From the IMG/VR virus record IMGVR_UViG_3300037420_000914: a stretch of 64,000 nt of DNA; one strand, given 5' to 3'. Of this stretch, positions 1-64,000 are shown piece by piece. The translations under genes and the position numbers were made by a program. The stretch's first letter is position 1, and the number at the start of each line of letters is the position of its first letter. The notes under the pieces are model-generated. The model was not told where the DNA came from. It did no database searches and was given only the letters and a program-made list of their open reading frames with translations. The DNA comes from an uncultured virus (IMG/VR IMGVR_UViG_3300037420_000914). Taxonomy: Duplodnaviria; Heunggongvirae; Uroviricota; Caudoviricetes.

Positions 1-362
1 CTGCGTTCGTCATCCGCAATCTGGAAGCTAGCGCCGCGGCGATCAAGGAAGCCGAATCGCAGATGGCCGCTCGCAGGAAGGCGCTGGAAAACCGCGCCGC
101 GCGCATCAAGGACTACCTGCTGGCAAACATGATGGTCGCGGGCATCCAGAAGATCGAATGCCCGTTCTTCAAGCTGGCCGTGCGCGAGAACCCGCCTGCC
201 GTGGAAATCTACGAGCCGGGGACCATCCCCGCCGAGTTCATGACGCAGCCGGTCGCGCCGCCTCCTGCACCGAACAAGACCGCCATCGCTGGCGCCCTGA
301 AGGCTGGCATCGAAGTGCCCGGCTGCAAGCTCACGCGCGGCGTGCGCCTCGAGATCAAGTGA
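1..362 (+). CDS. Siphovirus Gp157 family protein (5' truncated by window)
   Basis: RKALENRAARIKDYL...RENPPAVEI...PNKTAIAGALKAGIEVPGCKL pattern; frame open to window start. Confidence 0.85.
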   Translation, partial: AFVIRNLEASAAAIKEAESQMAARRKALENRAARIKDYLLANMMVAGIQKIECPFFKLAVRENPPAVEIYEPGTIPAEFMTQPVAPPPAPNKTAIAGALKAGIEVPGCKLTRGVRLEIK

Positions 363-414
363 TTGGGCGGATTGCGCAATACGGCTGGGTATTGAACGAG
401 AGACGGAGAACCCC

Positions 415-1104
415 ATGAACAACACAGTCCCCATTGAATACGGCGAATTTGTCGGAGAGCCGGTAGAAGTGCCTGCAATGCGAGTGGCGGGAGTGCCGCA
501 GTGGCAGTCGATTGAGACGGCTCCGAAGGATGGCCGCACGATTCTGCTGGGCCATTACAACTCTCACGGCAAGTGGCGCACGTTGCGCGGGCAGTGGTTC
601 TCCGCCGCCACCATTGCGGAAACGTGGGAGGACGACGAGTGCCCCGAAGGGTGGTACGAAACGTCAGTCGAATGCGATGACGATGTAAACGCTTGGTGGA
701 CGGAACCCACGCACTGGAAGCCTCTCGACCCGCCTCCCGGCGCTGCTCCTTCCCCCATCACCGATGCAGTAGCACCCGCTGGGATGGTGGATGTGAACGC
801 GCTGCATCGCGACATCATGAATCTGCCGCTGAAGCCCGGGTGGGCCGGCAATGACTTGGCTCTGTATGCCGAAGGCCACCGTGACGCCCGCCACGCTGCC
901 GCAGAACTCGTGTGCGCCGCTCTCGCTGCCTCACCAGCAGCACCGGCCACCCAGCCAGAAGCCGAGAAGGCAGATGCGGTGGATGCGAAGTCCATTTGGT
1001 GCGAAATCGCCGAAACAGCGCCCTTGTGCGTCATCAAAGGGAAGAAGGGGATTTTCCTTGATGAAGCTGCGTGTGTTCGCTTGGGAACAGCCCTGGAGAT
1101 GTGA
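415..1104 (+). CDS. Mosaic hypothetical protein with DUF551-like domain
   Basis: WQSIETAPKDG...PTHWKPL motif; RBS GGAGA upstream. Confidence 0.7.
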   Translation: MNNTVPIEYGEFVGEPVEVPAMRVAGVPQWQSIETAPKDGRTILLGHYNSHGKWRTLRGQWFSAATIAETWEDDECPEGWYETSVECDDDVNAWWTEPTHWKPLDPPPGAAPSPITDAVAPAGMVDVNALHRDIMNLPLKPGWAGNDLALYAEGHRDARHAAAELVCAALAASPAAPATQPEAEKADAVDAKSIWCEIAETAPLCVIKGKKGIFLDEAACVRLGTALEM

Positions 1105-1331
1105 TGCGAAAACTCACCCTCTATCGCGACGATTCAACGACGCAAGTCGTGTTCGAGAACGTCAAGCACTTCTTCTGGACGGCAGGCAACACCGTCTTGA
1201 CCATCGCGCAAGTCACCAACGCAACGACCGGCGCACACCGCTACATCCATTGGCCGCGTGAACGCTTCTGTTGGTATCGCGACGAAGCCCAAGACGCTGC
1301 CATCGCATCCCAGGAGAAGCAACATGGGTGA
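1104..1331 (+). CDS. Hypothetical protein
   Basis: TGATG coupling to upstream gene, GGAG RBS. Confidence 0.6.
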   Translation: MRKLTLYRDDSTTQVVFENVKHFFWTAGNTVLTIAQVTNATTGAHRYIHWPRERFCWYRDEAQDAAIASQEKQHG

Positions 1332-1590
1332 AATTGTCGAAATGATGCTGGACGGCGACCTGTGCGAGGGCTGTGGCGTCTACATGGGCAGTCCCGGCCA
1401 AGGATTCCCGCGCCGCTGCTCGGATTGCGCGAAAGACGAACGCGCCAGAAAGCATCAGGCCACGCTCGCGCACCACCAGCAGATCAAGAAAGTCCCGTGC
1501 CCAACGTGCGGCCGGAAGGTGAAGGCGATTGGCCTATCCGACCACCAGCGCGACGCGCACGGCGCGAAGGAGAAGCCGAATGCCGATTGA
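1324..1590 (+). CDS. Hypothetical zinc-finger protein
   Basis: CEGC, CSDC, CPTC...HQRDAH motifs; AGGAG RBS. Confidence 0.65.
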   Translation: MGEIVEMMLDGDLCEGCGVYMGSPGQGFPRRCSDCAKDERARKHQATLAHHQQIKKVPCPTCGRKVKAIGLSDHQRDAHGAKEKPNAD

Positions 1591-1810
1591 ACCCACCAAG
1601 CAATACCCGAAATACCGCGTGATTCAGTGGATCGACACGAGCCCGAAGGCAATGCGTCGAAGGCAAGCAACCATCCTCTTTGGCGTACAGGCCCAGACCG
1701 TAAAGGGCGGCAAGTGGATGCACTGCTACGCGAAGAACGAGGCATTGATTTTCAAGTCGCACGACGAGGCGAGTGCTGCCATCGCAAGTATCACAGGGGG
1801 CAAGACATGA
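1580..1810 (+). CDS. Hypothetical protein
   Basis: AAGGAG RBS; overlap coupling in operon. Confidence 0.55.
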   Translation: MPIEPTKQYPKYRVIQWIDTSPKAMRRRQATILFGVQAQTVKGGKWMHCYAKNEALIFKSHDEASAAIASITGGKT

Positions 1811-2004
1811 GCACCACCGAGCCGATGCAGGGGCTGGCGGATGACGACCTGCGCGAACTTGCATATTCGGCGCACGAAGAGGCGATGAGCTTTGGCCTGT
1901 CGCACGAAACGTTCCTGCGCTACTTCAAGACGATCCGCAATCGGGCCTCCGAAGTCGAAGCATCCCGCCAGCGCCCCGCCGCGCAAGCCGCACCCAAGGA
2001 CTGA
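1807..2004 (+). CDS. Hypothetical protein
   Basis: ATGA coupling; operon context. Confidence 0.55.
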   Translation: MSTTEPMQGLADDDLRELAYSAHEEAMSFGLSHETFLRYFKTIRNRASEVEASRQRPAAQAAPKD

Positions 2005-2007
2005 AGC

Positions 2008-2160
2008 ATGAGGCCAATCCTAGACACCGCCATCGCAGTGCTCTACAGCGCTTTCGCGGTCTACAGCGGCGATGCTGTCATCTCATGGGTTGCAGGCTGG
2101 CTTGGAGCCATGTGCGTGATCGGCTGGGGAACTTACTTTGCCGGAAGGACTGAAGCATGA
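2008..2160 (+). CDS. Small hydrophobic membrane protein (50 aa, not in ORF track)
   Basis: Own translation MRPILDTAIAVLYSAFAVYSGDAVISWVAGWLGAMCVIGWGTYFAGRTEA; AAGGA RBS; flanked by 16-bp direct repeats. Confidence 0.6.
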   Translation: MRPILDTAIAVLYSAFAVYSGDAVISWVAGWLGAMCVIGWGTYFAGRTEA

Positions 2161-2987
2161 CCGACACCACCAAACCTCAAACCGACCGCGCCGAGCCGAT
2201 GAATGAGCTTGCGGGATGGTTGCGCGAACGCCGCGACAACGCACGGCACATAGCTGACCTCAGGCAAGGCACCGACCGCAACGGCTGGCTGGAAGATGCC
2301 GCATATTTCGATTGGGCCGTCAAGATCGTCGAGGCATCCCGCCGCGAATCCGAAGTACGCGCATCTAGCGGGAAAGCGGATGGCCTTCCACAGCTTGTCA
2401 TGTGCCCGGCGTGCTTTGCTGAATGCGATCCGAGACAACGCCCCGCCGCGCAAGCCGCGAGCGCGGAATGCATCAGCGTTGAGATGATGGAAGAAGCTGC
2501 GCGTAAGGTCGGCTTCGACCCCATCCCTGGCAGGTTGATACTACTCGCTGGCGTCCTCAATGGAATGCTTGCCGCCACTCCCACAGGAGAGCGCCCCGCC
2601 GCACCAGCACAGGCAGCGGTGACGGATGCGCTGCGAATCGCCGACGCCTTGGAGAGAGCGGCCGGCATCAACGGAAGCTACCACCAGCAAGCGGATTGGC
2701 AACGCTATACCCAACGTGAAGGTGCACGGCTGCTACGCCTTCTCGCCCAAGCATCCCCAGCACAGCCCTCTGGTGTGGATGCGATGCCCACGAGTTGGGA
2801 ACTGTCGTTCGGCTCTGACGATGAGGAAGAGCCCGGCAAGTGGCGTGTGCACCGCCGCCATGGAAGCATCAACGACCGTGAATGGACTCTTCTCGCTGAA
2901 GCCGAAACGCCGAGCGCCGCCATCGCAAAAGCCCTGCGCCCTGACCTGTCCACCGCCCTCACCGGGGCCGCAAAGGAGACGAAATGA
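2157..2987 (+). CDS. Mosaic hypothetical protein
   Basis: 276-aa ORF of short segments joined by Ala/Pro linkers; ATGA coupling at both ends. Confidence 0.65.
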   Translation: MTDTTKPQTDRAEPMNELAGWLRERRDNARHIADLRQGTDRNGWLEDAAYFDWAVKIVEASRRESEVRASSGKADGLPQLVMCPACFAECDPRQRPAAQAASAECISVEMMEEAARKVGFDPIPGRLILLAGVLNGMLAATPTGERPAAPAQAAVTDALRIADALERAAGINGSYHQQADWQRYTQREGARLLRLLAQASPAQPSGVDAMPTSWELSFGSDDEEEPGKWRVHRRHGSINDREWTLLAEAETPSAAIAKALRPDLSTALTGAAKETK

Positions 2988-3244
2988 ACATTTGTCCGAA
3001 CTGTGGGGCGTGGGGCGACGTAGGCGCTGGCCACGCGTGCATCAGCACCGGGGCAGCAGCACAGCCCGCGCAGGAGCCGGTGACGGGCGATGACGATTCG
3101 GATGCGCTAACCATCGCCTACATGCAAGGCTTTTCGGATGGCAAGACAGCAGCCCGCGCCTCCACCCCTTCCTCTCAGGAGAGCGCCGCCGCAGCGTGGA
3201 AAGATGCAGAGGGCGTCGATTCACCTGACGGAGAACAGCGATGA
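2984..3244 (+). CDS. Hypothetical protein
   Basis: AAGGAG RBS, ATGA coupling. Confidence 0.55.
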   Translation: MNICPNCGAWGDVGAGHACISTGAAAQPAQEPVTGDDDSDALTIAYMQGFSDGKTAARASTPSSQESAAAAWKDAEGVDSPDGEQR

Positions 3245-3486
3245 GCGAATGGATTGCCGTTTCAGACGAGCCGCCGCCGCATGAAGAGCCCGTGGTGTAC
3301 GCGCGCCCCAACCCGCGCCGCCCCGGCACATGGCATATCGGCATCGCCTACTGGACCGTGAGCCAGAAGTGGAATCCCGAGGCCGAGTCCACGCAAGCCC
3401 CGCAAGGGTTCACGCACTGGAAGCCGCTGGGCGAGCAGCCGCGAGTTACCCGTCGCGTGCGAACAACTGACGGAGAACAGCGATGA
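3241..3486 (+). CDS. DUF551-like protein
   Basis: MSEWIAVSDEPP...FTHWKPL; flanked by 20-bp direct repeats. Confidence 0.65.
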   Translation: MSEWIAVSDEPPPHEEPVVYARPNPRRPGTWHIGIAYWTVSQKWNPEAESTQAPQGFTHWKPLGEQPRVTRRVRTTDGEQR

Positions 3487-3680
3487 AAGTGCAACATCTG
3501 ATCGGCAAGCTGCGCTACACGCAACAGGAAATGCGCGACACGGCGGCGGCCATGAGGCGCGCCGGCATCGCGGTCGCTCACGCCGACGAATTGGCGGGCG
3601 CGGCCAACATCATCGACTCGTGGATCGAGGGCATCGACGCCGAAGCCGATGCTGGCGTGAAGGGACCGGAACATGGCTGA
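3483..3680 (+). CDS. Hypothetical protein
   Basis: GGAG RBS, ATGA coupling. Confidence 0.55.
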   Translation: MKVQHLIGKLRYTQQEMRDTAAAMRRAGIAVAHADELAGAANIIDSWIEGIDAEADAGVKGPEHG

Positions 3681-4023
3681 CACGCAACCCCTCAGCGTCC
3701 GACTCCACTTCGCGCTTGAGCGTGCGCGGAGAGACGCCACGTTTTTCCGCTTTGAAGGCGGTGGCCAGTTCGGCACTTGGCAAGAGGCGAGGCAGGATGA
3801 CCACCGCGCCACCCCGTTCTACACCGCCCACGATGTCAAGAAGATCGTGGAAGACGTATGTGGCGAGAAACCGTCCGAATGCCGTTGGCCGACGAAACCG
3901 TTGGGGATGGTGCAAGTCACTCTGCCTGACGGAACCAGCGCAGCTCTACCGCCTGAGCGGGCCTACTTCGATGCGTGGGCAATGCAGGAGTTGGAGAACA
4001 ACCTGAAGCACATTGCTGGCGTG
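3673..4023 (+). repeat. 351-bp direct repeat, copy A (copy B at 61041-61391)
   Basis: Direct comparison; one synonymous difference seen (3813 C vs 61181 A). Confidence 0.95.
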
Positions 4024-4044
4024 GAGGTGCGAGATGGCCTTTGA
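3673..4044 (+). CDS. Hypothetical protein (copy 1 of duplicated cassette)
   Basis: First 117 aa identical to 61041..61478. Confidence 0.7.
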   Translation: MADTQPLSVRLHFALERARRDATFFRFEGGGQFGTWQEARQDDHRATPFYTAHDVKKIVEDVCGEKPSECRWPTKPLGMVQVTLPDGTSAALPPERAYFDAWAMQELENNLKHIAGVEVRDGL

Positions 4045-4453
4045 GCACTACCGCGAACACGAGGTCTACGAGAACGCAGGCGCGCTGCAGCTCGCGCACG
4101 GCACGCTCAACGGAAAGCGGCTCGTTTGGGTCGGCTCGGACGGCGTGCGCGGGAGATGGCTCACGCTGGCCGAATTTCGTCAGCTCGTGCAGGACGTCAT
4201 GGACTTTGCCGGGCGCATCGGGCCGGACGATGCTGGCGTGCAGCCGTCTGCGCCCGACCTGCTGCGACGCGTGCGCGACGCGCTGTGGAGCGAGCACCTG
4301 ACCGGGCTGCCGCTGCTTGAGGCAGTTCGCAATGGGTTCATCAGCGAACTGGATGCGGCAATCGGATCACGCATCGACGGACACCCAGTTGGCCTGCCTG
4401 ACCGTGTGACCGCTGCTGATCCCCAACGTAACGAAGGAGGCCAGCATGGCTGA
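4034..4453 (+). CDS. Hypothetical protein
   Basis: GGAGGT RBS before ATG 4034. Confidence 0.6.
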   Translation: MAFEHYREHEVYENAGALQLAHGTLNGKRLVWVGSDGVRGRWLTLAEFRQLVQDVMDFAGRIGPDDAGVQPSAPDLLRRVRDALWSEHLTGLPLLEAVRNGFISELDAAIGSRIDGHPVGLPDRVTAADPQRNEGGQHG

Positions 4454-5069
4454 CCGCCCGACACCTGAATTTCTGCGTGAGTGCTTCGAGTGCCGTGATG
4501 GTGTTCTGTATTGGAGGGAGCGGCCCGCAAGCCACTTTATGAAGCACGCCGATCAGTTGGCCTTCAACACCAAGACGGCCGGAAAGAAGGCTGGGAAGCT
4601 CGGCGCCAAAGGCTATATGACTGTGGGTTTGCGAATCAATGGCAAAGCTATCAGCATGGCGGCGCATCGAGTGGTTTGGGCCATACACCATGGGAGGTGG
4701 CCCGAGATGCACATCGACCACATCAATCGCGTGCGAAATGACAACCGCATTGAGAACCTGCGCGATGTGACTCCAGCGGAAAACAACAGGAATGCCGCTA
4801 ACAAGCGCGTCTATCCTTATGTCGCTCCGCATACGAATGGCGGCGGCAGGTTTGCTGCGCAGGTAAAGATAGGAGCGCGCGACATTCATATCGGCGTGTT
4901 CGACTCCGCAGAAGAAGCGAACGCGCACCGGCTGAATGTCTGCGCCGAACTGGAAGTTCTCGCGCGCAGCCTCGCCAAGAAATCGAAGATCGGCGGGCCT
5001 AGCAGATCGTTCGGCAACACGCTTCCCCCCTCAGACGCTGATGCAGCAGCGAAGAAAGGAACCCCATGA
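4446..5069 (+). CDS. HNH homing endonuclease with AP2-like C-terminal domain
   Basis: AHRVVWAIHHG...IDHINRVRNDNRIENLR; FAAQVKIG...HIGVFDSAEEA. Confidence 0.88.
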   Translation: MADRPTPEFLRECFECRDGVLYWRERPASHFMKHADQLAFNTKTAGKKAGKLGAKGYMTVGLRINGKAISMAAHRVVWAIHHGRWPEMHIDHINRVRNDNRIENLRDVTPAENNRNAANKRVYPYVAPHTNGGGRFAAQVKIGARDIHIGVFDSAEEANAHRLNVCAELEVLARSLAKKSKIGGPSRSFGNTLPPSDADAAAKKGTP

Positions 5070-5428
5070 CGATCGATGAGCTTGAAGCAATCGCACAGGC
5101 GGCCACTCCGGGACCGTGGCACTGGAATTTCGACGCGAAGGGCTATCCCGGCCGCGTGGGCAAGACCGTGCCCTGCGAGCCGGTCGAGCACTGCGGATAT
5201 GACTCGCACTGCATCGCGCTTACCTATGACGGAAACGAGCGATTCGATTCGCGGGCCAACGCCGAGCACATCGCAGCGTTCTCCCCTGCCCGAGTGCTCC
5301 CCATGCTGGAGATCGTCAGGGCCGCGAAGCACGTCGCCTATTCCAACGGCTTCGACGCAGCGTTGCCTGACAAGCAGGAGCGCCTTCGCACCGCCCTTGC
5401 CGCATTCGATGAACTGGAGGGAAAGTAG
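5066..5428 (+). CDS. Ead/Ea22-like protein
   Basis: LEAIAQAATPGPW...ANAEHIAAFSP motif. Confidence 0.65.
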   Translation: MTIDELEAIAQAATPGPWHWNFDAKGYPGRVGKTVPCEPVEHCGYDSHCIALTYDGNERFDSRANAEHIAAFSPARVLPMLEIVRAAKHVAYSNGFDAALPDKQERLRTALAAFDELEGK

Positions 5429-5662
5429 ATGGCTGATGTGAACGACGATATGCCATGCGGTCGCTGCGACGTTGGCATCTATAGCTACGCCGCCGCAACG
5501 ACCGCTCTGGCTCACGCACTCGCGCAGCAAAGTCCGCATGCCCGGCGGCCCCCTCGCTGCAAGTCACTGGACCGGGACTGCGTTGGTGCCTGCCACTTCA
5601 TCACTGCATTGAACGCAGATCCGGATGGCTTCCAGCGCATCAAATCGGAGATCGAGGCATGA
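5429..5662 (+). CDS. Hypothetical protein
   Basis: GGAGG RBS; operon packing. Confidence 0.45.
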   Translation: MADVNDDMPCGRCDVGIYSYAAATTALAHALAQQSPHARRPPRCKSLDRDCVGACHFITALNADPDGFQRIKSEIEA

Positions 5663-6150
5663 CCACATCCCCCGACAAGCTGCTGTCTATCGCAAGAGAA
5701 AGCGGAGGCGCGGTTCACGACATGGGCCGTGGCCTGTACGCCGTTACCTTCGGAGAAGTGTCGCTGCCGGAATTTGTCGAGCGCATACGCCCCGAACAAC
5801 AAGAACTGATCGACCGGCTGCGGCTGGAAGCGCAGACCCACGCGCAGGAGGCCCGCACCCAGCGGGCGACCGTGCATGAAATCTATCGGCTCGTCACCGG
5901 AGGGACCGGCGAGCCAGGCGACTGGAATGGGGCCGAGCCCGTGCGGCGGGCATTCGAGCGCATCCGCCAGGACGAGCGGGAGAAGGTGCGCGAGCTTCTG
6001 ACCGAAGCGGTCGATTTCTGGCAGACCTACTCCTCGATGAGCGAGCAGTACCAGGATGACATGGCCGCCGAGCGCAACGCCATGCTCGAAAAGATGGAGG
6101 ACGCCATTCGCTCTATCAGCACCAGCGAGAGTGAAGATGACACCCACTGA
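5659..6150 (+). CDS. Hypothetical protein
   Basis: ATGA coupling; 163 aa. Confidence 0.6.
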   Translation: MTTSPDKLLSIARESGGAVHDMGRGLYAVTFGEVSLPEFVERIRPEQQELIDRLRLEAQTHAQEARTQRATVHEIYRLVTGGTGEPGDWNGAEPVRRAFERIRQDEREKVRELLTEAVDFWQTYSSMSEQYQDDMAAERNAMLEKMEDAIRSISTSESEDDTH

Positions 6151-6475
6151 TGCACAGCGAGAGGGGATTGCACCATGCCCATTCTGCGGAGGGCACGCCT
6201 CTGTCGATGAGGACACGCCGCTGATGGTGACGGTGGAATGCGATGACTGTATGGTGACCACTTGGACTTATGGCGATGCACACGAAGCCATCGCCGCATG
6301 GAACCGTCGCGCATCCCCCGACGAACACCTGCTGCGACAGGCGGCAGAGGCGCTGGAGGATGTCGTCGGCTGGGTGCCGGGAAGCAACTGGCACGCCGAT
6401 GCACCGCTGGAATCTGTGAAGCGTGCTCGCAAGATCGCCGCCGCGCTGCGTCAGCGCATGGGAGGCACAAAGTGA
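6137..6475 (+). CDS. Lar-like (restriction alleviation family) zinc-ribbon protein
   Basis: PCPFCGG...ECDDC...AIAAWNRR motif. Confidence 0.65.
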   Translation: MTPTDAQREGIAPCPFCGGHASVDEDTPLMVTVECDDCMVTTWTYGDAHEAIAAWNRRASPDEHLLRQAAEALEDVVGWVPGSNWHADAPLESVKRARKIAAALRQRMGGTK

Positions 6476-6774
6476 GCGAAGTGATGGAGCTTGAAGGCGG
6501 GCGCATCGCCGTGGACTGCTTCCGCTGCAAAGGCTGCGGCGAGGCGGACGCCAGCGGCTTTGCCTGCCCGTCCTGCGGCGGGAAGGGCTATTTCGTCCAC
6601 AAGAAGCCGACCCGCGACTACGAGGCGGAAGGCGCGCGGGCCTATGCGGCAGGCAAGAGAATTGGCGCGAATCCGTATCGCTACGGCTGGCCGATGCACG
6701 GTTGGACGCTGGGCTGGATCAACGCGCGGGATCTCTCGCGCACTCCCCCGCAGGACTCCGGGAGCAGCAAATGA
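6472..6774 (+). CDS. Hypothetical zinc-finger protein
   Basis: CFRCKGCG...CPSCGGKG; GGAGG RBS; GTG start. Confidence 0.55.
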   Translation: MSEVMELEGGRIAVDCFRCKGCGEADASGFACPSCGGKGYFVHKKPTRDYEAEGARAYAAGKRIGANPYRYGWPMHGWTLGWINARDLSRTPPQDSGSSK

Positions 6775-7151
6775 GCGAAGCACCGAAGCGAATCCAACTC
6801 AGTCGGGCGAAGGGCTGGCGCATGCCGGAAAACACCGTCAGCGTCGCGCGTCCCGGCTTCTGGGGAAACCCGTTCTATGTGTCGAAGTGGCGTGACGCAG
6901 CAACCTGTGTAGCCCTGTTCCGAAACGCCATGCGCGGTGTCTGGAATCCTGCTACCAGCGCGCATTGCCCAACGGTCTGGAATGGCTATGGCGAGCATCA
7001 AGGCTGGTTGTTCAAGTTGGGCAACCACCCGATGGACATGGTGGGTCAGCTGCGCGGAAAGAACCTGGCCTGCTGGTGCAAGCTGGGCGAGCCGTGCCAC
7101 GCGGACGTGCTGCTCGAACTTGCGAATGCGGACTCCGTGAGCAAGGAATAG
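6771..7151 (+). CDS. DUF4326 family protein
   Basis: PKRIQLSRAKGWRMP...WGNPF...LRGKNLACWC...PCHADVLLELAN. Confidence 0.85.
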   Translation: MSEAPKRIQLSRAKGWRMPENTVSVARPGFWGNPFYVSKWRDAATCVALFRNAMRGVWNPATSAHCPTVWNGYGEHQGWLFKLGNHPMDMVGQLRGKNLACWCKLGEPCHADVLLELANADSVSKE

Positions 7152-7157
7152 GCAGGA

Positions 7158-7388
7158 ATGAGCAGTAACGGGAACGACGCGCCGCTGTTTCTGGACGATG
7201 CCGAACTGGTCGCCCTGACCGGCCGGAAGCTCAAGAGCAAGCAGGTCGAATGGCTGCGGCACAATGGCATCGCCTTCAGGGTCAACGCCACTGGGCATCC
7301 TGTCGTCACGCGCTCCGCAGTGGAAAGCCGCGAGACTACGACGCCTGCACCCATTCGCGGCTGGACACCGAGGGTGATCGGAGCATGA
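7158..7388 (+). CDS. DUF4224 family putative excisionase
   Basis: FLDDAELVALTG...KQVEWLRHNGIAFRVNATGHPVV, directly upstream of integrase. Confidence 0.8.
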   Translation: MSSNGNDAPLFLDDAELVALTGRKLKSKQVEWLRHNGIAFRVNATGHPVVTRSAVESRETTTPAPIRGWTPRVIGA

Positions 7389-8554
7389 GCATGGGTCGCA
7401 AGCCGACTCGCTGGCTGAACCTGCCGAAGGGCATGCGTGCGCGCCCGCGAGGCAACAAGGTCTTCTACTACCTGGACACGGGCGCCAAGCCGCGCAAGGA
7501 GATCCCGCTTGGCAGCGACTACGGTGTTGCCGTCCAGAAGTGGGCTGACCTCACCAGCAAGCCCGCGCCAGCACCGGACGCGCCGAACACGTTCCTCGAT
7601 GCCGTCGACGGCCGCGGCATGGTGAAGGGATACCGCAAGGACGTCATCCCGAAGAAGGCGCCACGCACGCAGCAGGACAACGAGACCGAGCTCGAGTGGC
7701 TGCTGAAGTTCTTCGGAGATCCGCCGGCACCGCTGGAAAGCATAGAACCGGTGCACATCCAGCAGTACATGGACTGGCGCGTGCAAGCCGCGCGCGATCT
7801 AGCGGATAAGAAGAACGCCGAACGACGCCGCGATGGGCGCCCCGAGCAGCCGATCGATCCCGACATCGGCCAGGTGCGCGCGAACCGCGAGAAGGCCCTG
7901 TTCTCGCACATCTGGAACTACGCCAGGCGCAAGGGCCTGACCAAGGATTCGAACCCCTGCGCGGGCATCAAAGGCTTCAGCGAGGATGGCCGCGACGTCG
8001 TGCCAGATGCTGAGCTCGTCGCGCGCGTGCAGAAGGAAGCTGACACGCCGCTACAGTTCGCGATGCGCCTTGCGGACATCGTGGGCCAGCGCCCGGCCGA
8101 TGTGCTGCGCGTGAGCGAGACCGACATCGATGGCCAGATCCCCGGGGGCGTGCTGAAGGTGCGCCAGGGCAAGACCCAGACGAAGCTGCGCATAGTGATT
8201 GAGGGGGCGCTGGCCGATCTGCTGCTCGAGATCCGCGAATACAAGCGCGCCATCGCAAAAGAGCGCGCCGAGGCCGACAGGCCAGCCGTGCACACGCTGA
8301 AACTGCTGGTGCGCGAGGACGGCCAGCCGCTGACTGGCGGGATGCTGCGCTCGCGCTTCGATGACGCACGCGAGCGCGCCGGCGTGCAGAAGGACCTCTT
8401 CCAGTTCCGGGACTACCGCGCCAAGGTCGCGACCGAGGTGGATGAGGCGGAAGGCACCCGAGCTGCCCAAGCACTACTGGGCCACACGACCGAGTCCATG
8501 ACGGTCACGTACATCCGCCACAAGGTTGGCCGGAAGGTGCGCTCAAGGAAATGA
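7385..8554 (+). CDS. int: Tyrosine integrase
   Basis: GQRPAD, QGKT, FRDYRAK, LLGH, TYIR catalytic motifs; adjacent to tRNA-derived att core. Confidence 0.93.
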   Translation: MSMGRKPTRWLNLPKGMRARPRGNKVFYYLDTGAKPRKEIPLGSDYGVAVQKWADLTSKPAPAPDAPNTFLDAVDGRGMVKGYRKDVIPKKAPRTQQDNETELEWLLKFFGDPPAPLESIEPVHIQQYMDWRVQAARDLADKKNAERRRDGRPEQPIDPDIGQVRANREKALFSHIWNYARRKGLTKDSNPCAGIKGFSEDGRDVVPDAELVARVQKEADTPLQFAMRLADIVGQRPADVLRVSETDIDGQIPGGVLKVRQGKTQTKLRIVIEGALADLLLEIREYKRAIAKERAEADRPAVHTLKLLVREDGQPLTGGMLRSRFDDARERAGVQKDLFQFRDYRAKVATEVDEAEGTRAAQALLGHTTESMTVTYIRHKVGRKVRSRK

Positions 8555-8555
8555 A

Positions 8556-8785
8556 TTGCGGAACAACCCGCTTTTTTTGCGGAAGTCCGCTGCGAAATTG
8601 ATAGCGCCAAAGCCGCTCCGTTATTGGTAGGACGTGCAGGATTCGAACCTGCGACCAACGGATTAAAAGTCCATCGCAAACTCAAGGCAAATCAATGACT
8701 TACGTCTAAAATTGTTCCGCAAACACAGAGAAATCGCCCCTCGGAGAGCTAGTATTGGCGCGGGCCTGCGAAAATTTGCGGAACA
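8556..8785. other. attP: attP region with arm-type repeats and IHF site
   Basis: TTGCGGAACA at 8556-8565 and 8776-8785, inverted at 8713-8722, variant TTGCGGAAGT at 8577-8586; AATCAATGACTTA at 8690-8702 fits the IHF consensus WATCAANNNNTTR. Confidence 0.8.
8625..8672 (-). other. att core: 3' half of tRNA-Lys(TTT), not a complete tRNA
   Basis: Minus strand GGACTTTTAATCCGTTGGTCGCAGGTTCGAATCCTGCACGTCCTACCA has anticodon arm, T arm and CCA but no D arm or 5' acceptor strand. Confidence 0.9.
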
Positions 8786-8788
8786 TCT

Positions 8789-8995
8789 ATGAGCCACCCC
8801 AAGCCGCGCGAAATCACGCTCTCCGACCTCACAGAATTGCTCGAGAAGGCCGAGCGCGGTGAGCTCAAGAACATCGCGGTCAGGTTCGTCGACGACAAGG
8901 GCCAACTACACGAGCACACCGCCGGGTTCGATAGCGAGGCCGAAGCAGAGGCGGCGCTCACCGCACTACGCGAGGCCCAGGGCGACCTGCACTGA
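8789..8995 (+). CDS. Hypothetical protein (resembles 56888..57157)
   Basis: LTELLEKAERGELKN segment. Confidence 0.6.
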   Translation: MSHPKPREITLSDLTELLEKAERGELKNIAVRFVDDKGQLHEHTAGFDSEAEAEAALTALREAQGDLH

Positions 8996-8998
8996 GCC

Positions 8999-9253
8999 AT
9001 GAGAGAGCCGCTGGACATCCCCGTCCTCCCCAAGCCCGGCCCCACCCAGACCATCGAGGAATACGGCCGAGAGTGCGCCGCGGTGGGCCTTTTCAACGAA
9101 CGCGCCGCAGTGCTCCGGGAACTGGATCTTCTTGCTCGTGAGTTCGATGCGGCCGGCAAGCCGAATACAGCGCGAAAGGTGCGGCAGACGGCCGAGAAGA
9201 TCAACGCGCGGCTGCGCGAATCGTCACCCCCTGCGCCTTTCGCCGGCTCGTGA
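8999..9253 (+). CDS. Hypothetical protein
   Basis: Operon packing; GTGA coupling to ligase gene. Confidence 0.55.
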   Translation: MREPLDIPVLPKPGPTQTIEEYGRECAAVGLFNERAAVLRELDLLAREFDAAGKPNTARKVRQTAEKINARLRESSPPAPFAGS

Positions 9254-9918
9254 GCACGGTCGACAATTTCCGGCCCATGCAGGCGGCTGAGTCGCCCGTC
9301 AAGGCCTTCACCGATCCAGACTGGATATTCGAGATTAAATTCGACGGTTACCGGACCCTGGCCGGGATAGAGGTGGATGATCAGTTTTCGGACCTAGGAC
9401 CTAGGTCGAAAAACTCATCATGCGTCCAGCTGCGCACGCGGACGGGCAAGGACTGCACGCGCTGGTATCCAGAGGTGGTCGACCAGCTCGCCACCCTGCC
9501 CGGTGGCCCGCACATTCTGGACGGCGAGGCGTGCGTTCTGGACGACATCGGCCGGGCCGACTTCAACCGTCTGCAGGACCGCGCGCGCCGGCGCTGCTGG
9601 TACAAGGACTGCGATCCGGTAACGCTGTGCCTGTTCGACATCCTCGTGCACGACGGGCGCGAAGTAACTGGCCTGCCTCTGGTCGAGCGCAAAGCGTTGC
9701 TGCAAAAGCTGCTGGCGCGCGCGCCGAAGCGATCACTGCTGTACGTGGGCGACTTTCCCGCCGATGCTGGCCTGTTCTCGCAGGTCGTGCTCGCGCTGAA
9801 GCTCGAGGGGTTCGTGGCGAAGCGCAAGGACAGCATCTACGTGCCGGGGGAGCGCACCTTCGCATGGCGGAAGGTGAAGAGGACCGGCTGGCAGAAAGGG
9901 CGGCGCTGGAAAGGGTGA
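9250..9918 (+). CDS. ATP-dependent DNA ligase adenylation domain protein
   Basis: Motifs EIKFDGYR, ILDGE, LFDIL, EGFVAK, WRKVK. Confidence 0.88.
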   Translation: MSTVDNFRPMQAAESPVKAFTDPDWIFEIKFDGYRTLAGIEVDDQFSDLGPRSKNSSCVQLRTRTGKDCTRWYPEVVDQLATLPGGPHILDGEACVLDDIGRADFNRLQDRARRRCWYKDCDPVTLCLFDILVHDGREVTGLPLVERKALLQKLLARAPKRSLLYVGDFPADAGLFSQVVLALKLEGFVAKRKDSIYVPGERTFAWRKVKRTGWQKGRRWKG

Positions 9919-10168
9919 TGCGGGCCGGGCGCTACTCCGGCTGTGTGGGCGATAGGCGTGTGCCGACGCCTCGTTTTACCCTTCTGGCTGCTCTGTGGTC
10001 GGCCCTTCCAAACTAGTCCGTATCCGCTGGTCGGCGGGTAACACGCTTTCGCGCCTCCATAGAGGGCGGGCCATCACGCTCTTTCGGCAGCCGTCATCGT
10101 TACGCAGTCTCACCGAACGAAGTCTCGCTCCACTGATTAGCGTGTCTGCTCTCCACGCCGCCGCATCA
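9916..10168 (-). ncRNA. Candidate tRNA-like / C4-like structured RNA
   Basis: 8-bp closing stem TGATGCGG/CCGCATCA; flanking arms GCGTG/CACGC (10140-10158) and GCCGG/CCGGC (9924-9941); no credible ORF. Confidence 0.55.
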
Positions 10169-10194
10169 GGCGATATTGTCGTTCGGCAGCACCA

Positions 10195-10233
10195 AAGAGA
10201 AAAGCCCCTCCAGCCCGCGAAGGCCAGAGGGGC
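10195..10233 (-). terminator. Intrinsic terminator ending the late operon
   Basis: GCCCCTC...GAGGGGC stem followed by TTTTCTCTTT on minus strand. Confidence 0.75.
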
Positions 10234-10277
10234 GCGAAAGCGGCGGATTAGCCGCTGGAGACAACTGCAATCAGGTT

Positions 10278-10577
10278 TCAGCGGGCTCGGCGCGCTCGCT
10301 CGTCGATGCACCACTGCACCGTCTCGAAATATCCTGCGCCGTCGACGCAGTTATCTCGCTTCGGCGCGTTCACCTGCCGCGAGAGCTTCACGCAGACCAT
10401 GAACATGCCGACCTCTTCTGCGGTCAGGGGCTCTTTGAGCTTGTGGGCGAGCATGGCGCTGACCATGCCTGCCGTGCGCGAGAAGTCGTCGAGCGGATTT
10501 CCGTACGCCGCGTTGCGATCCCCATGGACCAAGCCTTCGGCCTCAACGAGCACACTGATGCGATCGGATGTAGTCAC
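10278..10577 (-). CDS. DUF6378-like protein
   Basis: GDRNAAYGNP..F...VKLSR...DNCVDGAGY pattern. Confidence 0.7.
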   Translation of the reverse strand: MTTSDRISVLVEAEGLVHGDRNAAYGNPLDDFSRTAGMVSAMLAHKLKEPLTAEEVGMFMVCVKLSRQVNAPKRDNCVDGAGYFETVQWCIDERARRAR

Positions 10578-10998
10578 GAACTTTCTCCGCCAATGATGCG
10601 TCGTCGCGGAGAAACCCGACGGCGCGGTTGCAGTGATTGCACAAGAGCGACCGAATCGCCCCTGTCGTGTGGTCGTGGTCGACGTGGAGCACGCGATGGT
10701 GTGGCGGCCAGTCTTCTACGGTAGAAGGGTCAAGGCCGCAGATCGCGCACTTCCCGCGCTGCGCTGCGGCCATTTCGTTGTACTGCTCCAGCGTGATGCC
10801 GTAGCGCTTCTTGAGGGCGTAGCGCTTGTCCTTGTCGACCCAGTATTCCTTCTTGCGAGTGCGCCGATATTCGACTTGCCTCCTCGCCAAGCAGGGGTAA
10901 CACTGCTTCGTCTTGCGCTCTGGGAATTTCGTTGGGTCAGTGCATCCGCAGTCTATGCAGACGCGCGGGGACGGAGTGCTATGCTCTGTGACAGCCAT
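10543..10998 (-). CDS. Endonuclease VII family (His-Me) putative homing endonuclease
   Basis: YGITLEQY...QRGKCAIC...LHVDHDHTTGAIRSLLCNHCNRAVG. Confidence 0.9.
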   Translation of the reverse strand: MAVTEHSTPSPRVCIDCGCTDPTKFPERKTKQCYPCLARRQVEYRRTRKKEYWVDKDKRYALKKRYGITLEQYNEMAAAQRGKCAICGLDPSTVEDWPPHHRVLHVDHDHTTGAIRSLLCNHCNRAVGFLRDDASLAEKVRDYIRSHQCAR

Positions 10999-11072
10999 CG
11001 TTGCCTCTCGAACAGGTGATGGTGGTTAGGGGCGCATCCGGGTGTTCCACCACTCGGTGCGCTCCGCCTATT

Positions 11073-11177
11073 CTATGTAGGCCGCCCATCTCGGACAGCA
11101 GATTTACACGTTTGGTCCGCGTCGCCGTGCACGAGGCCCTGCGCTTCGGTGAGGACGCTGATTCGTTCGGTCGTCAT
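11073..11177 (-). pseudogene. Orphaned original 5' end of the DUF6378-like gene
   Basis: Translates MTTERISVLTEAQGLVHGD then unrelated residues and a stop; AAGGA RBS; matches N-terminus of 10278..10577. Confidence 0.85.
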
Positions 11178-11241
11178 GGGTTTCCTTCTGGAAATCGTTT
11201 CTCATGCTGATCAATGTCAACAATGAGAAACACTTGCTCGC

Positions 11242-12501
11242 TTACGTGAGCATCTCCGGTGAAAAGTGAAGCGTCTGCGCCATCGCGCCATTCGCGTGAT
11301 AGCTGTGGCCTAGAAGCTCGCGCGCTGCGGCCAGCCCCTTGTCAGCGGCCCACGCGTTGCGCGCGGCAAGCGTCGGGTGCTGGTAGACCATCATCCCGCG
11401 CTCTTCCTTGCCGCTGTGCACGATGAAGTGCTTGTGGTGCATGTGGCCCGTGTGGCAGATGCGGTAGGTAGCCTGCCCCCACATCTGGGCGAAGTCCGCA
11501 GCGAAGATGCCCGGCAGCTCACCCAGCCGCGCCTTGTCGCCGTGATGCGTGGCGATCATCGTCTTGCCGAACAACATCGCCCAGTACGGACGGATCGACT
11601 GCTCCACGATCACGCGCGGCTCGCGCTCGAAGATGCGGGTGAACAGTTTGCGCATCCACCACGCCGATAGCGGATCGTGATTGCCCGGCTTGATCACCAG
11701 CCGCACGCGAGCGTACCGACGCAGGCCGTGCGTGACGGCCGCCTCGATCACCTCTGAGCCGACGTCAGCGATCTTGGGATAGCGGCCATCGACGTCCAGC
11801 AAATGCTTGCTGGCGGGGGTCAGCGGCGCATAGCCGTCCGAGTCAGTGAAGTCGCCCAGGATCACAAGCACCAGTTCCTGCGCCGCAGGCAGGTTGTCCA
11901 TCAGCCAGCAGGCACCGGTCAGAAGCGTTTCGCGGGCGATGCCCAAGTCCCAGCTGCCAGAACCGGTTTCCTTGTCCCAGGCAAGCGCGCCGACATGCCC
12001 ATCTGCGATCGTCACCTGGTTGAGGATGTTCGCAGGCCCCAGAACATCCGGCAGCGGCTTGGGTTGCACTGGCTCGACGCAGGCGATGCGCCGGTCTAGC
12101 GCCTCTTCGATCGCTGCCTCGCGTCCTTCTGGGCTTTGCCGCTCCCAGGTTCGTTCTACCCCTCCATCGGCGCCGCGCTGCACCGTGACCTTGCCCATGA
12201 GGTAACCGGGCGCTACGCCGCTGTCCCAATGTCCCGGCGCATGCCCTTTTCGCGCCTCGTCCACCGTTTCCCGGTAGGAGGAAAGGCGCTCTTTCAGTTC
12301 TTCGTACGAGGGCATCGGTTCGCCCTCAAGCGTCTTTCGATCCTCGCGCTTGACGAATCCGCGCTGCACGGCCATCGCAACGCGAGAGTCGAAGGTGCGG
12401 GACTGAACGCCATCCAGCAACTGCCAGCCGTGGGTGCCCTTGCGCTTATAGGCTTCTGCCGCCTGCAGCGCCAGAACGTCGGGCAGCGATGGCGTGGGCA
12501 T
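11242..12501 (-). CDS. Calcineurin-like metallophosphoesterase
   Basis: ADGH, LGD, GNHD, HHGD, GHMHH motifs. Confidence 0.85.
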   Translation of the reverse strand: MPTPSLPDVLALQAAEAYKRKGTHGWQLLDGVQSRTFDSRVAMAVQRGFVKREDRKTLEGEPMPSYEELKERLSSYRETVDEARKGHAPGHWDSGVAPGYLMGKVTVQRGADGGVERTWERQSPEGREAAIEEALDRRIACVEPVQPKPLPDVLGPANILNQVTIADGHVGALAWDKETGSGSWDLGIARETLLTGACWLMDNLPAAQELVLVILGDFTDSDGYAPLTPASKHLLDVDGRYPKIADVGSEVIEAAVTHGLRRYARVRLVIKPGNHDPLSAWWMRKLFTRIFEREPRVIVEQSIRPYWAMLFGKTMIATHHGDKARLGELPGIFAADFAQMWGQATYRICHTGHMHHKHFIVHSGKEERGMMVYQHPTLAARNAWAADKGLAAARELLGHSYHANGAMAQTLHFSPEMLT

Positions 12502-12504
12502 CGC

Positions 12505-12918
12505 TCACCCTTTCTTGACGAAAGTCGGCTCGGCGACTGGAACGCACACGCGAACAGCCGCATGGATCACCGCATGCTCGGCGCTCGCGATCTGCTCGTC
12601 GGTGGACGCAGGGTTGCGGCAGACTTCGATGAGTTCATGCAGTCGGACATGCCACACTTCATGACACGCGATCTGCTCGATGCTCATGTCGGTGACTGGC
12701 GTGTTGCCGAAGTCCGAGCCGATGCGATAGGTGGCAAGCCGCGCCGCCAAGTCGAAGCTGTCGACCTCGGCCATGTTCTTCTTGGCGGCGGGCTTGGTAG
12801 ACAGCTCAATGCGCCAGTCGCCCAGGCTCAATTCGCTTTGCCACTTCTGCACGTACAGAGCAAAGCAGTCCCGCCCCTGAGGGGTGACTGGATTCAGAGG
12901 TGCAGGCTTCTTCTTCAC
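12505..12918 (-). CDS. Small HEXXH zincin-like protein
   Basis: HEVWH plus downstream EH. Confidence 0.65.
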   Translation of the reverse strand: MKKKPAPLNPVTPQGRDCFALYVQKWQSELSLGDWRIELSTKPAAKKNMAEVDSFDLAARLATYRIGSDFGNTPVTDMSIEQIACHEVWHVRLHELIEVCRNPASTDEQIASAEHAVIHAAVRVCVPVAEPTFVKKG

Positions 12919-12920
12919 GG

Positions 12921-13232
12921 CTACGCACCCGGCTTGTACTTGAACGATCCTGTGCTGATGCGCTGCTGGTCGCCGTCTTCGTAGAGGATCAGAACCTCTT
13001 GCTTCTCCGGCTCGACGGCCCAGCAGGCATAGAAGAATCGGTGGTTCACCTTCGCCCAGGCGCCACGAAATTGAGAGCGCAATTCCTCTTTGATGCGAGC
13101 CAGCGTGGCGGCGTTGTCGCAGGGTCGGTCGACCAGATGCACTTCATCGCCGCTGATGTTGCTAGCGACCATTTCGTCGGCGGCCGCAGGCAGCGCGAAG
13201 GCGAGAGCCGCGACGAGGATCAGGTACTTCAC
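12921..13232 (-). CDS. Exported hypothetical protein
   Basis: Signal peptide MKYLILVAALAFALPAAA. Confidence 0.65.
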   Translation of the reverse strand: MKYLILVAALAFALPAAADEMVASNISGDEVHLVDRPCDNAATLARIKEELRSQFRGAWAKVNHRFFYACWAVEPEKQEVLILYEDGDQQRISTGSFKYKPGA

Positions 13233-13747
13233 GGCTTGTTCCTTACGGTTTCGTAGATCCGCTCGCAGACGGTGCCGGCCTGGTGGCTTTCGTCAGCAAA
13301 TCGGATAGTTCCGTTCTCAGCCTCTTCCAGCCTTCGCTGCACGTCGGCGAGCAAATCGGAGGTGGGGTCGGCTGGCGCGCTTCCGCCGGCAACGGTGACT
13401 GCGATGCGGGCTGCACGTACGGCTTGGGCTCGGGCTTCGGTAAGGGCGCTGGACAGCCGCTCACCAGCAGCGACAGAGCCGTCATAGCTGCTGCGAAGAG
13501 CAGCGTTCTCAGTGCGTGCATGATCCAACTCCTGTTCGATGGCTTTCGCCTTCGCGCGCTCTTCGGTGCGTACTTGATTGACAGCCGCGAGTTCGCGCTT
13601 CGCGTATTCGTCCTGTGCGCGCTTGTAGCCAGCCGCATCGCCGCGCGCGATGAGCGAGTCGGTGTAGTGGTTCCAGCCCCAGATGCAGCCGACGATCAGG
13701 GCGGCTCCGATCGCGACCTTCAGGAGCAGTGCGCCGATCGGGCTCAT
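13229..13747 (-). CDS. Inner-membrane spanin (Rz-like)
   Basis: N-terminal TM, coiled coil, C-terminal AGTVCERIY; downstream of endolysin. Confidence 0.8.
   Translation of the reverse strand: MSPIGALLLKVAIGAALIVGCIWGWNHYTDSLIARGDAAGYKRAQDEYAKRELAAVNQVRTEERAKAKAIEQELDHARTENAALRSSYDGSVAAGERLSSALTEARAQAVRAARIAVTVAGGSAPADPTSDLLADVQRRLEEAENGTIRFADESHQAGTVCERIYETVRNKP
13243..13521 (-). CDS. Embedded outer-membrane spanin lipoprotein (Rz1-like)
   Basis: Lipobox LVSGC, Pro-rich, nested in alternative frame of the i-spanin. Confidence 0.75.
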   Translation of the reverse strand: MHALRTLLFAAAMTALSLLVSGCPAPLPKPEPKPYVQPASQSPLPAEARQPTPPPICSPTCSEGWKRLRTELSDLLTKATRPAPSASGSTKP

Positions 13748-13968
13748 GGCGTCGTGCTCCCGGTGATTTCAGGGCCAGTGTGGTCTGGGTCAGGTGCGAT
13801 GCGCCCTTCCGCACAGTCGGTCATGTATTGGCAGATTTGCTCATGGGTCAGCCCATTGGGTAGCGTCCAACGCGGGCCAGCTAGAGCCCTCTTCATGCGT
13901 TCAATGTCGATATGGACAGGCGGGAGATCGCGCCCGTACTCTTCTGCAATCTGTTCGAAGTCAATCAC
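13744..13968 (-). CDS. Hypothetical protein
   Basis: GTGA/ATGA coupling; GGGAG RBS. Confidence 0.5.
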   Translation of the reverse strand: MIDFEQIAEEYGRDLPPVHIDIERMKRALAGPRWTLPNGLTHEQICQYMTDCAEGRIAPDPDHTGPEITGSTTP

Positions 13969-14171
13969 GGCGTGGTGCTCCCGACGGCCGCGGGCGAAGC
14001 CTTGGCTTTGAGGTTGGCGTAGTTGTACAGAGTGAGAACGCCTGCAATTGCGCCGGCCGCGACCGCATCGAGCTTGCCGACTGCCGCGAGCGCCGTGATC
14101 GCGACGAGCGCGCACAGGGCAACGCCGAACTTGCGCATGCCGCGCTGATTCTTCAGGTCGGTGTCGTTCAT
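13965..14171 (-). CDS. Two-TM membrane protein, holin/antiholin-like
   Basis: MRKFGVALCALVAITALAAVGKLDAVAAGAIAGVLTLY in lysis cassette. Confidence 0.6.
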   Translation of the reverse strand: MNDTDLKNQRGMRKFGVALCALVAITALAAVGKLDAVAAGAIAGVLTLYNYANLKAKASPAAVGSTTP

Positions 14172-14467
14172 CCCGGGAAGTCCTCCATGTGCCGCTGCTG
14201 GTTGGCCAGCGGGTGCCAGCACTCGGGCGCGAAGTACAGGACGCCGGCGCGCAGCACGTACGCGCACGGCCCGCGCTCGGTGTCGTGGCGCAGCGTCTCG
14301 CCGATGCTGGGGCGATCCAGGTCGCCATCCCATCCGATCACGCGGCCGTTCTGGCTGATGGCGTGGATGTCGATCTCGTGCGAGCCACAGCAACCTGGGC
14401 ACCAATGCCGCAGTACTCCGGGGCGCACCAGCTGGAACTTGCCGCCGCGGCACAGGCCGATTGTCAT
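14168..14467 (-). CDS. DUF6527-like protein
   Basis: HWCPGC..SH...WDGDLDRPS...ECWHPLA. Confidence 0.6.
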   Translation of the reverse strand: MTIGLCRGGKFQLVRPGVLRHWCPGCCGSHEIDIHAISQNGRVIGWDGDLDRPSIGETLRHDTERGPCAYVLRAGVLYFAPECWHPLANQQRHMEDFPG

Positions 14468-14970
14468 CACTGCACCGCCAGACACTGCGCGTGCAGCTCG
14501 AGTCGGTCTTTCCACAGCCCGGCGCAAACCTTGTTCGGCTGCGAGCAGTCGATGCCGTGGTACTTGCGCCAATCGAGAATGTGCTCGCAAGCCGATGCGT
14601 AGTGCTGCTGATTCAGCTCCCGCACGATCGTCGAGCCGCAAAAGCTGCTCGTGCCGATGTTGTAGGTGAGGGAGACGTAGAGGTCGAGCTCTTCCTGCGT
14701 GAGCGGAACCTTCACGCACCGCTTCACCGCTGCGGTGTATTTCGTGTCGATCGCACTGATGGAGTCGTGCAGCGCGCGCACTGGCGTAGTTTTGTCGCCG
14801 ATCTTGACCGGCGAGCCATCCGCTTTTTCGGTCTGCCCAAAGCCGAAGGTGGGGACGTCACCCTTCGTCGGGATGATGGCGTTATCGGTGTAGCTCTCGC
14901 GATCAACGAGGCTCAGGTAACCGACTGCTGACAGGCTCAGGGCCGCGACGGCGATGCGCACGCCTTTCAT
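14467..14970 (-). CDS. Endolysin, GH24 lysozyme, probable SAR type
   Basis: Weakly hydrophobic N-terminus; RES...GDVPTFGFGQT; YNIG. Confidence 0.9.
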   Translation of the reverse strand: MKGVRIAVAALSLSAVGYLSLVDRESYTDNAIIPTKGDVPTFGFGQTEKADGSPVKIGDKTTPVRALHDSISAIDTKYTAAVKRCVKVPLTQEELDLYVSLTYNIGTSSFCGSTIVRELNQQHYASACEHILDWRKYHGIDCSQPNKVCAGLWKDRLELHAQCLAVQ

Positions 14971-14977
14971 GGCTTAC

Positions 14978-15265
14978 TCAGTCGTCGCTATCGGGGATGT
15001 CCGCATCCAGCCGGGCCCGCAGAAGCTGCATGTGCTTTTGCTTGTACACCCAGCTCAGGATGAAGCCGCCCGCAGCGAACGCCATGCCGACCAAGATGCC
15101 CAGCACCGTCCACTGATTAACCGTCAGGCCGAAGACGACATCGGCCGCGACCGAAGGCCCTGCGGCAAGGGCTGCTGTCGAAACCGAAGCGACGGAAGTG
15201 CCCCCCCATTGCGCAGCACTTGCAGCTTTGGCCGCGAGCGTGTCTGGACTGGTCTGGATACCCAT
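14978..15265 (-). CDS. Putative holin
   Basis: GLTVNQW plus TM segment and basic tail directly upstream of endolysin. Confidence 0.7.
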   Translation of the reverse strand: MGIQTSPDTLAAKAASAAQWGGTSVASVSTAALAAGPSVAADVVFGLTVNQWTVLGILVGMAFAAGGFILSWVYKQKHMQLLRARLDADIPDSDD

Positions 15266-15279
15266 GGCGAAGGTTCCTT

Positions 15280-15615
15280 TCACTGGCTCTGGGGAGGTTG
15301 GGTTCGCGCGCGCTCGGCCTCGTAAGCCTTGGCGCAGTGGTTCTTCTGGACGTAATCAAGCAGCCGGCAAAGCACGCAGGCCCACTTCGCGCCGTCCTTC
15401 ATGGCGCGGTACGCTCGCGCGCTAATCGTTTCCTTGGGGTCTCCACCCGTCGCAGCGTTGGAGAGGTAGTCGTAGCCGATGGCGATGCGCCAGGCGCGCG
15501 GGCTGTTTCGCACAGCTCCAATAAGCATCCACGTAGAGGCAATGAGATGCGCCGGATGCGATAGCAACCACACGACGATCAACAGCAGCGCTCTCATATG
15601 GATGAGGCTAGGCAA
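15280..15615 (-). CDS. Hypothetical membrane-associated phage protein
   Basis: YDYLSNAATGGDPKETISARA...LCRLLD...NHC. Confidence 0.65.
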   Translation of the reverse strand: MPSLIHMRALLLIVVWLLSHPAHLIASTWMLIGAVRNSPRAWRIAIGYDYLSNAATGGDPKETISARAYRAMKDGAKWACVLCRLLDYVQKNHCAKAYEAERARTQPPQSQ

Positions 15616-15724
15616 AAATCCGCTGTTACTGTTGTGCTGTTACGAGTTCAGCGGGACAAACCTCCTATGCGAGCGGGACGAATTGCCCACCATGCAAGAG
15701 GTCGAGCGGCGATGTAATGGAGCG

Positions 15725-16207
15725 ATGCGCCCGAATCTGCACTTGCTGCGTACGCTGGCTGTTGGTTTCGCTCTATTGGTTGCGGGGTGCTCGCAACAGT
15801 ACGAAGTCGCCGTCAAGCAGCTCCTGAACGACCCGGAGAGCGCCAGGTTCTCGGAAGTGACGAAAGGCGTTTCATTGGGTGATGTGTGCGGCTACGTGAA
15901 CGCCAAGAACGCTATGGGTGGTTATGTGGGAAAGACGCCGTTCTACTACCGGGCCAACGGTGAGACGGCCGTCGTTCCCCCCATCGAAGACAACGACTTC
16001 CGCATCTACCTTTGGAACATCACGGGCAGCGATTCGGACAGGAGATACGCCGACCTTAGCCAGCGGTGCGTAGCCGTCAGGCAATGGAAAGAGGTGTGCG
16101 GCTTTGACCATCCCGGAGGCGTCCACCGGCTGTGTGACGTCCTTGTGCGGCAAGGCAACACCGCCAGCCTGTATCTCATTCTCGATAAGGAATTCAGATA
16201 CCGATGA
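15725..16207 (+). CDS. Lipoprotein (moron)
   Basis: Lipobox VAGC; LNDPESARF...VCGYVNAKNAMGGYVG; opposite strand to the late operon. Confidence 0.8.
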   Translation: MRPNLHLLRTLAVGFALLVAGCSQQYEVAVKQLLNDPESARFSEVTKGVSLGDVCGYVNAKNAMGGYVGKTPFYYRANGETAVVPPIEDNDFRIYLWNITGSDSDRRYADLSQRCVAVRQWKEVCGFDHPGGVHRLCDVLVRQGNTASLYLILDKEFRYR

Positions 16208-17265
16208 AGGCCAGTCCCAACCTCGACGTCCTGCGCGCCATCGCCGTCTTGCTGGTGGTCGCCAGCCATATAGGCTTCAACCTCGGTTGGGGCGGCAGCA
16301 GTTACGACATTGAAGCGGTAGGGCGCGTCGGAGTCGCGATCTTTTTCGTACATACGAGCTTGGTGTTGATGCAGTCGCTGCAGCGCACCGGAGCCGCGCC
16401 CCTGTCCTTTTACGTGCGCCGCGCGTTCCGGATCTATCCGCTCGCTGTCGTGATGGTGCTGCTCGTCGCTGTCGGCAACTGGCTCGGAGGCATACCCTTC
16501 ACGGGCTGGGGCATCGTGAGCAACCTGCTGCTGGTGCAGAACCTTACCGGCCACGAGTCGATCCTTGCGCCGATGTGGAGCCTGCCTTACGAAGTGCAGA
16601 TGTATCTCGTGCTGCCCGCGCTGTTCTTGCTCGCGCGCTCGCACGGTGCGCGCGGCGTCGGCATGCTTCTAGTGGGATCGATAGCGACCGTCCAGGTACT
16701 TTGGGATTTCGGCGTACCCGCTACGCTCGTCCTGTACGTCCCCTGCTTCGTCTGCGGCGTGCTCGCCTTCGCAATCCCGCGCCGCCCTATCCTGCATCCG
16801 GCCCTCCTGTTCGCCGTCGTGGCCACCGCAGCGATCGTTGCGCCCGCTGCGATTGCCAGCGGCATTCAGGAGGTGCCGGTGCTCTGGGCTCTCTGCGTCG
16901 TTATGGGTGTGACAATCCCGCACTGCCGGGAAATCGAATTCCAGCCCCTTGCGCGCGCGGGCGCGTTCGTGGCGAAGTACAGCTACGGCATCTATCTCAC
17001 GCACCTGTTCGCTATCCGAGCCGGTTTTCGCTTGGCACCCGGCATCCCGGCTTGGCTGGAGTGGGTGATCTTCGTCGCCGTCCTCGCAGCCTTCGTGCGC
17101 GTGGCCTACCGATGGATCGAAGCGCCAGGAATCGCCTTGGGCGTGCGCTTGGCGGTCAGGCTACGTGCAAACGAACACTTGCGGCCTGACGGAGCCGCCC
17201 GCAGCAGCGACACCGGGAAGCCACAAGCGACGGGGTTCCTGAAAGATGCCCCACGGGTTCGCTGA
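16204..17265 (+). CDS. Acyltransferase-3 (OafA/Oac-like) membrane O-acyltransferase (moron)
   Basis: LDVLRAIAVLLVVASH, FYVRRAFRIYP, WSLPYEVQMY, SYGIYLTH, YRWIEAP. Confidence 0.92.
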   Translation: MKASPNLDVLRAIAVLLVVASHIGFNLGWGGSSYDIEAVGRVGVAIFFVHTSLVLMQSLQRTGAAPLSFYVRRAFRIYPLAVVMVLLVAVGNWLGGIPFTGWGIVSNLLLVQNLTGHESILAPMWSLPYEVQMYLVLPALFLLARSHGARGVGMLLVGSIATVQVLWDFGVPATLVLYVPCFVCGVLAFAIPRRPILHPALLFAVVATAAIVAPAAIASGIQEVPVLWALCVVMGVTIPHCREIEFQPLARAGAFVAKYSYGIYLTHLFAIRAGFRLAPGIPAWLEWVIFVAVLAAFVRVAYRWIEAPGIALGVRLAVRLRANEHLRPDGAARSSDTGKPQATGFLKDAPRVR

Positions 17266-17955
17266 CCATTCGGCAATCTCGGAGTCGGACCAAGCGCGAG
17301 CGACGACGCCTACAAGGTAGTTTTCCTCAAGATCGCCGCCAATCGATACGTCCGCTGTCGATGAAGCAGTGGAAGCCGCATTGATCGAAGTGCTCCCGGC
17401 AAGTTTGATGCCGTTGCGCCAGATCTCGCGACCTTTTGCCGCTCCGGCGACGAACACCAGCGCGTGGACGTTCGTGTTCTTCGTCCCCCACGATGCGCTG
17501 ATGCGGTGCGTTCCGTCGGTTGAGCCGTAGTCCCAGTAGCAAACGCCGTCCGAGAACGGCGCACTCAGAATGATGCGGTTGCTGTTGGTGATAGTGAACC
17601 CAAAGCTGGTCGCAGCGCGCAGGGTCGTGTCCATGTGGCGGCGCAACATGAACACTGTGCACTCGGACGTGTTCGGGAACACCACCCCCGAATCCTGCGA
17701 AGCCACAACATACGCCGCGCCCAACGCATTCGATACGAACGCCATCCCCATCGCACGTCCGTTGATTACGGCCGAACTGCTGGAAGGGACGAAGTTGTTG
17801 CTGTTGATTCCCTTGAACCAGCTGCGCGACCAAGTGCGCCCAAACGTCGGCACAGCGAGCATCGTCGCGCCATTGAGCAAGTGATGCCCGAGGTTGATTT
17901 GCCCCCACGATGCGGGCTGAACCCGCATCGGCTGCGGCTGGATGATCGATGCCAT
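17161..17955 (-). CDS. Putative virion protein, concanavalin/LamG-like beta sandwich
   Basis: Position after tail genes; Ser/Thr-rich; RAWSDSEI...NPW. Confidence 0.6.
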   Translation of the reverse strand: MASIIQPQPMRVQPASWGQINLGHHLLNGATMLAVPTFGRTWSRSWFKGINSNNFVPSSSSAVINGRAMGMAFVSNALGAAYVVASQDSGVVFPNTSECTVFMLRRHMDTTLRAATSFGFTITNSNRIILSAPFSDGVCYWDYGSTDGTHRISASWGTKNTNVHALVFVAGAAKGREIWRNGIKLAGSTSINAASTASSTADVSIGGDLEENYLVGVVARAWSDSEIAEWSANPWGIFQEPRRLWLPGVAAAGGSVRPQVFVCT

Positions 17956-18402
17956 TTAAGCGACCGTGGCGCCGATTTCCGCCGTCTTGATCGCACCCGC
18001 CGTGAACGAGGCGCCGCTGTCGTTCTTGACGACGAACTTCAGCTTCGCCGGCAGCACGCCGCCGAAGGCGTTTGCGACGGAGAAGAACTTGCGCTGCTGC
18101 GTGGAGTTGGACGGCAGCGGCAGTGTCCCGACGTACGTGAGAACCGCTTCGTCAGTGGTCGTCAAGCCGCTGGTCGGGCCGGTCTGGTAGTTCGTGCCGT
18201 CGCTCGTGATCGCGAACACGATGGCTTGCTTGTTGCCGCTGACGGTGCCCGGCGTGGCTTCGAGCATCACCAGCAAGTCAAGCGGCTGGTTGGTCGTGTT
18301 GTCGACCTCGTTGGACAGCACATAGGTAGCCGAAGCCAGCGTGGACAGGCCGGTGACGGTGACGGCGTTGAAGGAGCCGACTGTTTGCTTGACGGTGCTC
18401 AT
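17956..18402 (-). CDS. Putative virion structural protein
   Basis: Thr/Ser/Val-rich beta-type protein in tail cluster. Confidence 0.6.
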   Translation of the reverse strand: MSTVKQTVGSFNAVTVTGLSTLASATYVLSNEVDNTTNQPLDLLVMLEATPGTVSGNKQAIVFAITSDGTNYQTGPTSGLTTTDEAVLTYVGTLPLPSNSTQQRKFFSVANAFGGVLPAKLKFVVKNDSGASFTAGAIKTAEIGATVA

Positions 18403-18854
18403 TGGATGACTCCTGCGGCCCGCAGGTTGCTTTCGGTGATGGGGGGAAGAGCGAGCTGTTCGGCGCGCGAGCAGTCCTGAACTGCCATCTCTTTGAGGGC
18501 GTCGGCTTCGGCTTGCACGAGTACGTCTGGCACGAGCGCCTGGATGGATGCCTGTGTGACGGGATGGCCAACGTCCAGCCCGCCTTCTTGCTGAAGGAAC
18601 TTCATCGCCCACTTCACGGTGCTGACCTGCGTGGCGGCGGCTTCGAGCTTGTCAAGGATCGTGGAGGCCTGCGCCCCGCACTCGGCAAGCACGGTGCGCG
18701 CGGAAACGAGGCGCGGCTTGACCATTGAGCTGGTCTGCGCGTTGAGCAGTTCACACACCATCCCCGGTGCGTCTGGCAGGTGCTGCGCATAGCCCAGCCC
18801 TGCCGGGTCGCCCTGCACTTCTGCGGCGAGAGCCGCGAGTTGATCGCTTGTCAT
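18399..18854 (-). CDS. Hypothetical tail-cluster protein
   Basis: ATGA coupling; operon context. Confidence 0.6.
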   Translation of the reverse strand: MTSDQLAALAAEVQGDPAGLGYAQHLPDAPGMVCELLNAQTSSMVKPRLVSARTVLAECGAQASTILDKLEAAATQVSTVKWAMKFLQQEGGLDVGHPVTQASIQALVPDVLVQAEADALKEMAVQDCSRAEQLALPPITESNLRAAGVIQ

Positions 18855-18870
18855 GTGAGCCTTTCAGGGA

Positions 18871-19914
18871 TTAGCGGGTGCCCACGAGCACACCGCCGAT
18901 GTCGGCGAGAGTTGCGTCTGGCGAGGTAGGCGCGATGATCGAAAGGACGTCTCCCGCCGCGAAGGTGGTCTGGCTCGCGGCGATGAAGGTGGCAGTCGTG
19001 CCAGCGGCAGCAAAGCGGATCGTGCCGAACGAAGAGCCGTTCTTCTGGACATCGAAGTCCGTCTGTGCAGTGGCCGCGACTCGGGCCTTGAAGACGCTGT
19101 TCGTCAGGCTGGCGGGGAATACCACGGCGCGGGCGAGCGGTACGCGCGTCACGAGGGCGCTTGCCGTGGGCACGCCGGGATAGAACGCGGTGAGGTCGAA
19201 GGGCGGCGAGGTCCATTGTGGATTCGCCGCTGCGCCTTGCGTCTGCAACACCTGGCCCGAAGTCCCGGCCGCGAGCCTTGCCCAGCCCGCCGCACCGCGG
19301 TACAGGATGTCCCCCTGCGCCGCCGACCCGATGAAGTCCAGCAGATCGGACAGCGTGAGTTCTTCGGGATCGCCCGCGCCTGCTGTCTTTCGCCCCAGCA
19401 CGCGCGAGGTAGCGGACACGTTCTGCATCTTGGCGTACGTGACGACATCGTTGTCAATCGCCCATGCCGTACCCGAACTGGAGACGGTGATGTCTCCCTT
19501 GTCGCCATCGGTGAGCGTGCCGCCCGCACCGCCCGAGGCATACAGCCCACCGGGGCCTACGCGATGATCCTCGTAGCTGCTGACGGTCGACGAGCCGGTC
19601 ACGACCTTGTACAGGCGAGCGTAGTTGCCGGTGTCGGTCCAGTTCGTCGTCGCGGTGGAGGCGGTGATTGCGCCTGTGGTGCGATTGGCGACGATGTAGC
19701 TGGTCGTGCTTGCGCCGAGGGTGAGGACCGCGTTGGAGACCGTGGAGCCGCCCCAGCGTCCGCCATACAGCCCGAATGAGAGACCGCTACTCGCTTCGGC
19801 GTGTCGGCCGCCGAAGGTCGAGGCGGAACCGGCATCGAACAGGGCATTCGCAGTCGTTTCTTTCGAGGCCTGCGAAGCGGCGATGGTTTCGAGGTTTGTT
19901 GAACTGTCTGCCAT
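18871..19914 (-). CDS. Putative tail fibre / receptor-binding adaptor
   Basis: QASKETTANALFD N-terminus; GDILYRG..GWARL..GTSGQVL; follows central tail protein. Confidence 0.7.
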   Translation of the reverse strand: MADSSTNLETIAASQASKETTANALFDAGSASTFGGRHAEASSGLSFGLYGGRWGGSTVSNAVLTLGASTTSYIVANRTTGAITASTATTNWTDTGNYARLYKVVTGSSTVSSYEDHRVGPGGLYASGGAGGTLTDGDKGDITVSSSGTAWAIDNDVVTYAKMQNVSATSRVLGRKTAGAGDPEELTLSDLLDFIGSAAQGDILYRGAAGWARLAAGTSGQVLQTQGAAANPQWTSPPFDLTAFYPGVPTASALVTRVPLARAVVFPASLTNSVFKARVAATAQTDFDVQKNGSSFGTIRFAAAGTTATFIAASQTTFAAGDVLSIIAPTSPDATLADIGGVLVGTR

Positions 19915-19926
19915 CGGTTTCTTTCG

Positions 19927-22900
19927 TCAGATGCTGCCGTCTGCCGAATGCCCGCGGCCGACGGTGGCCGAGAGCATGTAGACGCGGAAATAGATCGGGT
20001 TGCCCGGGGTAATCCCATCGGATGTCTGCGAACTGGCGCTGTAGCTCGCCGTGGGCGATGTGAGCCCGGTGATCGCGCGCAGGCGGGTCGTGTAGCTGCT
20101 GCTGGAGTAAATCTCGACCTCGTAGGCCTCGCTCGCTTCGCCGAGGGGGACGTCAACACCCGAGCGCCATTCACCGGAGATGCGCGAGCGGCGCGTCCAC
20201 GTCAAAGTGGCGTTGTTCGATGCGTCCCGCCCCCCGCCCAGGTGCACAGGCGCGTAGGGCTTGAGCCCCGTTCCTTCGTTGGTGAAGTCCTGCGCGTTCG
20301 CCGTGGCCAGCGTCATGCCGTTTGTGACGGCCTTCCACTGCTTGGCGATGCCGATGTCGGCCGTGGCTTGCGTGACGCGAACGAACTTGGCGGGATCGAC
20401 GAGGACGAACCGATCGCCGATGGCGTGCCCGCTCATTGCGTATTCGCTGCCCCTGCGGCCCCGAAGGAACCCGCGCAGCGTGTAGGTGCCGTTCGTCTCC
20501 AGCGTGGCATCTCGGAAGAACAGGATCTCGTCGCCAATGACGGCCATGTTCACGCCAGACAGCAGCCCGGCGTTGCTCGTGGACGAGAGCGAGCCGTTGT
20601 GCATCGACACGTTCACATGCGAGAGCTCGTCGACGATGTTTCCGCCGGGAAAGTCCGACAGGACATCCGTCGTGTTCCCCATCGTCGCTTCGCCGGTCAC
20701 GGTGAAGGCCACGGTCCAATTCGCCCCGCCATCGACAGACACGTACACCGTGCAGCCCGCCCAGCCCGTTGCGTTCGGGTCTGCTGCGCACGCTGCGGCA
20801 TAGAACCCCGCATCGTCGTCCGCATCCCTGAGCATGTCGATGTTCAACAGCTCCAGCAAGGTCAAGGACGGCGGCGTGATCGTTTCATCCGGCGGCGGCG
20901 TTTCCGCCACGATCACGTTCGGCACGTACGTGTCGGAGTCGTCGCGAACGCACTGCAATTCGAAGTACGCGCCCTTTTGCGTCATCTCCGTGATGCGCAT
21001 GGTGTTGCCCGCGACCCCGATGAGATCGGTGGGCATCAGGTAGGCGTACTTGTAGCCCAGAGACAGCTTGCGGGTGACGCGCGAGATCCACGGATCATGC
21101 AGATTGACCTGCGCGACCTGCAGCGCCTTCTCGTCGGTCATCACCATCGCGAGGTCGATGCGTTGCTCGTCGCCGCTGTAGCCCACCAGACGGCGCGCGT
21201 ACTTGCTGGCCTGAGAGTATTTCGTTGCGGCCAGAACGTAGTTCACCGACATCGTGGAGGGAAGTTCCTCGTCCATGATGCGGGTCGTCTCGTACAGGTC
21301 GCTGTGGTCTTCGCTGCTGTCGTGCGCGCCGAGGTCGTCGTCGGGAATCTCCACAGCGATGTCGCCGCCGCGCTTGATGAACTTGATCTTGCCTTGGTCT
21401 TCGACGGCATCGAAGAAGTACGCCGCCATCAGTTGGCTGATCGCATCGCGCACCGCGACCTGATTGGCGATGATGTACCCGTCGACTTGATCGGTCAGCT
21501 GGGAAACGTCGATCTGGTCGGCACTCAGGCCTGCCCGTTCCGATAGGTCGGTGACGACCTCCGCGAGCGTCTGGTATTGCAGGGTGGAGTCGGAGCCGCC
21601 CAGAGCCGCTGTGATGTACGGCAGCGTCGGCGGCGAGTCTTCGCCATTGGCATAGAAGCCGTTGAAGCGCAGCGCCTGCACCTGGCTGGTGACATCATTC
21701 CACATGACATCGTTCAGCCTGTTCGTGCCGTGGTACACGCCCGTCTGGGCCTCTCCGGTGAGCGGGACCCCGGCATCCGAGTTGAAGCCCACGAACTGAT
21801 CGCGCGCGAGCCATACCTCGCCGCAGTACCACGCCTGATTGGGCGAGCTGGGGATGAAGCACCACGGCTGATCGGCCGTCCCGAAGAACGGGTCCGCCAT
21901 CGAGCCCGAGCCGACCGTGGTGGTCGAGTCGTAGCAGCCGTAGTAGAACGTGCCCGCCGCGCGACTTGCCAGCCACAGGTGCCCGCTGTTCGGATCGACC
22001 GCACCATCCGTGGACCCGGCAAAGTTCGTGGGCATCGTGCCCACGGTGATGGAGGATGTCGTGGTGTGGTCAAGGTCGTAGCGCGCGACGTTGCCGTTTG
22101 CAAGCACCGCCCACGCAATCCCGCCGCTCGGCCCGGTGTACACCCAGCTTGCCGCCGATCCACCGGAGTCGATCGTCTGCGTGGCTGAAAGCGTGTGCGT
22201 GCCGGTGTTCACGTAGTACAGCTTTGAGCCGCCGCCCGAAAGCGCGAAGACGAAGACGTACTCGCTACCCGAAAGCACGACGCCCTTGAGCGTCTCACCC
22301 GAGGCTGGCGTGAACGGCGCGTGCCATGTCAGGGCGCCAACGGCTAGGTTGATCGTGAAGTAAACCCCGTCCGGCGATGTTGCACTCGTCAGGTTGCGGT
22401 TCGTGATCAGCACATTGCCGTGCACGGCGTCGTACACGATCGACTGCTGCGGAACGTAGTTCTCGTCGACCGGCCAGTTGTGCACGAGGCTCATCGTGGC
22501 CTTGCTGTACACCAGCAGGCCATAAAACGAGCCGTGGTAGGCGATGATCCAGTTCGCCCCGCCGTCGATCATGGCGTTGAACCACACCGTCCCCAGAGAA
22601 GGCGGAGCCTCGCCGCCCTTGCGCCCGACCTCAATGGTCAGGAACGGGATGCGGTTGCCGTCGTGCGATGAGACGTCGAAGTTCTCCCACACGATGTAGG
22701 CATAACCTCGATAGGCGGGGACATTGCCCGCGCCGAAGAGCGACTCCAGATACGGGTCGGGCAGTTGGTCTTCGTTGCCGTCATAAAAGCGTAAGGTGCC
22801 GCTTTCGACGCTGGCACCCACGGTATCGCGAACAAGGCGTTTATCCGGCCCCGCCCATATCCTGCCAAGATCAAGGTCTCCGTCGCTCTCGCCGATCAGG

Positions 22901-23211
22901 ATCGCGAAGTTCGCGACATAGGTGGGGCCGTCGGTTTGGGGGCTGCCTCCCTTGCCGCCGCTGGCACCGGTCTGCACGAGGTCGGAGGCGGAAATCACGT
23001 TGCCGCCCACGGCCATGATCGAGTAGATGATCGGGATCGGCCTGCCGTACTCGGATGCCTGCGGGCGCAGGTCGACCATGCCCGGACCGCTTTTGCTCCT
23101 GCTGTCGACCAGCGAGCCGAGGGTGGAGCCCACCATCCAGCCGAGCTGCGGGCTTCCGAACGAAGAGCCGATGACGGCCCCAACAACGCCTCCAACGAGT
23201 GCGCCGCTCAT
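19927..23211 (-). CDS. Central tail / host specificity protein (GTA-like tail tip)
   Basis: SEYGRPIP, VPAYRG, FLRGRRGSE, LTWTRRSR, EAYEVEI. Confidence 0.88.
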   Translation of the reverse strand: MSGALVGGVVGAVIGSSFGSPQLGWMVGSTLGSLVDSRSKSGPGMVDLRPQASEYGRPIPIIYSIMAVGGNVISASDLVQTGASGGKGGSPQTDGPTYVANFAILIGESDGDLDLGRIWAGPDKRLVRDTVGASVESGTLRFYDGNEDQLPDPYLESLFGAGNVPAYRGYAYIVWENFDVSSHDGNRIPFLTIEVGRKGGEAPPSLGTVWFNAMIDGGANWIIAYHGSFYGLLVYSKATMSLVHNWPVDENYVPQQSIVYDAVHGNVLITNRNLTSATSPDGVYFTINLAVGALTWHAPFTPASGETLKGVVLSGSEYVFVFALSGGGSKLYYVNTGTHTLSATQTIDSGGSAASWVYTGPSGGIAWAVLANGNVARYDLDHTTTSSITVGTMPTNFAGSTDGAVDPNSGHLWLASRAAGTFYYGCYDSTTTVGSGSMADPFFGTADQPWCFIPSSPNQAWYCGEVWLARDQFVGFNSDAGVPLTGEAQTGVYHGTNRLNDVMWNDVTSQVQALRFNGFYANGEDSPPTLPYITAALGGSDSTLQYQTLAEVVTDLSERAGLSADQIDVSQLTDQVDGYIIANQVAVRDAISQLMAAYFFDAVEDQGKIKFIKRGGDIAVEIPDDDLGAHDSSEDHSDLYETTRIMDEELPSTMSVNYVLAATKYSQASKYARRLVGYSGDEQRIDLAMVMTDEKALQVAQVNLHDPWISRVTRKLSLGYKYAYLMPTDLIGVAGNTMRITEMTQKGAYFELQCVRDDSDTYVPNVIVAETPPPDETITPPSLTLLELLNIDMLRDADDDAGFYAAACAADPNATGWAGCTVYVSVDGGANWTVAFTVTGEATMGNTTDVLSDFPGGNIVDELSHVNVSMHNGSLSSTSNAGLLSGVNMAVIGDEILFFRDATLETNGTYTLRGFLRGRRGSEYAMSGHAIGDRFVLVDPAKFVRVTQATADIGIAKQWKAVTNGMTLATANAQDFTNEGTGLKPYAPVHLGGGRDASNNATLTWTRRSRISGEWRSGVDVPLGEASEAYEVEIYSSSSYTTRLRAITGLTSPTASYSASSQTSDGITPGNPIYFRVYMLSATVGRGHSADGSI

Positions 23212-23639
23212 TCTTCGATCCCCGCATAGCGCCAAGCCGCGACGATGCGCGAGCGCCAGATGTCATCGAGGCGATGCTCCACGACTTTCATCAGCCCTGC
23301 TCCGTTGTAGGCGTGGATCAGCGACAAACCGCCGTGCACGTAGTCGCCGACGATCCCCAGGTGCTGGGGTTCGCCGTCAAAGCGCATCCACACGACGTCC
23401 GCTGGTGCGATGTCCTTCTTCGGCACGCGAACAAGGTGTGCGTCGAGCGCGGCGCGCATTTCGGCGGGAACCGGCGTGCGGCCGTAGCGCGTGTAGTCCG
23501 TGAGCGGGATGCCCAGCGTCTTGGCGACGTGCACGGGCACGCCTGCGCAGTCGAGCGCGACACCGGCCACACGGCCCTGGTGTTGATAGCGCGTGCCGAT
23601 GGTTTGGCGCGCGATTGCGATGACTTCGCAGGCCTTCAT
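23208..23639 (-). CDS. NlpC/P60 tail-associated peptidase
   Basis: GTRYQHQGR...LDCAG...HLGI...LIHAY. Confidence 0.88.
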   Translation of the reverse strand: MKACEVIAIARQTIGTRYQHQGRVAGVALDCAGVPVHVAKTLGIPLTDYTRYGRTPVPAEMRAALDAHLVRVPKKDIAPADVVWMRFDGEPQHLGIVGDYVHGGLSLIHAYNGAGLMKVVEHRLDDIWRSRIVAAWRYAGIEE

Positions 23640-26600
23640 GGAGTCCACCAGTTCCCGGAAACGACTATCGCGCTCAGCAGCTGAATCTCAGTGCTGTAGT
23701 AGGTCGACTCGGGATGTGCTTTGGCGTGCGTCCACAGCGCATCCAGCCAACTCTGGAAGCGCACGTCGCATATGGCCCCGACCATCATCGGGCAGTAGAA
23801 GGCCGCATCGATACAGAACGGATTTGCTCCAACCAGACCGCTGCCGTCCAACGCGTAGCCGTTGATGATGTTTGTCACCGCCCCGCCGGTCGTCGAGGAG
23901 AAGAACGTCTCCATACGAGTGAGGTAGGTCTTGACGTCCGTGTCTCCCGTCATCGCGAAGTCAGTGCCGAAGCGCCACGGGTCGCGGCACGCGTTGTACC
24001 AATAGCCGTCCTCGTGCGGGTTGCCGCCATCGTTCACGGCGGTCGTCAGGAACGGATTGGCAGTATCTACACCGCCAACCCAATCGGGCAACAGACCCGT
24101 GGCTGGCGCGTAGTTGCGCTGCATGTAGTCGGTGATCCGCTTTTGCTGCGCGATCGCGTTGTCCCAGAACGAATCGCCTGTCGCGCGCTTGAATGCGCGG
24201 AAATGGCCGAACATGTAGTCGGACGTGCGCCCCTCGTGCATCACGCCTGCCGTCTCGACAATGTTGCCGTTCACATCGAAGGCGTACGACTTGATCTGCG
24301 CGAGCATCGCCTGCGCGATGGACTTGTAGTTCCACGTCCCGCCCGATCCCCACTGCACGTCAGCCATCAGCAGCGCGAGCGCGATGTCCATATCCCCGTC
24401 CAACGCGGGCCATTGAGCTCCGGCATCGGTGCCGTTCGCGTAGACACGCCAGCTCATAAGCTCGCTCATGTTGATGACGCCGCCGTAGTCCTTTGAGCGA
24501 ACCGCGCGCACCGTGGACAGCAGTGCATCGAACTTCTGCTGTGCGCCCCCGTCGTAACCGGACATCAGCACGGTGATCAACATGCCGTAACCCATGCCCT
24601 CGGACACGGTTGCAAATGTTGGGTCCGAGTACTGCACCCACGCAGCACCAGCCGGCAGCAGCCCCATGCCACCGGGCGTGGTCTTGTACAGGTTCGCGAC
24701 CCACGTGTCGTACTGCTGCTTGATGAACGCGTCCATGCTGGCCAGCGTGTCGGAGGGCGTGCTCACGCCAGACGCGTACGCCACACGACGCGAACCGAAC
24801 GGATAGCCACTGCCGCTGGAGCCAGCGGTCCCGCCGCCGCTGCCCACGCCGGCGTAGGCGTTGATTTCGGCGTCGGTGAACAGGCCCCGGCTCGTAAGCT
24901 CCGCGCGCTCCGCCGAGGACAGCGTCCCGCCGGCAAATGCGGTGGCGATATACAGCGTGACCTTGGGCGTGGTCATGTTGTAGAGCAAGCCGAAGCGACC
25001 TTCCGCGCCGCCGCCGCCCTGGTCGACGAGCTCATAAAACACGATCGATTCGACAAGCGTCTGATTGGCGATCAGGTACTTGCCGTGCAGGACGTTGCCC
25101 GCCCACCCCTGCTCGGTCAGCGTGTCGCCGGCCGCGTTGCCGTAGCCCGAATCGTAGATTTCATTGGCGTTGAACTCGTTGATGGTGACGGGCTTGCCCA
25201 ACCGCTCGATCATCCCCAGCGCGCCTGTCGGATACCACCACGTATCGTTCGTGGCCTCGGTCTGGTCCGGGTAGTAGTGGAACGAAAGCACGTCCCACGA
25301 CACGCCTTTGGAATCGAGAAAGTCGATCCACGCGTAATCGCGTGTGCAAAGACCATTCAACACGCGCAGCGCGCGACCGCTGGCCGTGGCCTTGTCGCGG
25401 ATCGCCTGCGCCATGCCCTTCTGGTACGCCGCCATGGTTTCGCAACCCGGCTGGCCCGTATACAGGTCGGTGCCCTGTGCGCTGTTGCGAGGGACCTCGT
25501 TCGTGATGATGGCCCTGTTCTGGACCTCGTTCATGATTTCGAAGTCGAGCACGACGTCGTAAACGGAGTTGAGCAGCGTCGTCGTGTTCGCGTAGGCCGC
25601 GTTGTAGGTGGCCGTCAGGTCGCTCGAAGGTGCGAGCGTCCACGACCCAGCAGGCTCAAGGACAAGCTGCACCGCGCCGCCATAAGCGTTCACCTTGGCG
25701 ATCATGTCGCGCAGGTTGGTGACGTTCGTGGTGTCGTCCATCAACATCCGGACGGCGCGCATGTTGCGCGCTTGCAGGATCGTTGCGATGGCCGCGTTGG
25801 TCGTGCCGTAGAACGATCCGCCATCGTGGATGTTGATGCCGATGCTCACGCTCGAAGGCGACGGCGGAGGCGTACCGGGCGAAGGGGACGGCGGCGGTGG
25901 GGCAGGAGGTGGCGGCGAGCCGGGAGGCGGCGGCGGCGAATGCGCAATCACCGGAGTGGGTGTCATCGTGGTCCCGGGGCCGCCGAAGACGCCGACACCC
26001 GGCAGATGGGGGAAACCCCGAAAGTTCAGCGCGTTGTTGAACTTGCCGATGCAGTCTTCGTAGAAGCGCTTTTGGCAACCGGCGTACACCGTGAAGCTGT
26101 CGGGAACGCTTGGCGCCGGGTCGCTGCCGCTGCCTGGTGGCGGAAATGGCATCCCCGGGGTGTCCGCTGCGGTGATCTCTTCGGGCATTCCCTCGAACAA
26201 CTCGAAGATGCCCGACCCACCCGAGAGGGTGTACGCCTTGACCTCCATCGACAGGCCATTGTTCAGGCCGGATGTGAAGGTGAGAAGCCCCCCGGTGAAC
26301 CAGTCCGTGGGCTCGGTGCGATCAGGTGCCGTGATGACCTTGTTGTCGTCGACATGGGCCACGTAGCCCGTCACCGTCCACGGCGCAAGGTCGATCTTGC
26401 AGCGCGCATCGCCCAGATTGGCGTTGCACTCCTGCGTGACCAGCCGCCCGATCTTGCGCGAGTAGGCCTGCGTCAGGCCCCGAAGCTCGGTCTTGAACTG
26501 GCTGCGCCCGGCGGTGACTCTGCCCAGCGTGCCGCTTCGGACGATGTTCTTGCCCATCGTCAGGTCGGCGAAGTTGACCTCGAAGATTTCGATCTGCGCG

Positions 26601-26884
26601 TAATCCCAGCGCCCGCGCTTGATATCGTGCTCGGTGATCAGCGGAGAAGCGAGGAAACCATCGACCTCGAGGTTGTCCACCGACAGGTCGGCCGCGCTTT
26701 GGTTGTCCGAGCCGTTGAAGCCGTTGTTGGCGAGGTACGTGACGCCATCGATCAGAAGGTCTTCGGTGTACGTCGTGCAGGCGATGACGCTGCCATCGCG
26801 CAGGTTCGCACGCCAGCAACCGGCGATCTTCGTCGTCCCGAGGGCGTATGCCGCCTTCAGGGTGCTCGAGATGTCGCGGGTCAC
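23636..26884 (-). CDS. Tail hub protein (DUF2163/BR0599) fused to a clan GH-A-like domain and a GH8 domain
   Basis: CNANLGDARC, GCQKRFYEDC..KFNNALNFRGFPHLPG; Pro-rich linker; IMNE/FHYY/INEF; TVSEGMGYGM, LDGDMDIALALLMA, YNACRDPWR. Confidence 0.85.
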   Translation of the reverse strand: MTRDISSTLKAAYALGTTKIAGCWRANLRDGSVIACTTYTEDLLIDGVTYLANNGFNGSDNQSAADLSVDNLEVDGFLASPLITEHDIKRGRWDYAQIEIFEVNFADLTMGKNIVRSGTLGRVTAGRSQFKTELRGLTQAYSRKIGRLVTQECNANLGDARCKIDLAPWTVTGYVAHVDDNKVITAPDRTEPTDWFTGGLLTFTSGLNNGLSMEVKAYTLSGGSGIFELFEGMPEEITAADTPGMPFPPPGSGSDPAPSVPDSFTVYAGCQKRFYEDCIGKFNNALNFRGFPHLPGVGVFGGPGTTMTPTPVIAHSPPPPPGSPPPPAPPPPSPSPGTPPPSPSSVSIGINIHDGGSFYGTTNAAIATILQARNMRAVRMLMDDTTNVTNLRDMIAKVNAYGGAVQLVLEPAGSWTLAPSSDLTATYNAAYANTTTLLNSVYDVVLDFEIMNEVQNRAIITNEVPRNSAQGTDLYTGQPGCETMAAYQKGMAQAIRDKATASGRALRVLNGLCTRDYAWIDFLDSKGVSWDVLSFHYYPDQTEATNDTWWYPTGALGMIERLGKPVTINEFNANEIYDSGYGNAAGDTLTEQGWAGNVLHGKYLIANQTLVESIVFYELVDQGGGGAEGRFGLLYNMTTPKVTLYIATAFAGGTLSSAERAELTSRGLFTDAEINAYAGVGSGGGTAGSSGSGYPFGSRRVAYASGVSTPSDTLASMDAFIKQQYDTWVANLYKTTPGGMGLLPAGAAWVQYSDPTFATVSEGMGYGMLITVLMSGYDGGAQQKFDALLSTVRAVRSKDYGGVINMSELMSWRVYANGTDAGAQWPALDGDMDIALALLMADVQWGSGGTWNYKSIAQAMLAQIKSYAFDVNGNIVETAGVMHEGRTSDYMFGHFRAFKRATGDSFWDNAIAQQKRITDYMQRNYAPATGLLPDWVGGVDTANPFLTTAVNDGGNPHEDGYWYNACRDPWRFGTDFAMTGDTDVKTYLTRMETFFSSTTGGAVTNIINGYALDGSGLVGANPFCIDAAFYCPMMVGAICDVRFQSWLDALWTHAKAHPESTYYSTEIQLLSAIVVSGNWWTP

Positions 26885-27495
26885 TCTCTGACTTCCTGCA
26901 GGGTGACGGTGGAGCTGTAGAAGCGCCCATCGGGGTCGCTGCCGGCTACGTTCATCGACCACTCGATCTGGTCGTTCAGGAAGTGCACGGGCACGTAGAA
27001 CTGTCCGGTGACGGTGACGAGAGCCGCCGAGGGCGAGCCGGTGATCGTCATCTGCCCCGTCGCGTAGTTGACGGTCGCGGAGGTCGCGACACCGGACACG
27101 AACACGGTGATGGTCCCGGTCATCGGCCGCGTGATCTTGCGGTCCTTGTGGCGGCCGGCGACGGTGTAGCGCTTGTACAACTGGTAGTTGCCACCACCCA
27201 GATCTGCCACGCGCCCGCTCGTGCCCAGGCTGTTGTCCTTCGGGTCCAGCAGCAGGAACCCGTACGCGCCGGCTTCGGTGTTCTCGAAGATGGCGTCGAA
27301 CTGCTCGCGGATCGCGCGGCGCAACGGGCCGACGTTGACGTCGTACTCGCGCAGGGTCTTGTCCTGCACGATGTTGATCGACTCGAAGCCGTTGGCGGTG
27401 GTCACGCGCTGGTTTTTGCGCATCAGCCGGCCGGTGATGTTCTGCGCGAACTCCTGGCCGGTGACGATGATGTCGTCAAGGACTTCGATGCTCAT
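26881..27495 (-). CDS. Distal tail protein (DUF2460-like)
   Basis: YGFLLLDPKD, YQLYKRY, RKITRP, GQFYVPVHF. Confidence 0.85.
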   Translation of the reverse strand: MSIEVLDDIIVTGQEFAQNITGRLMRKNQRVTTANGFESINIVQDKTLREYDVNVGPLRRAIREQFDAIFENTEAGAYGFLLLDPKDNSLGTSGRVADLGGGNYQLYKRYTVAGRHKDRKITRPMTGTITVFVSGVATSATVNYATGQMTITGSPSAALVTVTGQFYVPVHFLNDQIEWSMNVAGSDPDGRFYSSTVTLQEVRE

Positions 27496-30400
27496 ACGCG
27501 CTTTCCATTCCGGCGCGCGGCGTCCATGCCGCCACGCACTGCTGCGGCACCCATCTGTGTCGCCGTGGCGCGATTGGTGCCCGGCGGGAAGGTCATGTGC
27601 ATGTGGAAGGTCTGCGACGGCTCGCTCGGCCCCGAGGGAGCCGACTTCACTTCACCGCCTTGATTGCCCGTCATCAGGTAGTCCCTGCCGGCGATGGATA
27701 GCAGTTCGGGGCCGCGCTCGTTGACGCGGTACAGGGAATCGGACGACACCGGGCCGCCGAGTTCGCGAGCACCGGCCACGTAATGGATCGTGCTCATGAG
27801 CGCGTCCTGCTCGCCACGCTGCGCCTTGTCGTGCAGTTCCTCCAATGTGCCGCGGCCGATTGAGCGGACAGCGGGAGCGGAGAAGACGAACTCCTTGCCG
27901 TGCACGATGCCTGCGGCCTTCTTCGGATCGACATCGCCCGTGAAGCCGCCGGCCGCGAAGAATTGGCCGTAGTCCTGGTTGCCGAAGTCCGAACCAGTGC
28001 CGAACCCGCTGCCACCGCTGAACAGGCTGCCCAGACCACCCGCGCCGCCAGACGCGCTCATGCTGGCGAGAGAAGCCGCAGCCGACTGCGCAGCGGCCGC
28101 GAGTGCCGTCAGGGCAGCAGTTGCCGCGCTCGATGCCGCCGTCTCGGCCGACATTGCAGCCGTCTGCGCCGTCGTGGCGGCAGTGGCAGCCGTGGTCGCT
28201 GCGGCCTGGCTGGCGATCGATGCCGCCCCAGCCGCCCCGGAGGCGTTCTCTGCGCTGATCTCGGACAGTCGGAATGCTTCCTGCGCCGTGTTTGTGATGG
28301 CGGGTGCAGCCTGCCCGCCGCGATTCTTGCCGCCGAACAGGTCGGCGAAAAAGCTGCCGACTCCACCTAGGCCGCCGCCGTTGCCGAACAACTGCTGCGA
28401 CAGCTGCTTGCCGACTACATCGTTGATCTGCCGGCTTAGGCTGTTGGCGAAGTTGCGGATCGCATCGCGCGGCTTCGTGCCGTTCATCAGGTCCGAGAAG
28501 AGGTTCGCGCCCGCGTCCTTGAAGATGCCGTCGAACTTGTCCTTCAGCGGGTCCAGCGAAGCCTGCAGCTTTTCCAACTCCAGCCGCGCGCGCGAGGCGT
28601 CCAACTTCAGCTGCAGGTCCAGCGGGCGCTGCTTGGCCTGGTCTTCGAGGGTTTCGACCTCCTTCTGCAGTTCGGCCAGGCGCGTGGCCCGCGCTGCACC
28701 GAGGCGGGAAAGCGCCTCGAGCTCGCCGATTGCACCCGTGCTTTGCAGGAACGTGATGCGCTCTTCGTCGATCGCCAGCATCGAATCGGTGGCGGACAGG
28801 CGCTTCTTGGCCGCGTCGATCTGGTTGGTCTGCTCGATCAGCTTCTCGTTGGCGGCAAGTTCTGCCGGGCTGATCGCGATGCCGCTCTTGCTGGTTTGCG
28901 CGGCGAGATCGCGCGCCTGGTTGATCGCGATTTGCGCGCGCAGCTTCGCGGCACCTTCTTCATCCCCCTGCAGCTGCAGCAGGTTCGCGCGGTAGTTCAG
29001 GACTTGATCGGTCAGCTGCTTGAACGAGGCGGCCTGCTCCTGGTTCGCCAGCTGCGTCTCGCGGTCGGCGTTCTTGCGCAGGCGCTCTTCTTCGCGATCG
29101 ATGTCACCGAGGCGCTCGCGGTCCTGCTGCTTCTTGGAGGGGTCGGTCGTCTTCGCGAGGTGCGCCTGCACCGCTGCGCGTTCCTTCTCCAGCTCCGCGA
29201 TCTCGGCTGTCGTGCCTTGGGCGATGGCCTGGCGCTTCTTCTCGTAGAAGTCCACCAGCGACACCTGCCCGGCCTGGTACATGCCTTGCAGGAACCGCTG
29301 CTGGAAGCTGATCTCGTCACGCTCGTTCTGCAGCCCGTCGCGCGCAGCCTTGATCGAGCCGGCCAGCTGCGCATCGAGCACCTGCTGGCCCTCGCCGTTG
29401 GCGCCGCGCTTTCCTATCGAGGTGATGCGCTCGTTCACGCCGGCCAGTCGGCCCTTCAGGTCATCGACGACAGAAGCGGGCTGCTTTTCTTCGGTCGCTT
29501 TCTTGATGTCCGCCGTCAGGCGCTTGCGCAGGTCGACCAGCTCCGCGATCTGCTCCTTCTGGCCCTTGTAGCCTTCCGTGACTTTCTGGACCGACTTGAT
29601 CTCGTCGTCCAAGGCGGTCTTCGTCGCGATGGAAGCGCGCGCCACGCTGCCACCGGCGCCAGCCGTCTGGTCCGTCACCTTGCCGCCGGAGGTGCGCTGC
29701 TCCTCGGTGGTGGGAGAGACCGCTCCCGCGAGCTTGGCTGCCGCTGACACGGCGGCCGCACCCGGGATCAGGTTCAAGCCTGCGCTCGCCCCTCCGCTGA
29801 GGATCGGGCCGACGACTGGAATCTTCGGGATCTTCGGGATGTTGTCGATCAGCCAGGCTATGCCCTCGATCGTTTTGGCCAGCAGCGCGTTCATGTTGCG
29901 CAGGCCATCGGACTGGCTGAGGCCTTGCTGTGCGCGTCCCCATGCCTTGCTGAGGTCGTCGATCGCGGTGCCCAGCGGCGTGAAGCCGCGGGCGACAGCG
30001 CCCTGGACGCGCCCTTCCACCACTCCGAACATGACGGCCTGCGCGCCCATCGTGTCGCCCAGTCGCACTGCGTCATTTATGGCGTTGATCTGCGCCGCAC
30101 GAAATGGACCGTTGAGCGTCTGCTCGAACGTCTTCGCGCCCTGCACCGGGTCGGCGAACGCGCGCGCCAGTTCCTTCGTGGCGCTGGGGATATCCTGCCC
30201 CGTCGCCTTGGCATAGTCGGCCGCGATGCGCGCGAGATCCTTGAACAGGCCGGCGCTGATCTCGTGGGACTTCGACAGCTCCGATACGATGGCCGTGGCG
30301 GCGTCGTGAGAGACCCCGGGCACCTGTGCGAGCTGGCTGATGAACTCGCGCAGCTCCTTGGTGGAGAATAGATCCGAGCGGCCCGTGCCGGCCAGCTGCG

Positions 30401-31514
30401 CCTGGATCGCAGCGAGGTCGCGCGCCTTGGATTCGGCATCAGCCATCGCAAGGCCCAGCGCGATCGCTCCAGCGGCTGCGGCGCCCATGGCGATGCGCAT
30501 CGGCGTCAGCAGCGACAGCACGGCGCGGAACGCGTTGCCCGCCCCACCGAAGGTGCCGGAAAGCTGCGAGCCCTGCTGCACGAACGCGGTGAGCGGGTTC
30601 TGCCCCGAGATCACTTGCACCGCGAAGTCGTGCAGTTGGAAGCCCAGCTGCTGCGACTGGAAGGCGGTGAGGCCGGCTTGTTTGCCGAGCCCCGCCAAGG
30701 CGGCTTGGTGCGCCGCGCTCGCCTTCGCGGCGGCCTGCTGGTTGGCGACCAGACCGGCCTGCGCGGACAGCATTGCCGCATTGGCTGAGGCGGCGCGCGC
30801 CTGTGCCTGCGCGATCTGCTCCTGGGATGCTGCGGCGTTGCCGTTGACGGCGGCCAGTTGCTGCTGCGCCTGCGCGTTGCGAGCGACGGCAGCGGTCAGG
30901 ACTGCTTGAGACGACGCCACCCTCGCATCGGCCAGGGCCAAGGCTTGCTCGGCTTGGCGCAGCCTCTCGGTACCAGCAGCGGCCTTTTCGGCGGCGGCAC
31001 CTAGGCTCGCCGTTGAAGCAGCGCCAGACGACGCAGCACCGGACGAAGAGCCGGGCGGCAGAGGCGGCGGCGAGGGTGGCAGCGGTGGGGGTGTGATCGT
31101 GGGCGGAGCCGGCGGGCGTCCACCGGCCCCACCAGCAGCCGTCGCGAGCGCCGCATTGGCCTTCTGGCCGGCTTGCGCTGCATCGTCGCCCATCTTGCGA
31201 AGGGAAGCGGCTGCGGCGTCGGCTTTGGCCTGCGTGGTCCCGAGATCACCAGCCACCTTCGCCAGTGCCGCAGCAGCTTTCGGCCCGAGCGCGGCCTGTG
31301 CTTCCTCAAGCGTCTTGAACGACAGAGCCGTTTTGGATGCGGCCTGACCGGATGCAGCTAGAGCTCGGCCCTGCGCATCCACCGCCGGCTTGAGCCTCGT
31401 GGCTGCTCCTTCCGCCCGCGTGCCCGCGGCGGCCATCTTGTCGAGGGCCACGGACGCAGTGTTGACCTGCGTGGAATCTACGGCAAGGGCGAGAGTGGTG
31501 ACATCTACGGTCAT
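27492..31514 (-). CDS. Tape measure protein
   Basis: 1340 aa Ala-rich; QLHDFAVQVISGQNPLTAFVQQGSQL; C-terminal FAAGGFTG...GIVHGKEFV. Confidence 0.93.
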   Translation of the reverse strand: MTVDVTTLALAVDSTQVNTASVALDKMAAAGTRAEGAATRLKPAVDAQGRALAASGQAASKTALSFKTLEEAQAALGPKAAAALAKVAGDLGTTQAKADAAAASLRKMGDDAAQAGQKANAALATAAGGAGGRPPAPPTITPPPLPPSPPPLPPGSSSGAASSGAASTASLGAAAEKAAAGTERLRQAEQALALADARVASSQAVLTAAVARNAQAQQQLAAVNGNAAASQEQIAQAQARAASANAAMLSAQAGLVANQQAAAKASAAHQAALAGLGKQAGLTAFQSQQLGFQLHDFAVQVISGQNPLTAFVQQGSQLSGTFGGAGNAFRAVLSLLTPMRIAMGAAAAGAIALGLAMADAESKARDLAAIQAQLAGTGRSDLFSTKELREFISQLAQVPGVSHDAATAIVSELSKSHEISAGLFKDLARIAADYAKATGQDIPSATKELARAFADPVQGAKTFEQTLNGPFRAAQINAINDAVRLGDTMGAQAVMFGVVEGRVQGAVARGFTPLGTAIDDLSKAWGRAQQGLSQSDGLRNMNALLAKTIEGIAWLIDNIPKIPKIPVVGPILSGGASAGLNLIPGAAAVSAAAKLAGAVSPTTEEQRTSGGKVTDQTAGAGGSVARASIATKTALDDEIKSVQKVTEGYKGQKEQIAELVDLRKRLTADIKKATEEKQPASVVDDLKGRLAGVNERITSIGKRGANGEGQQVLDAQLAGSIKAARDGLQNERDEISFQQRFLQGMYQAGQVSLVDFYEKKRQAIAQGTTAEIAELEKERAAVQAHLAKTTDPSKKQQDRERLGDIDREEERLRKNADRETQLANQEQAASFKQLTDQVLNYRANLLQLQGDEEGAAKLRAQIAINQARDLAAQTSKSGIAISPAELAANEKLIEQTNQIDAAKKRLSATDSMLAIDEERITFLQSTGAIGELEALSRLGAARATRLAELQKEVETLEDQAKQRPLDLQLKLDASRARLELEKLQASLDPLKDKFDGIFKDAGANLFSDLMNGTKPRDAIRNFANSLSRQINDVVGKQLSQQLFGNGGGLGGVGSFFADLFGGKNRGGQAAPAITNTAQEAFRLSEISAENASGAAGAASIASQAAATTAATAATTAQTAAMSAETAASSAATAALTALAAAAQSAAASLASMSASGGAGGLGSLFSGGSGFGTGSDFGNQDYGQFFAAGGFTGDVDPKKAAGIVHGKEFVFSAPAVRSIGRGTLEELHDKAQRGEQDALMSTIHYVAGARELGGPVSSDSLYRVNERGPELLSIAGRDYLMTGNQGGEVKSAPSGPSEPSQTFHMHMTFPPGTNRATATQMGAAAVRGGMDAARRNGKRV

Positions 31515-31855
31515 GTTTCGTCGTCCTTGTGGATTTCCTCAAGCGCGCCCTCTTCGAGCGGTCTGAGGTCGGGAAAGATGCACCGCCACTGCTCGGTGGT
31601 GATTCCGAGCGCTAGGCGCACTTCGCGATAGGCTTCGGGGCGAATGCCCGCAGCGCCGTTCGGGCCGAGGTTCCAGGCACCGGAGCCCAGCGCGGAGAAG
31701 AACCGCACCGCCGGCCAGCAGTCAGGCCACAGGCGAACGGTGTTCTGCTGCTCGTAGTCCTTCGGGCTCAAGCCCCAGAAGGCCATCTCGCGCAGCTGCT
31801 TTTTCGTGAGAGGCTTCTTGTATAGCGCCGCACCCGCGCTCTTTAGTTTTCCCGG
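31511..31855 (-). CDS. Tail assembly chaperone, second (frameshift) ORF, DUF1799-like
   Basis: LWPDCWPAV.FF...IFPDLRPLEEGAL; overlaps upstream ORF in -1 frame. Confidence 0.7.
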   Translation of the reverse strand, partial: PGKLKSAGAALYKKPLTKKQLREMAFWGLSPKDYEQQNTVRLWPDCWPAVRFFSALGSGAWNLGPNGAAGIRPEAYREVRLALGITTEQWRCIFPDLRPLEEGALEEIHKDDET

Positions 31856-32247
31856 CGTCTCTGCGTCAGGCCGTCGAACCAAGCCTCGCAAATCTTCTTG
31901 GCCGTGAGGTCGTGGTAGTTGGCAATCAGCTTGCCCATGGCATCGCGGCTGAACTCGGCGTCGACGTCTTCCCAGCCAACGACCACTTCCATGATCTCGT
32001 CCAAGCCGGTCTTTTCCATCTTCGGTGCAGGCGGCAGCACCGAGCCCTCAGCGAGCGCGGCAATCGCCTCGGCGTGCTTGGCGAGCGCCTCTCGGTACTT
32101 CGCGTAGCGCTCGATCGCCGCCGTCCACCACGCGTCGTGCTCTTCGACGGTCATGTGCTTGAACAGCAGCTTCAGCGTCTGCTCGCCTTCGGGCGTCTTG
32201 AACTTCACATCCCACTTGAAGGTGGGATTCGGGTCGATTTTGATCAC
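31843..32247 (-). CDS. Tail assembly chaperone
   Basis: KIDPNPTF...VVGWEDVDAEFS...RREN, between tail tube and tape measure. Confidence 0.85.
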   Translation of the reverse strand: MIKIDPNPTFKWDVKFKTPEGEQTLKLLFKHMTVEEHDAWWTAAIERYAKYREALAKHAEAIAALAEGSVLPPAPKMEKTGLDEIMEVVVGWEDVDAEFSRDAMGKLIANYHDLTAKKICEAWFDGLTQRRREN

Positions 32248-32264
32248 GGGTTCTCCTGCGGAGG

Positions 32265-32304
32265 AAAGAAAAGGGCCCGCAGGTTTGGAAACCTTGCGGG
32301 CCTT
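32265..32304 (-). terminator. Intrinsic terminator after major tail gene
   Basis: GGCCCGC...GCGGGCC stem followed by TTTTCTTT on minus strand. Confidence 0.7.
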
Positions 32305-32332
32305 CTAGATGCCTCCCTGGTCAGGAGGCGGA

Positions 32333-32983
32333 TTACGACGAGTAGCGGGTCGTGCGGTTGATGATCGAGATCGTGACCTTCAGGCCCATGATCTCGTTCT
32401 TGGTCAGCGTGGGCGTGCGTTGCAGCGTCACGTAGGCCGAGAAGTAGATCGGCGAGCCAGAGGGCAGCAGCACGCGCATCACGCGTTGCAGGCGGTCGGT
32501 GTCGGCGGTGTCCAGCACCGAGTAGTGCGGCAGGGTCGCGTCGTCACCGATCGTGAACTTGAACACCGTCGGGGTCTTCACCGTCGGGATCTGGTGCTCT
32601 TCGCTGTCCTCGAGGAACGAGTAGGTGACGAACTGCTGCTCGCCTCCTTCCGTGGCGGTGTCCAGGATCTGCGTGATCTGCGTCCAGGCCGTGACCTCGC
32701 GGACCGTGCCAGTGCCCGTACCGGCCGGGAAGTTGGTCGTGCTCGAGGTGTTCAGACCTTCGACCGAGACGTCGTTGGTGGCCACCGCCGAAGCGCGGTA
32801 CACGTTGCCGTTGGCCTTCGACCAGCCCGAGGTGACTTCGAAGATGTCCGACACGACGATGCCGTGGGACGCTTCGAGGGTCATCACGCCGGGGTTGGCG
32901 TTGGAGAACGCAGAGATTGCTTTGGTGGCGCCATAGGTCGATCCGATCGAGATCGTGGCGCCGTTCGGGAGAGAAACAGCCAT
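32333..32983 (-). CDS. Major tail tube protein
   Basis: MAVSLPNGA...SGW...GGEQQF..YSFLED. Confidence 0.88.
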   Translation of the reverse strand: MAVSLPNGATISIGSTYGATKAISAFSNANPGVMTLEASHGIVVSDIFEVTSGWSKANGNVYRASAVATNDVSVEGLNTSSTTNFPAGTGTGTVREVTAWTQITQILDTATEGGEQQFVTYSFLEDSEEHQIPTVKTPTVFKFTIGDDATLPHYSVLDTADTDRLQRVMRVLLPSGSPIYFSAYVTLQRTPTLTKNEIMGLKVTISIINRTTRYSS

Positions 32984-33122
32984 GGTGGGCCTCACAGAGA
33001 AAAGGCGCTCTTCGGAGCGCGTTTCGGGGTCTGCGAGGCATCAGGTGCGCGGGGGCTCTTGCGAGCGCGGCGCACCGCGAGGCAGGGACGTACGAATCAG
33101 CCGCCAGCGCGGCCGAGACGAT

Positions 33123-33215
33123 CTATTGCTGGGAGAGCCATTTCTCCCAGGCGGAAAGGATTCCCTTGCACAGCCGGATCAGGGCTTCGTGCAGGGCACG
33201 GGTGGATTGGGTCAT
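33123..33215 (-). CDS. 30-aa peptide (not in ORF track)
   Basis: MTQSTRALHEALIRLCKGILSAWEKWLSQQ; start overlaps stop of upstream gene. Confidence 0.5.
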   Translation of the reverse strand: MTQSTRALHEALIRLCKGILSAWEKWLSQQ

Positions 33216-33619
33216 CATGCGAAGGCCCTGTACTGCGCCGAGGCCGGCACGACGAATCGGTCCGGATGCGGCAGCGGCGGTGCAGCGCTGAATGGCGAGG
33301 TGAGCCAGATGCGCAGTCCGTCGGCGGTGATGGTGATCGCGAACGCGGCGTCAAGCGAGTCGATCAGCGCGCGCACGGTGCCTGCTCCGGTGCCCTGCGG
33401 CATATAGAACTGCACTTGGAAGATGCCCTGGCGAGCGCGGCCCGAGCCGTCGAAGAAAAGCCGCTGCGCGTCGTTCGGGACGAGGTGCGCGTAGACGTAG
33501 CGGCCCGCTGGCGGGGTGAATTGCACGTTCTCCCACGCGACCGGAATCGCGGGCGTCTGCGCGTCGGCCCACGCCTTCAGCGTCGTTTCGAAGGCTTGCG
33601 CGATCAGGGCGTCGGACAT
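33215..33619 (-). CDS. Tail terminator (DUF4128-like)
   Basis: PVAWENVQFTPP...GIFQV...GTG. Confidence 0.8.
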   Translation of the reverse strand: MSDALIAQAFETTLKAWADAQTPAIPVAWENVQFTPPAGRYVYAHLVPNDAQRLFFDGSGRARQGIFQVQFYMPQGTGAGTVRALIDSLDAAFAITITADGLRIWLTSPFSAAPPLPHPDRFVVPASAQYRAFA

Positions 33620-33622
33620 GGA

Positions 33623-34291
33623 TCAGCGGCGCTTCTTGTTCTTGCGCGCGGGTGCTGGCGCGGGAGTCGATGCGGGCGCGGGTTTGGGCTCGGCCACAAA
33701 CACACCGGAGAAGCCGGTATCGATCGGAGCAGCGGCCGTGGGCTCCTGCTGCGCAGCATCGAGCAGAAAGCCGACCGAGCCGTTGAGCACCGAGCCGTCT
33801 TTCAGCACCACGCAGCGGCGGAAGTCGTCGGCGATGGCCCAGTCGTCGACGTGCTGGTCATTCACCGTCACGCCGAGCACGCGCGGGTTGTATTCGGGGC
33901 TGGTGGGATCGCTGGAAACGCGCATGCATTTGCTCCGTTGTGCTCTGGCCTCGGCCTCGATCAGCTCCATCGCCGCGCGATACCAGCCGACCTCGTTCAT
34001 GCGTGCCTGCAGCGTAGCGTCCCGCTTTGCGTACTCGCGGAACCTTTCCTCGTGCTGGCGCTGGAATTCCGCTTCTCGTTCGCGCTCTTCCCGCTCGCGC
34101 CGCAGGCGTGCCGCTTCTTGTTCCTCCGGCGTACCGAGGGTGTTGTCATAGATGGAAGCGAGCGGCAGGCTGCCGTCCGCATCGCTCACCATGACTTCAG
34201 CTTCGTCGTAGCCGATGGCGCCGAGCGTTACCCCGTGCTCTACGCACAGCGCCGCCAGCGCAGCCTTGAACGCTCCGAACTTCGCGGTCAT
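33623..34291 (-). CDS. Hypothetical protein
   Basis: 222-aa ORF coupled within operon. Confidence 0.6.
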   Translation of the reverse strand: MTAKFGAFKAALAALCVEHGVTLGAIGYDEAEVMVSDADGSLPLASIYDNTLGTPEEQEAARLRREREEREREAEFQRQHEERFREYAKRDATLQARMNEVGWYRAAMELIEAEARAQRSKCMRVSSDPTSPEYNPRVLGVTVNDQHVDDWAIADDFRRCVVLKDGSVLNGSVGFLLDAAQQEPTAAAPIDTGFSGVFVAEPKPAPASTPAPAPARKNKKRR

Positions 34292-34716
34292 TCGCTCACC
34301 ACCCGGCGCACGTACGCCTCGTATTCCTGCGCGGACAACCGCACCATGCCCTGCGGTGCCTGTTTCGAGAAGCCGTTCACCGTCTTCCCTGTGGGCTTCT
34401 TCGGCGGGTTCGGGTACTCGCCGTATTCAAGCGTGCGGGCGTACGGCAGTGAGTTCGCGAGGTAAACGACGCCGCCGGCTGGCATGGCCCCTGCCCTCGC
34501 CGCTTCGGCCGCGCCGCGCGCCTGATCGGTACTATCGGTCGTCGTCGTGTCAAGCGCGCCTTGGCTGGCATTCCAGTTCGCGCGGGCGCGGCCGGTGTCC
34601 ACTGGCGTGCGCTTCACTACGGCCGCGAACACCTGCTGCGTGGACTTCTGCACCGTCGTTTGCAGGTCGGCCTTCACCTTCTCGGCGAGCTTGGCGATGG
34701 GGATGGAGAAGCTCAT
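34288..34716 (-). CDS. HK97 gp10-like tail completion protein
   Basis: TPVDTGRARANW...NSLPYARTLEYG...SKQAPQGMVR. Confidence 0.88.
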   Translation of the reverse strand: MSFSIPIAKLAEKVKADLQTTVQKSTQQVFAAVVKRTPVDTGRARANWNASQGALDTTTTDSTDQARGAAEAARAGAMPAGGVVYLANSLPYARTLEYGEYPNPPKKPTGKTVNGFSKQAPQGMVRLSAQEYEAYVRRVVSE

Positions 34717-34985
34717 TTCGCGGCTTTCTCGCAGGCGTTGAGCTTTTGCTGCACTTCCCAGACTGCGAGAGCCTTGGAGCCTTCGGCGGCGTCCTTGATG
34801 TCCTCGATCGCCTCTTCGGCCTTGTACTTGGCCTGGATGGCGGCGCGCAGGTCGGATTCGGCTTTTGACACCTTGCCCGCGAGCGATGCAGCCGCGTCCC
34901 TGCTCTGCGCGTACAGCGTGCCCACGATGCCGAGGCCCACGGCCAGCACGACCGGCAGCAAGTGACGGGTGAACCATTCCTTCAT
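34713..34985 (-). CDS. Hypothetical membrane-anchored protein
   Basis: N-terminal TM followed by coiled coil. Confidence 0.55.
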   Translation of the reverse strand: MKEWFTRHLLPVVLAVGLGIVGTLYAQSRDAAASLAGKVSKAESDLRAAIQAKYKAEEAIEDIKDAAEGSKALAVWEVQQKLNACEKAAK

Positions 34986-34993
34986 GGCGGGCC

Positions 34994-35278
34994 TCAGTTC
35001 GGCAGCAGGATGCGCGGGACGTTCAATCCGTTCGGAGCGACTGCCGAGACGTTGCAGGCAGGCTGGCCGCCGACGCAGGCGAGCTCCACCTGTCCGCCTT
35101 CGAGCAGCATGGCGAGTTCATGGGGATCGGGCTTCCAGCGCGTGAGGAACACCTTGACGCCCTGGTGCTCGCCCTGCATCGCATACAGGCCTGGCAGGCG
35201 CAGCGCTCCGCCCTTGTCATCCCAGTCCTTGGGCGGGTGGCAGAACGTGTTCTGCTTGGGGTGCTTTTCGGGGGTCAC
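34994..35278 (-). CDS. Hypothetical protein
   Basis: PPKDWD...WKPDPHELAMLLEGG. Confidence 0.6.
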   Translation of the reverse strand: MTPEKHPKQNTFCHPPKDWDDKGGALRLPGLYAMQGEHQGVKVFLTRWKPDPHELAMLLEGGQVELACVGGQPACNVSAVAPNGLNVPRILLPN

Positions 35279-35559
35279 TTCTTACCCTTCGGACGGCACT
35301 TGCGCGGCTTCTCGTAGCCCATGACGACAAGCTGCCAGTGCTCGTAGTCGGATGGCTTCAATCCAATTGCCGCCATGTCTCGTTCCAGCCGGAAGCGCCG
35401 TTCGGCCAGCGTTTCAGGGTTCGCGAGAGATGCTCTAAGAAGCGCCTCGATCCGCTCCAGCGTCCGAAGGACTCTGGCGAGATCCATGTCCCGCGAACTG
35501 CCTATGTCGCGAGGCGGGCCACTGTGGAAGTTGACGACGTTGTTGAATCGATTGGTCAT
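35275..35559 (-). CDS. Hypothetical protein
   Basis: Start/stop coupling at both ends. Confidence 0.5.
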   Translation of the reverse strand: MTNRFNNVVNFHSGPPRDIGSSRDMDLARVLRTLERIEALLRASLANPETLAERRFRLERDMAAIGLKPSDYEHWQLVVMGYEKPRKCRPKGKK

Positions 35560-35921
35560 GTGCGGACTTGGAGCTCGTAAAGGACGTTGGTGCCGGCCGG
35601 GCCGAGAACCTTGACGCTGATGGCGGTGTAGCTCTTTCCGCCCCACGAAAGGACGGAGCCGGGCTTGGGCTCAGTGATCCCCTGCGCGCTGACGTACGCC
35701 TGCTCATCGCCTGTGAGGATCAGCGTGCCGTCGACGAACTTGTCCGCGTACGGGAAGACGGCGGCCGTCACGGTGTCGACCGTTGCTGCGGCAGGCGTTG
35801 CCGTGCCTGTGGCCGGATCGTAGGCTGGTGCCGTGTCGCTGGGCGTGGTCAGCGTCGTCGTGGCGCCGTACTTCGCCAGCATCCTCTGCACGGTGGCGAT
35901 GGCGCGGGTGTAGAGGGTCAT
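35556..35921 (-). CDS. Head closure / head-tail joining protein
   Basis: YDPATG...VDGTLILTGD...PAGTNVLYELQVR. Confidence 0.8.
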   Translation of the reverse strand: MTLYTRAIATVQRMLAKYGATTTLTTPSDTAPAYDPATGTATPAAATVDTVTAAVFPYADKFVDGTLILTGDEQAYVSAQGITEPKPGSVLSWGGKSYTAISVKVLGPAGTNVLYELQVRT

Positions 35922-36289
35922 TGCGACAGCCTTGTCTTCGAGTAGGCCGCGATCAGCTCGCTGGATATTCGCTGAATCGCGTAAGCCTCTGTCTCGCGCG
36001 ACGGATTGCTGTCGCCGACGTGCTGGCACATCTCCTGCCAAACGTGGACGGCCTCGTGCACGAGCAGGCAGACGATGCCAAGCGGATCCTTGCCGTCCAG
36101 GCGGTCAGCAAGAGTCACGTAGACGCGCAGCTTGCCGTCATTCTCGAAGGCCATGGTCCGAGCATCCGATGCGGGATAGTCGTCCGAAGCGTTCAGTCGG
36201 CGCATCTCCGCGCGCCACGCTCTTTCGTTTGGGACAAAGGCGTATGGGACCGGATACCAGCCCTGCCGACACCACACCACCTTGCTCAT
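35918..36289 (-). CDS. Small HEXXH zincin-like protein
   Basis: LLVHEAVH...ETEAY. Confidence 0.65.
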   Translation of the reverse strand: MSKVVWCRQGWYPVPYAFVPNERAWRAEMRRLNASDDYPASDARTMAFENDGKLRVYVTLADRLDGKDPLGIVCLLVHEAVHVWQEMCQHVGDSNPSRETEAYAIQRISSELIAAYSKTRLSQ

Positions 36290-36603
36290 ACCATTGACTT
36301 GAAGACACCGCGCAGGAACCGCTGCAGGCCGACCTCGTCGCGCTCGCGGTACAGGAACAGCGCCTCGTTCACCCAGCCCTCGATGTTGTGGGCCGGTACG
36401 TGATCGCCGCTCTTGGTGGCCGGAATGCGCGAGATCATTTCCACGCGAGACTTGCAGATGCACGCTGCAATGGAGCGGTGGCACACCTGGCACACACCAG
36501 CCGCTGTCTTCGGGATGACGATGTGCGGCTTGTCGCAGTCGCAGCCCACCAGATGGCAATGAGGACAGGTCAGCTCCTCTTCGCTGACAAGATCGCGGCT
36601 CAT
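36286..36603 (-). CDS. Cys-rich hypothetical protein
   Basis: CPHC..GCDC, CQVC...CIC; coupled at both ends. Confidence 0.5.
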   Translation of the reverse strand: MSRDLVSEEELTCPHCHLVGCDCDKPHIVIPKTAAGVCQVCHRSIAACICKSRVEMISRIPATKSGDHVPAHNIEGWVNEALFLYRERDEVGLQRFLRGVFKSMV

Positions 36604-37127
36604 GCCCGTCTCACCGGAATGGATCCGCTGGAGCCCTCCAGCAAGGGCGACAGCATGGCTTCGATCTGCGGATAGGCTTTGGTCTGGCGCGCGCCCTGAG
36701 CGTAGCGCGTGGTAATCGGACCTACCGTCTCTTCTATCACAGGCGGCTCCAGGTCGCCCAGCAGGTCGCCGTCGATCGCGCGCAAGGCGAGTTCGGCGCA
36801 GGCGCGAGCGACCAGTGCAGGAACCGAGTCGGATGGGTAAAACGGCGCGTAGCCGTACATCCCGCCGACGGCGTCCTTGATTGGCACCGCATACCGAGGC
36901 CAATCAAGGGCCTGATCCATCGAAACGCGAAAGCCTGCCCATCTCTCACGGTAGGCGCTGACCATGTAGTCGGTCGCCTTCCTGAGCATCTGCTCGCGGA
37001 TGGTGTCGCTGGCAAGGCCCGCCCACCCCGCATTACCGCGCGCGGTGTGATAGGTGGATGCGTCAGCAACGCTGATGTAGCTCTCGGCGTCGGCCTTGGC
37101 GGTGCCGTCTTCGACTTCAATGGCCAT
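36600..37127 (-). CDS. Head-tail adaptor (DnaT-like family)
   Basis: VEDGT...AESYISVADA...QALDWPR...ETVGPITTRY. Confidence 0.85.
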   Translation of the reverse strand: MAIEVEDGTAKADAESYISVADASTYHTARGNAGWAGLASDTIREQMLRKATDYMVSAYRERWAGFRVSMDQALDWPRYAVPIKDAVGGMYGYAPFYPSDSVPALVARACAELALRAIDGDLLGDLEPPVIEETVGPITTRYAQGARQTKAYPQIEAMLSPLLEGSSGSIPVRRA

Positions 37128-37188
37128 GCGTACCTCCGCGCAGCGTGCTCTGCAAAGCGCCCGACGGGCGCTTCACGCAGCAGCAGGC

Positions 37189-37353
37189 TCAGATGACCGG
37201 CCTCCAGCCAGCCTTTTTATGGGCCTCGACGCACGAGGGGTGAACTTCGATCACCTCACCATCCTTGACCATCGGAACAAGGCCGTTGTCGACCCGCTTC
37301 TCTGGAACTTGGACTTCGGTGGCGGTGTTCGGCGTACTCTTGACTCGCGGCAT
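37189..37353 (-). CDS. Small head-associated hypothetical protein
   Basis: EVHPSCVEAHKKAGW after capsid gene; AAGGA RBS. Confidence 0.6.
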   Translation of the reverse strand: MPRVKSTPNTATEVQVPEKRVDNGLVPMVKDGEVIEVHPSCVEAHKKAGWRPVI

Positions 37354-37411
37354 CGTGGTTTCCTTCGTGCGTTCAAGGAGCCGGGAGCACAAAGCCCCCG
37401 GCCACCCTTCA

Positions 37412-38575
37412 TCAGCCCATCAGGGTCGCGATGTGCGCGTCCTTGACGGCCTGTGCGCCCCACGCCAGACGAACGTGGTAAACCAACTGCATGAACTGGC
37501 GATACACGGCGATCTCGAACGCGATGCCCGAAACCGGATCGACCACCGTGAGGATGTCGTCGGCCATGTCCATCGCCCTGCCATCCGGCCCGATGGGCAT
37601 CTGCGGCACGCGCGTGATGAGCTGAACCGCCGACTTGGAGAACGCCATGTTAGGCGTGTAGCTGTTGCCGATGGTCATCGCGTTGGCCGTGGCAATCGTC
37701 ACCAGCGCACCCGGGTTGTTCAGGCTGATCGTGCCGGGTGCCGACACACCCGTACCCACAACGTACTTGTTGTTGCTGTCAGCCGCGAACGTCACCACGT
37801 CACCAGCCAGCACCGTGCCCGTACCCGTCACCAGGGCGATATCGGTCACGCCTGCGGCCGTGGAGCCAGACGTGACGTAGCTCGCACCCGTGCCCTTGGT
37901 CACTTGGGCGACGGAGTTGGAGTTGTGCACGTCGAAGCCTTCCAGCCGGCCAAGCACGCCATCGCGCAGGAGGCTGTCCGTGCCGGCCTCGTTCACCTTG
38001 AACAGAACCGACTGCTTGCCGCGCAGGTTCTGCATGGCGGCCGAGCCGACCACCAGTTGCAGATCGCTTTGCGGGGAACCGTTGTCGTCCAGGATGCGAC
38101 GCACGCCAGCGATGTCGCTCAGATCGCCCGCGGTCCCGAAGGGAGCGGTGCCGGCGGCACCATAGGCGCGGGATGCGTTCTGGTAGGTCGTGGCGAAGAG
38201 GTCAGCCTCGATCAGGTTCGTCAGCGTGCGGAACGCCTGCACGAACTGGCCGCGCAGGATGCCAGCGTAGGAGCCTGCATTGATCAGGCCTTTCTGCTCT
38301 TCCCCGTTCCAGCGGATCGGAACGTGCTTGGACTTGTTGATGGTCATCGACACGTTCGTGATCGTCTGGTCGCCCGTGTTGGGCGCCGTCACAGCGGCCG
38401 TGTTGTCGGCAGCAGTGGAAGCCGGGGTGACCGGAACCAGGATCGACTGGTTCAGCGCGGCGCGTTCAGCGCTGGAGTTGCGCGTGACGGCGGGGATGAA
38501 GCCAACCATCTCGCGCGAGACGACATCGAGCGCCTCGTAGATGGTGGGGATAAGAGAGGTCAGAGTATTGGCCAT
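37412..38575 (-). CDS. Major capsid protein (P22 coat-like family)
   Basis: MANTLTSLIP..YEALDVVSRE.VGFIPAV; follows scaffold. Confidence 0.9.
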   Translation of the reverse strand: MANTLTSLIPTIYEALDVVSREMVGFIPAVTRNSSAERAALNQSILVPVTPASTAADNTAAVTAPNTGDQTITNVSMTINKSKHVPIRWNGEEQKGLINAGSYAGILRGQFVQAFRTLTNLIEADLFATTYQNASRAYGAAGTAPFGTAGDLSDIAGVRRILDDNGSPQSDLQLVVGSAAMQNLRGKQSVLFKVNEAGTDSLLRDGVLGRLEGFDVHNSNSVAQVTKGTGASYVTSGSTAAGVTDIALVTGTGTVLAGDVVTFAADSNNKYVVGTGVSAPGTISLNNPGALVTIATANAMTIGNSYTPNMAFSKSAVQLITRVPQMPIGPDGRAMDMADDILTVVDPVSGIAFEIAVYRQFMQLVYHVRLAWGAQAVKDAHIATLMG

Positions 38576-38589
38576 GGGGGTCTTTCGGG

Positions 38590-38616
38590 AAAAGAAAAAG
38601 CCCGCTCATGGCGGGC
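38590..38616 (-). terminator. Terminator-like hairpin between scaffold and capsid genes
   Basis: GCCCGC-CATGA-GCGGGC followed by TTTTTCTTTT on minus strand. Confidence 0.6.
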
Positions 38617-38642
38617 CGTGGATTGAGGAGACGTGCGCAGGA

Positions 38643-39425
38643 TCAGTCGGTGATCGTCGTGTCCTTGACCGCGGCCGCCTGCGCTGCCGGGTCGAGTGCC
38701 TGGAACTGGGCTCGAGTCATCGACTTCTTCCCGCCAGCACCGCCAGAACTTCCATTGGCCCCGCCACCGGACGCGCCCGAGCCCCGAAGGATCATTTCCT
38801 TGTTGGGGTAGGCGTTCACCATGACGGAGATGGCTTCCTCGAAATCGGCATGCTCGCCATGGCGCGTCGCGGAGAAGATCGGATTGCCAACCGGGTCCAT
38901 GGGGACCAGCTTGCCGTTTTCGACCTTGAAGCGATCGCCGAAGACCTTCTGCGCGATGTCCGCCGGAATGGCGAGCTTCTCGCTGATGAACTTCGAGCTG
39001 GCGAAACTTCCGCCGACAATGTGACTATTCAACTGGTTGGTCAGCGTCGCGTTCTGCTCGGAAAGAGCTTTCTCGCGCGCCTCCGCAGCACGGGTCGCAT
39101 CCGCAACCGCCTGCTTGGCCGACGCCGCAGCCGCGTCCTTGATTTCCTGGACCTTGCCGGCAGCAACCAGTTCGCCGTCCTTGATGTTCTTGACGGTCTC
39201 CAGCGCCTTGCGGGCAGCCTCAGCATCGTCAATGCCCTCAAAGGCTTTGAGCCTGGTCTCCGCCGCCTCCTTCGCCTCGCGATGAGACTTGGCTTCACCG
39301 TTCAGCCGCGAGATGGTCGCCACAGTCGCCGCAGCGTCGTGGGCCACCTCCCGGCCGTCGTCCAGAACATAGACGGGCTTGCCGTCCTGAACCACCACAT
39401 TGCCGTTTTCGAGTTTGAGTTTCAT
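38643..39425 (-). CDS. Capsid scaffolding protein (DUF6651-like)
   Basis: MKLKL...DGKPVYV...ISRLNGEAKSHRE...ADFEEA. Confidence 0.85.
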   Translation of the reverse strand: MKLKLENGNVVVQDGKPVYVLDDGREVAHDAAATVATISRLNGEAKSHREAKEAAETRLKAFEGIDDAEAARKALETVKNIKDGELVAAGKVQEIKDAAAASAKQAVADATRAAEAREKALSEQNATLTNQLNSHIVGGSFASSKFISEKLAIPADIAQKVFGDRFKVENGKLVPMDPVGNPIFSATRHGEHADFEEAISVMVNAYPNKEMILRGSGASGGGANGSSGGAGGKKSMTRAQFQALDPAAQAAAVKDTTITD

Positions 39426-39516
39426 GGGATTTGCTGTTTCCTCGGGTCATCCGACCCTCAGTGCGGGAGCGGCATCCGCCGCGGTGCGCCCTACTCCGCT
39501 TCCACGTTTCAGGCAT

Positions 39517-39550
39517 GAAAAAGCCGCCCTGCGGTTGCCCGAGGCGGCTT
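39517..39550 (-). terminator. Terminator-like hairpin upstream of scaffold gene
   Basis: AAGCCGCC...GGCGGCTT followed by T-run on minus strand. Confidence 0.6.
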
Positions 39551-39576
39551 GTCTTGGGCGGCCTGTCGGCCAGTGT

Positions 39577-39837
39577 TCAGGTAGCGAGCTTCACGCCCGG
39601 TTGCATCGGAACGATGACGCCTCGCTTGTAGCAGTCCGCGCAGACGTCGGTATCGATCTTGGTTCCGTGCTGGCGCCGGCCGTCTTTGACGAGGACGCCG
39701 TTTTCGGTATTCAGCACCGTGCGCCCGCCGCAGCGGTTGCACTGCAGGATGCCGTCAGGCTTGGGCATCGCCCGCACGCGTGCGCGCGAGCGCTCGTTCG
39801 CATCAGGCCGGGAAGGTGGGACCAGTTCAAGCGGCAC
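39577..39837 (-). CDS. Zinc-ribbon hypothetical protein
   Basis: CNRCGG...CADC. Confidence 0.6.
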   Translation of the reverse strand: MPLELVPPSRPDANERSRARVRAMPKPDGILQCNRCGGRTVLNTENGVLVKDGRRQHGTKIDTDVCADCYKRGVIVPMQPGVKLAT

Positions 39838-39844
39838 AGCGCCA

Positions 39845-40963
39845 CTATACGCCGGCTCGGGTGAATGCCCTCGCGTCTCGCTGGCGTAGCTCATCAACGG
39901 TAAGGTAGGACCCTCGGTTGTTGTAGAACGAATCCAGCTCCAGGCCGCCGTCGCGAAACAGCTTGCCACGAGTGGGACCGAGAATCTCATCCTGCCTGGC
40001 CGCACTCTGCTTGCGCAGCCACTGGGCGTACGTCATCTCCTCTGGCACCTCGCCATCCATGCTCGCGCGCGTGCTGGGGCTGAATTCCTCGATGTCGACG
40101 CCCGTGAGCTGCTTCCAACTCTTCGTCACTGGCGTGCTGGTGGACCTGCAGCACCAGTGCAGCGCACCGGGTCCGGCCCCCCAGGGGATGGCGTGTCCGA
40201 TCGGCTTGTGCGTGTCCTGTGTGTACTGCTTGCCATCGCGGATCCTGCACATCGGGGTTGTGCGGTTGTCCAGGGTGCTGACCCACTGAAGCGCCGCGAT
40301 GACCTTTGAATTGGCCTCGTAGAACCGATCACGCGTGAAGGCCGCCGTATGGCTGATGGCCGTCCTGACCACAGCTTCCGTTTCCGTGCGGCTGCGGTTG
40401 AAGATGCCGTCTTCGTAGCGCAGCGCCCTCGTGCCGCGCAGTTTCCGCACAATGGTGCCGGTCGGCTCGCCGGAAACGTAACCCTGCGCGATCGTCTCGC
40501 GGATGCGCTTCGCGCGCGTGGCCTCCAAGTCGGCGAGAACGCCGCGCAGCAGCACACCCTGAAAGGGCCTTGCCATCGCCGCGGCGTACACCTGCTCGAT
40601 GTTGATCGGCGCAATGCCGACCTGCGCAACCACTTCCCCGGGCAGCGCATGGCGCATCAGCCCGGTCTGGAAATCCGCCTCGTACACCGTCAGGTCGTGC
40701 AGGTCAGCGGTGAGCTCGCGCTGCACGGCTTCGTAGGCTTGCCGGTTCACCGCCCGCACCGAGTAAAGCAGGCCTTCGAGGTGATCGACAGTGAAGGAAT
40801 CGGCCGGCAGGCGCTCCAGTGCAGCTATCAGGTCCGCGAAGAGTTGCGCATCCGTGCGGTTCAGGACCGCGATGATGCGGTGAACGACTCCGTTCGAATA
40901 GTGCTGCAGGTCGACCGCGTGGTTGATCGCGGCGTCGTGCAGCGCCTCATTGACCGTTGGCAC
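39845..40963 (-). CDS. Minor head protein (SPP1 gp7 / Mu F family)
   Basis: VVRTA, WVSTLDNRTT.MC..RDG, HWCCRS. Confidence 0.9.
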   Translation of the reverse strand: MPTVNEALHDAAINHAVDLQHYSNGVVHRIIAVLNRTDAQLFADLIAALERLPADSFTVDHLEGLLYSVRAVNRQAYEAVQRELTADLHDLTVYEADFQTGLMRHALPGEVVAQVGIAPINIEQVYAAAMARPFQGVLLRGVLADLEATRAKRIRETIAQGYVSGEPTGTIVRKLRGTRALRYEDGIFNRSRTETEAVVRTAISHTAAFTRDRFYEANSKVIAALQWVSTLDNRTTPMCRIRDGKQYTQDTHKPIGHAIPWGAGPGALHWCCRSTSTPVTKSWKQLTGVDIEEFSPSTRASMDGEVPEEMTYAQWLRKQSAARQDEILGPTRGKLFRDGGLELDSFYNNRGSYLTVDELRQRDARAFTRAGV

Positions 40964-42395
40964 CGGGGCCTCCGACCGGCGGCTCGTTCATCGTGCCCAG
41001 CGCCGGGCCTTCGGCCTCGATCTTGGCCTGCTCTTCTTCGAACGGGACGCCCTGCTGGGCGATCTCGCCGCGCTGCAGGTTGTCGTACAGCGTCTCGTGG
41101 CTGATCGCGCCAGCCTGCCACGACTGCACCAGCGCCAGCAGCTCCTGCGCCGAAAGGCCAGTGGGCAGATAGTCGGTGTTCAGTTCGACCTTGGCTTCTT
41201 CCTGCACGCCCCCCCACTGCGCACACCAGTTCAGCGCTCTGCTGATCGCCTGGCTCGCACCGATGGCAAGGGAGGCGAGCACGCCGTTTTCGCCCGAGCG
41301 GTGAATGGCCGCCGTCTCCGCAGCTTCCGCCGTGCGCTTCTGTGCTCCCAGCAGGCGCGCACCGAGCGCGGCCATCATCTCTTCTTTCTTCTCCAGGCGC
41401 TTTTCCAGTCCGCCGAGGCCCGCCCCGGTGAACTCCATGAAGTACGCCTTGGCCTGCGTATTCTCGAAGGCCTTTACGATCGAGCTACCCAGCGCGAACG
41501 TCTCGCCCGTATCGAAAGTGTGCCCCGTCACAACGGGCGTCGGCAGGCCGGTGAAGTGCAGGCCGTGCTCGAGGTCGGCTGTCGTGCGGTAGTGCGACAG
41601 GTTGACATCCGCCAAGTCCAAGATCGGCGGCTTGGCCACACACACATCCATGCCCATGGGGCCGCAGATCAGGAACGGGATGAAATCCATGGGCTTGCCA
41701 CCCAGCATCGGAAAGACGGGGTAGCCCTCGACCATCTCGAATTCATCCGCCGCGCCGACCGTAGCGCCTTGCTTTTTCTGCCAAAGCTCCTGCGAATACA
41801 CGCGATTGACCAGCCGCAGCACCCGCCACTGCTGCACGCGCTGGCTGGTGTATTCGTCTTTCGCCACCTCGGCCTGCTCGAGCAGTACCACCATCGTGAG
41901 CATTGAGCGATTGCCCATGCGCTCAACCTTCCAGTTGATGATGCTTTCTGCGCAGTAGGTCTTGATGTACGGTCGCGCGCCCACGGCCCGTTCCTCAGCC
42001 AGCGTGCGCACGTTGGGCATCGGCGGGAAGTCCACCAGCAGCCCGACGCGCCCCACTTGGAGCAGCTCGTCGACCACCTTCTCACAGAAAGCGGTCAACG
42101 GCGTGTCCGCGGTGTCGACGTCCTGCTCGAGGTAGTCCGTCGCGGCAGGTACTTCAATCGAAGGCGGCCGGCGAAACACCATCCCGGAAAGACCGTCCAC
42201 CGTGCGGCCCGTGGCGCCATAGAACAGCGTGCGCTTCAGGTACGCCTGGTACTTCTGCGTGTCATAGCCCTCGGGCTTGGGCAGGTACAGCTCGCCCTTG
42301 GCGTGCACGGCATCCTGGCCTGCCATGGCATCGCGCGCGCGCTCCCATTTCGGTTTCGCGGCGGTGTAGTCGGAGTGTTCTGCGTTGACCGCCAT
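40947..42395 (-). CDS. Portal protein (DUF4055)
   Basis: YLPK...Y..YLKR...KPPILDLADVNLSHY; follows TerL. Confidence 0.9.
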   Translation of the reverse strand: MAVNAEHSDYTAAKPKWERARDAMAGQDAVHAKGELYLPKPEGYDTQKYQAYLKRTLFYGATGRTVDGLSGMVFRRPPSIEVPAATDYLEQDVDTADTPLTAFCEKVVDELLQVGRVGLLVDFPPMPNVRTLAEERAVGARPYIKTYCAESIINWKVERMGNRSMLTMVVLLEQAEVAKDEYTSQRVQQWRVLRLVNRVYSQELWQKKQGATVGAADEFEMVEGYPVFPMLGGKPMDFIPFLICGPMGMDVCVAKPPILDLADVNLSHYRTTADLEHGLHFTGLPTPVVTGHTFDTGETFALGSSIVKAFENTQAKAYFMEFTGAGLGGLEKRLEKKEEMMAALGARLLGAQKRTAEAAETAAIHRSGENGVLASLAIGASQAISRALNWCAQWGGVQEEAKVELNTDYLPTGLSAQELLALVQSWQAGAISHETLYDNLQRGEIAQQGVPFEEEQAKIEAEGPALGTMNEPPVGGPGANGQ

Positions 42396-42396
42396 A

Positions 42397-43686
42397 TCAG
42401 TGTCCCGTCAATTGGGCGCTGCTGGTGCGCTTGGGAATCGGATACCGCCGCACAAGGAAGTAGCCGACCGCGTCGTTCGGGTGGTCGTGACCTGTCGTCT
42501 TGTCCGGCTCGCCATTCCGGTCGTAAGCCTGCTGTTCCAGCGCCTCGGTAAGCGCGGGACACGCATCAGTGTTCACCAGCCAGCGGCGCTTTCCTTCCGC
42601 ATTGAGCGTCATCGCGCACACAGCATTCACGCGGTCCTTAACCGCCGGGTTCGACGGATTGACGCTGATCGAAAAACCAGCCTGTCGCAGGATCGTGAGG
42701 TCGGACTCGCTCGCGTTCTTGCTGCTCGTGTTGCCGCCGGAGGCGTCTGGATAGATCACCGCCGAATGGCCCTTCGCGACATAGCGCTCCTTGAGCAGCC
42801 GCGCCATCTCGGGCGTATCGCGCACCTTCGTCAGTTCGGCAAGCGTCAGTGGCAGGCCGTCGCGGATCACGCTCACAACCGCTGTCATGTTCAGCACGTT
42901 GAAGTCCATGCCGATGTGCAGCACCTCGCCCGTCTTGATCGTCTCACCCGTGTGATTCAGGCGCCGGTCGAAGTGCGGATAGACATTCCCCGTTGCCAAG
43001 TTGACGAACTGGCCGCGGATGTACGCATTGATCAGCTGCGGCGGGTAGCTTGCCATGAGCGCCGGGATGTAATCATCCGGCAGGTTCTTGGCGTTCTCGT
43101 AGGTGCTCGCCTGCACGATGCCGTACAGCGCGCCCAGATCCGGCTTGTCCCGCACCGCTTTGACGAACTGCTGGTAGACGAACTTGAACCCTTCGGGCGT
43201 CGTCGTCACGTCCACGCCGTTCGGCAGGCCTTCGACCTTGTAGCGCATCCGCGCGATGATCTTGCGCCACGCGAGCTGCGCCTTCTCCGTCTTCATGACG
43301 TCCAGCTCGTCCAGCAGCGCCTTGCCGATCTTGAAACCGACGATCTCGCCGGGGTGCTCCATCGAGCGGCACAGGATCGTGGTGCGGTAGATCGCTCCCG
43401 AGTAGAGGTGAACCTCCTTGTTCGACTCGTGAATGTCGCAGCTCAGGCCCCAATCATGGGCCACCTCCTCGATGGTCGGGAAGAAGATGTCCCGGATCTG
43501 CGCATAGGTCGGCGCGAAGTAACCGGCATTGACCTTCGGCCACTCCCAGGCATGCGCGCACAGGCCAGCGCTGCCACCCCAGGTCTTGCCGACCCCGAAG
43601 CCAGAAACCAGCGCCCGGTACTTCTTCTCAAGCGCCAGGAACCGCGCCTGCGGCCTATTAAGCCGCGGGCTCGGGGACGCCGGCAT
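42397..43686 (-). CDS. terL: Terminase large subunit
   Basis: SGFGVGKT Walker A, LLDE Walker B, TTTPEG, GMDFN, DHPNDA. Confidence 0.95.
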   Translation of the reverse strand: MPASPSPRLNRPQARFLALEKKYRALVSGFGVGKTWGGSAGLCAHAWEWPKVNAGYFAPTYAQIRDIFFPTIEEVAHDWGLSCDIHESNKEVHLYSGAIYRTTILCRSMEHPGEIVGFKIGKALLDELDVMKTEKAQLAWRKIIARMRYKVEGLPNGVDVTTTPEGFKFVYQQFVKAVRDKPDLGALYGIVQASTYENAKNLPDDYIPALMASYPPQLINAYIRGQFVNLATGNVYPHFDRRLNHTGETIKTGEVLHIGMDFNVLNMTAVVSVIRDGLPLTLAELTKVRDTPEMARLLKERYVAKGHSAVIYPDASGGNTSSKNASESDLTILRQAGFSISVNPSNPAVKDRVNAVCAMTLNAEGKRRWLVNTDACPALTEALEQQAYDRNGEPDKTTGHDHPNDAVGYFLVRRYPIPKRTSSAQLTGH

Positions 43687-44215
43687 CCTCGACCTGCACT
43701 GCCACCTTGACCGGCAGCACCGTGCTGTCCTCGGCGTTCAGCTGCTTGACCGTCTCCCTGTTTGCCGCCAGCAAGTTCAGCGGCGTGACGGCCGCATCGT
43801 TCGCCATCTTGGTCAGCACCGCCACATCCCGCAGCGCTTCGCGGCTCTCTTCGTTCAGCGGTGCCGCGTCGTCGATCTCCTGCACCTTGGCGTGGGCGAT
43901 GCCGGCCAGGCGATGGAAGGTTGCCGCACCGTAGTTCGCGCCTCCGGCCAGATGGTTGGAAATCGAACGCAGTTGCTCGGCTAACGAAACTGCCTGCACC
44001 TGTTCGGAAAGCGGCAGCGCCCGGAGCGCTTCCTCCGTTGCAACTATTTGATTTGCAACGGATTTAACTGTTTTTGTTCGTTTTGAAAACCGTGCAGAAA
44101 TGACCGGCTTGGACACGCCGTATTCGCGCGCCAGATCCGCCGCCTTCTCGCCTTTGAGTAGCCGCTCGCCGATCTCTTCCCACTGCTTGTCCGTGAGCTT
44201 CGAGGGTCTGCCCAT
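43658..44215 (-). CDS. terS: Terminase small subunit
   Basis: MGRPSKLT..QW HTH directly upstream of TerL. Confidence 0.8.
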   Translation of the reverse strand: MGRPSKLTDKQWEEIGERLLKGEKAADLAREYGVSKPVISARFSKRTKTVKSVANQIVATEEALRALPLSEQVQAVSLAEQLRSISNHLAGGANYGAATFHRLAGIAHAKVQEIDDAAPLNEESREALRDVAVLTKMANDAAVTPLNLLAANRETVKQLNAEDSTVLPVKVAVQVEDAGVPEPAA

Positions 44216-44559
44216 AGACGGCCTTTCGATTCGGTGTCGTCCTGCCCATGCCGACTTACCCGGGGCGCTTGTGCGCTGGTCCGGGCTGGGGGACTGATTG
44301 CGGTTTGCACGTCTCGCCAGCTGCCCACAGAGTGCGTGTGAGAAGGAGTGGTCCCGCCACTTTGTTCCCCGGGCGGGCCGCGCACTGGCTGACGCGGATG
44401 AAGAGGGGCCGGTTGAAAGGCTGGACAGACGCCCGTGCGCTAGGTGCCCTGTGCTGCGCGAGCTGCGGGGCTATGGCTTTCGGGTGTTGGGCGCTGTCCG
44501 AGCTGGGGAAGCTGTGGGCTCGCCACTGGCTATGCTGCGGGGCTCACAGGAGGAAATCT

Positions 44560-44796
44560 ATGCCTTACGTTACCGAATCTAGCGAGGTCCGCATCGTCAC
44601 CATGACCGCTGGGCCGAGCGCCGGCAAGCAGGTATTGCAGCTCACCCATCTCGTAAAAACGGCGACAGGACCAAAGCAGCAAGAGCCGCTTTTGATGATC
44701 GCGCGGGATGCCGAATCACTCGCCGAAACCCTGCTGCGCGCGGTTGCGGCGCTTCGCGGCGACTCGACTTACGACGAGGCAGGCCCGAAACACTGA
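44560..44796 (+). CDS. Hypothetical protein (moron-like, opposite strand)
   Basis: AGGAGG RBS; followed by hairpin. Confidence 0.6.
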   Translation: MPYVTESSEVRIVTMTAGPSAGKQVLQLTHLVKTATGPKQQEPLLMIARDAESLAETLLRAVAALRGDSTYDEAGPKH

Positions 44797-44824
44797 AACG
44801 AAAAAGCCCGCGAGCGGCGGGCTT
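44796..44824 (-). terminator. Intrinsic terminator (tR'-like)
   Basis: AAGCCCGC-CGCTC-GCGGGCTT followed by TTTCGTTT on minus strand. Confidence 0.75.
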
Positions 44825-45231
44825 GGTGTGATTCGCCGGGATTCCACCGGCGGCGGGATGGGGCTGGATCAGGCCCCGTCGCGTGGCATTGGCGTCTGAG
44901 ACGTCCTGCCGTTCGCGCCCTCTGGAGGCTGACCGTGCCTCACAACTCGATTTGCTCTGTCTGGCCTGGAGACGCTACCCAAGCTCCGCCGATGCGTTCG
45001 GCCTCAGACAGAGCAAAGGACAGTGGGCTGGCGGGCTTCGAACCCGGCCGGTGTATGACTTCCGGCGCCTCCGTGCTGCAGCATGGCCGCAACCCACTGA
45101 CCTTTGCGCTTTCGCAGGGCGAGCTTTGCCCCTAACTGCTACCTCCGGCCGCAACAGCTCGGAGCGTCGTTCGTAGGGCATTGCACCCGTTGTCTTGGCC
45201 CTCATAAAGCCGAAACCCTCGCGCGGGTCGT
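44825..45231 (-). ncRNA. Candidate late-leader structured RNA with tRNA-like modules
   Basis: 79-nt cloverleaf 45021-45099, 13-bp stem 44951-45018, T-loop-like hairpin 44834-44852; no credible ORF. Confidence 0.55.
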
Positions 45232-45237
45232 TGCGCG

Positions 45238-45266
45238 ATGCTAGCTCAGCAAGTCAAGAGAGTCAA
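45238..45266 (-). promoter_or_regulatory. Sigma70-type late promoter (pR'-like)
   Basis: TTGACT-N17-TAGCAT on minus strand downstream of Q-like gene. Confidence 0.6.
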
Positions 45267-45298
45267 TAGGTTTACGGCAGGCGTTCCCATCACCCGCG

Positions 45299-45523
45299 CT
45301 ATGCCAGTTCCGCGATCACGCGCATGCCCGGCCAGCTTGGGACGAATCGGTATTCGACATCAACGTCGCGCGGCATTGCGCCGGACGCGAGCGCGCTCTC
45401 CATCAAGGAATCGCCGACGGCGTTGATCCTCCGTGCTGCATCAACCACTTCGACTGCAGCCGGTTGTGGGCCGAACATCTCTCGGCATGTCAGCGCGGCA
45501 TAAGCTCTCAGGGACGCGTTCAT
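45299..45523 (-). CDS. Hypothetical protein
   Basis: ATGA coupling to NinX-like gene. Confidence 0.5.
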   Translation of the reverse strand: MNASLRAYAALTCREMFGPQPAAVEVVDAARRINAVGDSLMESALASGAMPRDVDVEYRFVPSWPGMRVIAELA

Positions 45524-45831
45524 GGCAGTTCCACCGTTTCCCCGAACTTGCTGGCGACATAGGCACGCATGGCGGCGATCAGGGGTGTGGGACCGCCGGC
45601 CTGCACGTCCTGTGCGCCGCAGATCGCCTCCCAATACGGGTGATCGGCAGAACCTGTGTGAAGTTCGATGCGCTCCCGCTCGATGATCGGGCCGCCGTAT
45701 TCCCAATCGGTCGAGTAAGCGAGTGGGACGCGCGGTGTCCCCGGATTGACGTCACCTGTCGGGTCTTCGTTCGCCTTCGCCACAGCCGCATCCAGCAGTT
45801 CGCCTTCCAGCTCCGCCACCTTGTATTCCAT
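45520..45831 (-). CDS. NinX / DUF2591 family protein
   Basis: YSTDWEYGGPIIERERI...GPTPLIAAMRAYVASKFG. Confidence 0.85.
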   Translation of the reverse strand: MEYKVAELEGELLDAAVAKANEDPTGDVNPGTPRVPLAYSTDWEYGGPIIERERIELHTGSADHPYWEAICGAQDVQAGGPTPLIAAMRAYVASKFGETVELP

Positions 45832-45834
45832 GGG

Positions 45835-46467
45835 TCACTCCTGCGACCGCAGCCGCATCTTGAGGCTATGCCGCCCCTTGTTCACAGCATCCTCGATGTA
45901 GCCGTAAATCTGGCCTGAGCCCAGCGGCTTCGGACGATCCCCGCTTCCGTGGCACGAGCCGCACTCGCCGGCCAGCACCGGAGCGTCGGGATGACGGCGC
46001 TTGCCGCGCCCGAGGCATACGGGACACTTCGGAGCCAGCCAGTGCGTCAGCGTCGGGCGGACCACTTCCGGTTCGATCCCCTTCAGCATCGCCCACGCCA
46101 AGAGCTGCTGCTCCACCGCTTCACGCCCGCGAATGCGCTCGGCTCGCTTACGTACTGCGGCGACGTAGGCGTCCTGCAATTCATCTCGCGCCCGCTTCGT
46201 GTCCGGCTTTCCCTTCTTGGGCGGCAGGCTGGCAGCGTGCTCGGTCACATGCTGGTCAGAAAACATCTTGGGCTGCGCCGCTGTCCATTCCGAGTGCAGG
46301 CGAAGGAGTGCCATGCCAAGACGGCTCGCGCTCCATCCCGCCGCGATCAGAACATCTGCGGCTCCAAATTGGTCGGCCTCGACTCTCAGGTCCGAGGTAT
46401 TGCTCGCCGCTTGGTATCGCTCGTCGATTCCAGGCGGGGTGTTGCTGTCTCCGTCGATGCCGAACAT
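45835..46467 (-). CDS. Putative late antiterminator (Q-like) with zinc finger
   Basis: CPVCLGRG...CGSCHGSG; position at end of delayed-early operon. Confidence 0.65.
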   Translation of the reverse strand: MFGIDGDSNTPPGIDERYQAASNTSDLRVEADQFGAADVLIAAGWSASRLGMALLRLHSEWTAAQPKMFSDQHVTEHAASLPPKKGKPDTKRARDELQDAYVAAVRKRAERIRGREAVEQQLLAWAMLKGIEPEVVRPTLTHWLAPKCPVCLGRGKRRHPDAPVLAGECGSCHGSGDRPKPLGSGQIYGYIEDAVNKGRHSLKMRLRSQE

Positions 46468-46504
46468 GCTGGTACTCCTCTACTTCGTTTGCTTGGACTA
46501 CGGT

Positions 46505-46729
46505 TCAGCGCTGCGGCCAGAGCCGCCAACCGTACCGGCCGAAGCCAGATAGGGCGAGGGAGATGACTAATGACCACGGCCCGCCGAGCAATCCGATGAA
46601 GACCGCGAAGACTAGCTGGCTTCGCCACTCGTCCCTCAAAAACTCAAATCGACCGTAGAAGTGAGCGAACGTGAACCCTGAACTGATGCACGCGCACACC
46701 AGCCAGCCCGCGATGATCCAGAAACTCAT
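46505..46729 (-). CDS. Small membrane protein
   Basis: Two hydrophobic segments; AGGAG RBS. Confidence 0.55.
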   Translation of the reverse strand: MSFWIIAGWLVCACISSGFTFAHFYGRFEFLRDEWRSQLVFAVFIGLLGGPWSLVISLALSGFGRYGWRLWPQR

Positions 46730-46744
46730 GTTTGTCTCCTTGGC

Positions 46745-46954
46745 TCAGTGCGCCCGACCAAACTGCGCCAGTTGCAACACAGGAGAGCCGCCGAACTTGC
46801 GCTTGGCCTCTTGCATGCTGTCGGCAAAGCCGATCACTTCCCAGCGGCAGGAGTGCCAGTCAAAGGCCGTTCCGTCTGGCCTGCGGCCACGCTCGCCCGT
46901 TGCCGTGATGATCGGGCGAAGGACTTCGTAGAAGCCGATCTGGTTGGTTTTCAT
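46745..46954 (-). CDS. Hypothetical protein
   Basis: AGGAGG RBS. Confidence 0.55.
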   Translation of the reverse strand: MKTNQIGFYEVLRPIITATGERGRRPDGTAFDWHSCRWEVIGFADSMQEAKRKFGGSPVLQLAQFGRAH

Positions 46955-46966
46955 GGGGTCGCCCTC

Positions 46967-47284
46967 CTATACGTACTGCTTGACCACCCAGCCGACACCG
47001 AGCGCGAAGGCCGGCGACAGGAACGGGAAGACCATGTTCTGCCAGTTCTTCTTCGGGTCGGTCATCTCGTTGTAGCTGCGCTTCTTGCCGGTGAATGAGC
47101 TCGCCACCATCGACACGCCGATTGCCATCGGCACGGACAGCGGCGTGAGGCCGAATGCCGGGACCATGAACCAGCCCCACAGGATCGCAAGCACGTAGCC
47201 CTGCCAGATCACCATCAGGGCAACGAGTGCCGCCACAAAGGGCGCTGCGATCACGCCCACGAGAATCTTTGCTGCCGTTTCCAT
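46967..47284 (-). CDS. Membrane protein
   Basis: Three to four hydrophobic segments; AAGGA RBS. Confidence 0.65.
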   Translation of the reverse strand: METAAKILVGVIAAPFVAALVALMVIWQGYVLAILWGWFMVPAFGLTPLSVPMAIGVSMVASSFTGKKRSYNEMTDPKKNWQNMVFPFLSPAFALGVGWVVKQYV

Positions 47285-47511
47285 TCGATGTTTTCCTTTG
47301 CGCCGTCTAGGGTGGCGCGTTACCCGTTAATCCGCGTGCTCTGTGTTGTAGTAGCCGAACTCCAGCAGGATCACGCGCCCGATCTGGAGTCCGAAGACGA
47401 AGCCCGGGCCGTGGTCCTGCCCGCTTTGCATGCGATCCAGCCAGATGCGGGAACAGGAACTGTCGATGAGGCGCGGCCAGTTCCACTCCCAGTGCATGTC
47501 TGGCTTCGCGC

Positions 47512-47724
47512 TCATGGCTTGTCCACCTTCCCGAACTCGCACTTGTAGCGAAGGCACTGGCCGATGCGGCGGCAGCTTGCGTCGTCAGCGCAGGTGTCGC
47601 AGGCGATGCCGGAAGTGCAGGGAAAGGCGGTGAAGTGCCGCTTCATTCCGCGCACTATTGCTTCACGGAAGATCTTCTCCAAAGCCTCGCGGCTCTGCGG
47701 CGTGATGTGGATTTCGATGCTCAC
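47512..47724 (-). CDS. Hypothetical protein with Cys-rich C-terminus
   Basis: ACDTCADDASCRRIGQCLRYKC. Confidence 0.55.
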   Translation of the reverse strand: MSIEIHITPQSREALEKIFREAIVRGMKRHFTAFPCTSGIACDTCADDASCRRIGQCLRYKCEFGKVDKP

Positions 47725-48122
47725 GGCTTGCTCACCTCCCCATAGCAGCACCGATACCGCAAGCACTGGTTGATGCGCTGGCATGCGCTCTCGTCGCAGC
47801 ATTCGTCGCAGGCGCCCTGCTGCGGCTTCGCGTGGCCCACCGTGATCGTCAGCACCACCGGCTGCGGCGTGTTGACGTGGATCTCGCGGGCGGTGTGATT
47901 CACCGAAACCGCCGTGACCTTTTCGATGTAGGTGTCTCCGGTTTTCCTCGTGATGGATACGCCGGTCTGAAAATTGAAAGAGCCGCACCAGCCGCCCTTC
48001 CACACCGCTGCGTACTCAAGGTCGACGTCATCCACCCATAGGATGGCTTCGATTTCCTTGCCGGTCGCATCGTCAATGACCTTGTAGAGGCCATAGCCGG
48101 TTTGTGCGCTCAATACGCTCAT
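47721..48122 (-). CDS. Hypothetical protein with Cys-rich C-terminus
   Basis: ACDECCDESACQRINQCLRYRC; AAGGAG RBS. Confidence 0.6.
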   Translation of the reverse strand: MSVLSAQTGYGLYKVIDDATGKEIEAILWVDDVDLEYAAVWKGGWCGSFNFQTGVSITRKTGDTYIEKVTAVSVNHTAREIHVNTPQPVVLTITVGHAKPQQGACDECCDESACQRINQCLRYRCCYGEVSKP

Positions 48123-48655
48123 GTCGTCAAACTCCTTGGGTCGAAAGACAGCTTGGGCAGCAGCACGATTTGCAGCTGCTTGAGCAAGGCGAACTCGGTT
48201 CCGTAGCGCGACTCGAAACGCGCCTTGTAGGGGTGGCGGCAGATCAACCCGAGCGGCGCGCCGTTCTGGTGGTGCCCGGGATCGCACAGAGGAATCGTGA
48301 ACAGGTGCCCTAGTCGCCGCCCGCCGCTGATGATGTGATGCGGGCAGCAAGGGCGCGGCTGGTGTCCATCCAGCCAGCAGGCAATGCAGCCGTGTTCGAC
48401 GATCGCATCCATCCACTCGCGTTCGTTCACCGTCGGTGCGCGCTTGCCGGGTCTCGCTTTGACATGCTTGGGAACAGCCCGCACCTCGCCATCAATCCGC
48501 GCGATCACCCCCTTGCGCAGCGACATCACCCTCGGAATCGTCGCTACTCGCAGCTCTCCGATGTCGCCCTGGTCGTAAGCCAGTGGCGGCGTCTGGCGAG
48601 GCTCTTTGCGGGTTCGGCGCATCGGTGTTTTTCGGTTGATTGCGGTTCGCTTCAT
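48119..48655 (-). CDS. Ref/DUF968-like HNH-type nuclease
   Basis: GCIAC...HHI...TIPLC..HH...FESRYGTE. Confidence 0.75.
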   Translation of the reverse strand: MKRTAINRKTPMRRTRKEPRQTPPLAYDQGDIGELRVATIPRVMSLRKGVIARIDGEVRAVPKHVKARPGKRAPTVNEREWMDAIVEHGCIACWLDGHQPRPCCPHHIISGGRRLGHLFTIPLCDPGHHQNGAPLGLICRHPYKARFESRYGTEFALLKQLQIVLLPKLSFDPRSLTT

Positions 48656-48924
48656 GCGCGCACCCATTTCCGCGTGAGCCATTGAGGCTTCCCGTTGCCC
48701 GGTCGCCATTCCTGATTCGGACAGGCGTAGTCGTTGACGCGATGCATGCCGTAGCGCTGGCCGCACTCGCACTGCGCCTGCATGGGTGGCTTCAGTGGGC
48801 CGGGTTGGATACGCGGAGTGCTCGCCCGCGCCTTTGCCTTCGCGCTTTGCCGCTTCACCGGCTCACGCCACTCGCGGACCTGATCCGGCGTCTTATGCGA
48901 AATCAGCTGGTCGAAGGGATTCAT
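48652..48924 (-). CDS. Hypothetical protein
   Basis: GGAGGG RBS; coupled. Confidence 0.5.
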   Translation of the reverse strand: MNPFDQLISHKTPDQVREWREPVKRQSAKAKARASTPRIQPGPLKPPMQAQCECGQRYGMHRVNDYACPNQEWRPGNGKPQWLTRKWVRA

Positions 48925-49505
48925 GCGCCCTCCCCGAGGTATTCGCGCCACGGCACCTTGTTGCCGTCCACGAGGAAGCCCCAATCACCCTGCTTCTTGA
49001 AGGTGATGAACAGCGTCCACACGCCTCCCGGCGCGACCTCCGTGATGCGGTGGTATTGGCCGAAGAGAAGCGGTCCGGTGTAGCCGCGCTCGCGCGTGAA
49101 CCCGGCGCGCACTCGGTCGCTAGCACCGAAGGAGGGCCACCAGCTCACCCCGTTGGGCACTTGCGACAGCGGCCTCTCTTCGTCGTACCACTCGCGCAGG
49201 ACGATGGTGCGCGCGTCCCATGGATGGTCGTGGCAATGTCGCTCGCCATCGGGCCGCATGATGTGGTGAATGCGAACGCTCGGCAGCTTCGCGTGCCACG
49301 AACGCTCCCACGCGTCTTTCACCTCGCGCCGCTCGTCGCTGTGCGGGTACGGATTGAGCAACCACCAGCGGCCCATGTACAGCGAGCCGTCAAGGCCGTG
49401 AATGTGCTTGTACTGAGTTTTCTGCGCACGGCGTATCAGCCAGTCCGTGACGGCTGGGCGCGTGACGATGTAGGCGACGGTGCGCCAAAAGAATTCGCGG
49501 ATCAT
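48921..49505 (-). CDS. Cupin-like phage protein
   Basis: YMGRWW...RIHHIMRPD...HDHPW...YHRI...VWTLFIT...WGF. Confidence 0.7.
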   Translation of the reverse strand: MIREFFWRTVAYIVTRPAVTDWLIRRAQKTQYKHIHGLDGSLYMGRWWLLNPYPHSDERREVKDAWERSWHAKLPSVRIHHIMRPDGERHCHDHPWDARTIVLREWYDEERPLSQVPNGVSWWPSFGASDRVRAGFTRERGYTGPLLFGQYHRITEVAPGGVWTLFITFKKQGDWGFLVDGNKVPWREYLGEGA

Positions 49506-49714
49506 TCCCGGCACTCCCACGGCGAAGACAAGCGGAAGCGCTCGCAGATGGCGAGGCTCCACAGCATCAGGCGGTTGTATGGGCCGTACATGCCGGGGAT
49601 GTGCAAGTAGTTCCCCAGCAGATGGAACAGATGACCGGCTCCGTAGAGCAGCCACGCTACAGACCACGCGGGATTTAGCCCCTCAAGCAGGCCTTGCCAG
49701 AACTCACGCTTCAT
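49502..49714 (-). CDS. Hypothetical protein
   Basis: ATGA coupling at both ends. Confidence 0.45.
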   Translation of the reverse strand: MKREFWQGLLEGLNPAWSVAWLLYGAGHLFHLLGNYLHIPGMYGPYNRLMLWSLAICERFRLSSPWECRE

Positions 49715-50235
49715 TCGGCAAACCCTTCCAGAATCGTGTTCATCATCTCGGCGGCCTGCTCAGGTTTCAGGTGCGACCACAGGTACTTCGCCGCCTGCTC
49801 GCCGCGAAAGAACGCCATCGCGTTCGCGTGGAACTTCATGAACTCGTCTTGATCGGCTTTCGCAAAGCTGATGGACTTGGGCAGCGGGACAACCCCGCCT
49901 TTCGGGCCAGCCGCCCAGACAACGTGTCCGGCTCCGACCTTCGTCCAGTTCAGGAACTGCTCTTCGTTCTCAAAGCGCTCCTGCGCATCGAAGATGCGGC
50001 CGAGGATCGTCATCGTCCTGCGGTGGTACGGCAGGGACCGATCGCGCTTCCACGACAGCCGGAACATCTCGCCCACTTCGGCTTTTGTGATCGCTCCCCA
50101 CAGCCTGCGCCACAGCGTCTTTCCCTCCTTGCCGTGGGCGTCCAGGGCATGGAAGAGAAACTTGCGCACGGCTTGCTTCTCGGCTTCGGTAAAGCCTTCA
50201 AGGCTGGCTTGCTTCACGAGATAGACCTCGCTCAT
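49711..50235 (-). CDS. DUF1367-like protein
   Basis: RSLPYHRR...KVGAGH...PKSISFAKADQDEF. Confidence 0.7.
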   Translation of the reverse strand: MSEVYLVKQASLEGFTEAEKQAVRKFLFHALDAHGKEGKTLWRRLWGAITKAEVGEMFRLSWKRDRSLPYHRRTMTILGRIFDAQERFENEEQFLNWTKVGAGHVVWAAGPKGGVVPLPKSISFAKADQDEFMKFHANAMAFFRGEQAAKYLWSHLKPEQAAEMMNTILEGFAE

Positions 50236-50762
50236 GCCTGTGTCATCCGCCAAAAATGGGCGATCAGGATCGACTCGGCCCGGTTGTGGTCCTTGGCGCG
50301 CGAGATCTCCGTGCAGGCTGGGTACAGCGTGCGTGCGCAGACCAGCGCCTTGCCTTTGCGCTGTGCGGGCGACAGCTTCGGATCGATCAGCCCAAAGTGG
50401 CGCTTCCACGTCTGCGGGGGCACATACGCGGGAGACCAGCCCAGAAGCTCGAGCGTGTTTTCAATGGCACCGAGAGTGCGCAGCAGTGAGCCCTGCGATT
50501 GCGCGGTGTGGTCCTTGCCGCCGTCCCGCTTCGGTGCCATCGGCCGGATGGCTTCGAGAACGGATTGCACCGGCTCGCGCGCCGGGCAGTGCAGGCGCAG
50601 CAGGCGTAGGAGCGCGCGGCCGTCGATCTTGGTCTTGATCTTGGCGGCCGGGCCTGCGATCGGATCAGGCATCACGGGCAGGTCGAACAGCGCCCGCAGC
50701 CCGTTGTGATCCAGCACAGAGCACGCGCCGGATAGACCAGGATCGACGGCGACGATGATCAC
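50232..50762 (-). CDS. RuvC-like Holliday junction resolvase
   Basis: VAVDPGLSGA...VLE...PQTWKRHFGL...DHNRAESILIA. Confidence 0.85.
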   Translation of the reverse strand: MIIVAVDPGLSGACSVLDHNGLRALFDLPVMPDPIAGPAAKIKTKIDGRALLRLLRLHCPAREPVQSVLEAIRPMAPKRDGGKDHTAQSQGSLLRTLGAIENTLELLGWSPAYVPPQTWKRHFGLIDPKLSPAQRKGKALVCARTLYPACTEISRAKDHNRAESILIAHFWRMTQA

Positions 50763-51034
50763 GCGGGCTCCCTCACGACGCCGGCGCCCATCAGGTCGGC
50801 CAGATGCACGCCGTACGGCACTTTGCAGTTGCGCGTGATGCCGTAGCTTGAGCTGGTGCAGCCGGCTTGCTTTTCGAAGCGATTGAGCAGGCCACGCGTG
50901 GTCATGCGGCTCAATGTGACGTCAACGGTGTGCCCCGGGATTTCCTTGAGTGCGTCCCGCAGCTCCGCGCATGTCCAGCGCCCGCCCTCTTTGAGCAAGT
51001 GCATCCAGATCGCCTTCGTCGCGCCCTCGCTCAC
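50759..51034 (-). CDS. Winged-helix-like protein
   Basis: IWMHLLKEGGRWTCAEL...LSRMTTRGLL. Confidence 0.55.
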   Translation of the reverse strand: MSEGATKAIWMHLLKEGGRWTCAELRDALKEIPGHTVDVTLSRMTTRGLLNRFEKQAGCTSSSYGITRNCKVPYGVHLADLMGAGVVREPA

Positions 51035-51714
51035 TCGCCACCTCCGTGCGCGCGCTTCATCGCGTTGAGCGGGTCGTCTTCGCCCTCGCCTTCTTCGCCG
51101 GTCTCTTCGCCCTCGCTGCCTTCGTCGAGCAGGTCGCCGGTCTGCTCGTCGCCGGCCGCCGCCGCAGGCTTGCTCTTGCCGCCCTTCACGAGCACCAGCT
51201 GCGCCGGCGCCTTCAGGCTGATGAACACCTTCTCGCTTTCGTGCTCGACCAGCTTGAACAGCGTCTCTTGGGTGATCTTGTCGCCCGCATAGGAGACTTG
51301 CCACTTGATGATCGTGGTACCGCCTTCCTTCGCTTCGATCTCGTGCTTGCCCACCGCACAGTCTTCGAAGGCGATGTTCGCGCGCTCGTCACCGAGACCA
51401 TAGTCGAGCTCGAATTCGTAGCCCTTGAACTTGTCGTTTCCGCGGTACTTGAACTTGCAGCCGTTCAGGTGCGGCACGCGCAGGTTCGGCAGCACCTTCA
51501 GCACTTCGGGCAGCGTCTCCTGGCCTTCCGTGGCTGCGGCGTTGCAGAACAGCGAGGTGCGCAGCTTCGGATCCAGTAGGTCCAGGCTGTCGTTGACCGT
51601 CTCCCACTCGAAGTTCAGGTCGACGGCGAGAATCCGGTCTTCGCCGTGGAATTCGTAGCGGTGGTTGACATGCGTCAGCGTGACTTCGGTGGTGGTTGCA
51701 AGCTCGAAGGGCAT
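51031..51714 (-). CDS. Hypothetical protein
   Basis: 227 aa; GGAG RBS; acidic tail. Confidence 0.7.
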   Translation of the reverse strand: MPFELATTTEVTLTHVNHRYEFHGEDRILAVDLNFEWETVNDSLDLLDPKLRTSLFCNAAATEGQETLPEVLKVLPNLRVPHLNGCKFKYRGNDKFKGYEFELDYGLGDERANIAFEDCAVGKHEIEAKEGGTTIIKWQVSYAGDKITQETLFKLVEHESEKVFISLKAPAQLVLVKGGKSKPAAAAGDEQTGDLLDEGSEGEETGEEGEGEDDPLNAMKRAHGGGE

Positions 51715-51763
51715 AAGGTTTCTCCGGTGGTGGTCATGCGATGGGTGTGCCGGCGCCGAATGC

Positions 51764-52735
51764 TCATCGCATCAGGCCGGTTTCGAAATCGAGGTACTGC
51801 GGCTTGGCGTAGTGCGCCTCAAGGTATTGCTGCGACTCCTTGTCGAACCAGAACGCGAAGCCGCCTTCCCATGGGTGGTTGCGCTGGCCAGCGATGCGAA
51901 CAAACGAGTCCGGCGTTTCGCGCAACTCCTTCAGCCGTTGCTCTCGCTTTTGCTCGTCCTTCTCGCGTTCTGCGGCGGAGATGTCCTCCGCCTTCTTCAT
52001 GTTTTTGTAGACGATGACGATGTTGTCGGCCATGTCGGCGATCTCGCCGGCACCCTTGATCGAGAACTTGTCTGGCGCGACCCTCTCGTTTTCGCCTTTC
52101 CGCGAATGGGCAACAAGGTGGATGTGCAGGCCGGTGTCGCGCGCGATCGTGCACAGCGCGTCGACGAAGTCCTTCTGGCCTGTCAGGTCGTCGACGGCGA
52201 TGCCGCACTTCATCAGGCTGTCGATGACGAAGTGGTCGACCTTGAGCTCCTTGCGTACGTAGCGCGCGAGCGCGAGCATTCGCGACGCGGCCACTCGGCC
52301 CAAGTGGTCGTAGATCCACAGTTTTCCGTCGGTCCACCGTGCGAAGCGCCGGATGAAGTCCTGCGATGGCTTCTCGACACCTGCTGCTTGCTTCGTCATC
52401 TTGGCCATGGACTCGGCCGGCCGCATTTCCATCGACGCGATACATAGCCTCTTGTCGCGCGTGAGCAGGTTCAGGCTGACGTGCGACAGCTTCGTCGTTT
52501 TGCCGTGCTTGTTCACGCCCGACCAGATCGTCACTTCCGCCTCGCGGAAGTCGAACTTGCCGTGCATCTTCGAAAAACCGGTGGGCGTCCAGTGGTCAGA
52601 GTTGCCCGAGCCGTACAGGCGATCGACCACCGCATCAGCCCAACTCGATGCGGGCTTGATCTTCGCCAGCTCCACGCCATGGTCTTCGGCGAAGTAGTGA
52701 GCATCGAAGTCGTCGTCGACGATGATTTCGCTCAT
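51764..52735 (-). CDS. SF4 (DnaB/T7 gp4-like) replicative helicase domain protein
   Basis: GVNKHGKT, SMEM, VIDSL, HIHLVAH.RK, IKGAG.I...ADN. Confidence 0.88.
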   Translation of the reverse strand: MSEIIVDDDFDAHYFAEDHGVELAKIKPASSWADAVVDRLYGSGNSDHWTPTGFSKMHGKFDFREAEVTIWSGVNKHGKTTKLSHVSLNLLTRDKRLCIASMEMRPAESMAKMTKQAAGVEKPSQDFIRRFARWTDGKLWIYDHLGRVAASRMLALARYVRKELKVDHFVIDSLMKCGIAVDDLTGQKDFVDALCTIARDTGLHIHLVAHSRKGENERVAPDKFSIKGAGEIADMADNIVIVYKNMKKAEDISAAEREKDEQKREQRLKELRETPDSFVRIAGQRNHPWEGGFAFWFDKESQQYLEAHYAKPQYLDFETGLMR

Positions 52736-53202
52736 AGCGTCGTGAATGCAGGGTGTTGGGCCAGCAGTGCGGCGCGCAGCTTCGCGCCAGTGCGTGTGCC
52801 GCCGTTGTTCGTCGGACACCAGCTGAAGGTGTGCTCGGCCGCGATCTCGCGAATGCGCGGCATGTGAAAGCCGTCGCCGACCTGCACGTCATGCACCTCA
52901 CCGGTGGGTTTGCCGAATCGCAGGAACAGCGTGCGCGGTCTGGCACGAGCAATGTCGTCGGTTACGCGCAGGACGCGCGCCAGCGGGATCGTGCGATTGG
53001 CCCAGAGGTGAACATCGGCGTCGACCAGCATGCGCCAGTCCATGCGCTCGAGCGGCATGTCGTCGCGCACGTATAGCGTGTCAGCCGCCTCGCTGAATTC
53101 CCCGCCGATCATGCTGACGACGACCGGCCCGGCTGGTGTGTAGCCCTGCCTGCGGGAGTCCAGCAGGTTGCGGGCGTTGGTGGCGTACCAAGGGCGCGGC
53201 AT
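52732..53202 (-). CDS. Hypothetical replication-module protein
   Basis: Coupled between initiator and helicase. Confidence 0.65.
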   Translation of the reverse strand: MPRPWYATNARNLLDSRRQGYTPAGPVVVSMIGGEFSEAADTLYVRDDMPLERMDWRMLVDADVHLWANRTIPLARVLRVTDDIARARPRTLFLRFGKPTGEVHDVQVGDGFHMPRIREIAAEHTFSWCPTNNGGTRTGAKLRAALLAQHPAFTTL

Positions 53203-53933
53203 CAGTGAACCCCCTCGGTCCAGTCGCCCGCACCGTTCGCGGGCCGACTACCTCCGCCCTTTCCGGCGGATTTGCTGTCGTTGGCCTTGCGTAGCCAAGT
53301 GCGCCAGACCGCCTCCCAGTCCTTGCGTGGGTGCGCGAACTCCCAATCGCGCATGGCGTCGGTCTCGCGCCTCCAGTCGACGAGCGGCGCATGGGACTGC
53401 GCCCACGCGATCATCTCGGGCGTTACGCTGAAGCCTTCTGGACAGCGTTTGCTGCCGCGCGGCTCCGACGCGCGCTTAGAACCCGAAGGGTTCTTCTTCT
53501 CTTCTCTTCTCTTCTCTTCTCTAGCTAACGCATCTGTAACGCTAGATGCGTTACGGTCAGCGTTATCGTGACCGTTACTGGAACCGTTACCGCGATGGTT
53601 GGCGACTCGTTTTGCGGTCTGAGCTCGTGCTTTTGCACTAGCTCCGTTGTGCCGATCGAACTTTTCGAGCGCGACGCCTTGGTCGTCCAAGTGCAGCCAG
53701 CCAGCGTCAGCGACTGCTCGCGCGAATCCTGAAACGCCGATGATCGAATCCAGCAACGGTGCTGTAACGCCGCGAGCGTTACCGCTGGTCGTGTGCTGAT
53801 CGAACCAGCGGAACAAGCGCATCAACTTCCCGACGGTCTTGTCCGGGTCATCCCAGCCCAGCCGCGCCGTGATGGCCAGCACCTCCGGCTTTTCGGGCAG
53901 GTTGCACTCGAACTTGATCCAGTCGCCGGCCAT
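53202..53933 (-). CDS. Phage replication initiator protein
   Basis: MAGDWIK...KPEV...FDRHNGASAK.RA...EEKRREE...DWEAVWRTW. Confidence 0.82.
   Translation of the reverse strand: MAGDWIKFECNLPEKPEVLAITARLGWDDPDKTVGKLMRLFRWFDQHTTSGNARGVTAPLLDSIIGVSGFARAVADAGWLHLDDQGVALEKFDRHNGASAKARAQTAKRVANHRGNGSSNGHDNADRNASSVTDALAREEKRREEKKNPSGSKRASEPRGSKRCPEGFSVTPEMIAWAQSHAPLVDWRRETDAMRDWEFAHPRKDWEAVWRTWLRKANDSKSAGKGGGSRPANGAGDWTEGVH
53490..53592. promoter_or_regulatory. Candidate replication origin inside initiator gene
   Basis: Clustered (G)TAACG/CGTTA(C) repeats, inverted repeat TAACGCATCT..AGATGCGTTA, adjacent CTTCT run. Confidence 0.45.
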
Positions 53934-54234
53934 TTACCGCGCTCCCACCTCAAGCAGCCGCAGCAGCCAGAAGTCCGCCTCGCCGGCGTCCATGAAGTTG
54001 CTGTCGGCTTTCCAGCGCGCGAGAGCTTCTTCACGTTGCGTGCGGCAGTACGCCGCATACCGCTCGCGCTCGTCGTCGTCGTTGAAGTGCAGTAGGCCCA
54101 TGCCTACGGCGTGAAGCGGTGTGCTCCGACCTGCTGCGGATGACAAGGCGGCATCATCCAAACAGGAGTAGTACGTCTGTCCCGCGTTCGCGGGGAACTC
54201 TTGACGGGCGGACATGGGGCGGTGTCCGGTGCCG

Positions 54235-54582
54235 TTAGAAGCTCAGGCTCTTGTAGCGCTTGTGGTCGTCACCGCCCTTGCGCGGGCAGACCCACGGCGT
54301 GGGCTGCCAGGTCGGCTGATTCGCGGCGTGATGCTGACGCGTGCAGGCGAAGGAGGTCGGGCGGTTGATCTCGTCCAAGCCCGCTTCCGTGATCTCGGCG
54401 CGGTCGTCGTCGTGGTGAACGAGCAAGCCGTCCTGCTCCATCTCGGCTACGTAGCGGCGAATGATCGTGGGGTGGATCTGCACATCCGCGTGGGCGCGGG
54501 TGTCCTTGTGCGTGAAGTCCTTGACCGCGCGTGGGCCTTTGGTGAGGGCGCGCAGGAGACGGTGTTTCTGCTCAGTGGACAT
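54235..54582 (-). CDS. Hypothetical protein
   Basis: AAGGA RBS; operon context. Confidence 0.55.
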   Translation of the reverse strand: MSTEQKHRLLRALTKGPRAVKDFTHKDTRAHADVQIHPTIIRRYVAEMEQDGLLVHHDDDRAEITEAGLDEINRPTSFACTRQHHAANQPTWQPTPWVCPRKGGDDHKRYKSLSF

Positions 54583-54964
54583 GGGGTACTTCCTTGGGGT
54601 TGACGTAGCCGCCGGTCGAGAACGCGGGCAGCTGCGGGGCGAACAACTCTTTGACGTCCTTGGCCTTGACGCCGTCTGGCTTCCACGGCTGGAGGCATTC
54701 GTCGGCGATGGCGGTGACGGTCACTGGATGGCCGGCTCGGAACAGATACCCGGCCCAGATGAAGTCGGCGGTGGGGGTGAAACGCTGCGGCGGCTCGATC
54801 TGCCACTTGCCCTCGGGTATGACCTTGACCGTCTTGACGGCGCGGCCATTCAGAACAACGGCACCCGGGACCGGGGCGTTGTCGTTGATGCCCTGAATCC
54901 AAGCCATCCCGTTTTTGCGGTTGCGCAGCTTGCGGCCGAAGAAGAAGTCAATCAGGCGCTTCAC
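54572..54964 (-). CDS. Hypothetical protein
   Basis: GAGG RBS; GTGA coupling. Confidence 0.55.
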   Translation of the reverse strand: MKRLIDFFFGRKLRNRKNGMAWIQGINDNAPVPGAVVLNGRAVKTVKVIPEGKWQIEPPQRFTPTADFIWAGYLFRAGHPVTVTAIADECLQPWKPDGVKAKDVKELFAPQLPAFSTGGYVNPKEVPHVH

Positions 54965-55164
54965 GCGGACCTCTCGCAGTCGTCGCAATCGGCGCTCTCG
55001 GCCAGGAGCCAGCGCTCGAAGTCGACCTTCCAGCAGCGCGCCGCGACTGAGCCAGCCGGGTACGGGTTTGTCGGAATCGGCATGTCCGGATTCGCCACCC
55101 AGACGCGGGCCGATTCATGCGCCTGCTCGGAGATGAGCTGGCGAGAGACGATGGGCTCGTTCAT
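54961..55164 (-). CDS. Hypothetical protein
   Basis: NPYPAGS...W..DF; coupled. Confidence 0.55.
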   Translation of the reverse strand: MNEPIVSRQLISEQAHESARVWVANPDMPIPTNPYPAGSVAARCWKVDFERWLLAESADCDDCERSA

Positions 55165-55358
55165 GCGACAGCCCTCTTCCAGCGCGCCAGAAGGGGCGCG
55201 TCGTCGTTGGGTTCGTGGATGCGGATGCCGATGGCCTCGAAGGCGGCTCGGGCTTTTTCGGTCAGCGGCTGCATGCGCTCGCGCTCACCCCTTTGTTGGC
55301 GGGGCTTGTGTGCGAGGCGTTGTTCGTTGTTGCAGGCCGGGGCGAGCGGCTTTTCCAT

Positions 55359-55757
55359 CTATCCTCCGTTGGCAGCTTGTCCGAGAAGAATGCGGCGATA
55401 GGCTGCGTTCTCTTCGCGCAGCTTTCGGTTCTCGCGCTCGATTTCTGTTTCGCGCTTGTGCAGGCTGGAGAGCTCGTAGCCGCGCGCGTGCAGCATCCAC
55501 AGCAGCGGGGCGTCGTTCCCGCAGGCGTCCATCAGCCCGCAGAACTTGTCCCACTTGATGCCTTCGGCGCCCTGCTTCCAGCGCGTCAGTTGCGTGGCAT
55601 CGACCTTGACTCCGTGCTTGGCTAGCGCAGCCTCCAGCTCCTTGTCGTAGCTGTATCCGGCCAACTCGGCGCAATACTCGATCGCGCGGCCTAGAGAAGC
55701 CTTGCGGACCACCTCCGAGAGGGGCACTTCCACAGCCAGTAAGGACGGCTGGCTCAT
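55359..55757 (-). CDS. CII-position transcriptional regulator
   Basis: HTH-like VDATQLTRWKQG; MDACGNDAPLLW; downstream of cro. Confidence 0.7.
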   Translation of the reverse strand: MSQPSLLAVEVPLSEVVRKASLGRAIEYCAELAGYSYDKELEAALAKHGVKVDATQLTRWKQGAEGIKWDKFCGLMDACGNDAPLLWMLHARGYELSSLHKRETEIERENRKLREENAAYRRILLGQAANGG

Positions 55758-55994
55758 CAGTTGAGCCCCCTCGCAAGCCGCCGCAGAAAGATTGCGTGGC
55801 ATTGCGTGGTCTTCGCGAGCAAAATTTTTTGCATGTGCCAGCACGGGATTGCCTCAGTCCACCGTTACAGTCGAGCCAGCCAAACGACAGCCAGCGGCGC
55901 AGCCATGCCGCAGGCCGAACGACTCATGCCCGAAAAGCTGCGCGCTGCGCTGCGCGCGAAGAAGATCGACCTTGGTGAATTCCATCGCCGTCCC

Positions 55995-56258
55995 TCAAGC
56001 CTTGGCGGCGCGCGACTTGCGCGGTGCAGGCAGTGGCACCTCGCCATAGACGTGGTTCATGGTCAGAGCCAGTCCACGGGCGGCGGCGAACTCAATGAGC
56101 TTTCGCGCCGTTGCCGGAAGCACCGTCTGCCCTTTGTCCAAGAGAGACACGTTGGCCTGCGTGCAACCGAGCGCGTCGGCCATCTCGTGCTGGGTGGCCC
56201 CCAGCCTTTCCCGGATCGACTTGAAAACGACCTCGTCGTGGTGATTTGGGGTGCCCAT
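55995..56258 (-). CDS. Cro-like XRE repressor
   Basis: IRERLGATQHEMADALGCTQANVS HTH; divergent from repressor. Confidence 0.85.
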   Translation of the reverse strand: MGTPNHHDEVVFKSIRERLGATQHEMADALGCTQANVSLLDKGQTVLPATARKLIEFAAARGLALTMNHVYGEVPLPAPRKSRAAKA

Positions 56259-56264
56259 GCAGCG

Positions 56265-56303
56265 AGCATAAAAGCATGCCTTGAATTAATCAAGGAAAAC
56301 TTG
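56265..56303 (-). promoter_or_regulatory. pR-like promoter with two operators
   Basis: TTGATT-N17-TATGCT (minus); operators AAAG-N5-CTTG at 56271-56283 and CAAG-N5-CTTG at 56291-56303. Confidence 0.8.
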
Positions 56304-56329
56304 TGAGCGAGCGATACAACCGCCCGCGC

Positions 56330-56782
56330 ATGACTGTGTGGGAAATCATCGAACTGACCATGAACCGGATGGTTCCGCGCCGCGACCAGAAGTGGCTGGC
56401 TGCGGAATTGGGCGTTACCGCGGCGGCGATCCACGAATGGAAAAAGACCCGCGTGCCCCCGGCGCGGTATCGGGCGATCGCCGAAAAGATTCACATCTCG
56501 ATCGACCAACTTGAGGGCCTTGAGCCGCTTCCCTGGGACAGGGGCTGGCCGTTCCCCGACATCGAGCAGGACCGCTTCTGGCAATTAGGGGTCAAGGAGC
56601 GCGACCAGGTCCAGGCCAAGGTGCTTGAGCTGATCGAACAACTAGAGCAGGCCCGCCAACGAAGCCAGGGCGGGCAAATTGGCGTGTCAGGCACTCACCT
56701 CTTCGGAGAAGTGAGGTCGCCTGCCCCGAGCAACACAAATTCCACGAAGAAGACAAAAAAGCCACGAAAGCCTCGCGGCTGA
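56330..56782 (+). CDS. CI-like repressor (HTH, no S24 peptidase domain)
   Basis: QKWLAAELGVTAAAIHEWKK HTH; start could alternatively be 56303. Confidence 0.75.
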   Translation: MTVWEIIELTMNRMVPRRDQKWLAAELGVTAAAIHEWKKTRVPPARYRAIAEKIHISIDQLEGLEPLPWDRGWPFPDIEQDRFWQLGVKERDQVQAKVLELIEQLEQARQRSQGGQIGVSGTHLFGEVRSPAPSNTNSTKKTKKPRKPRG

Positions 56783-56887
56783 TGGAATAAATCTGAGAAA
56801 CCCTACTGACGCGCCCTAGTTCCACCGTGGGCCTTGCAGTCTGGCTTGAGCCGACCTACAACTGACCCCCCACGAAAGGGGGTGGCG

Positions 56888-57157
56888 ATGACGGTAGTAG
56901 TTCCTTTTGAGACAGCGCGCGACCGGGAAATGGTCGCCTCCCTGCGGCAGCTCCTTGAGATCGCCGAGAAGGGCGAACTGCGCGGGTTTGAGTTTTCGGT
57001 CGAGGACATTCGAGGCAGGGAGAAGTTCTGCGCGTTGGGCAGCTACAAGCGGCGTCCATCGCATGGAGCGCAGGCCGCCATGCGGCTTGCGATGCGCATG
57101 GCGAGCCTGGAAGACAAGCGCCAAGAAGAAGACGGGACCGTTCCGGGTTTCTACTGA
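56888..57157 (+). CDS. Immunity-region hypothetical protein (resembles 8789..8995)
   Basis: LRQLLEIAEKGELRG; followed by terminator. Confidence 0.65.
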   Translation: MTVVVPFETARDREMVASLRQLLEIAEKGELRGFEFSVEDIRGREKFCALGSYKRRPSHGAQAAMRLAMRMASLEDKRQEEDGTVPGFY

Positions 57158-57179
57158 GAGGGGCAAGCCCCACGCGATC

Positions 57180-57202
57180 AAGCCGCCTTCTGGCGGCTTT
57201 TT
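57180..57202 (+). terminator. Intrinsic terminator
   Basis: AAGCCGCC-TTCT-GGCGGCTTTTT. Confidence 0.8.
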
Positions 57203-57247
57203 GCTGCCCGCGCGAACGTGACCGGTTGCGAAATTTGAGGCAGAAAA

Positions 57248-57286
57248 CAAGTTTTCCTTGATTTGTTCAAGTTCTGCTCGTATGCT
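57248..57286 (+). promoter_or_regulatory. pL-like promoter with two operators
   Basis: TTGATT(57258)-N17-TATGCT(57281); operators CAAG-N5-CTTG at 57248-57260 and CAAG-N5-CTCG at 57268-57280. Confidence 0.8.
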
Positions 57287-57332
57287 TCCCTGACTCCAGC
57301 GAATTCCCGCTGGCCAGCAACAGGAGCAGACG

Positions 57333-57569
57333 GTGAGTCACTACCTTGAGCAGTTGATCGGCGCCGAGCGCCGGGCGATGTGCCTCGCCAACGACGCTCT
57401 CCTGTCCATCCCCAAGGAAAGCGCGACTTGCGAGATCACGGTCATTCGCTTCGGCGAAGGCCAGTGCCGCAGGAGCTTTCCGAATCCCGTCGAAGCCGAC
57501 AGCTACGCGCATGAACAGCGGGCGCTTGGCCGCGTGGTGATCTACGGGTCTGCGCTGGCGCTGGCATGA
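57333..57569 (+). CDS. Hypothetical protein, first gene after pL
   Basis: AGGAG RBS; GTG start. Confidence 0.55.
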   Translation: MSHYLEQLIGAERRAMCLANDALLSIPKESATCEITVIRFGEGQCRRSFPNPVEADSYAHEQRALGRVVIYGSALALA

Positions 57570-57886
57570 ACGCGCAGCACACGCTCGGGCGCGACGAAAC
57601 GCAGATGCACACGCCTACTGCGCAAGACATGACGCGAGCTGGCGACTTGCTCTCAGCCCTTGAAGACGAAATGCGCGCCGGATTCAGCGGCACGTTTACG
57701 AAGCGCGAGCATGCCTTTGCTCTCGCGATGGGCTGCTTGGAGGGCTGGCTCTCTGTGGCCTCCACGCGCGGCCAAGTGCGCAAGACGCTCGCGCATGACA
57801 TCAAACTCGCGCGGCAGCGCTTCGAGGACTGCGGCGTTTCTGTCCCGGCCTATCTCGTCGTCAAGTCCAGCGGAGATGCCGCATGA
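57566..57886 (+). CDS. Hypothetical protein
   Basis: ATGA coupling. Confidence 0.5.
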   Translation: MNAQHTLGRDETQMHTPTAQDMTRAGDLLSALEDEMRAGFSGTFTKREHAFALAMGCLEGWLSVASTRGQVRKTLAHDIKLARQRFEDCGVSVPAYLVVKSSGDAA

Positions 57887-57998
57887 ACTACACCCGCATC
57901 AAGCGCATCGTCCTTCGCGCGATCCGCAACTTCCTTGAGAGCCTGAAGCCCCCCGGAGGCGGCGGAGGCGGCGGTCATCCTTCGATGGCGGGTGCGGC

Positions 57999-58199
57999 AT
58001 GAACGGCCTGCACATCACCCACATCGCCCCCACCACGCTTGCGCAGGCGGTCGACGAGGAAGACGACGAGCCCGAGCCCCTGCCCTGCCCCGAATGCGAG
58101 GGCACCGGCCTGACCGGAGGCACGCCCTGCTTGAACTGCGATGGGCGCGCGTTTCTTCATCCAGTCACGGGCGAGGCATGGAAGGACGAAACGCAATGA
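57999..58199 (+). CDS. Small zinc-finger protein
   Basis: CPECEGTG...CLNCDG. Confidence 0.5.
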   Translation: MNGLHITHIAPTTLAQAVDEEDDEPEPLPCPECEGTGLTGGTPCLNCDGRAFLHPVTGEAWKDETQ

Positions 58200-58371
58200 C
58201 CCGCTACCAGCGCCTTCGCCGAGCCGTGCAGCTGTTTCGCTCCGATCTCGTCCCGCGAGAGGTGCGTCGCGCGAATGCAAGACAGTGGCTCATGAAAACC
58301 GAGGAACTCGGAGACAAGTCCGTTCTTCGCGGCGGTGAAGTGCGCTGGGGCATCAACCTTCAAGGAGCGAA

Positions 58372-58605
58372 GTGATGAACACCGACAACGCCATCGCCGG
58401 CCGCGACCTGCACCGCATTCACAGCCTGTGCGATGCGTGCGAAACGGCAGCGCACTGCCGCAGGCATGGATGCATCCCGGCTGTCGACGAAGCCGCCGAC
58501 AAGCCGCTGATCACTCCCGAGCAGGCCATGGGCGGAGTGCCCTTGTGGCTGCTGGTAGTCGTCGCCGCTTTCGTTTGTTTCGTCTATGTGGTCACGAAGA
58601 CCTAA
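58372..58605 (+). CDS. Cys-rich membrane-anchored protein
   Basis: CDAC...C...GC plus C-terminal TM. Confidence 0.55.
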   Translation: MMNTDNAIAGRDLHRIHSLCDACETAAHCRRHGCIPAVDEAADKPLITPEQAMGGVPLWLLVVVAAFVCFVYVVTKT

Positions 58606-58657
58606 CCCCCACACCGCCACCCAACAGGCGAGATAACCCCTAAAGGAGCAAGAGAGC

Positions 58658-59023
58658 ATGGAGCAATCGGATCAAGGACATCTGGCCGCGCCCGGTGGGG
58701 ACGTGCCTGCGGCGGCCTCAGACGATGCGGAGCGCCCTGTAGTTGGCGCTGCGCCCACGGAGCAGGAAACGCCGCCCGAGATCGATACCGGCGACTTTGT
58801 TCTGCACAAACCCAGTGGCGAAGAGTGGGTTGTCGCCTACGTGAAAGACGGCCGGTTGGCTGCGTGCGGCTGGCCCGACGAAATCGTCCCTGTCGCCGAT
58901 TGCGTGCTGACGAAGAAGGCAACGCCTGCAGCTCGCCGCGCTCTTCTCGAAACGCTCGCAGGCTCCTACGGCCACCGCGGCGCGTACGCCCGCGCCGCGC
59001 TCTCTCAATCGGAGGTCGCATGA
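58658..59023 (+). CDS. Hypothetical protein
   Basis: IDTGDFVLHKPSGEEWVVA...CGWP; AAGGAG RBS. Confidence 0.65.
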   Translation: MEQSDQGHLAAPGGDVPAAASDDAERPVVGAAPTEQETPPEIDTGDFVLHKPSGEEWVVAYVKDGRLAACGWPDEIVPVADCVLTKKATPAARRALLETLAGSYGHRGAYARAALSQSEVA

Positions 59024-59394
59024 CCCCCGCAAACATCTTCGGCGCAGCCCTAGAGAGGGAGGCGAAGCATACGCCGGGGCCGTGGAAGCTCTATTCAGAG
59101 CAAGGCGTCACCGGCCCCACCGCATCGCCAGCCGTCTATTGGCCTCGCGAAGTGAAGTGGTGCGAAATCACGGTGGGCGACGAAGTCGTTGCCTATGTCG
59201 CTCGCAGTGGCGATCTGACGGAGGTGCAGCACGCCAACGCCCGTCTGATCGCCGCCGCGCCGGAACTCCTTCGCATCGCCGAACGATTCCTTGACCACAT
59301 CGAGGCTGGCGCGGTCGAGATTCATTCTTCGGAAGCTGATTTGTCGGACGCAGTTCGCGCCGCCATCGCCAAGGCCACCGGGAGCGCTGCATGA
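59020..59394 (+). CDS. Conserved phage early protein
   Basis: KHTPGPW...ANARLIAAAPELL...AAIAKATG. Confidence 0.7.
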   Translation: MTPANIFGAALEREAKHTPGPWKLYSEQGVTGPTASPAVYWPREVKWCEITVGDEVVAYVARSGDLTEVQHANARLIAAAPELLRIAERFLDHIEAGAVEIHSSEADLSDAVRAAIAKATGSAA

Positions 59395-59723
59395 CCCCTC
59401 ATCAATGCTTCGATGCAGCCTTAAACAGGCTGAACCCGTCCAATCGATTCGAGCCCGAAGGCGAGCCGATCTGCGTCGACGGAACGATGCTGGAGCCGAT
59501 CAACGACGAGCCGCCAGTCCACGCGATGAAGCGACGCTACAGCGGCTTCGGCCTGGACGGCACGGCGCGCGTTCACTGCACCTGCGGCTGGAGCGGCCCC
59601 GAGCGTCATCAGTCCGACGACTTCATGTCGTTCAAGCTCATGGGCGACGAGCGCAACCACTGCGAGGAATCGCGCTGCATCGAGCGCAGCGACTTGGCGC
59701 GGGAATGCGAGGTGACGCGATGA
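59391..59723 (+). CDS. Hypothetical protein
   Basis: ATGA coupling; HCTCGW. Confidence 0.5.
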   Translation: MTPHQCFDAALNRLNPSNRFEPEGEPICVDGTMLEPINDEPPVHAMKRRYSGFGLDGTARVHCTCGWSGPERHQSDDFMSFKLMGDERNHCEESRCIERSDLARECEVTR

Positions 59724-59947
59724 GCAAGTGGTACGAGGTCAAAGTCACGACGGTGCGCGTGATGCTCGTTGAAATCGAAGACGACATGCCCGACGACGAG
59801 GCCCGCGAATCCGCGATGTTTGAAGCGCTCTCAGAGGCTGGCACGGATGGTGTCTCCGAAGCCGAAATCGAGTCCGGCCCTTATGCATCGGAGAACCGCG
59901 AGCTGGAGTCGCTGAGGCGTCACGCTGACGAGGTGCTGCCGCTATGA
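59720..59947 (+). CDS. Hypothetical protein
   Basis: GAGGT RBS; coupled. Confidence 0.55.
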   Translation: MSKWYEVKVTTVRVMLVEIEDDMPDDEARESAMFEALSEAGTDGVSEAEIESGPYASENRELESLRRHADEVLPL

Positions 59948-60678
59948 CCTCACAACGCAGCTACAGCGGCGATGCGGCGAGCGGATGGGAACGTCGGCAA
60001 GCGTGGGGCGTTGGGACGGGTGTGCTGCATTGGGGCGACTGGAAGCCCTGCACCGAGGCCGACGCGCGGCGCGTCACCGGACTTCGGACGTGGGAAGTGC
60101 GTCGCATCGCGCCTGCCACCAAAACTGCTCTTACCAACGACAGCGGCGATGCGGCGAAGTACGTCTTCGTTCGCCTGACAAGACCTGAAGGTTACGAAGA
60201 CGTTCACCCCGAGCTTGTTCTTGAGGACGCGAACATCAACCCCGCATTCAAGGCCGAGATTGTCGCCCCCTCCACCTCGCTTACCCACGCAGCGAGAGCG
60301 CAGAGCCGCATCGATCAATTCATCTTCAAGTGGATTTGCAGCGAATACGAATTTAACACCGACGACTTCAAGCAAGCGAAGAGGGATTTCCTTGAAGCCG
60401 CCTACGCCGAAGGCCGGGCAGATCAGAGAGAGGAACTTGCCGCGCTGCACCGCGACATCATGAATCTACCGGTGGGCACCCCGGGATGGGCTGGCAATGA
60501 TCTTGCCCTCTACAAAGAAGGCCACCGAGACGCCCGCCACGCTGCCGCCGAGCTGGTGACCGCCGCCCTCTCCTCCTCCGCCGCCCCTGCGCGAGAGGAA
60601 GCAGGAGAAGACGCGCGTGGCGTGGGCGCACCGTCTGACGCGGCACAGCCCCAACGTAACGGAGGCGCGAATGCCTGA
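59944..60678 (+). CDS. Mosaic hypothetical protein
   Basis: Shares LHRDIMNLP...HAAAELV segment with 415..1104. Confidence 0.65.
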   Translation: MTSQRSYSGDAASGWERRQAWGVGTGVLHWGDWKPCTEADARRVTGLRTWEVRRIAPATKTALTNDSGDAAKYVFVRLTRPEGYEDVHPELVLEDANINPAFKAEIVAPSTSLTHAARAQSRIDQFIFKWICSEYEFNTDDFKQAKRDFLEAAYAEGRADQREELAALHRDIMNLPVGTPGWAGNDLALYKEGHRDARHAAAELVTAALSSSAAPAREEAGEDARGVGAPSDAAQPQRNGGANA

Positions 60679-61048
60679 ATTCAACGAAGCCCGCGAGCGC
60701 GAAATTTTCGATCGCATGCACGTTCGCATGACCGGCCCGAAAGGCGGCTTCACGCACTGGTCCATCTTCAACGAAATCGAGAAGGCAGCCGCATGGAAAG
60801 CGTGGCAGGCGCGTGCTTCGATGAGCGAAGGCGGGCCGGACTTCACCGCAACGGCCCGCGCGGCGCTGCTGTGGGTGCTCTTTCACCACCAAGGGTTCAA
60901 CAGCTCGGTCGGCGTGCCGATCCGCTACGCGCTTGGTATGGGCGCCGACGAAGAGCTGAGCGATGCCCAGATTGCGGAGGCGCGGCGCTGGGCTGACATC
61001 TGGAGCTCGCCGGTCGCCGATGGCGTGAAGGACAAGAACAATGGCTGA
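60671..61048 (+). CDS. Hypothetical protein
   Basis: GGAGG RBS; ALLWVLFHHQG. Confidence 0.6.
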   Translation: MPEFNEAREREIFDRMHVRMTGPKGGFTHWSIFNEIEKAAAWKAWQARASMSEGGPDFTATARAALLWVLFHHQGFNSSVGVPIRYALGMGADEELSDAQIAEARRWADIWSSPVADGVKDKNNG

Positions 61049-61391
61049 CACGCAACCCCTCAGCGTCCGACTCCACTTCGCGCTTGAGCGTGCGCGGAGA
61101 GACGCCACGTTTTTCCGCTTTGAAGGCGGTGGCCAGTTCGGCACTTGGCAAGAGGCGAGGCAGGATGACCACCGCGCCACACCGTTCTACACCGCCCACG
61201 ATGTCAAGAAGATCGTGGAAGACGTATGTGGCGAGAAACCGTCCGAATGCCGTTGGCCGACGAAACCGTTGGGGATGGTGCAAGTCACTCTGCCTGACGG
61301 AACCAGCGCAGCTCTACCGCCTGAGCGGGCCTACTTCGATGCGTGGGCAATGCAGGAGTTGGAGAACAACCTGAAGCACATTGCTGGCGTG
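61041..61391 (+). repeat. 351-bp direct repeat, copy B
   Basis: Matches 3673-4023. Confidence 0.95.
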
Positions 61392-61478
61392 CTGGCGTCT
61401 TCCGCAAAGACGCTCGCACCGTCAAACGCTGACGCCGCCCTCGCGGCAGATCAGATGAACAAGGAGCAGAGCAAGTGA
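61041..61478 (+). CDS. Hypothetical protein (copy 2 of duplicated cassette, different C-terminus)
   Basis: Identical to 3673..4044 up to HIAGV. Confidence 0.7.
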   Translation: MADTQPLSVRLHFALERARRDATFFRFEGGGQFGTWQEARQDDHRATPFYTAHDVKKIVEDVCGEKPSECRWPTKPLGMVQVTLPDGTSAALPPERAYFDAWAMQELENNLKHIAGVLASSAKTLAPSNADAALAADQMNKEQSK

Positions 61479-61714
61479 GAGACCGAGAACTGACGCCGTG
61501 GTTTGTTGATGTTCTGCCTGCGCGGAAGGGCGTCTACAACGTTTCGTGCGAGCGGTCGAAGCAATCCGGCCAGTGGTACGCCCATTTCAACGGCAAGCGG
61601 TTTGGCTACTTCAGCGCCGAGCCTGAGATGGCGTTTCTTCTTCGGCGTCAGAAAACGAACGCCGTGGCCCTCTCTTGGCGCGGCATGTCTCACCCTCCCA
61701 AGGAAGCGCAATGA
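61475..61714 (+). CDS. Hypothetical protein
   Basis: LTPWF...PARKGVY...WRG; AAGGAG RBS. Confidence 0.6.
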   Translation: MRDRELTPWFVDVLPARKGVYNVSCERSKQSGQWYAHFNGKRFGYFSAEPEMAFLLRRQKTNAVALSWRGMSHPPKEAQ

Positions 61715-61866
61715 ACCAACGCAAGCGCCTGCTGGGCGGCATCGCCCCGGTGATCGACTTGATCCGCCTGCAGTGGTATCGCCTCGCTCTGCGCCAAATC
61801 GACCCGCTGCATAAGGATGTGCCGGAAATCGTCAGGGCCATCAACCAGCTTGAGAGGAATGCGTGA
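61711..61866 (+). CDS. Hypothetical protein
   Basis: AAGGA RBS; ATGA coupling. Confidence 0.45.
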   Translation: MNQRKRLLGGIAPVIDLIRLQWYRLALRQIDPLHKDVPEIVRAINQLERNA

Positions 61867-62672
61867 TGGCGAACCCGGCTGTCATCGGAGATGCGACCCT
61901 GTACCTCGGGGATTGCCGCGACATCCTGCCGATGGTGCGCGCCGATCATGTCCTGACCGACCCGCCCTATGAGGCGGAAGCTCACGGCGAAGGACGCCGA
62001 TTGCTCGGGCGCACGGCCGAACTGAAGGACGCGCGAGTGCGCGAGATAGAGGCCGCGCCTCTGGACTTCGATGCGATGACGCCGGAACTGCGCGCGCACG
62101 TCTGCGCATGGGCCGCAGATAGCTGCAGCGGCTGGATGCTCGCGTTCTGCCAAGCCGAGGCCGTCGCAACGTGGCGAGAGGCGATGGAAGCGGCTGGCGC
62201 GAAGTGGCGGCGTGCGATGGTCTGGGTCAAGCCCGACAGCTCGCCGCAGTTGTCCGGCGACCGTCCGGCTCAGGGCTTCGAGAGCATCGCGCTTGCGTGG
62301 TGTGGCACTGGCCCGAGCCGCTGGAATGGTGGTGGCAAGCGCGGTGTCTTCACCTATGGCAAGCACGACCCGGGCATGGGGCACGGAGGCGGCGCGAACG
62401 AACACCCGACGCAAAAGCCCCGCCTGCTCATGGCCGATCTCGTCGCGCTCTTCACGAACCCCGGCGAGCTGATCGCCGACCCGTTCATGGGGTCAGGAAC
62501 GACGGGCATTGCCGCGATTCAGGCAGGCCGCAGGTTCGTGGGCATCGAGAAGAGCCCGCATCACTTCGCCGTGGCCTGCCGCCGCATCGCCGATGCATGG
62601 AGCCAGCGCCCGCTGTTCGACGCCGAGCCGCCGCGCAAGCCCGAGCAGGGCAACTTACTGGAGGCCGCATGA
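61863..62672 (+). CDS. DNA amino-methyltransferase (N6A/N4C, beta-type order)
   Basis: YLGDC, TDPPY, HPTQKP, DPFMGSGTTG. Confidence 0.92.
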   Translation: MMANPAVIGDATLYLGDCRDILPMVRADHVLTDPPYEAEAHGEGRRLLGRTAELKDARVREIEAAPLDFDAMTPELRAHVCAWAADSCSGWMLAFCQAEAVATWREAMEAAGAKWRRAMVWVKPDSSPQLSGDRPAQGFESIALAWCGTGPSRWNGGGKRGVFTYGKHDPGMGHGGGANEHPTQKPRLLMADLVALFTNPGELIADPFMGSGTTGIAAIQAGRRFVGIEKSPHHFAVACRRIADAWSQRPLFDAEPPRKPEQGNLLEAA

Positions 62673-62929
62673 CGCACGCACTTTGCAGATCCTGCGAAAC
62701 CGCACTGACATGCAGCCGTCGCGGCGAATGCTTCGAGCCCATCGAATGGCAGGCCGCGCATGGCGTCGTGTCTGTCGATGAATACGACGACTTCACCAGC
62801 GAAAGCGCGCAAAAGGACTTCCTCACCTTTCGCGACTTTCTTCTCGCCATTGTCAGTATGGCCTTCGCCTTTGTCAGCGGGGTTGTCGTCGGGGTTGGCG
62901 GCGGGGTGATTGCTAGGTGGATGGCTTGA
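62669..62929 (+). CDS. Cys-rich membrane-anchored protein
   Basis: CRSC...C...EC plus C-terminal TM; GGAGG RBS. Confidence 0.55.
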   Translation: MTHALCRSCETALTCSRRGECFEPIEWQAAHGVVSVDEYDDFTSESAQKDFLTFRDFLLAIVSMAFAFVSGVVVGVGGGVIARWMA

Positions 62930-63062
62930 ATTAACCGGAGAGAAGTGTGCTTCACGACCTCATTCAATCGATCAAGGCAGGTGTCCGCGAATGGAAGCGG
63001 CGGGTCTACCTGCGTCATCACCGCGCGACTTTGCGCGACACGCTTCCGTTCTGAGGACCATC

Positions 63063-63938
63063 ATGCAATTCACGAAAGCCACGAGGAAGAACGCCAAGCT
63101 ACGGCTGGCACTTACCGGGCCGAGCGGTGCCGGGAAGACTTATAGCGCCCTGCTGCTTGCCAAGGGCATCGGGGGGCGGATCGCCGTGATCGACACCGAG
63201 CACGAAAGCGCCAGCTTGTATGCCGGCTTGCCGGAGATGCCGGAGTTCGACACGCTAAACCTCGCGCCGCCCTTCACGCCCGAACGGTTTGCCGAGGCCG
63301 TGCAGTCCGCCGAGGCGGCGGGCTTCGACATCCTGATCCTGGACAGCATCACGCACGAATGGAACGGCTCGGGCGGCTGTCTGGAGCTGGTGGACGAGAT
63401 CGCCCGCGCCAAGTTCAAGGGCAACACCTGGAGCGCATGGAGCGAGATCAACCCGCGCCACCGCGCTTTCCTTGACGCGATGCTGCGCTCGCCCCTGCAC
63501 ATCATCGCCACGATGCGCAGCAAGACCGAGACGGCGCAGACCGAGGAAAACGGACGCAAGAAGGTCGTGAAGCTGGGGATGAAGTCCGAGCAGCGCGACG
63601 GCTTCGAGTACGAAATGACGGTCGTTCTTGACCTCGTGCATGACGGCCATTTCGCCACTGCCACGAAGGACCGCACTGGCCTGTTCTCCCACACGGACCC
63701 CAAGCCCATTAGCGAGCAGACCGGCGCTGCGCTTCTGCAATGGCTGGACTCCGGCGAGAACCAGCCTGACGTTGCCGCGATCCTGCGCGGCATCAGTGGC
63801 TCGACCACGACCGACATCCTCAAGGCGAACTACGAGGCGGCGATGCAGATGCTGCCGGAGCAATACCACGGCGCGGTGACGAAGGCGAAGAACGCGCGCT
63901 ACCGCGAACTCAACCCGAAACAGAAAGAGGCTGCTTAA
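63063..63938 (+). CDS. AAA_24 / Sak4-like recombination ATPase
   Basis: GPSGAGKT, IDTE, ILDSITHEW, KDRT. Confidence 0.85.
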   Translation: MQFTKATRKNAKLRLALTGPSGAGKTYSALLLAKGIGGRIAVIDTEHESASLYAGLPEMPEFDTLNLAPPFTPERFAEAVQSAEAAGFDILILDSITHEWNGSGGCLELVDEIARAKFKGNTWSAWSEINPRHRAFLDAMLRSPLHIIATMRSKTETAQTEENGRKKVVKLGMKSEQRDGFEYEMTVVLDLVHDGHFATATKDRTGLFSHTDPKPISEQTGAALLQWLDSGENQPDVAAILRGISGSTTTDILKANYEAAMQMLPEQYHGAVTKAKNARYRELNPKQKEAA

Positions 63939-64000
63939 TGGCATCCGTCAACAAGGTCATCATCGTCGGCAACCTCGGGCGCGACCCCGAGGTGCGCACT
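63938..64000 (+). CDS. ssb: Single-stranded DNA-binding protein (3' truncated by window)
   Basis: MASVNKVIIVGNLGRDPEVRT. Confidence 0.9.
   Translation, partial: MASVNKVIIVGNLGRDPEVRT

Follow-up and report, generated by a model that had tools for sequence, protein, structure and literature searches.

Phage mosaics pose an old question, namely whether their parts are exchanged at conserved linkers or at random joints that are afterwards sorted by selection, and to our knowledge clear examples of linkers are few. The window analysed here, a stretch of 64,000 nt from an uncultured virus of the Caudoviricetes (IMG/VR record IMGVR_UViG_3300037420_000914), raises this question for single small genes: are they joined, duplicated and fused at a seven-letter word, TGGCGTG, and what would do the joining? 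A first-pass annotation had proposed that stop-less cassettes are joined in frame at this word by an integron-like or microhomology-driven system. The window arrays are taken as 2771-4453 and 59944-61478, 3.2 kb in total, and the features of both regions are collected in the table.

Features of the array regions, with positions in the window
Feature	Position	Strand	Remarks
QRPAAQAA linker repeat, copy 1	1969..1991	+	end of gene 1807-2004; direct repeat, copy 2 at 2436-2465
46-nt in-frame linker LLAQASPAQPSGVDA	2738..2783	+	inside gene 2157-2987; variant word TGGTGTG at 2771-2777
Junction block from GGGCGTC	3211..3254	+	tail GVDSPDGEQR and stop, ribosome site, ATGA stop/start overlap, first codons of gene 3241
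Degenerate junction TCGCGTG, 7 nt, then CTGACGGAGAACAGCGATGA	3453..3488	+	20-nt block identical to 3227-3246
Junction TGGCGTGAAGGGACCGGAACATGGCTGA	3653..3680	+	tail GVKGPEHG and stop, ribosome site, next gene's start overlapping the stop
Duplicated cassette, copy 1	3673..4023	+	351 nt, ATG to GCTGGCGTG; gene 3673-4044
Word and short tail GVEVRDGL, stop	4017..4044	+	ribosome site, next gene's start at 4034
Internal in-frame TGGCGTG (AGV/QPSAPD), candidate joint	4234..4240	+	gene 4034-4453; Gly-Val frame
Long junction element	4390..4453	+	TGGCCTG (degenerate word), 24 nt, CCCCAACGTAACG, GAAGGAGG, ATGGCTGA stop/start overlap
HNH endonuclease gene	4446..5069	+	PF13392, E = 4e-16; directly 3' of long junction
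Tail TLPPSDADAA... from 5023	within 4446-5069	+	further junction block
Long junction element, second copy	60618..60678	+	TGGCGTG ... CCCCAACGTAACGGAGG ... ATGCCTGA
Junction TGGCGTGAAGGACAAGAACAATGGCTGA	61021..61048	+	tail GVKDKNNG and stop
Duplicated cassette, copy 2	61041..61391	+	one mismatch to 3673-4023
Word and in-frame tail LASSAKTLAPSNADAALAADQMNKEQSK, stop	61385..61478	+	tail related to 5023 tail

Counts, strand and frame of the word

All six exact copies listed by the first-pass annotation (3653, 4017, 4234, 60618, 61021 and 61385, + strand) are present, and at each of them the best coding frame reads GGC-GTG, that is Gly-Val, as had been stated. A seventh array copy at 2841, absent from that list, lies at no junction and reads Trp-Arg. 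These seven copies on the + strand of the two window arrays compare with 0.43 expected (Poisson 4e-7, or 9e-5 with the duplicated pair counted once), and counting both strands of the whole window gives 31 copies, a number that none of 100 shuffles reached (17.1 +/- 3.9). The reverse complement is found in neither array, its sole copy in the + strand early region being at 59230.

Codon shuffling (1000 shuffles) showed that gene ends in the early region are enriched: of 45 early genes, 4 have an in-frame GGCGTG at 2-12 codons from the stop, where 0.55 were expected (P = 0.002), and the same test of non-early genes gave 1 of 73, against 1.03 expected (P = 0.64). The predicted enrichment of early over other gene ends was obtained, but the signal is modest. 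One of the four positives, the Gp157 gene (3-362), carries the letters in a conserved protein C-terminus and not at a junction, and leaving out the two genes that adjoin the duplicate brings the count to 3 of 43, with 0.62 expected (P = 0.019). The support from the window by itself is only modest, and the strong support comes from relatives.

In five arrays (about 12.9 kb in all) TGGCGTG is the most frequent 7-mer of the coding strand, with 42 copies against 2.4 expected, an expectation based on the remaining parts of the window and G003. With array intervals in the relatives picked after the fact, the array in the first 3.3 kb of G003 has 13 copies (0.44 expected), that of L010 has 14 (0.44 expected) and that of L012 has 6 (0.19 expected). 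The background in 63 neighbour loci, fetched through Gp157 and the methylase, is 0.13 copies per kb per strand, with clusters in L010 and L012 only; in the remaining 60 kb of G003 there are 6 copies on the + strand and 12 on the - strand. Every array copy lies on one strand, and 47 of the 50 array copies are in the Gly-Val frame (1 reads Trp-Arg and 2 are undecided), bearing out the claim that the word marks frame-preserving joints.

The word is thus met in phages that have little else in common. G003 has 2 of 118 proteins in common with the window, and the array genes at 2157-4453 (HNH gene excepted) and 59944-61478 have no homologue in the 63 neighbour loci. The window's nearest record, G001, ends at window position 56554 and is without the arrays.

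Joints, modules and punctuation blocks

The left and right flanks of the word assort independently. The 50 copies form 1225 pairs. In 16 of these at least 10 nt are common directly to the left and at most 2 nt to the right, in 25 at least 10 nt to the right and at most 2 nt to the left, and in 3 at least 10 nt on one side and 3-9 nt on the other; in none of these 44 flank-sharing pairs do both sides have 10 nt or more in common. One left block, GGCTCAGCAGGTACTCG, is paired with six different right flanks, and positions -1 and -2 are uninformative. Within the window, the left flanks of the copies at 4017 and 61385 are common over 30 nt and the right flanks over 0 nt. Pairs with different left and shared right flanks are also what is expected from a conserved functional element following unrelated genes.

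Two independent duplications, one in the window and one in L134, stop exactly after the word. In the window, the identity of the two cassette copies ends exactly after GCTGGCGTG, and both copies have TGGCGTGAAGG 20 nt ahead of the ATG; the intervening 9 nt match at 2 of 9 positions only, and therefore the near-identical unit begins at the ATG and not at the upstream word. Of the original description of this duplicate, the word ahead of both copies and the end of identity at the next word stand, but the start of the unit at the upstream word does not. In L134, 1-115 equals 339-453, and the sequence continues as AAGACG... after one copy and as CAGGAGAACGG... after the other. The 123-aa protein of the window duplicate consists of an N-module and a C-module; three proteins (P0002, P0003 and P0004) each have one of these modules, and the joint in them reads CGV or SGV. 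Searches of viral, metagenome and genome contigs gave no DNA relative of the duplicated gene, and the phage collection searched gave only short weak matches.

Modules that are free in one place are fused in another: G003 2560-2724 resembles G002 residues 140-183 (64%), the window gene 1807-2004 resembles G002 residues 20-77 (98%), and L010 14250-14651 resembles G002 residues 123-228 (63%). These three cases and the two duplications agree with the earlier proposal of a mobile unit in so far as modules act as stop-less units. The population data, contigs of four separate soil and rhizosphere runs, branch at 3673, 4023, 4390, 5023 and 2783, and contigs spanning exactly 3673-4023 occur in soil runs X4, X7 and X11; in X7, the loose end behind 4023 runs into the 61385 tail. 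Circle-like joints were absent from these contigs, in which rare rearranged molecules would not show up.

Homology breakpoints were mapped against G002, a relative itself found via the junction. About 4 of 20 segment ends lie at the word or at most 6 nt from it, as had been predicted, but most lie elsewhere, in Pro/Ala/Gln-rich linkers such as QRPAAQAA or at gene starts, and TGGCGTG is not the sole type of joint. Window-G002 homology breaks at the QRPAAQAA linker at 1969, through which G002 has the 1807 module fused in frame; a joint from 1984 to 2439 is present in soil contigs, as is one from 2783 to 2929. The linker 2738-2783 is 96% identical to G002 4341-4386, with unrelated sequence on either side, and homology ends 6 nt past the word.

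The variant words listed alongside the exact ones fared differently. TGGTGTG at 2771, within this conserved linker, is TGGCGTG in G002, and GGGCGTC at 3211 corresponds to GGGCGTG in G002 and to TGGCGTG in L010, with the same GATTCACYTGACGGAG block behind it. The block 3211-3254 is 91% identical to G002 5105-5146, where an extra 127-nt module lies directly 5', and it is also found at L010 12122. TCGCGTG at 3453 is plausible as a junction because its distance to the 20-nt block, 14 nt, equals that at 3211. CCGTGTG at 4402 had been put in the wrong place, the homologous word in an alignment with G002, G003, L010 and L134 being TGGCCTG at 4390. The TLPPSDADAA tail is likewise a junction: in soil run X7, another genomic context joins at 5023 with TGGCGTG and 23 nt ahead.

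The junction 3653-3680 is 93% identical to G003 63725-63752; the two end-parts of G003 are reported separately and circularity is not claimed, and when the contig end was joined to its start we saw, by eye, no clean reading frame into the first word. A protein search with the product of gene 4034-4453, which holds the candidate joint at 4234, returned no relative except itself among 40 candidates. A 17-nt junction scan of the large collections produced mainly chance matches: the junction context was found in 0 of 22 matches in genome contigs and 1 of 28 in metagenome contigs (L134), and L067 and its copies L111 and L112 have the 17-mer only. A noisy all-against-all tblastx of the arrays had matched L012 12407-12541 to window 4030-4164; BLASTP did not bear this out and the match was dropped.

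What follows the word is, as the first-pass annotation described it, either a short tail with a stop, a ribosome site and the next start, or another in-frame segment. Junctions sit within overlapping reading frames, and right-hand blocks such as CAGGAGAACGGCAATGG and CCCCAACGTAACGAAGGAGG place a ribosome site a few nt from the starts of unrelated early genes; the block TGGCGTGCAGGAGAACGGCAATGG is common to G003, L010 and L134. Internal in-frame fusions with the word and no start are found at G003 1981 and 2161, L134 110 and G002 4374. The homology of the long junction element at 4390 to G002 5620-5671 begins exactly at the word, and a 21-nt stretch of it matches L010 exactly at three places. 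It is found in 8 copies in 5 contigs (window, L010, G002, G003 and L134) with 8 different downstream genes, and the reused tail CCCCAACGTAACG noted earlier belongs to this element of about 50 nt. The 13-nt box CCCCAACGTAACG is invariant in the 8 copies, with zero synonymous changes, which hints at selection on the nucleic acid itself. RNAalifold on 9 long-junction copies gave 4 pairs, -0.86 kcal/mol and 0 compensatory changes, that is, no conserved hairpin.

Probable recombination at the word, and rival readings

We consider it probable that the arrays are products of frame-keeping module shuffling by recombination at the 7-bp TGGCGTG core, through general short-homology or microhomology events together with selection on the frame. 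This reading, drawn from a comparison of assembled metagenome sequences, builds on what they show: the anatomy of the arrays, the enrichment and fixed frame of the word, the assortment of its flanks, the two duplications, the free and fused modules and the sharing with an unrelated phage. The two arrays lie in the early-left operon of a temperate siphophage and consist of short coding modules with neither start nor stop of their own. Between the modules stand punctuation blocks of 20-50 nt, few in kind and used repeatedly. Such a block provides the final 6-20 codons of the upstream reading frame together with its stop, a ribosome site and the next start (often ATGGCTGA, overlapping), and where it is absent the next module is fused in frame. 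TGGCGTG would be the exchange site, a core between the left module and the punctuation or module on its right. Recombination of word with word would preserve the frame and restore the word, so that modules could be copied, deleted, swapped and fused, within one genome or between co-infecting phages, unrelated ones included. We infer that template switching, host RecA pathways or phage annealing proteins act on a core of 7-9 bp and on the longer blocks, and that intact frames are selected afterwards, rather than that a dedicated enzyme is involved.

Seven bp are short for efficient homologous recombination, and something more specific than chance microhomology may be at work, because the same 7-bp core is used in 44 of 44 flank-sharing pairs. 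The word could be a dedicated crossover site, where a host enzyme (e.g. RecBCD at a Chi-like word) or an unseen phage nuclease makes 3' ends exactly at the word that prime on other copies, a possibility that we regard as rather improbable. If it were true, unrelated soil phages would share cassettes shuffled in frame, in a manner like exon shuffling, and early accessory proteins would be built and rebuilt from start-less, stop-less modules.

It seems unlikely to us that the word is all or part of a site where a host enzyme makes recombinogenic ends, either Chi-like for RecBCD or the target of a nicking nuclease, such that a 3' end stopping at the word anneals to another copy and primes downstream copying, with joints at the word's 3' edge. 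The single strand of the array copies fits such a site, as do the 16 of 16 left-shared pairs in which homology breaks at the word, 0-2 bases beyond it; moreover, phages without common recombination genes have the system, as expected of a site determined by the host. Like Chi, the word is a G-rich asymmetric 7-9-mer in one orientation, but it is clustered at module ends and not spread genome-wide, without clear excess outside the arrays, e.g. in the rest of G003. Chi also acts over kilobases and not at a point, which we count against this reading. GCTGGCGTG contains GCTGGCGT, described in PMC5959072 as a 7+1 variant of Chi from Pseudomonas syringae (GCTGGCGC; the E. coli site is GCTGGTGG) that the RecBCD of this species recognises partially in vitro; the GC prefix, however, is present in only 13 of 50 array copies, the conserved core TGGCGTG being without it. 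Lambdoid phages are described as rich in Chi sites (PMC12315714), but the window phage has its own recombination module, and such phages, according to the same source, mostly lack Chi. A terminase search gave matches of about 60% across many genera, and a capsid search in 400 genomes of one class (one not scored) gave a single 47% match without taxonomy. Were the word Chi-like, one could read from the arrays the Chi site of a soil host that is uncultured or has not been studied.

We find it quite unlikely that the junction blocks, word included, are cis-acting expression signals (a translational operator, RNA processing or coupling) with recombination as a by-product. The ribosome site and overlapping stop and start in the right-hand blocks would suit such a signal, and so would the invariance of CCCCAACGTAACG in copies whose preceding codons change amino acid. 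In Cluster K mycobacteriophages, a comparable start-associated sequence of 13 bp precedes non-structural genes that are unrelated to each other, with a proposed role in translation initiation (PMC3203893). However, the word also stands at internal fusions with neither start nor ribosome site (those in G003, L134 and G002, and the candidate at window 4234). An RNA signal has no need of a reading frame, yet 47 of 50 copies keep the same one; the long element is without conserved RNA structure, and duplications ending at the word are left unexplained.

The integron-like system of the first-pass annotation, in which a dedicated recombinase would cut and join at the 7-bp core and cassettes would move as circles, is very improbable. 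As with integron cassettes as commonly described, we see one-orientation arrays of small cassettes and a short conserved core at each boundary between unrelated flanks. In integrons, an attC site at the 3' end of every cassette forms a hairpin from imperfect inverted repeats; here, conserved inverted repeats or hairpins were absent from the 9 copies of the longest element, recombinase-binding arms are not evident because the flanks of the word carry little information, and the first array is without promoter- or terminator-like sites. Unlike integron cassettes, the modules have no stop codon themselves and are linked in frame, and no integron-type integrase adjoins the array. The window integrase (7385-8554) lies 3 kb downstream of the array, beside a DUF4224 excisionase-like gene and near a putative tRNA 3' fragment, which was read by eye (ARAGORN found no whole tRNA), a context that is that of a normal phage integrase. 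Of the catalysts that had been named, the Sak4-like ATPase, Gp157 and the integrase find no support in G003, which has the densest array: it gave no match to AAA_24 (Sak4-like; controls positive), to Phage_integrase (PF00589; controls positive, 14/14), the tyrosine recombinase family, or to the window's Gp157 (tblastn) or HNH protein; a Gp157 family search gave no match in G003, nor in its control. No protein family was common to all arrays compared. With no conserved hairpin in those 9 copies, and no match in G003 to the integrase and Sak4-like families or to the window's Gp157, the system is hardly an integron.

Chance (GGC and GTG are common, preferred codons in a GC-rich genome, with in-frame GGCGTG at 2.3 per 1000 codons in early and 2.0 in other genes) or chimeric assembly at short repeats (the relatives are all metagenome contigs) can hardly be credited and is already contradicted by clustering far above background in four separate contigs, by a gene-end position that beats the codon-shuffle null and by the recurrence of the same joints in four separate soil and rhizosphere runs, and a 7-nt repeat, we reason, cannot mislead an assembler.

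Relation to known systems

Homology-driven mosaic formation in temperate phages has been attributed to Rad52-like phage recombinases, whose relaxed exchange tolerates short or diverged homology (PMC3945230). The stretches concerned in that work are longer and diverged, whereas the core here has 7 bp, and one array-bearing phage has no recognisable annealing protein among the 32 of its 47 + strand early proteins scanned.

The PeSL (promoter-early stem-loop) cassettes of T4-like phages mediate modular shuffling (PMC2839356; PMC4122927). There, short repeats stand on either side of small genes without known function, in plastic regions, and join unrelated sequences, and recombination between repeats explains indels and replacements between relatives; the same picture is seen here in the duplications, G002, the soil contigs and the flanks. 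PeSLs, however, are described as intergenic, with a promoter and a terminator, whereas the repeats here lie inside reading frames with stop, ribosome site and start, and no composite of promoter and stem-loop terminator was seen (between 1800 and 5200, 0 promoter-like sites and 0 terminator-like ones; no stem-loop). Furthermore, the core is only 7 bp, exchange would keep the frame and also fuse modules into longer proteins, and the carriers are a temperate siphophage and an unrelated soil phage rather than T4-like myoviruses.

The start-associated sequences of Cluster K (SAS/ESAS; PMC3203893) are likewise short asymmetric blocks with a ribosome site, in one orientation ahead of starts of different families, and sometimes overlap the upstream stop; SAS is given there as bound to starts, whereas TGGCGTG lies upstream of the ribosome site and is also found at start-less fusions. 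Unlike SAS, TGGCGTG is fixed in frame and marks homology breakpoints.

The arrays may also be compared with the linker model of Susskind and Botstein, in which short conserved sequences between exchangeable modules reportedly serve as recombination sites. The word would be such a site between modules, but the linkers of the model are intergenic and its blocks functional, whereas here they are coding, fixed in frame and placed between single small genes or domains. If our preferred reading of shuffling at the core holds, this would be an unusually clean case, with a 7-bp word, a fixed frame, freely assorting flanks and reusable punctuation, and with the same grammar in phages that have almost no genes in common. 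It would offer a route to duplicate, exchange (even between unrelated phages) and fuse small early genes without frame breaks. Small early genes are a class that often holds anti-defence and host-takeover functions.

On a practical level, such accessory modules could be located and delimited in metagenomes with the help of the word and its punctuation blocks. In soil run X7, the contig of the duplicated cassette has a depth of 318.7, against 48.3 and 43.6 for the flanking contigs.

The TGGCGTG word and the anatomy of its junctions

The window covers the greater part of a temperate, lambda-like siphophage genome; the G+C content is 63%. The early-left operon occupies the + strand, starting at about 56303, reaching the window end and resuming at position 1 as far as the integrase gene. 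Genes for replication, packaging, the virion and lysis are found mainly on the - strand. The early genes are densely packed, with a stop/start overlap at 28 of the 43 junctions between those listed consecutively. Within this operon, the TGGCGTG finding relates to two stretches, array 1 (2771-4453) and a second array (59944-61478).

Features of the early-left operon and of its junctions (window coordinates)
Feature	Position	Strand	Remarks
Gp157	3-362	+	early-left operon
HNH endonuclease	4446-5069	+	early-left operon
DUF4224 excisionase-like gene		+	early-left operon
Integrase	7385-8554	+	end of early-left operon
DNA methylase	61866-62672	+	early-left operon
AAA_24 (Sak4-like) ATPase	63063-63938	+	early-left operon
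Block CAGGAGAACGGCAATGGCTGA			tail QENGNG followed by stop; holds ribosome site and a start overlapping the stop
Blocks AAGGGACCGGAACATGGCTGA, AAGGACAAGAACAATGGCTGA			window versions of the CAGGAGAACGGCAATGGCTGA block
Long block, ~45 nt			ends in invariant CCCCAACGTAACG plus GAAGGAGG; 8 copies in 5 contigs
Block GATTCACYTGACGGAG...ATGA			recurs right of the word
QRPAAQAA repeated linker	1969 and 2436		window-G002 breakpoints
GERPAAPAQAA repeated linker	around 2573-2628		window-G002 breakpoints
Boundary repeat AAGGACTGAAGCATGA	before 2008 and 2157		another operon repeat type

All six exact sites listed in the first-pass annotation are present and read Gly-Val; a variant that it had put at 4402 was misplaced, the homologous word being TGGCCTG at 4390. 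Both strands of the whole window together carry 31 words, against 17.1 +/- 3.9 in shuffles, and the + strand of the two stretches (3.2 kb) carries seven, with 0.43 expected. Against a codon-shuffled null, early genes show an excess of in-frame GGCGTG placed 2-12 codons ahead of the stop (4/45, expected 0.55, P = 0.002), and the other genes are at the expected level (1/73 versus 1.03). One of the four early cases is the conserved C-terminus of Gp157, so the anticipated enrichment is real but, from the window alone, modest.

No homologue of the array genes was found in 63 loci retrieved through relatives of Gp157 and of the methylase. The junctions, unlike the array genes, do recur in relatives, a 21-nt tail stretch (4413-4433) being found three times in one of these loci, L010. 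Scanning a viral collection with 17 nt of this stretch gave as useful records G002 (a 5.8-kb fragment), G003 (a 64,031-nt contig rated complete by CheckV) and the contig of L010 again, and a metagenome scan added a further contig, L134. G003 is unrelated to the window phage: it has matches for only two of the 118 window proteins. It encodes a family-A polymerase, a DUF927 primase-like protein and an SNF2 helicase. One of the two matching proteins is of the NinX family (PF10765; 45520-45831, - strand), with 43% over 120 aa.

With these relatives included, the observation is real, statistically strong and richer than first described. In an unbiased count along the arrays' coding strand, TGGCGTG outnumbers every other 7-mer (42 versus 2.4 expected). 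The + strand of G003 has 13 words in its first 3.3 kb, two in its last 0.3 kb and six in the other 60 kb, and there are 14 in 3.3 kb of L010 and six in 1.4 kb of L012. The background across the 63 loci amounts to 0.13 words per kb per strand; none besides L010 and L012 has more than four words in 2 kb. L012 also carries a second cluster, seven words in 2 kb on the + strand (~4090-6090), upstream of its Gp157 gene and separate from its array at 11341-12761. The Gly-Val frame is kept in 47 of the 50 array copies pooled from the window and its relatives. A copy of the long block in L010 with a 1-nt deletion reads the word as Trp-Arg in the tail's own frame, so it is frame continuity that is constrained and not the peptide.

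To the right of the word stands one of a small set of recurring blocks, of several further types besides those in the table. The start within CAGGAGAACGGCAATGGCTGA overlaps the stop, and the downstream genes therefore begin MAD or MAE; the eight copies of the long block precede eight different genes. At other words (window 2771 and 4234; G003 1981 and 2161; L134 110) no such block intervenes, and a further coding segment is joined on in frame. The left flank is the terminal part of a module specific to the gene; in six cases it is a 17-nt block, GGCTCAGCAGGTACTCG, joined to six different right flanks. No conserved secondary structure was found in the long block, and no promoter-like or terminator-like sites in array 1. 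A 26-codon mini-ORF between two genes of L010 (11262-11344; MRHVDGVPSVLLDADPQRNAKQENEK and stop) consists of the long junction element alone and resembles a junction whose module is missing.

The window has joints of several types, with TGGCGTG foremost among them; in G003, L010 and L012 TGGCGTG is the dominant one. Against the word being the one special site, most breakpoints between the window and G002 lie away from it, at Pro/Ala/Gln-rich linkers or gene starts. The genes at 415-1104 and 59944-60678 have in common an internal module (786-965 / 60432-60611; ALHRDIMNLP...GWAGNDLALY.EGHRDARHAAAELV, repeats D2 and D9) of 78-91% nucleotide identity, with unrelated flanks and joints without TGGCGTG.

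Evidence for exchange at the word

Comparing the flanks of the 50 copies in all 1225 pairs, we observed at least 10 nt in common immediately to the left with at most 2 nt to the right in 16 pairs, the reverse in 25, an intermediate pattern in three, and at least 10 nt on both sides in none. Judged from these flanks, the word behaves as a swivel between freely assorting halves.

The two copies of the duplicated cassette (3673-4023 and 61041-61391) differ by a single base. As had been noted, their identity ends exactly after GCTGGCGTG and TGGCGTGAAGG lies upstream of both; near-identity, however, begins at the ATG and not at the upstream word. TGGCGTGAAGG is equidistant from the ATG in both copies and the nine bases between match at only two positions, indicating that the recent copy event spanned ATG to word. 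A second, independent duplication, in L134 (1-115 = 339-453), also stops exactly after the word. Furthermore, three modules that form genes of their own in one phage are built in frame into longer genes in another. The duplicated 123-aa protein is a mosaic too: its two modules are found apart from each other in metagenome proteins, where the joint reads CGV or SGV.

The window and G002 have segments 92-98% identical. Homology starts precisely at the 4390 word. Just 5' of the word-like site equivalent to 3211, G002 carries an additional module of 127 nt, and a 46-nt linker shared by the window and G002 stops 6 nt past the word at 2771. In four soil/rhizosphere runs (X4, X7, X10, X11), contigs branch at 3673, 4023, 4390, 5023 and 2783, and in three of them one contig covers exactly 3673-4023. 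Its depth in X7 (318.7 versus 48.3 and 43.6 for its neighbours) means that the cassette occupies more contexts than the window's two. For the array 1 region (window 1-7200), contigs with a G002-like arrangement have several times the depth of the window's version in three of the four runs (in X10, 330.7 versus about 40-48), which makes that version the minority form there. The whole case is built on metagenome assemblies and their comparison, no rearrangement having been seen as it happened.

Proposed mechanism and alternatives

Our preferred explanation is recombination between short stretches of common sequence, with selection then retaining intact frames. These stretches would be the 7-9 bp core, with help from blocks of 17-50 nt wherever such blocks exist. 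Since the word is read Gly-Val, exchange between two words would keep the frame and regenerate the word, and the arrays would thus stay recombination-competent. The punctuation blocks would make a module expressible wherever it lands, and loss of a block would give a fusion protein. The earlier idea of frame-preserving, stop-less modules was right. The catalysts suggested with it, the Sak4-like ATPase and the integrase among them, are not required, because they are absent from G003, where a search for the AAA_24 and Phage_integrase families gave no match.

The proposed likeness to integrons was mistaken: assessed for membership, the arrays fall outside the integron family, and outside the PeSL family as well. 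PeSL-mediated modular shuffling in T4-like phages works alike, but the arrays described here lie within coding sequence, preserve the reading frame and are centred on a core of 7 bp. They are consistent with homology-driven mosaicism among temperate phages and are a form of repeat-mediated modular shuffling in phages.

A host-determined, Chi-like site behind the joints would also fit their precision, their single orientation and their occurrence in unrelated phages. GCTGGCGT is a partially recognised variant of Pseudomonas syringae Chi (PMC5959072) and Chi-rich lambdoid phages are described (PMC12315714); however, the GC prefix is present in only 13 of the 50 copies. The blocks may instead be translational signals, which may account for the invariant 13-nt box, a role proposed for start-associated sequences of Cluster K mycobacteriophages (PMC3203893), but this leaves both the words at internal fusions and the duplications unexplained.

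Further features of the phage genome

G001, a virus record of 31.2 kb between its stated ends, matches the window at 100% identity as far as its last base (56554), and window 56001-56554 equals positions 1237-1790 of contig L001. G001 represents part of the same phage, or of a near-identical one, and lacks the early-left operon. Just 3' of the integrase gene, 8612-8672 resembles by eye the 3' portion of a tRNA encoded on the - strand; its reverse complement has a T-arm-like GGTTCGAATCC. ARAGORN found no whole tRNA gene there; 18-20 nt are common to L012 and L013, and the fragment is probably the attP core. Within the - strand gene at 53202-53933, a stretch of repeated TCTTC-type pentamers with TAGCTAACGC behind it (53488-53531) is matched exactly over 44 nt by contig L026 and over 32 nt by contig L027, and may represent origin iterons inside a replication gene.
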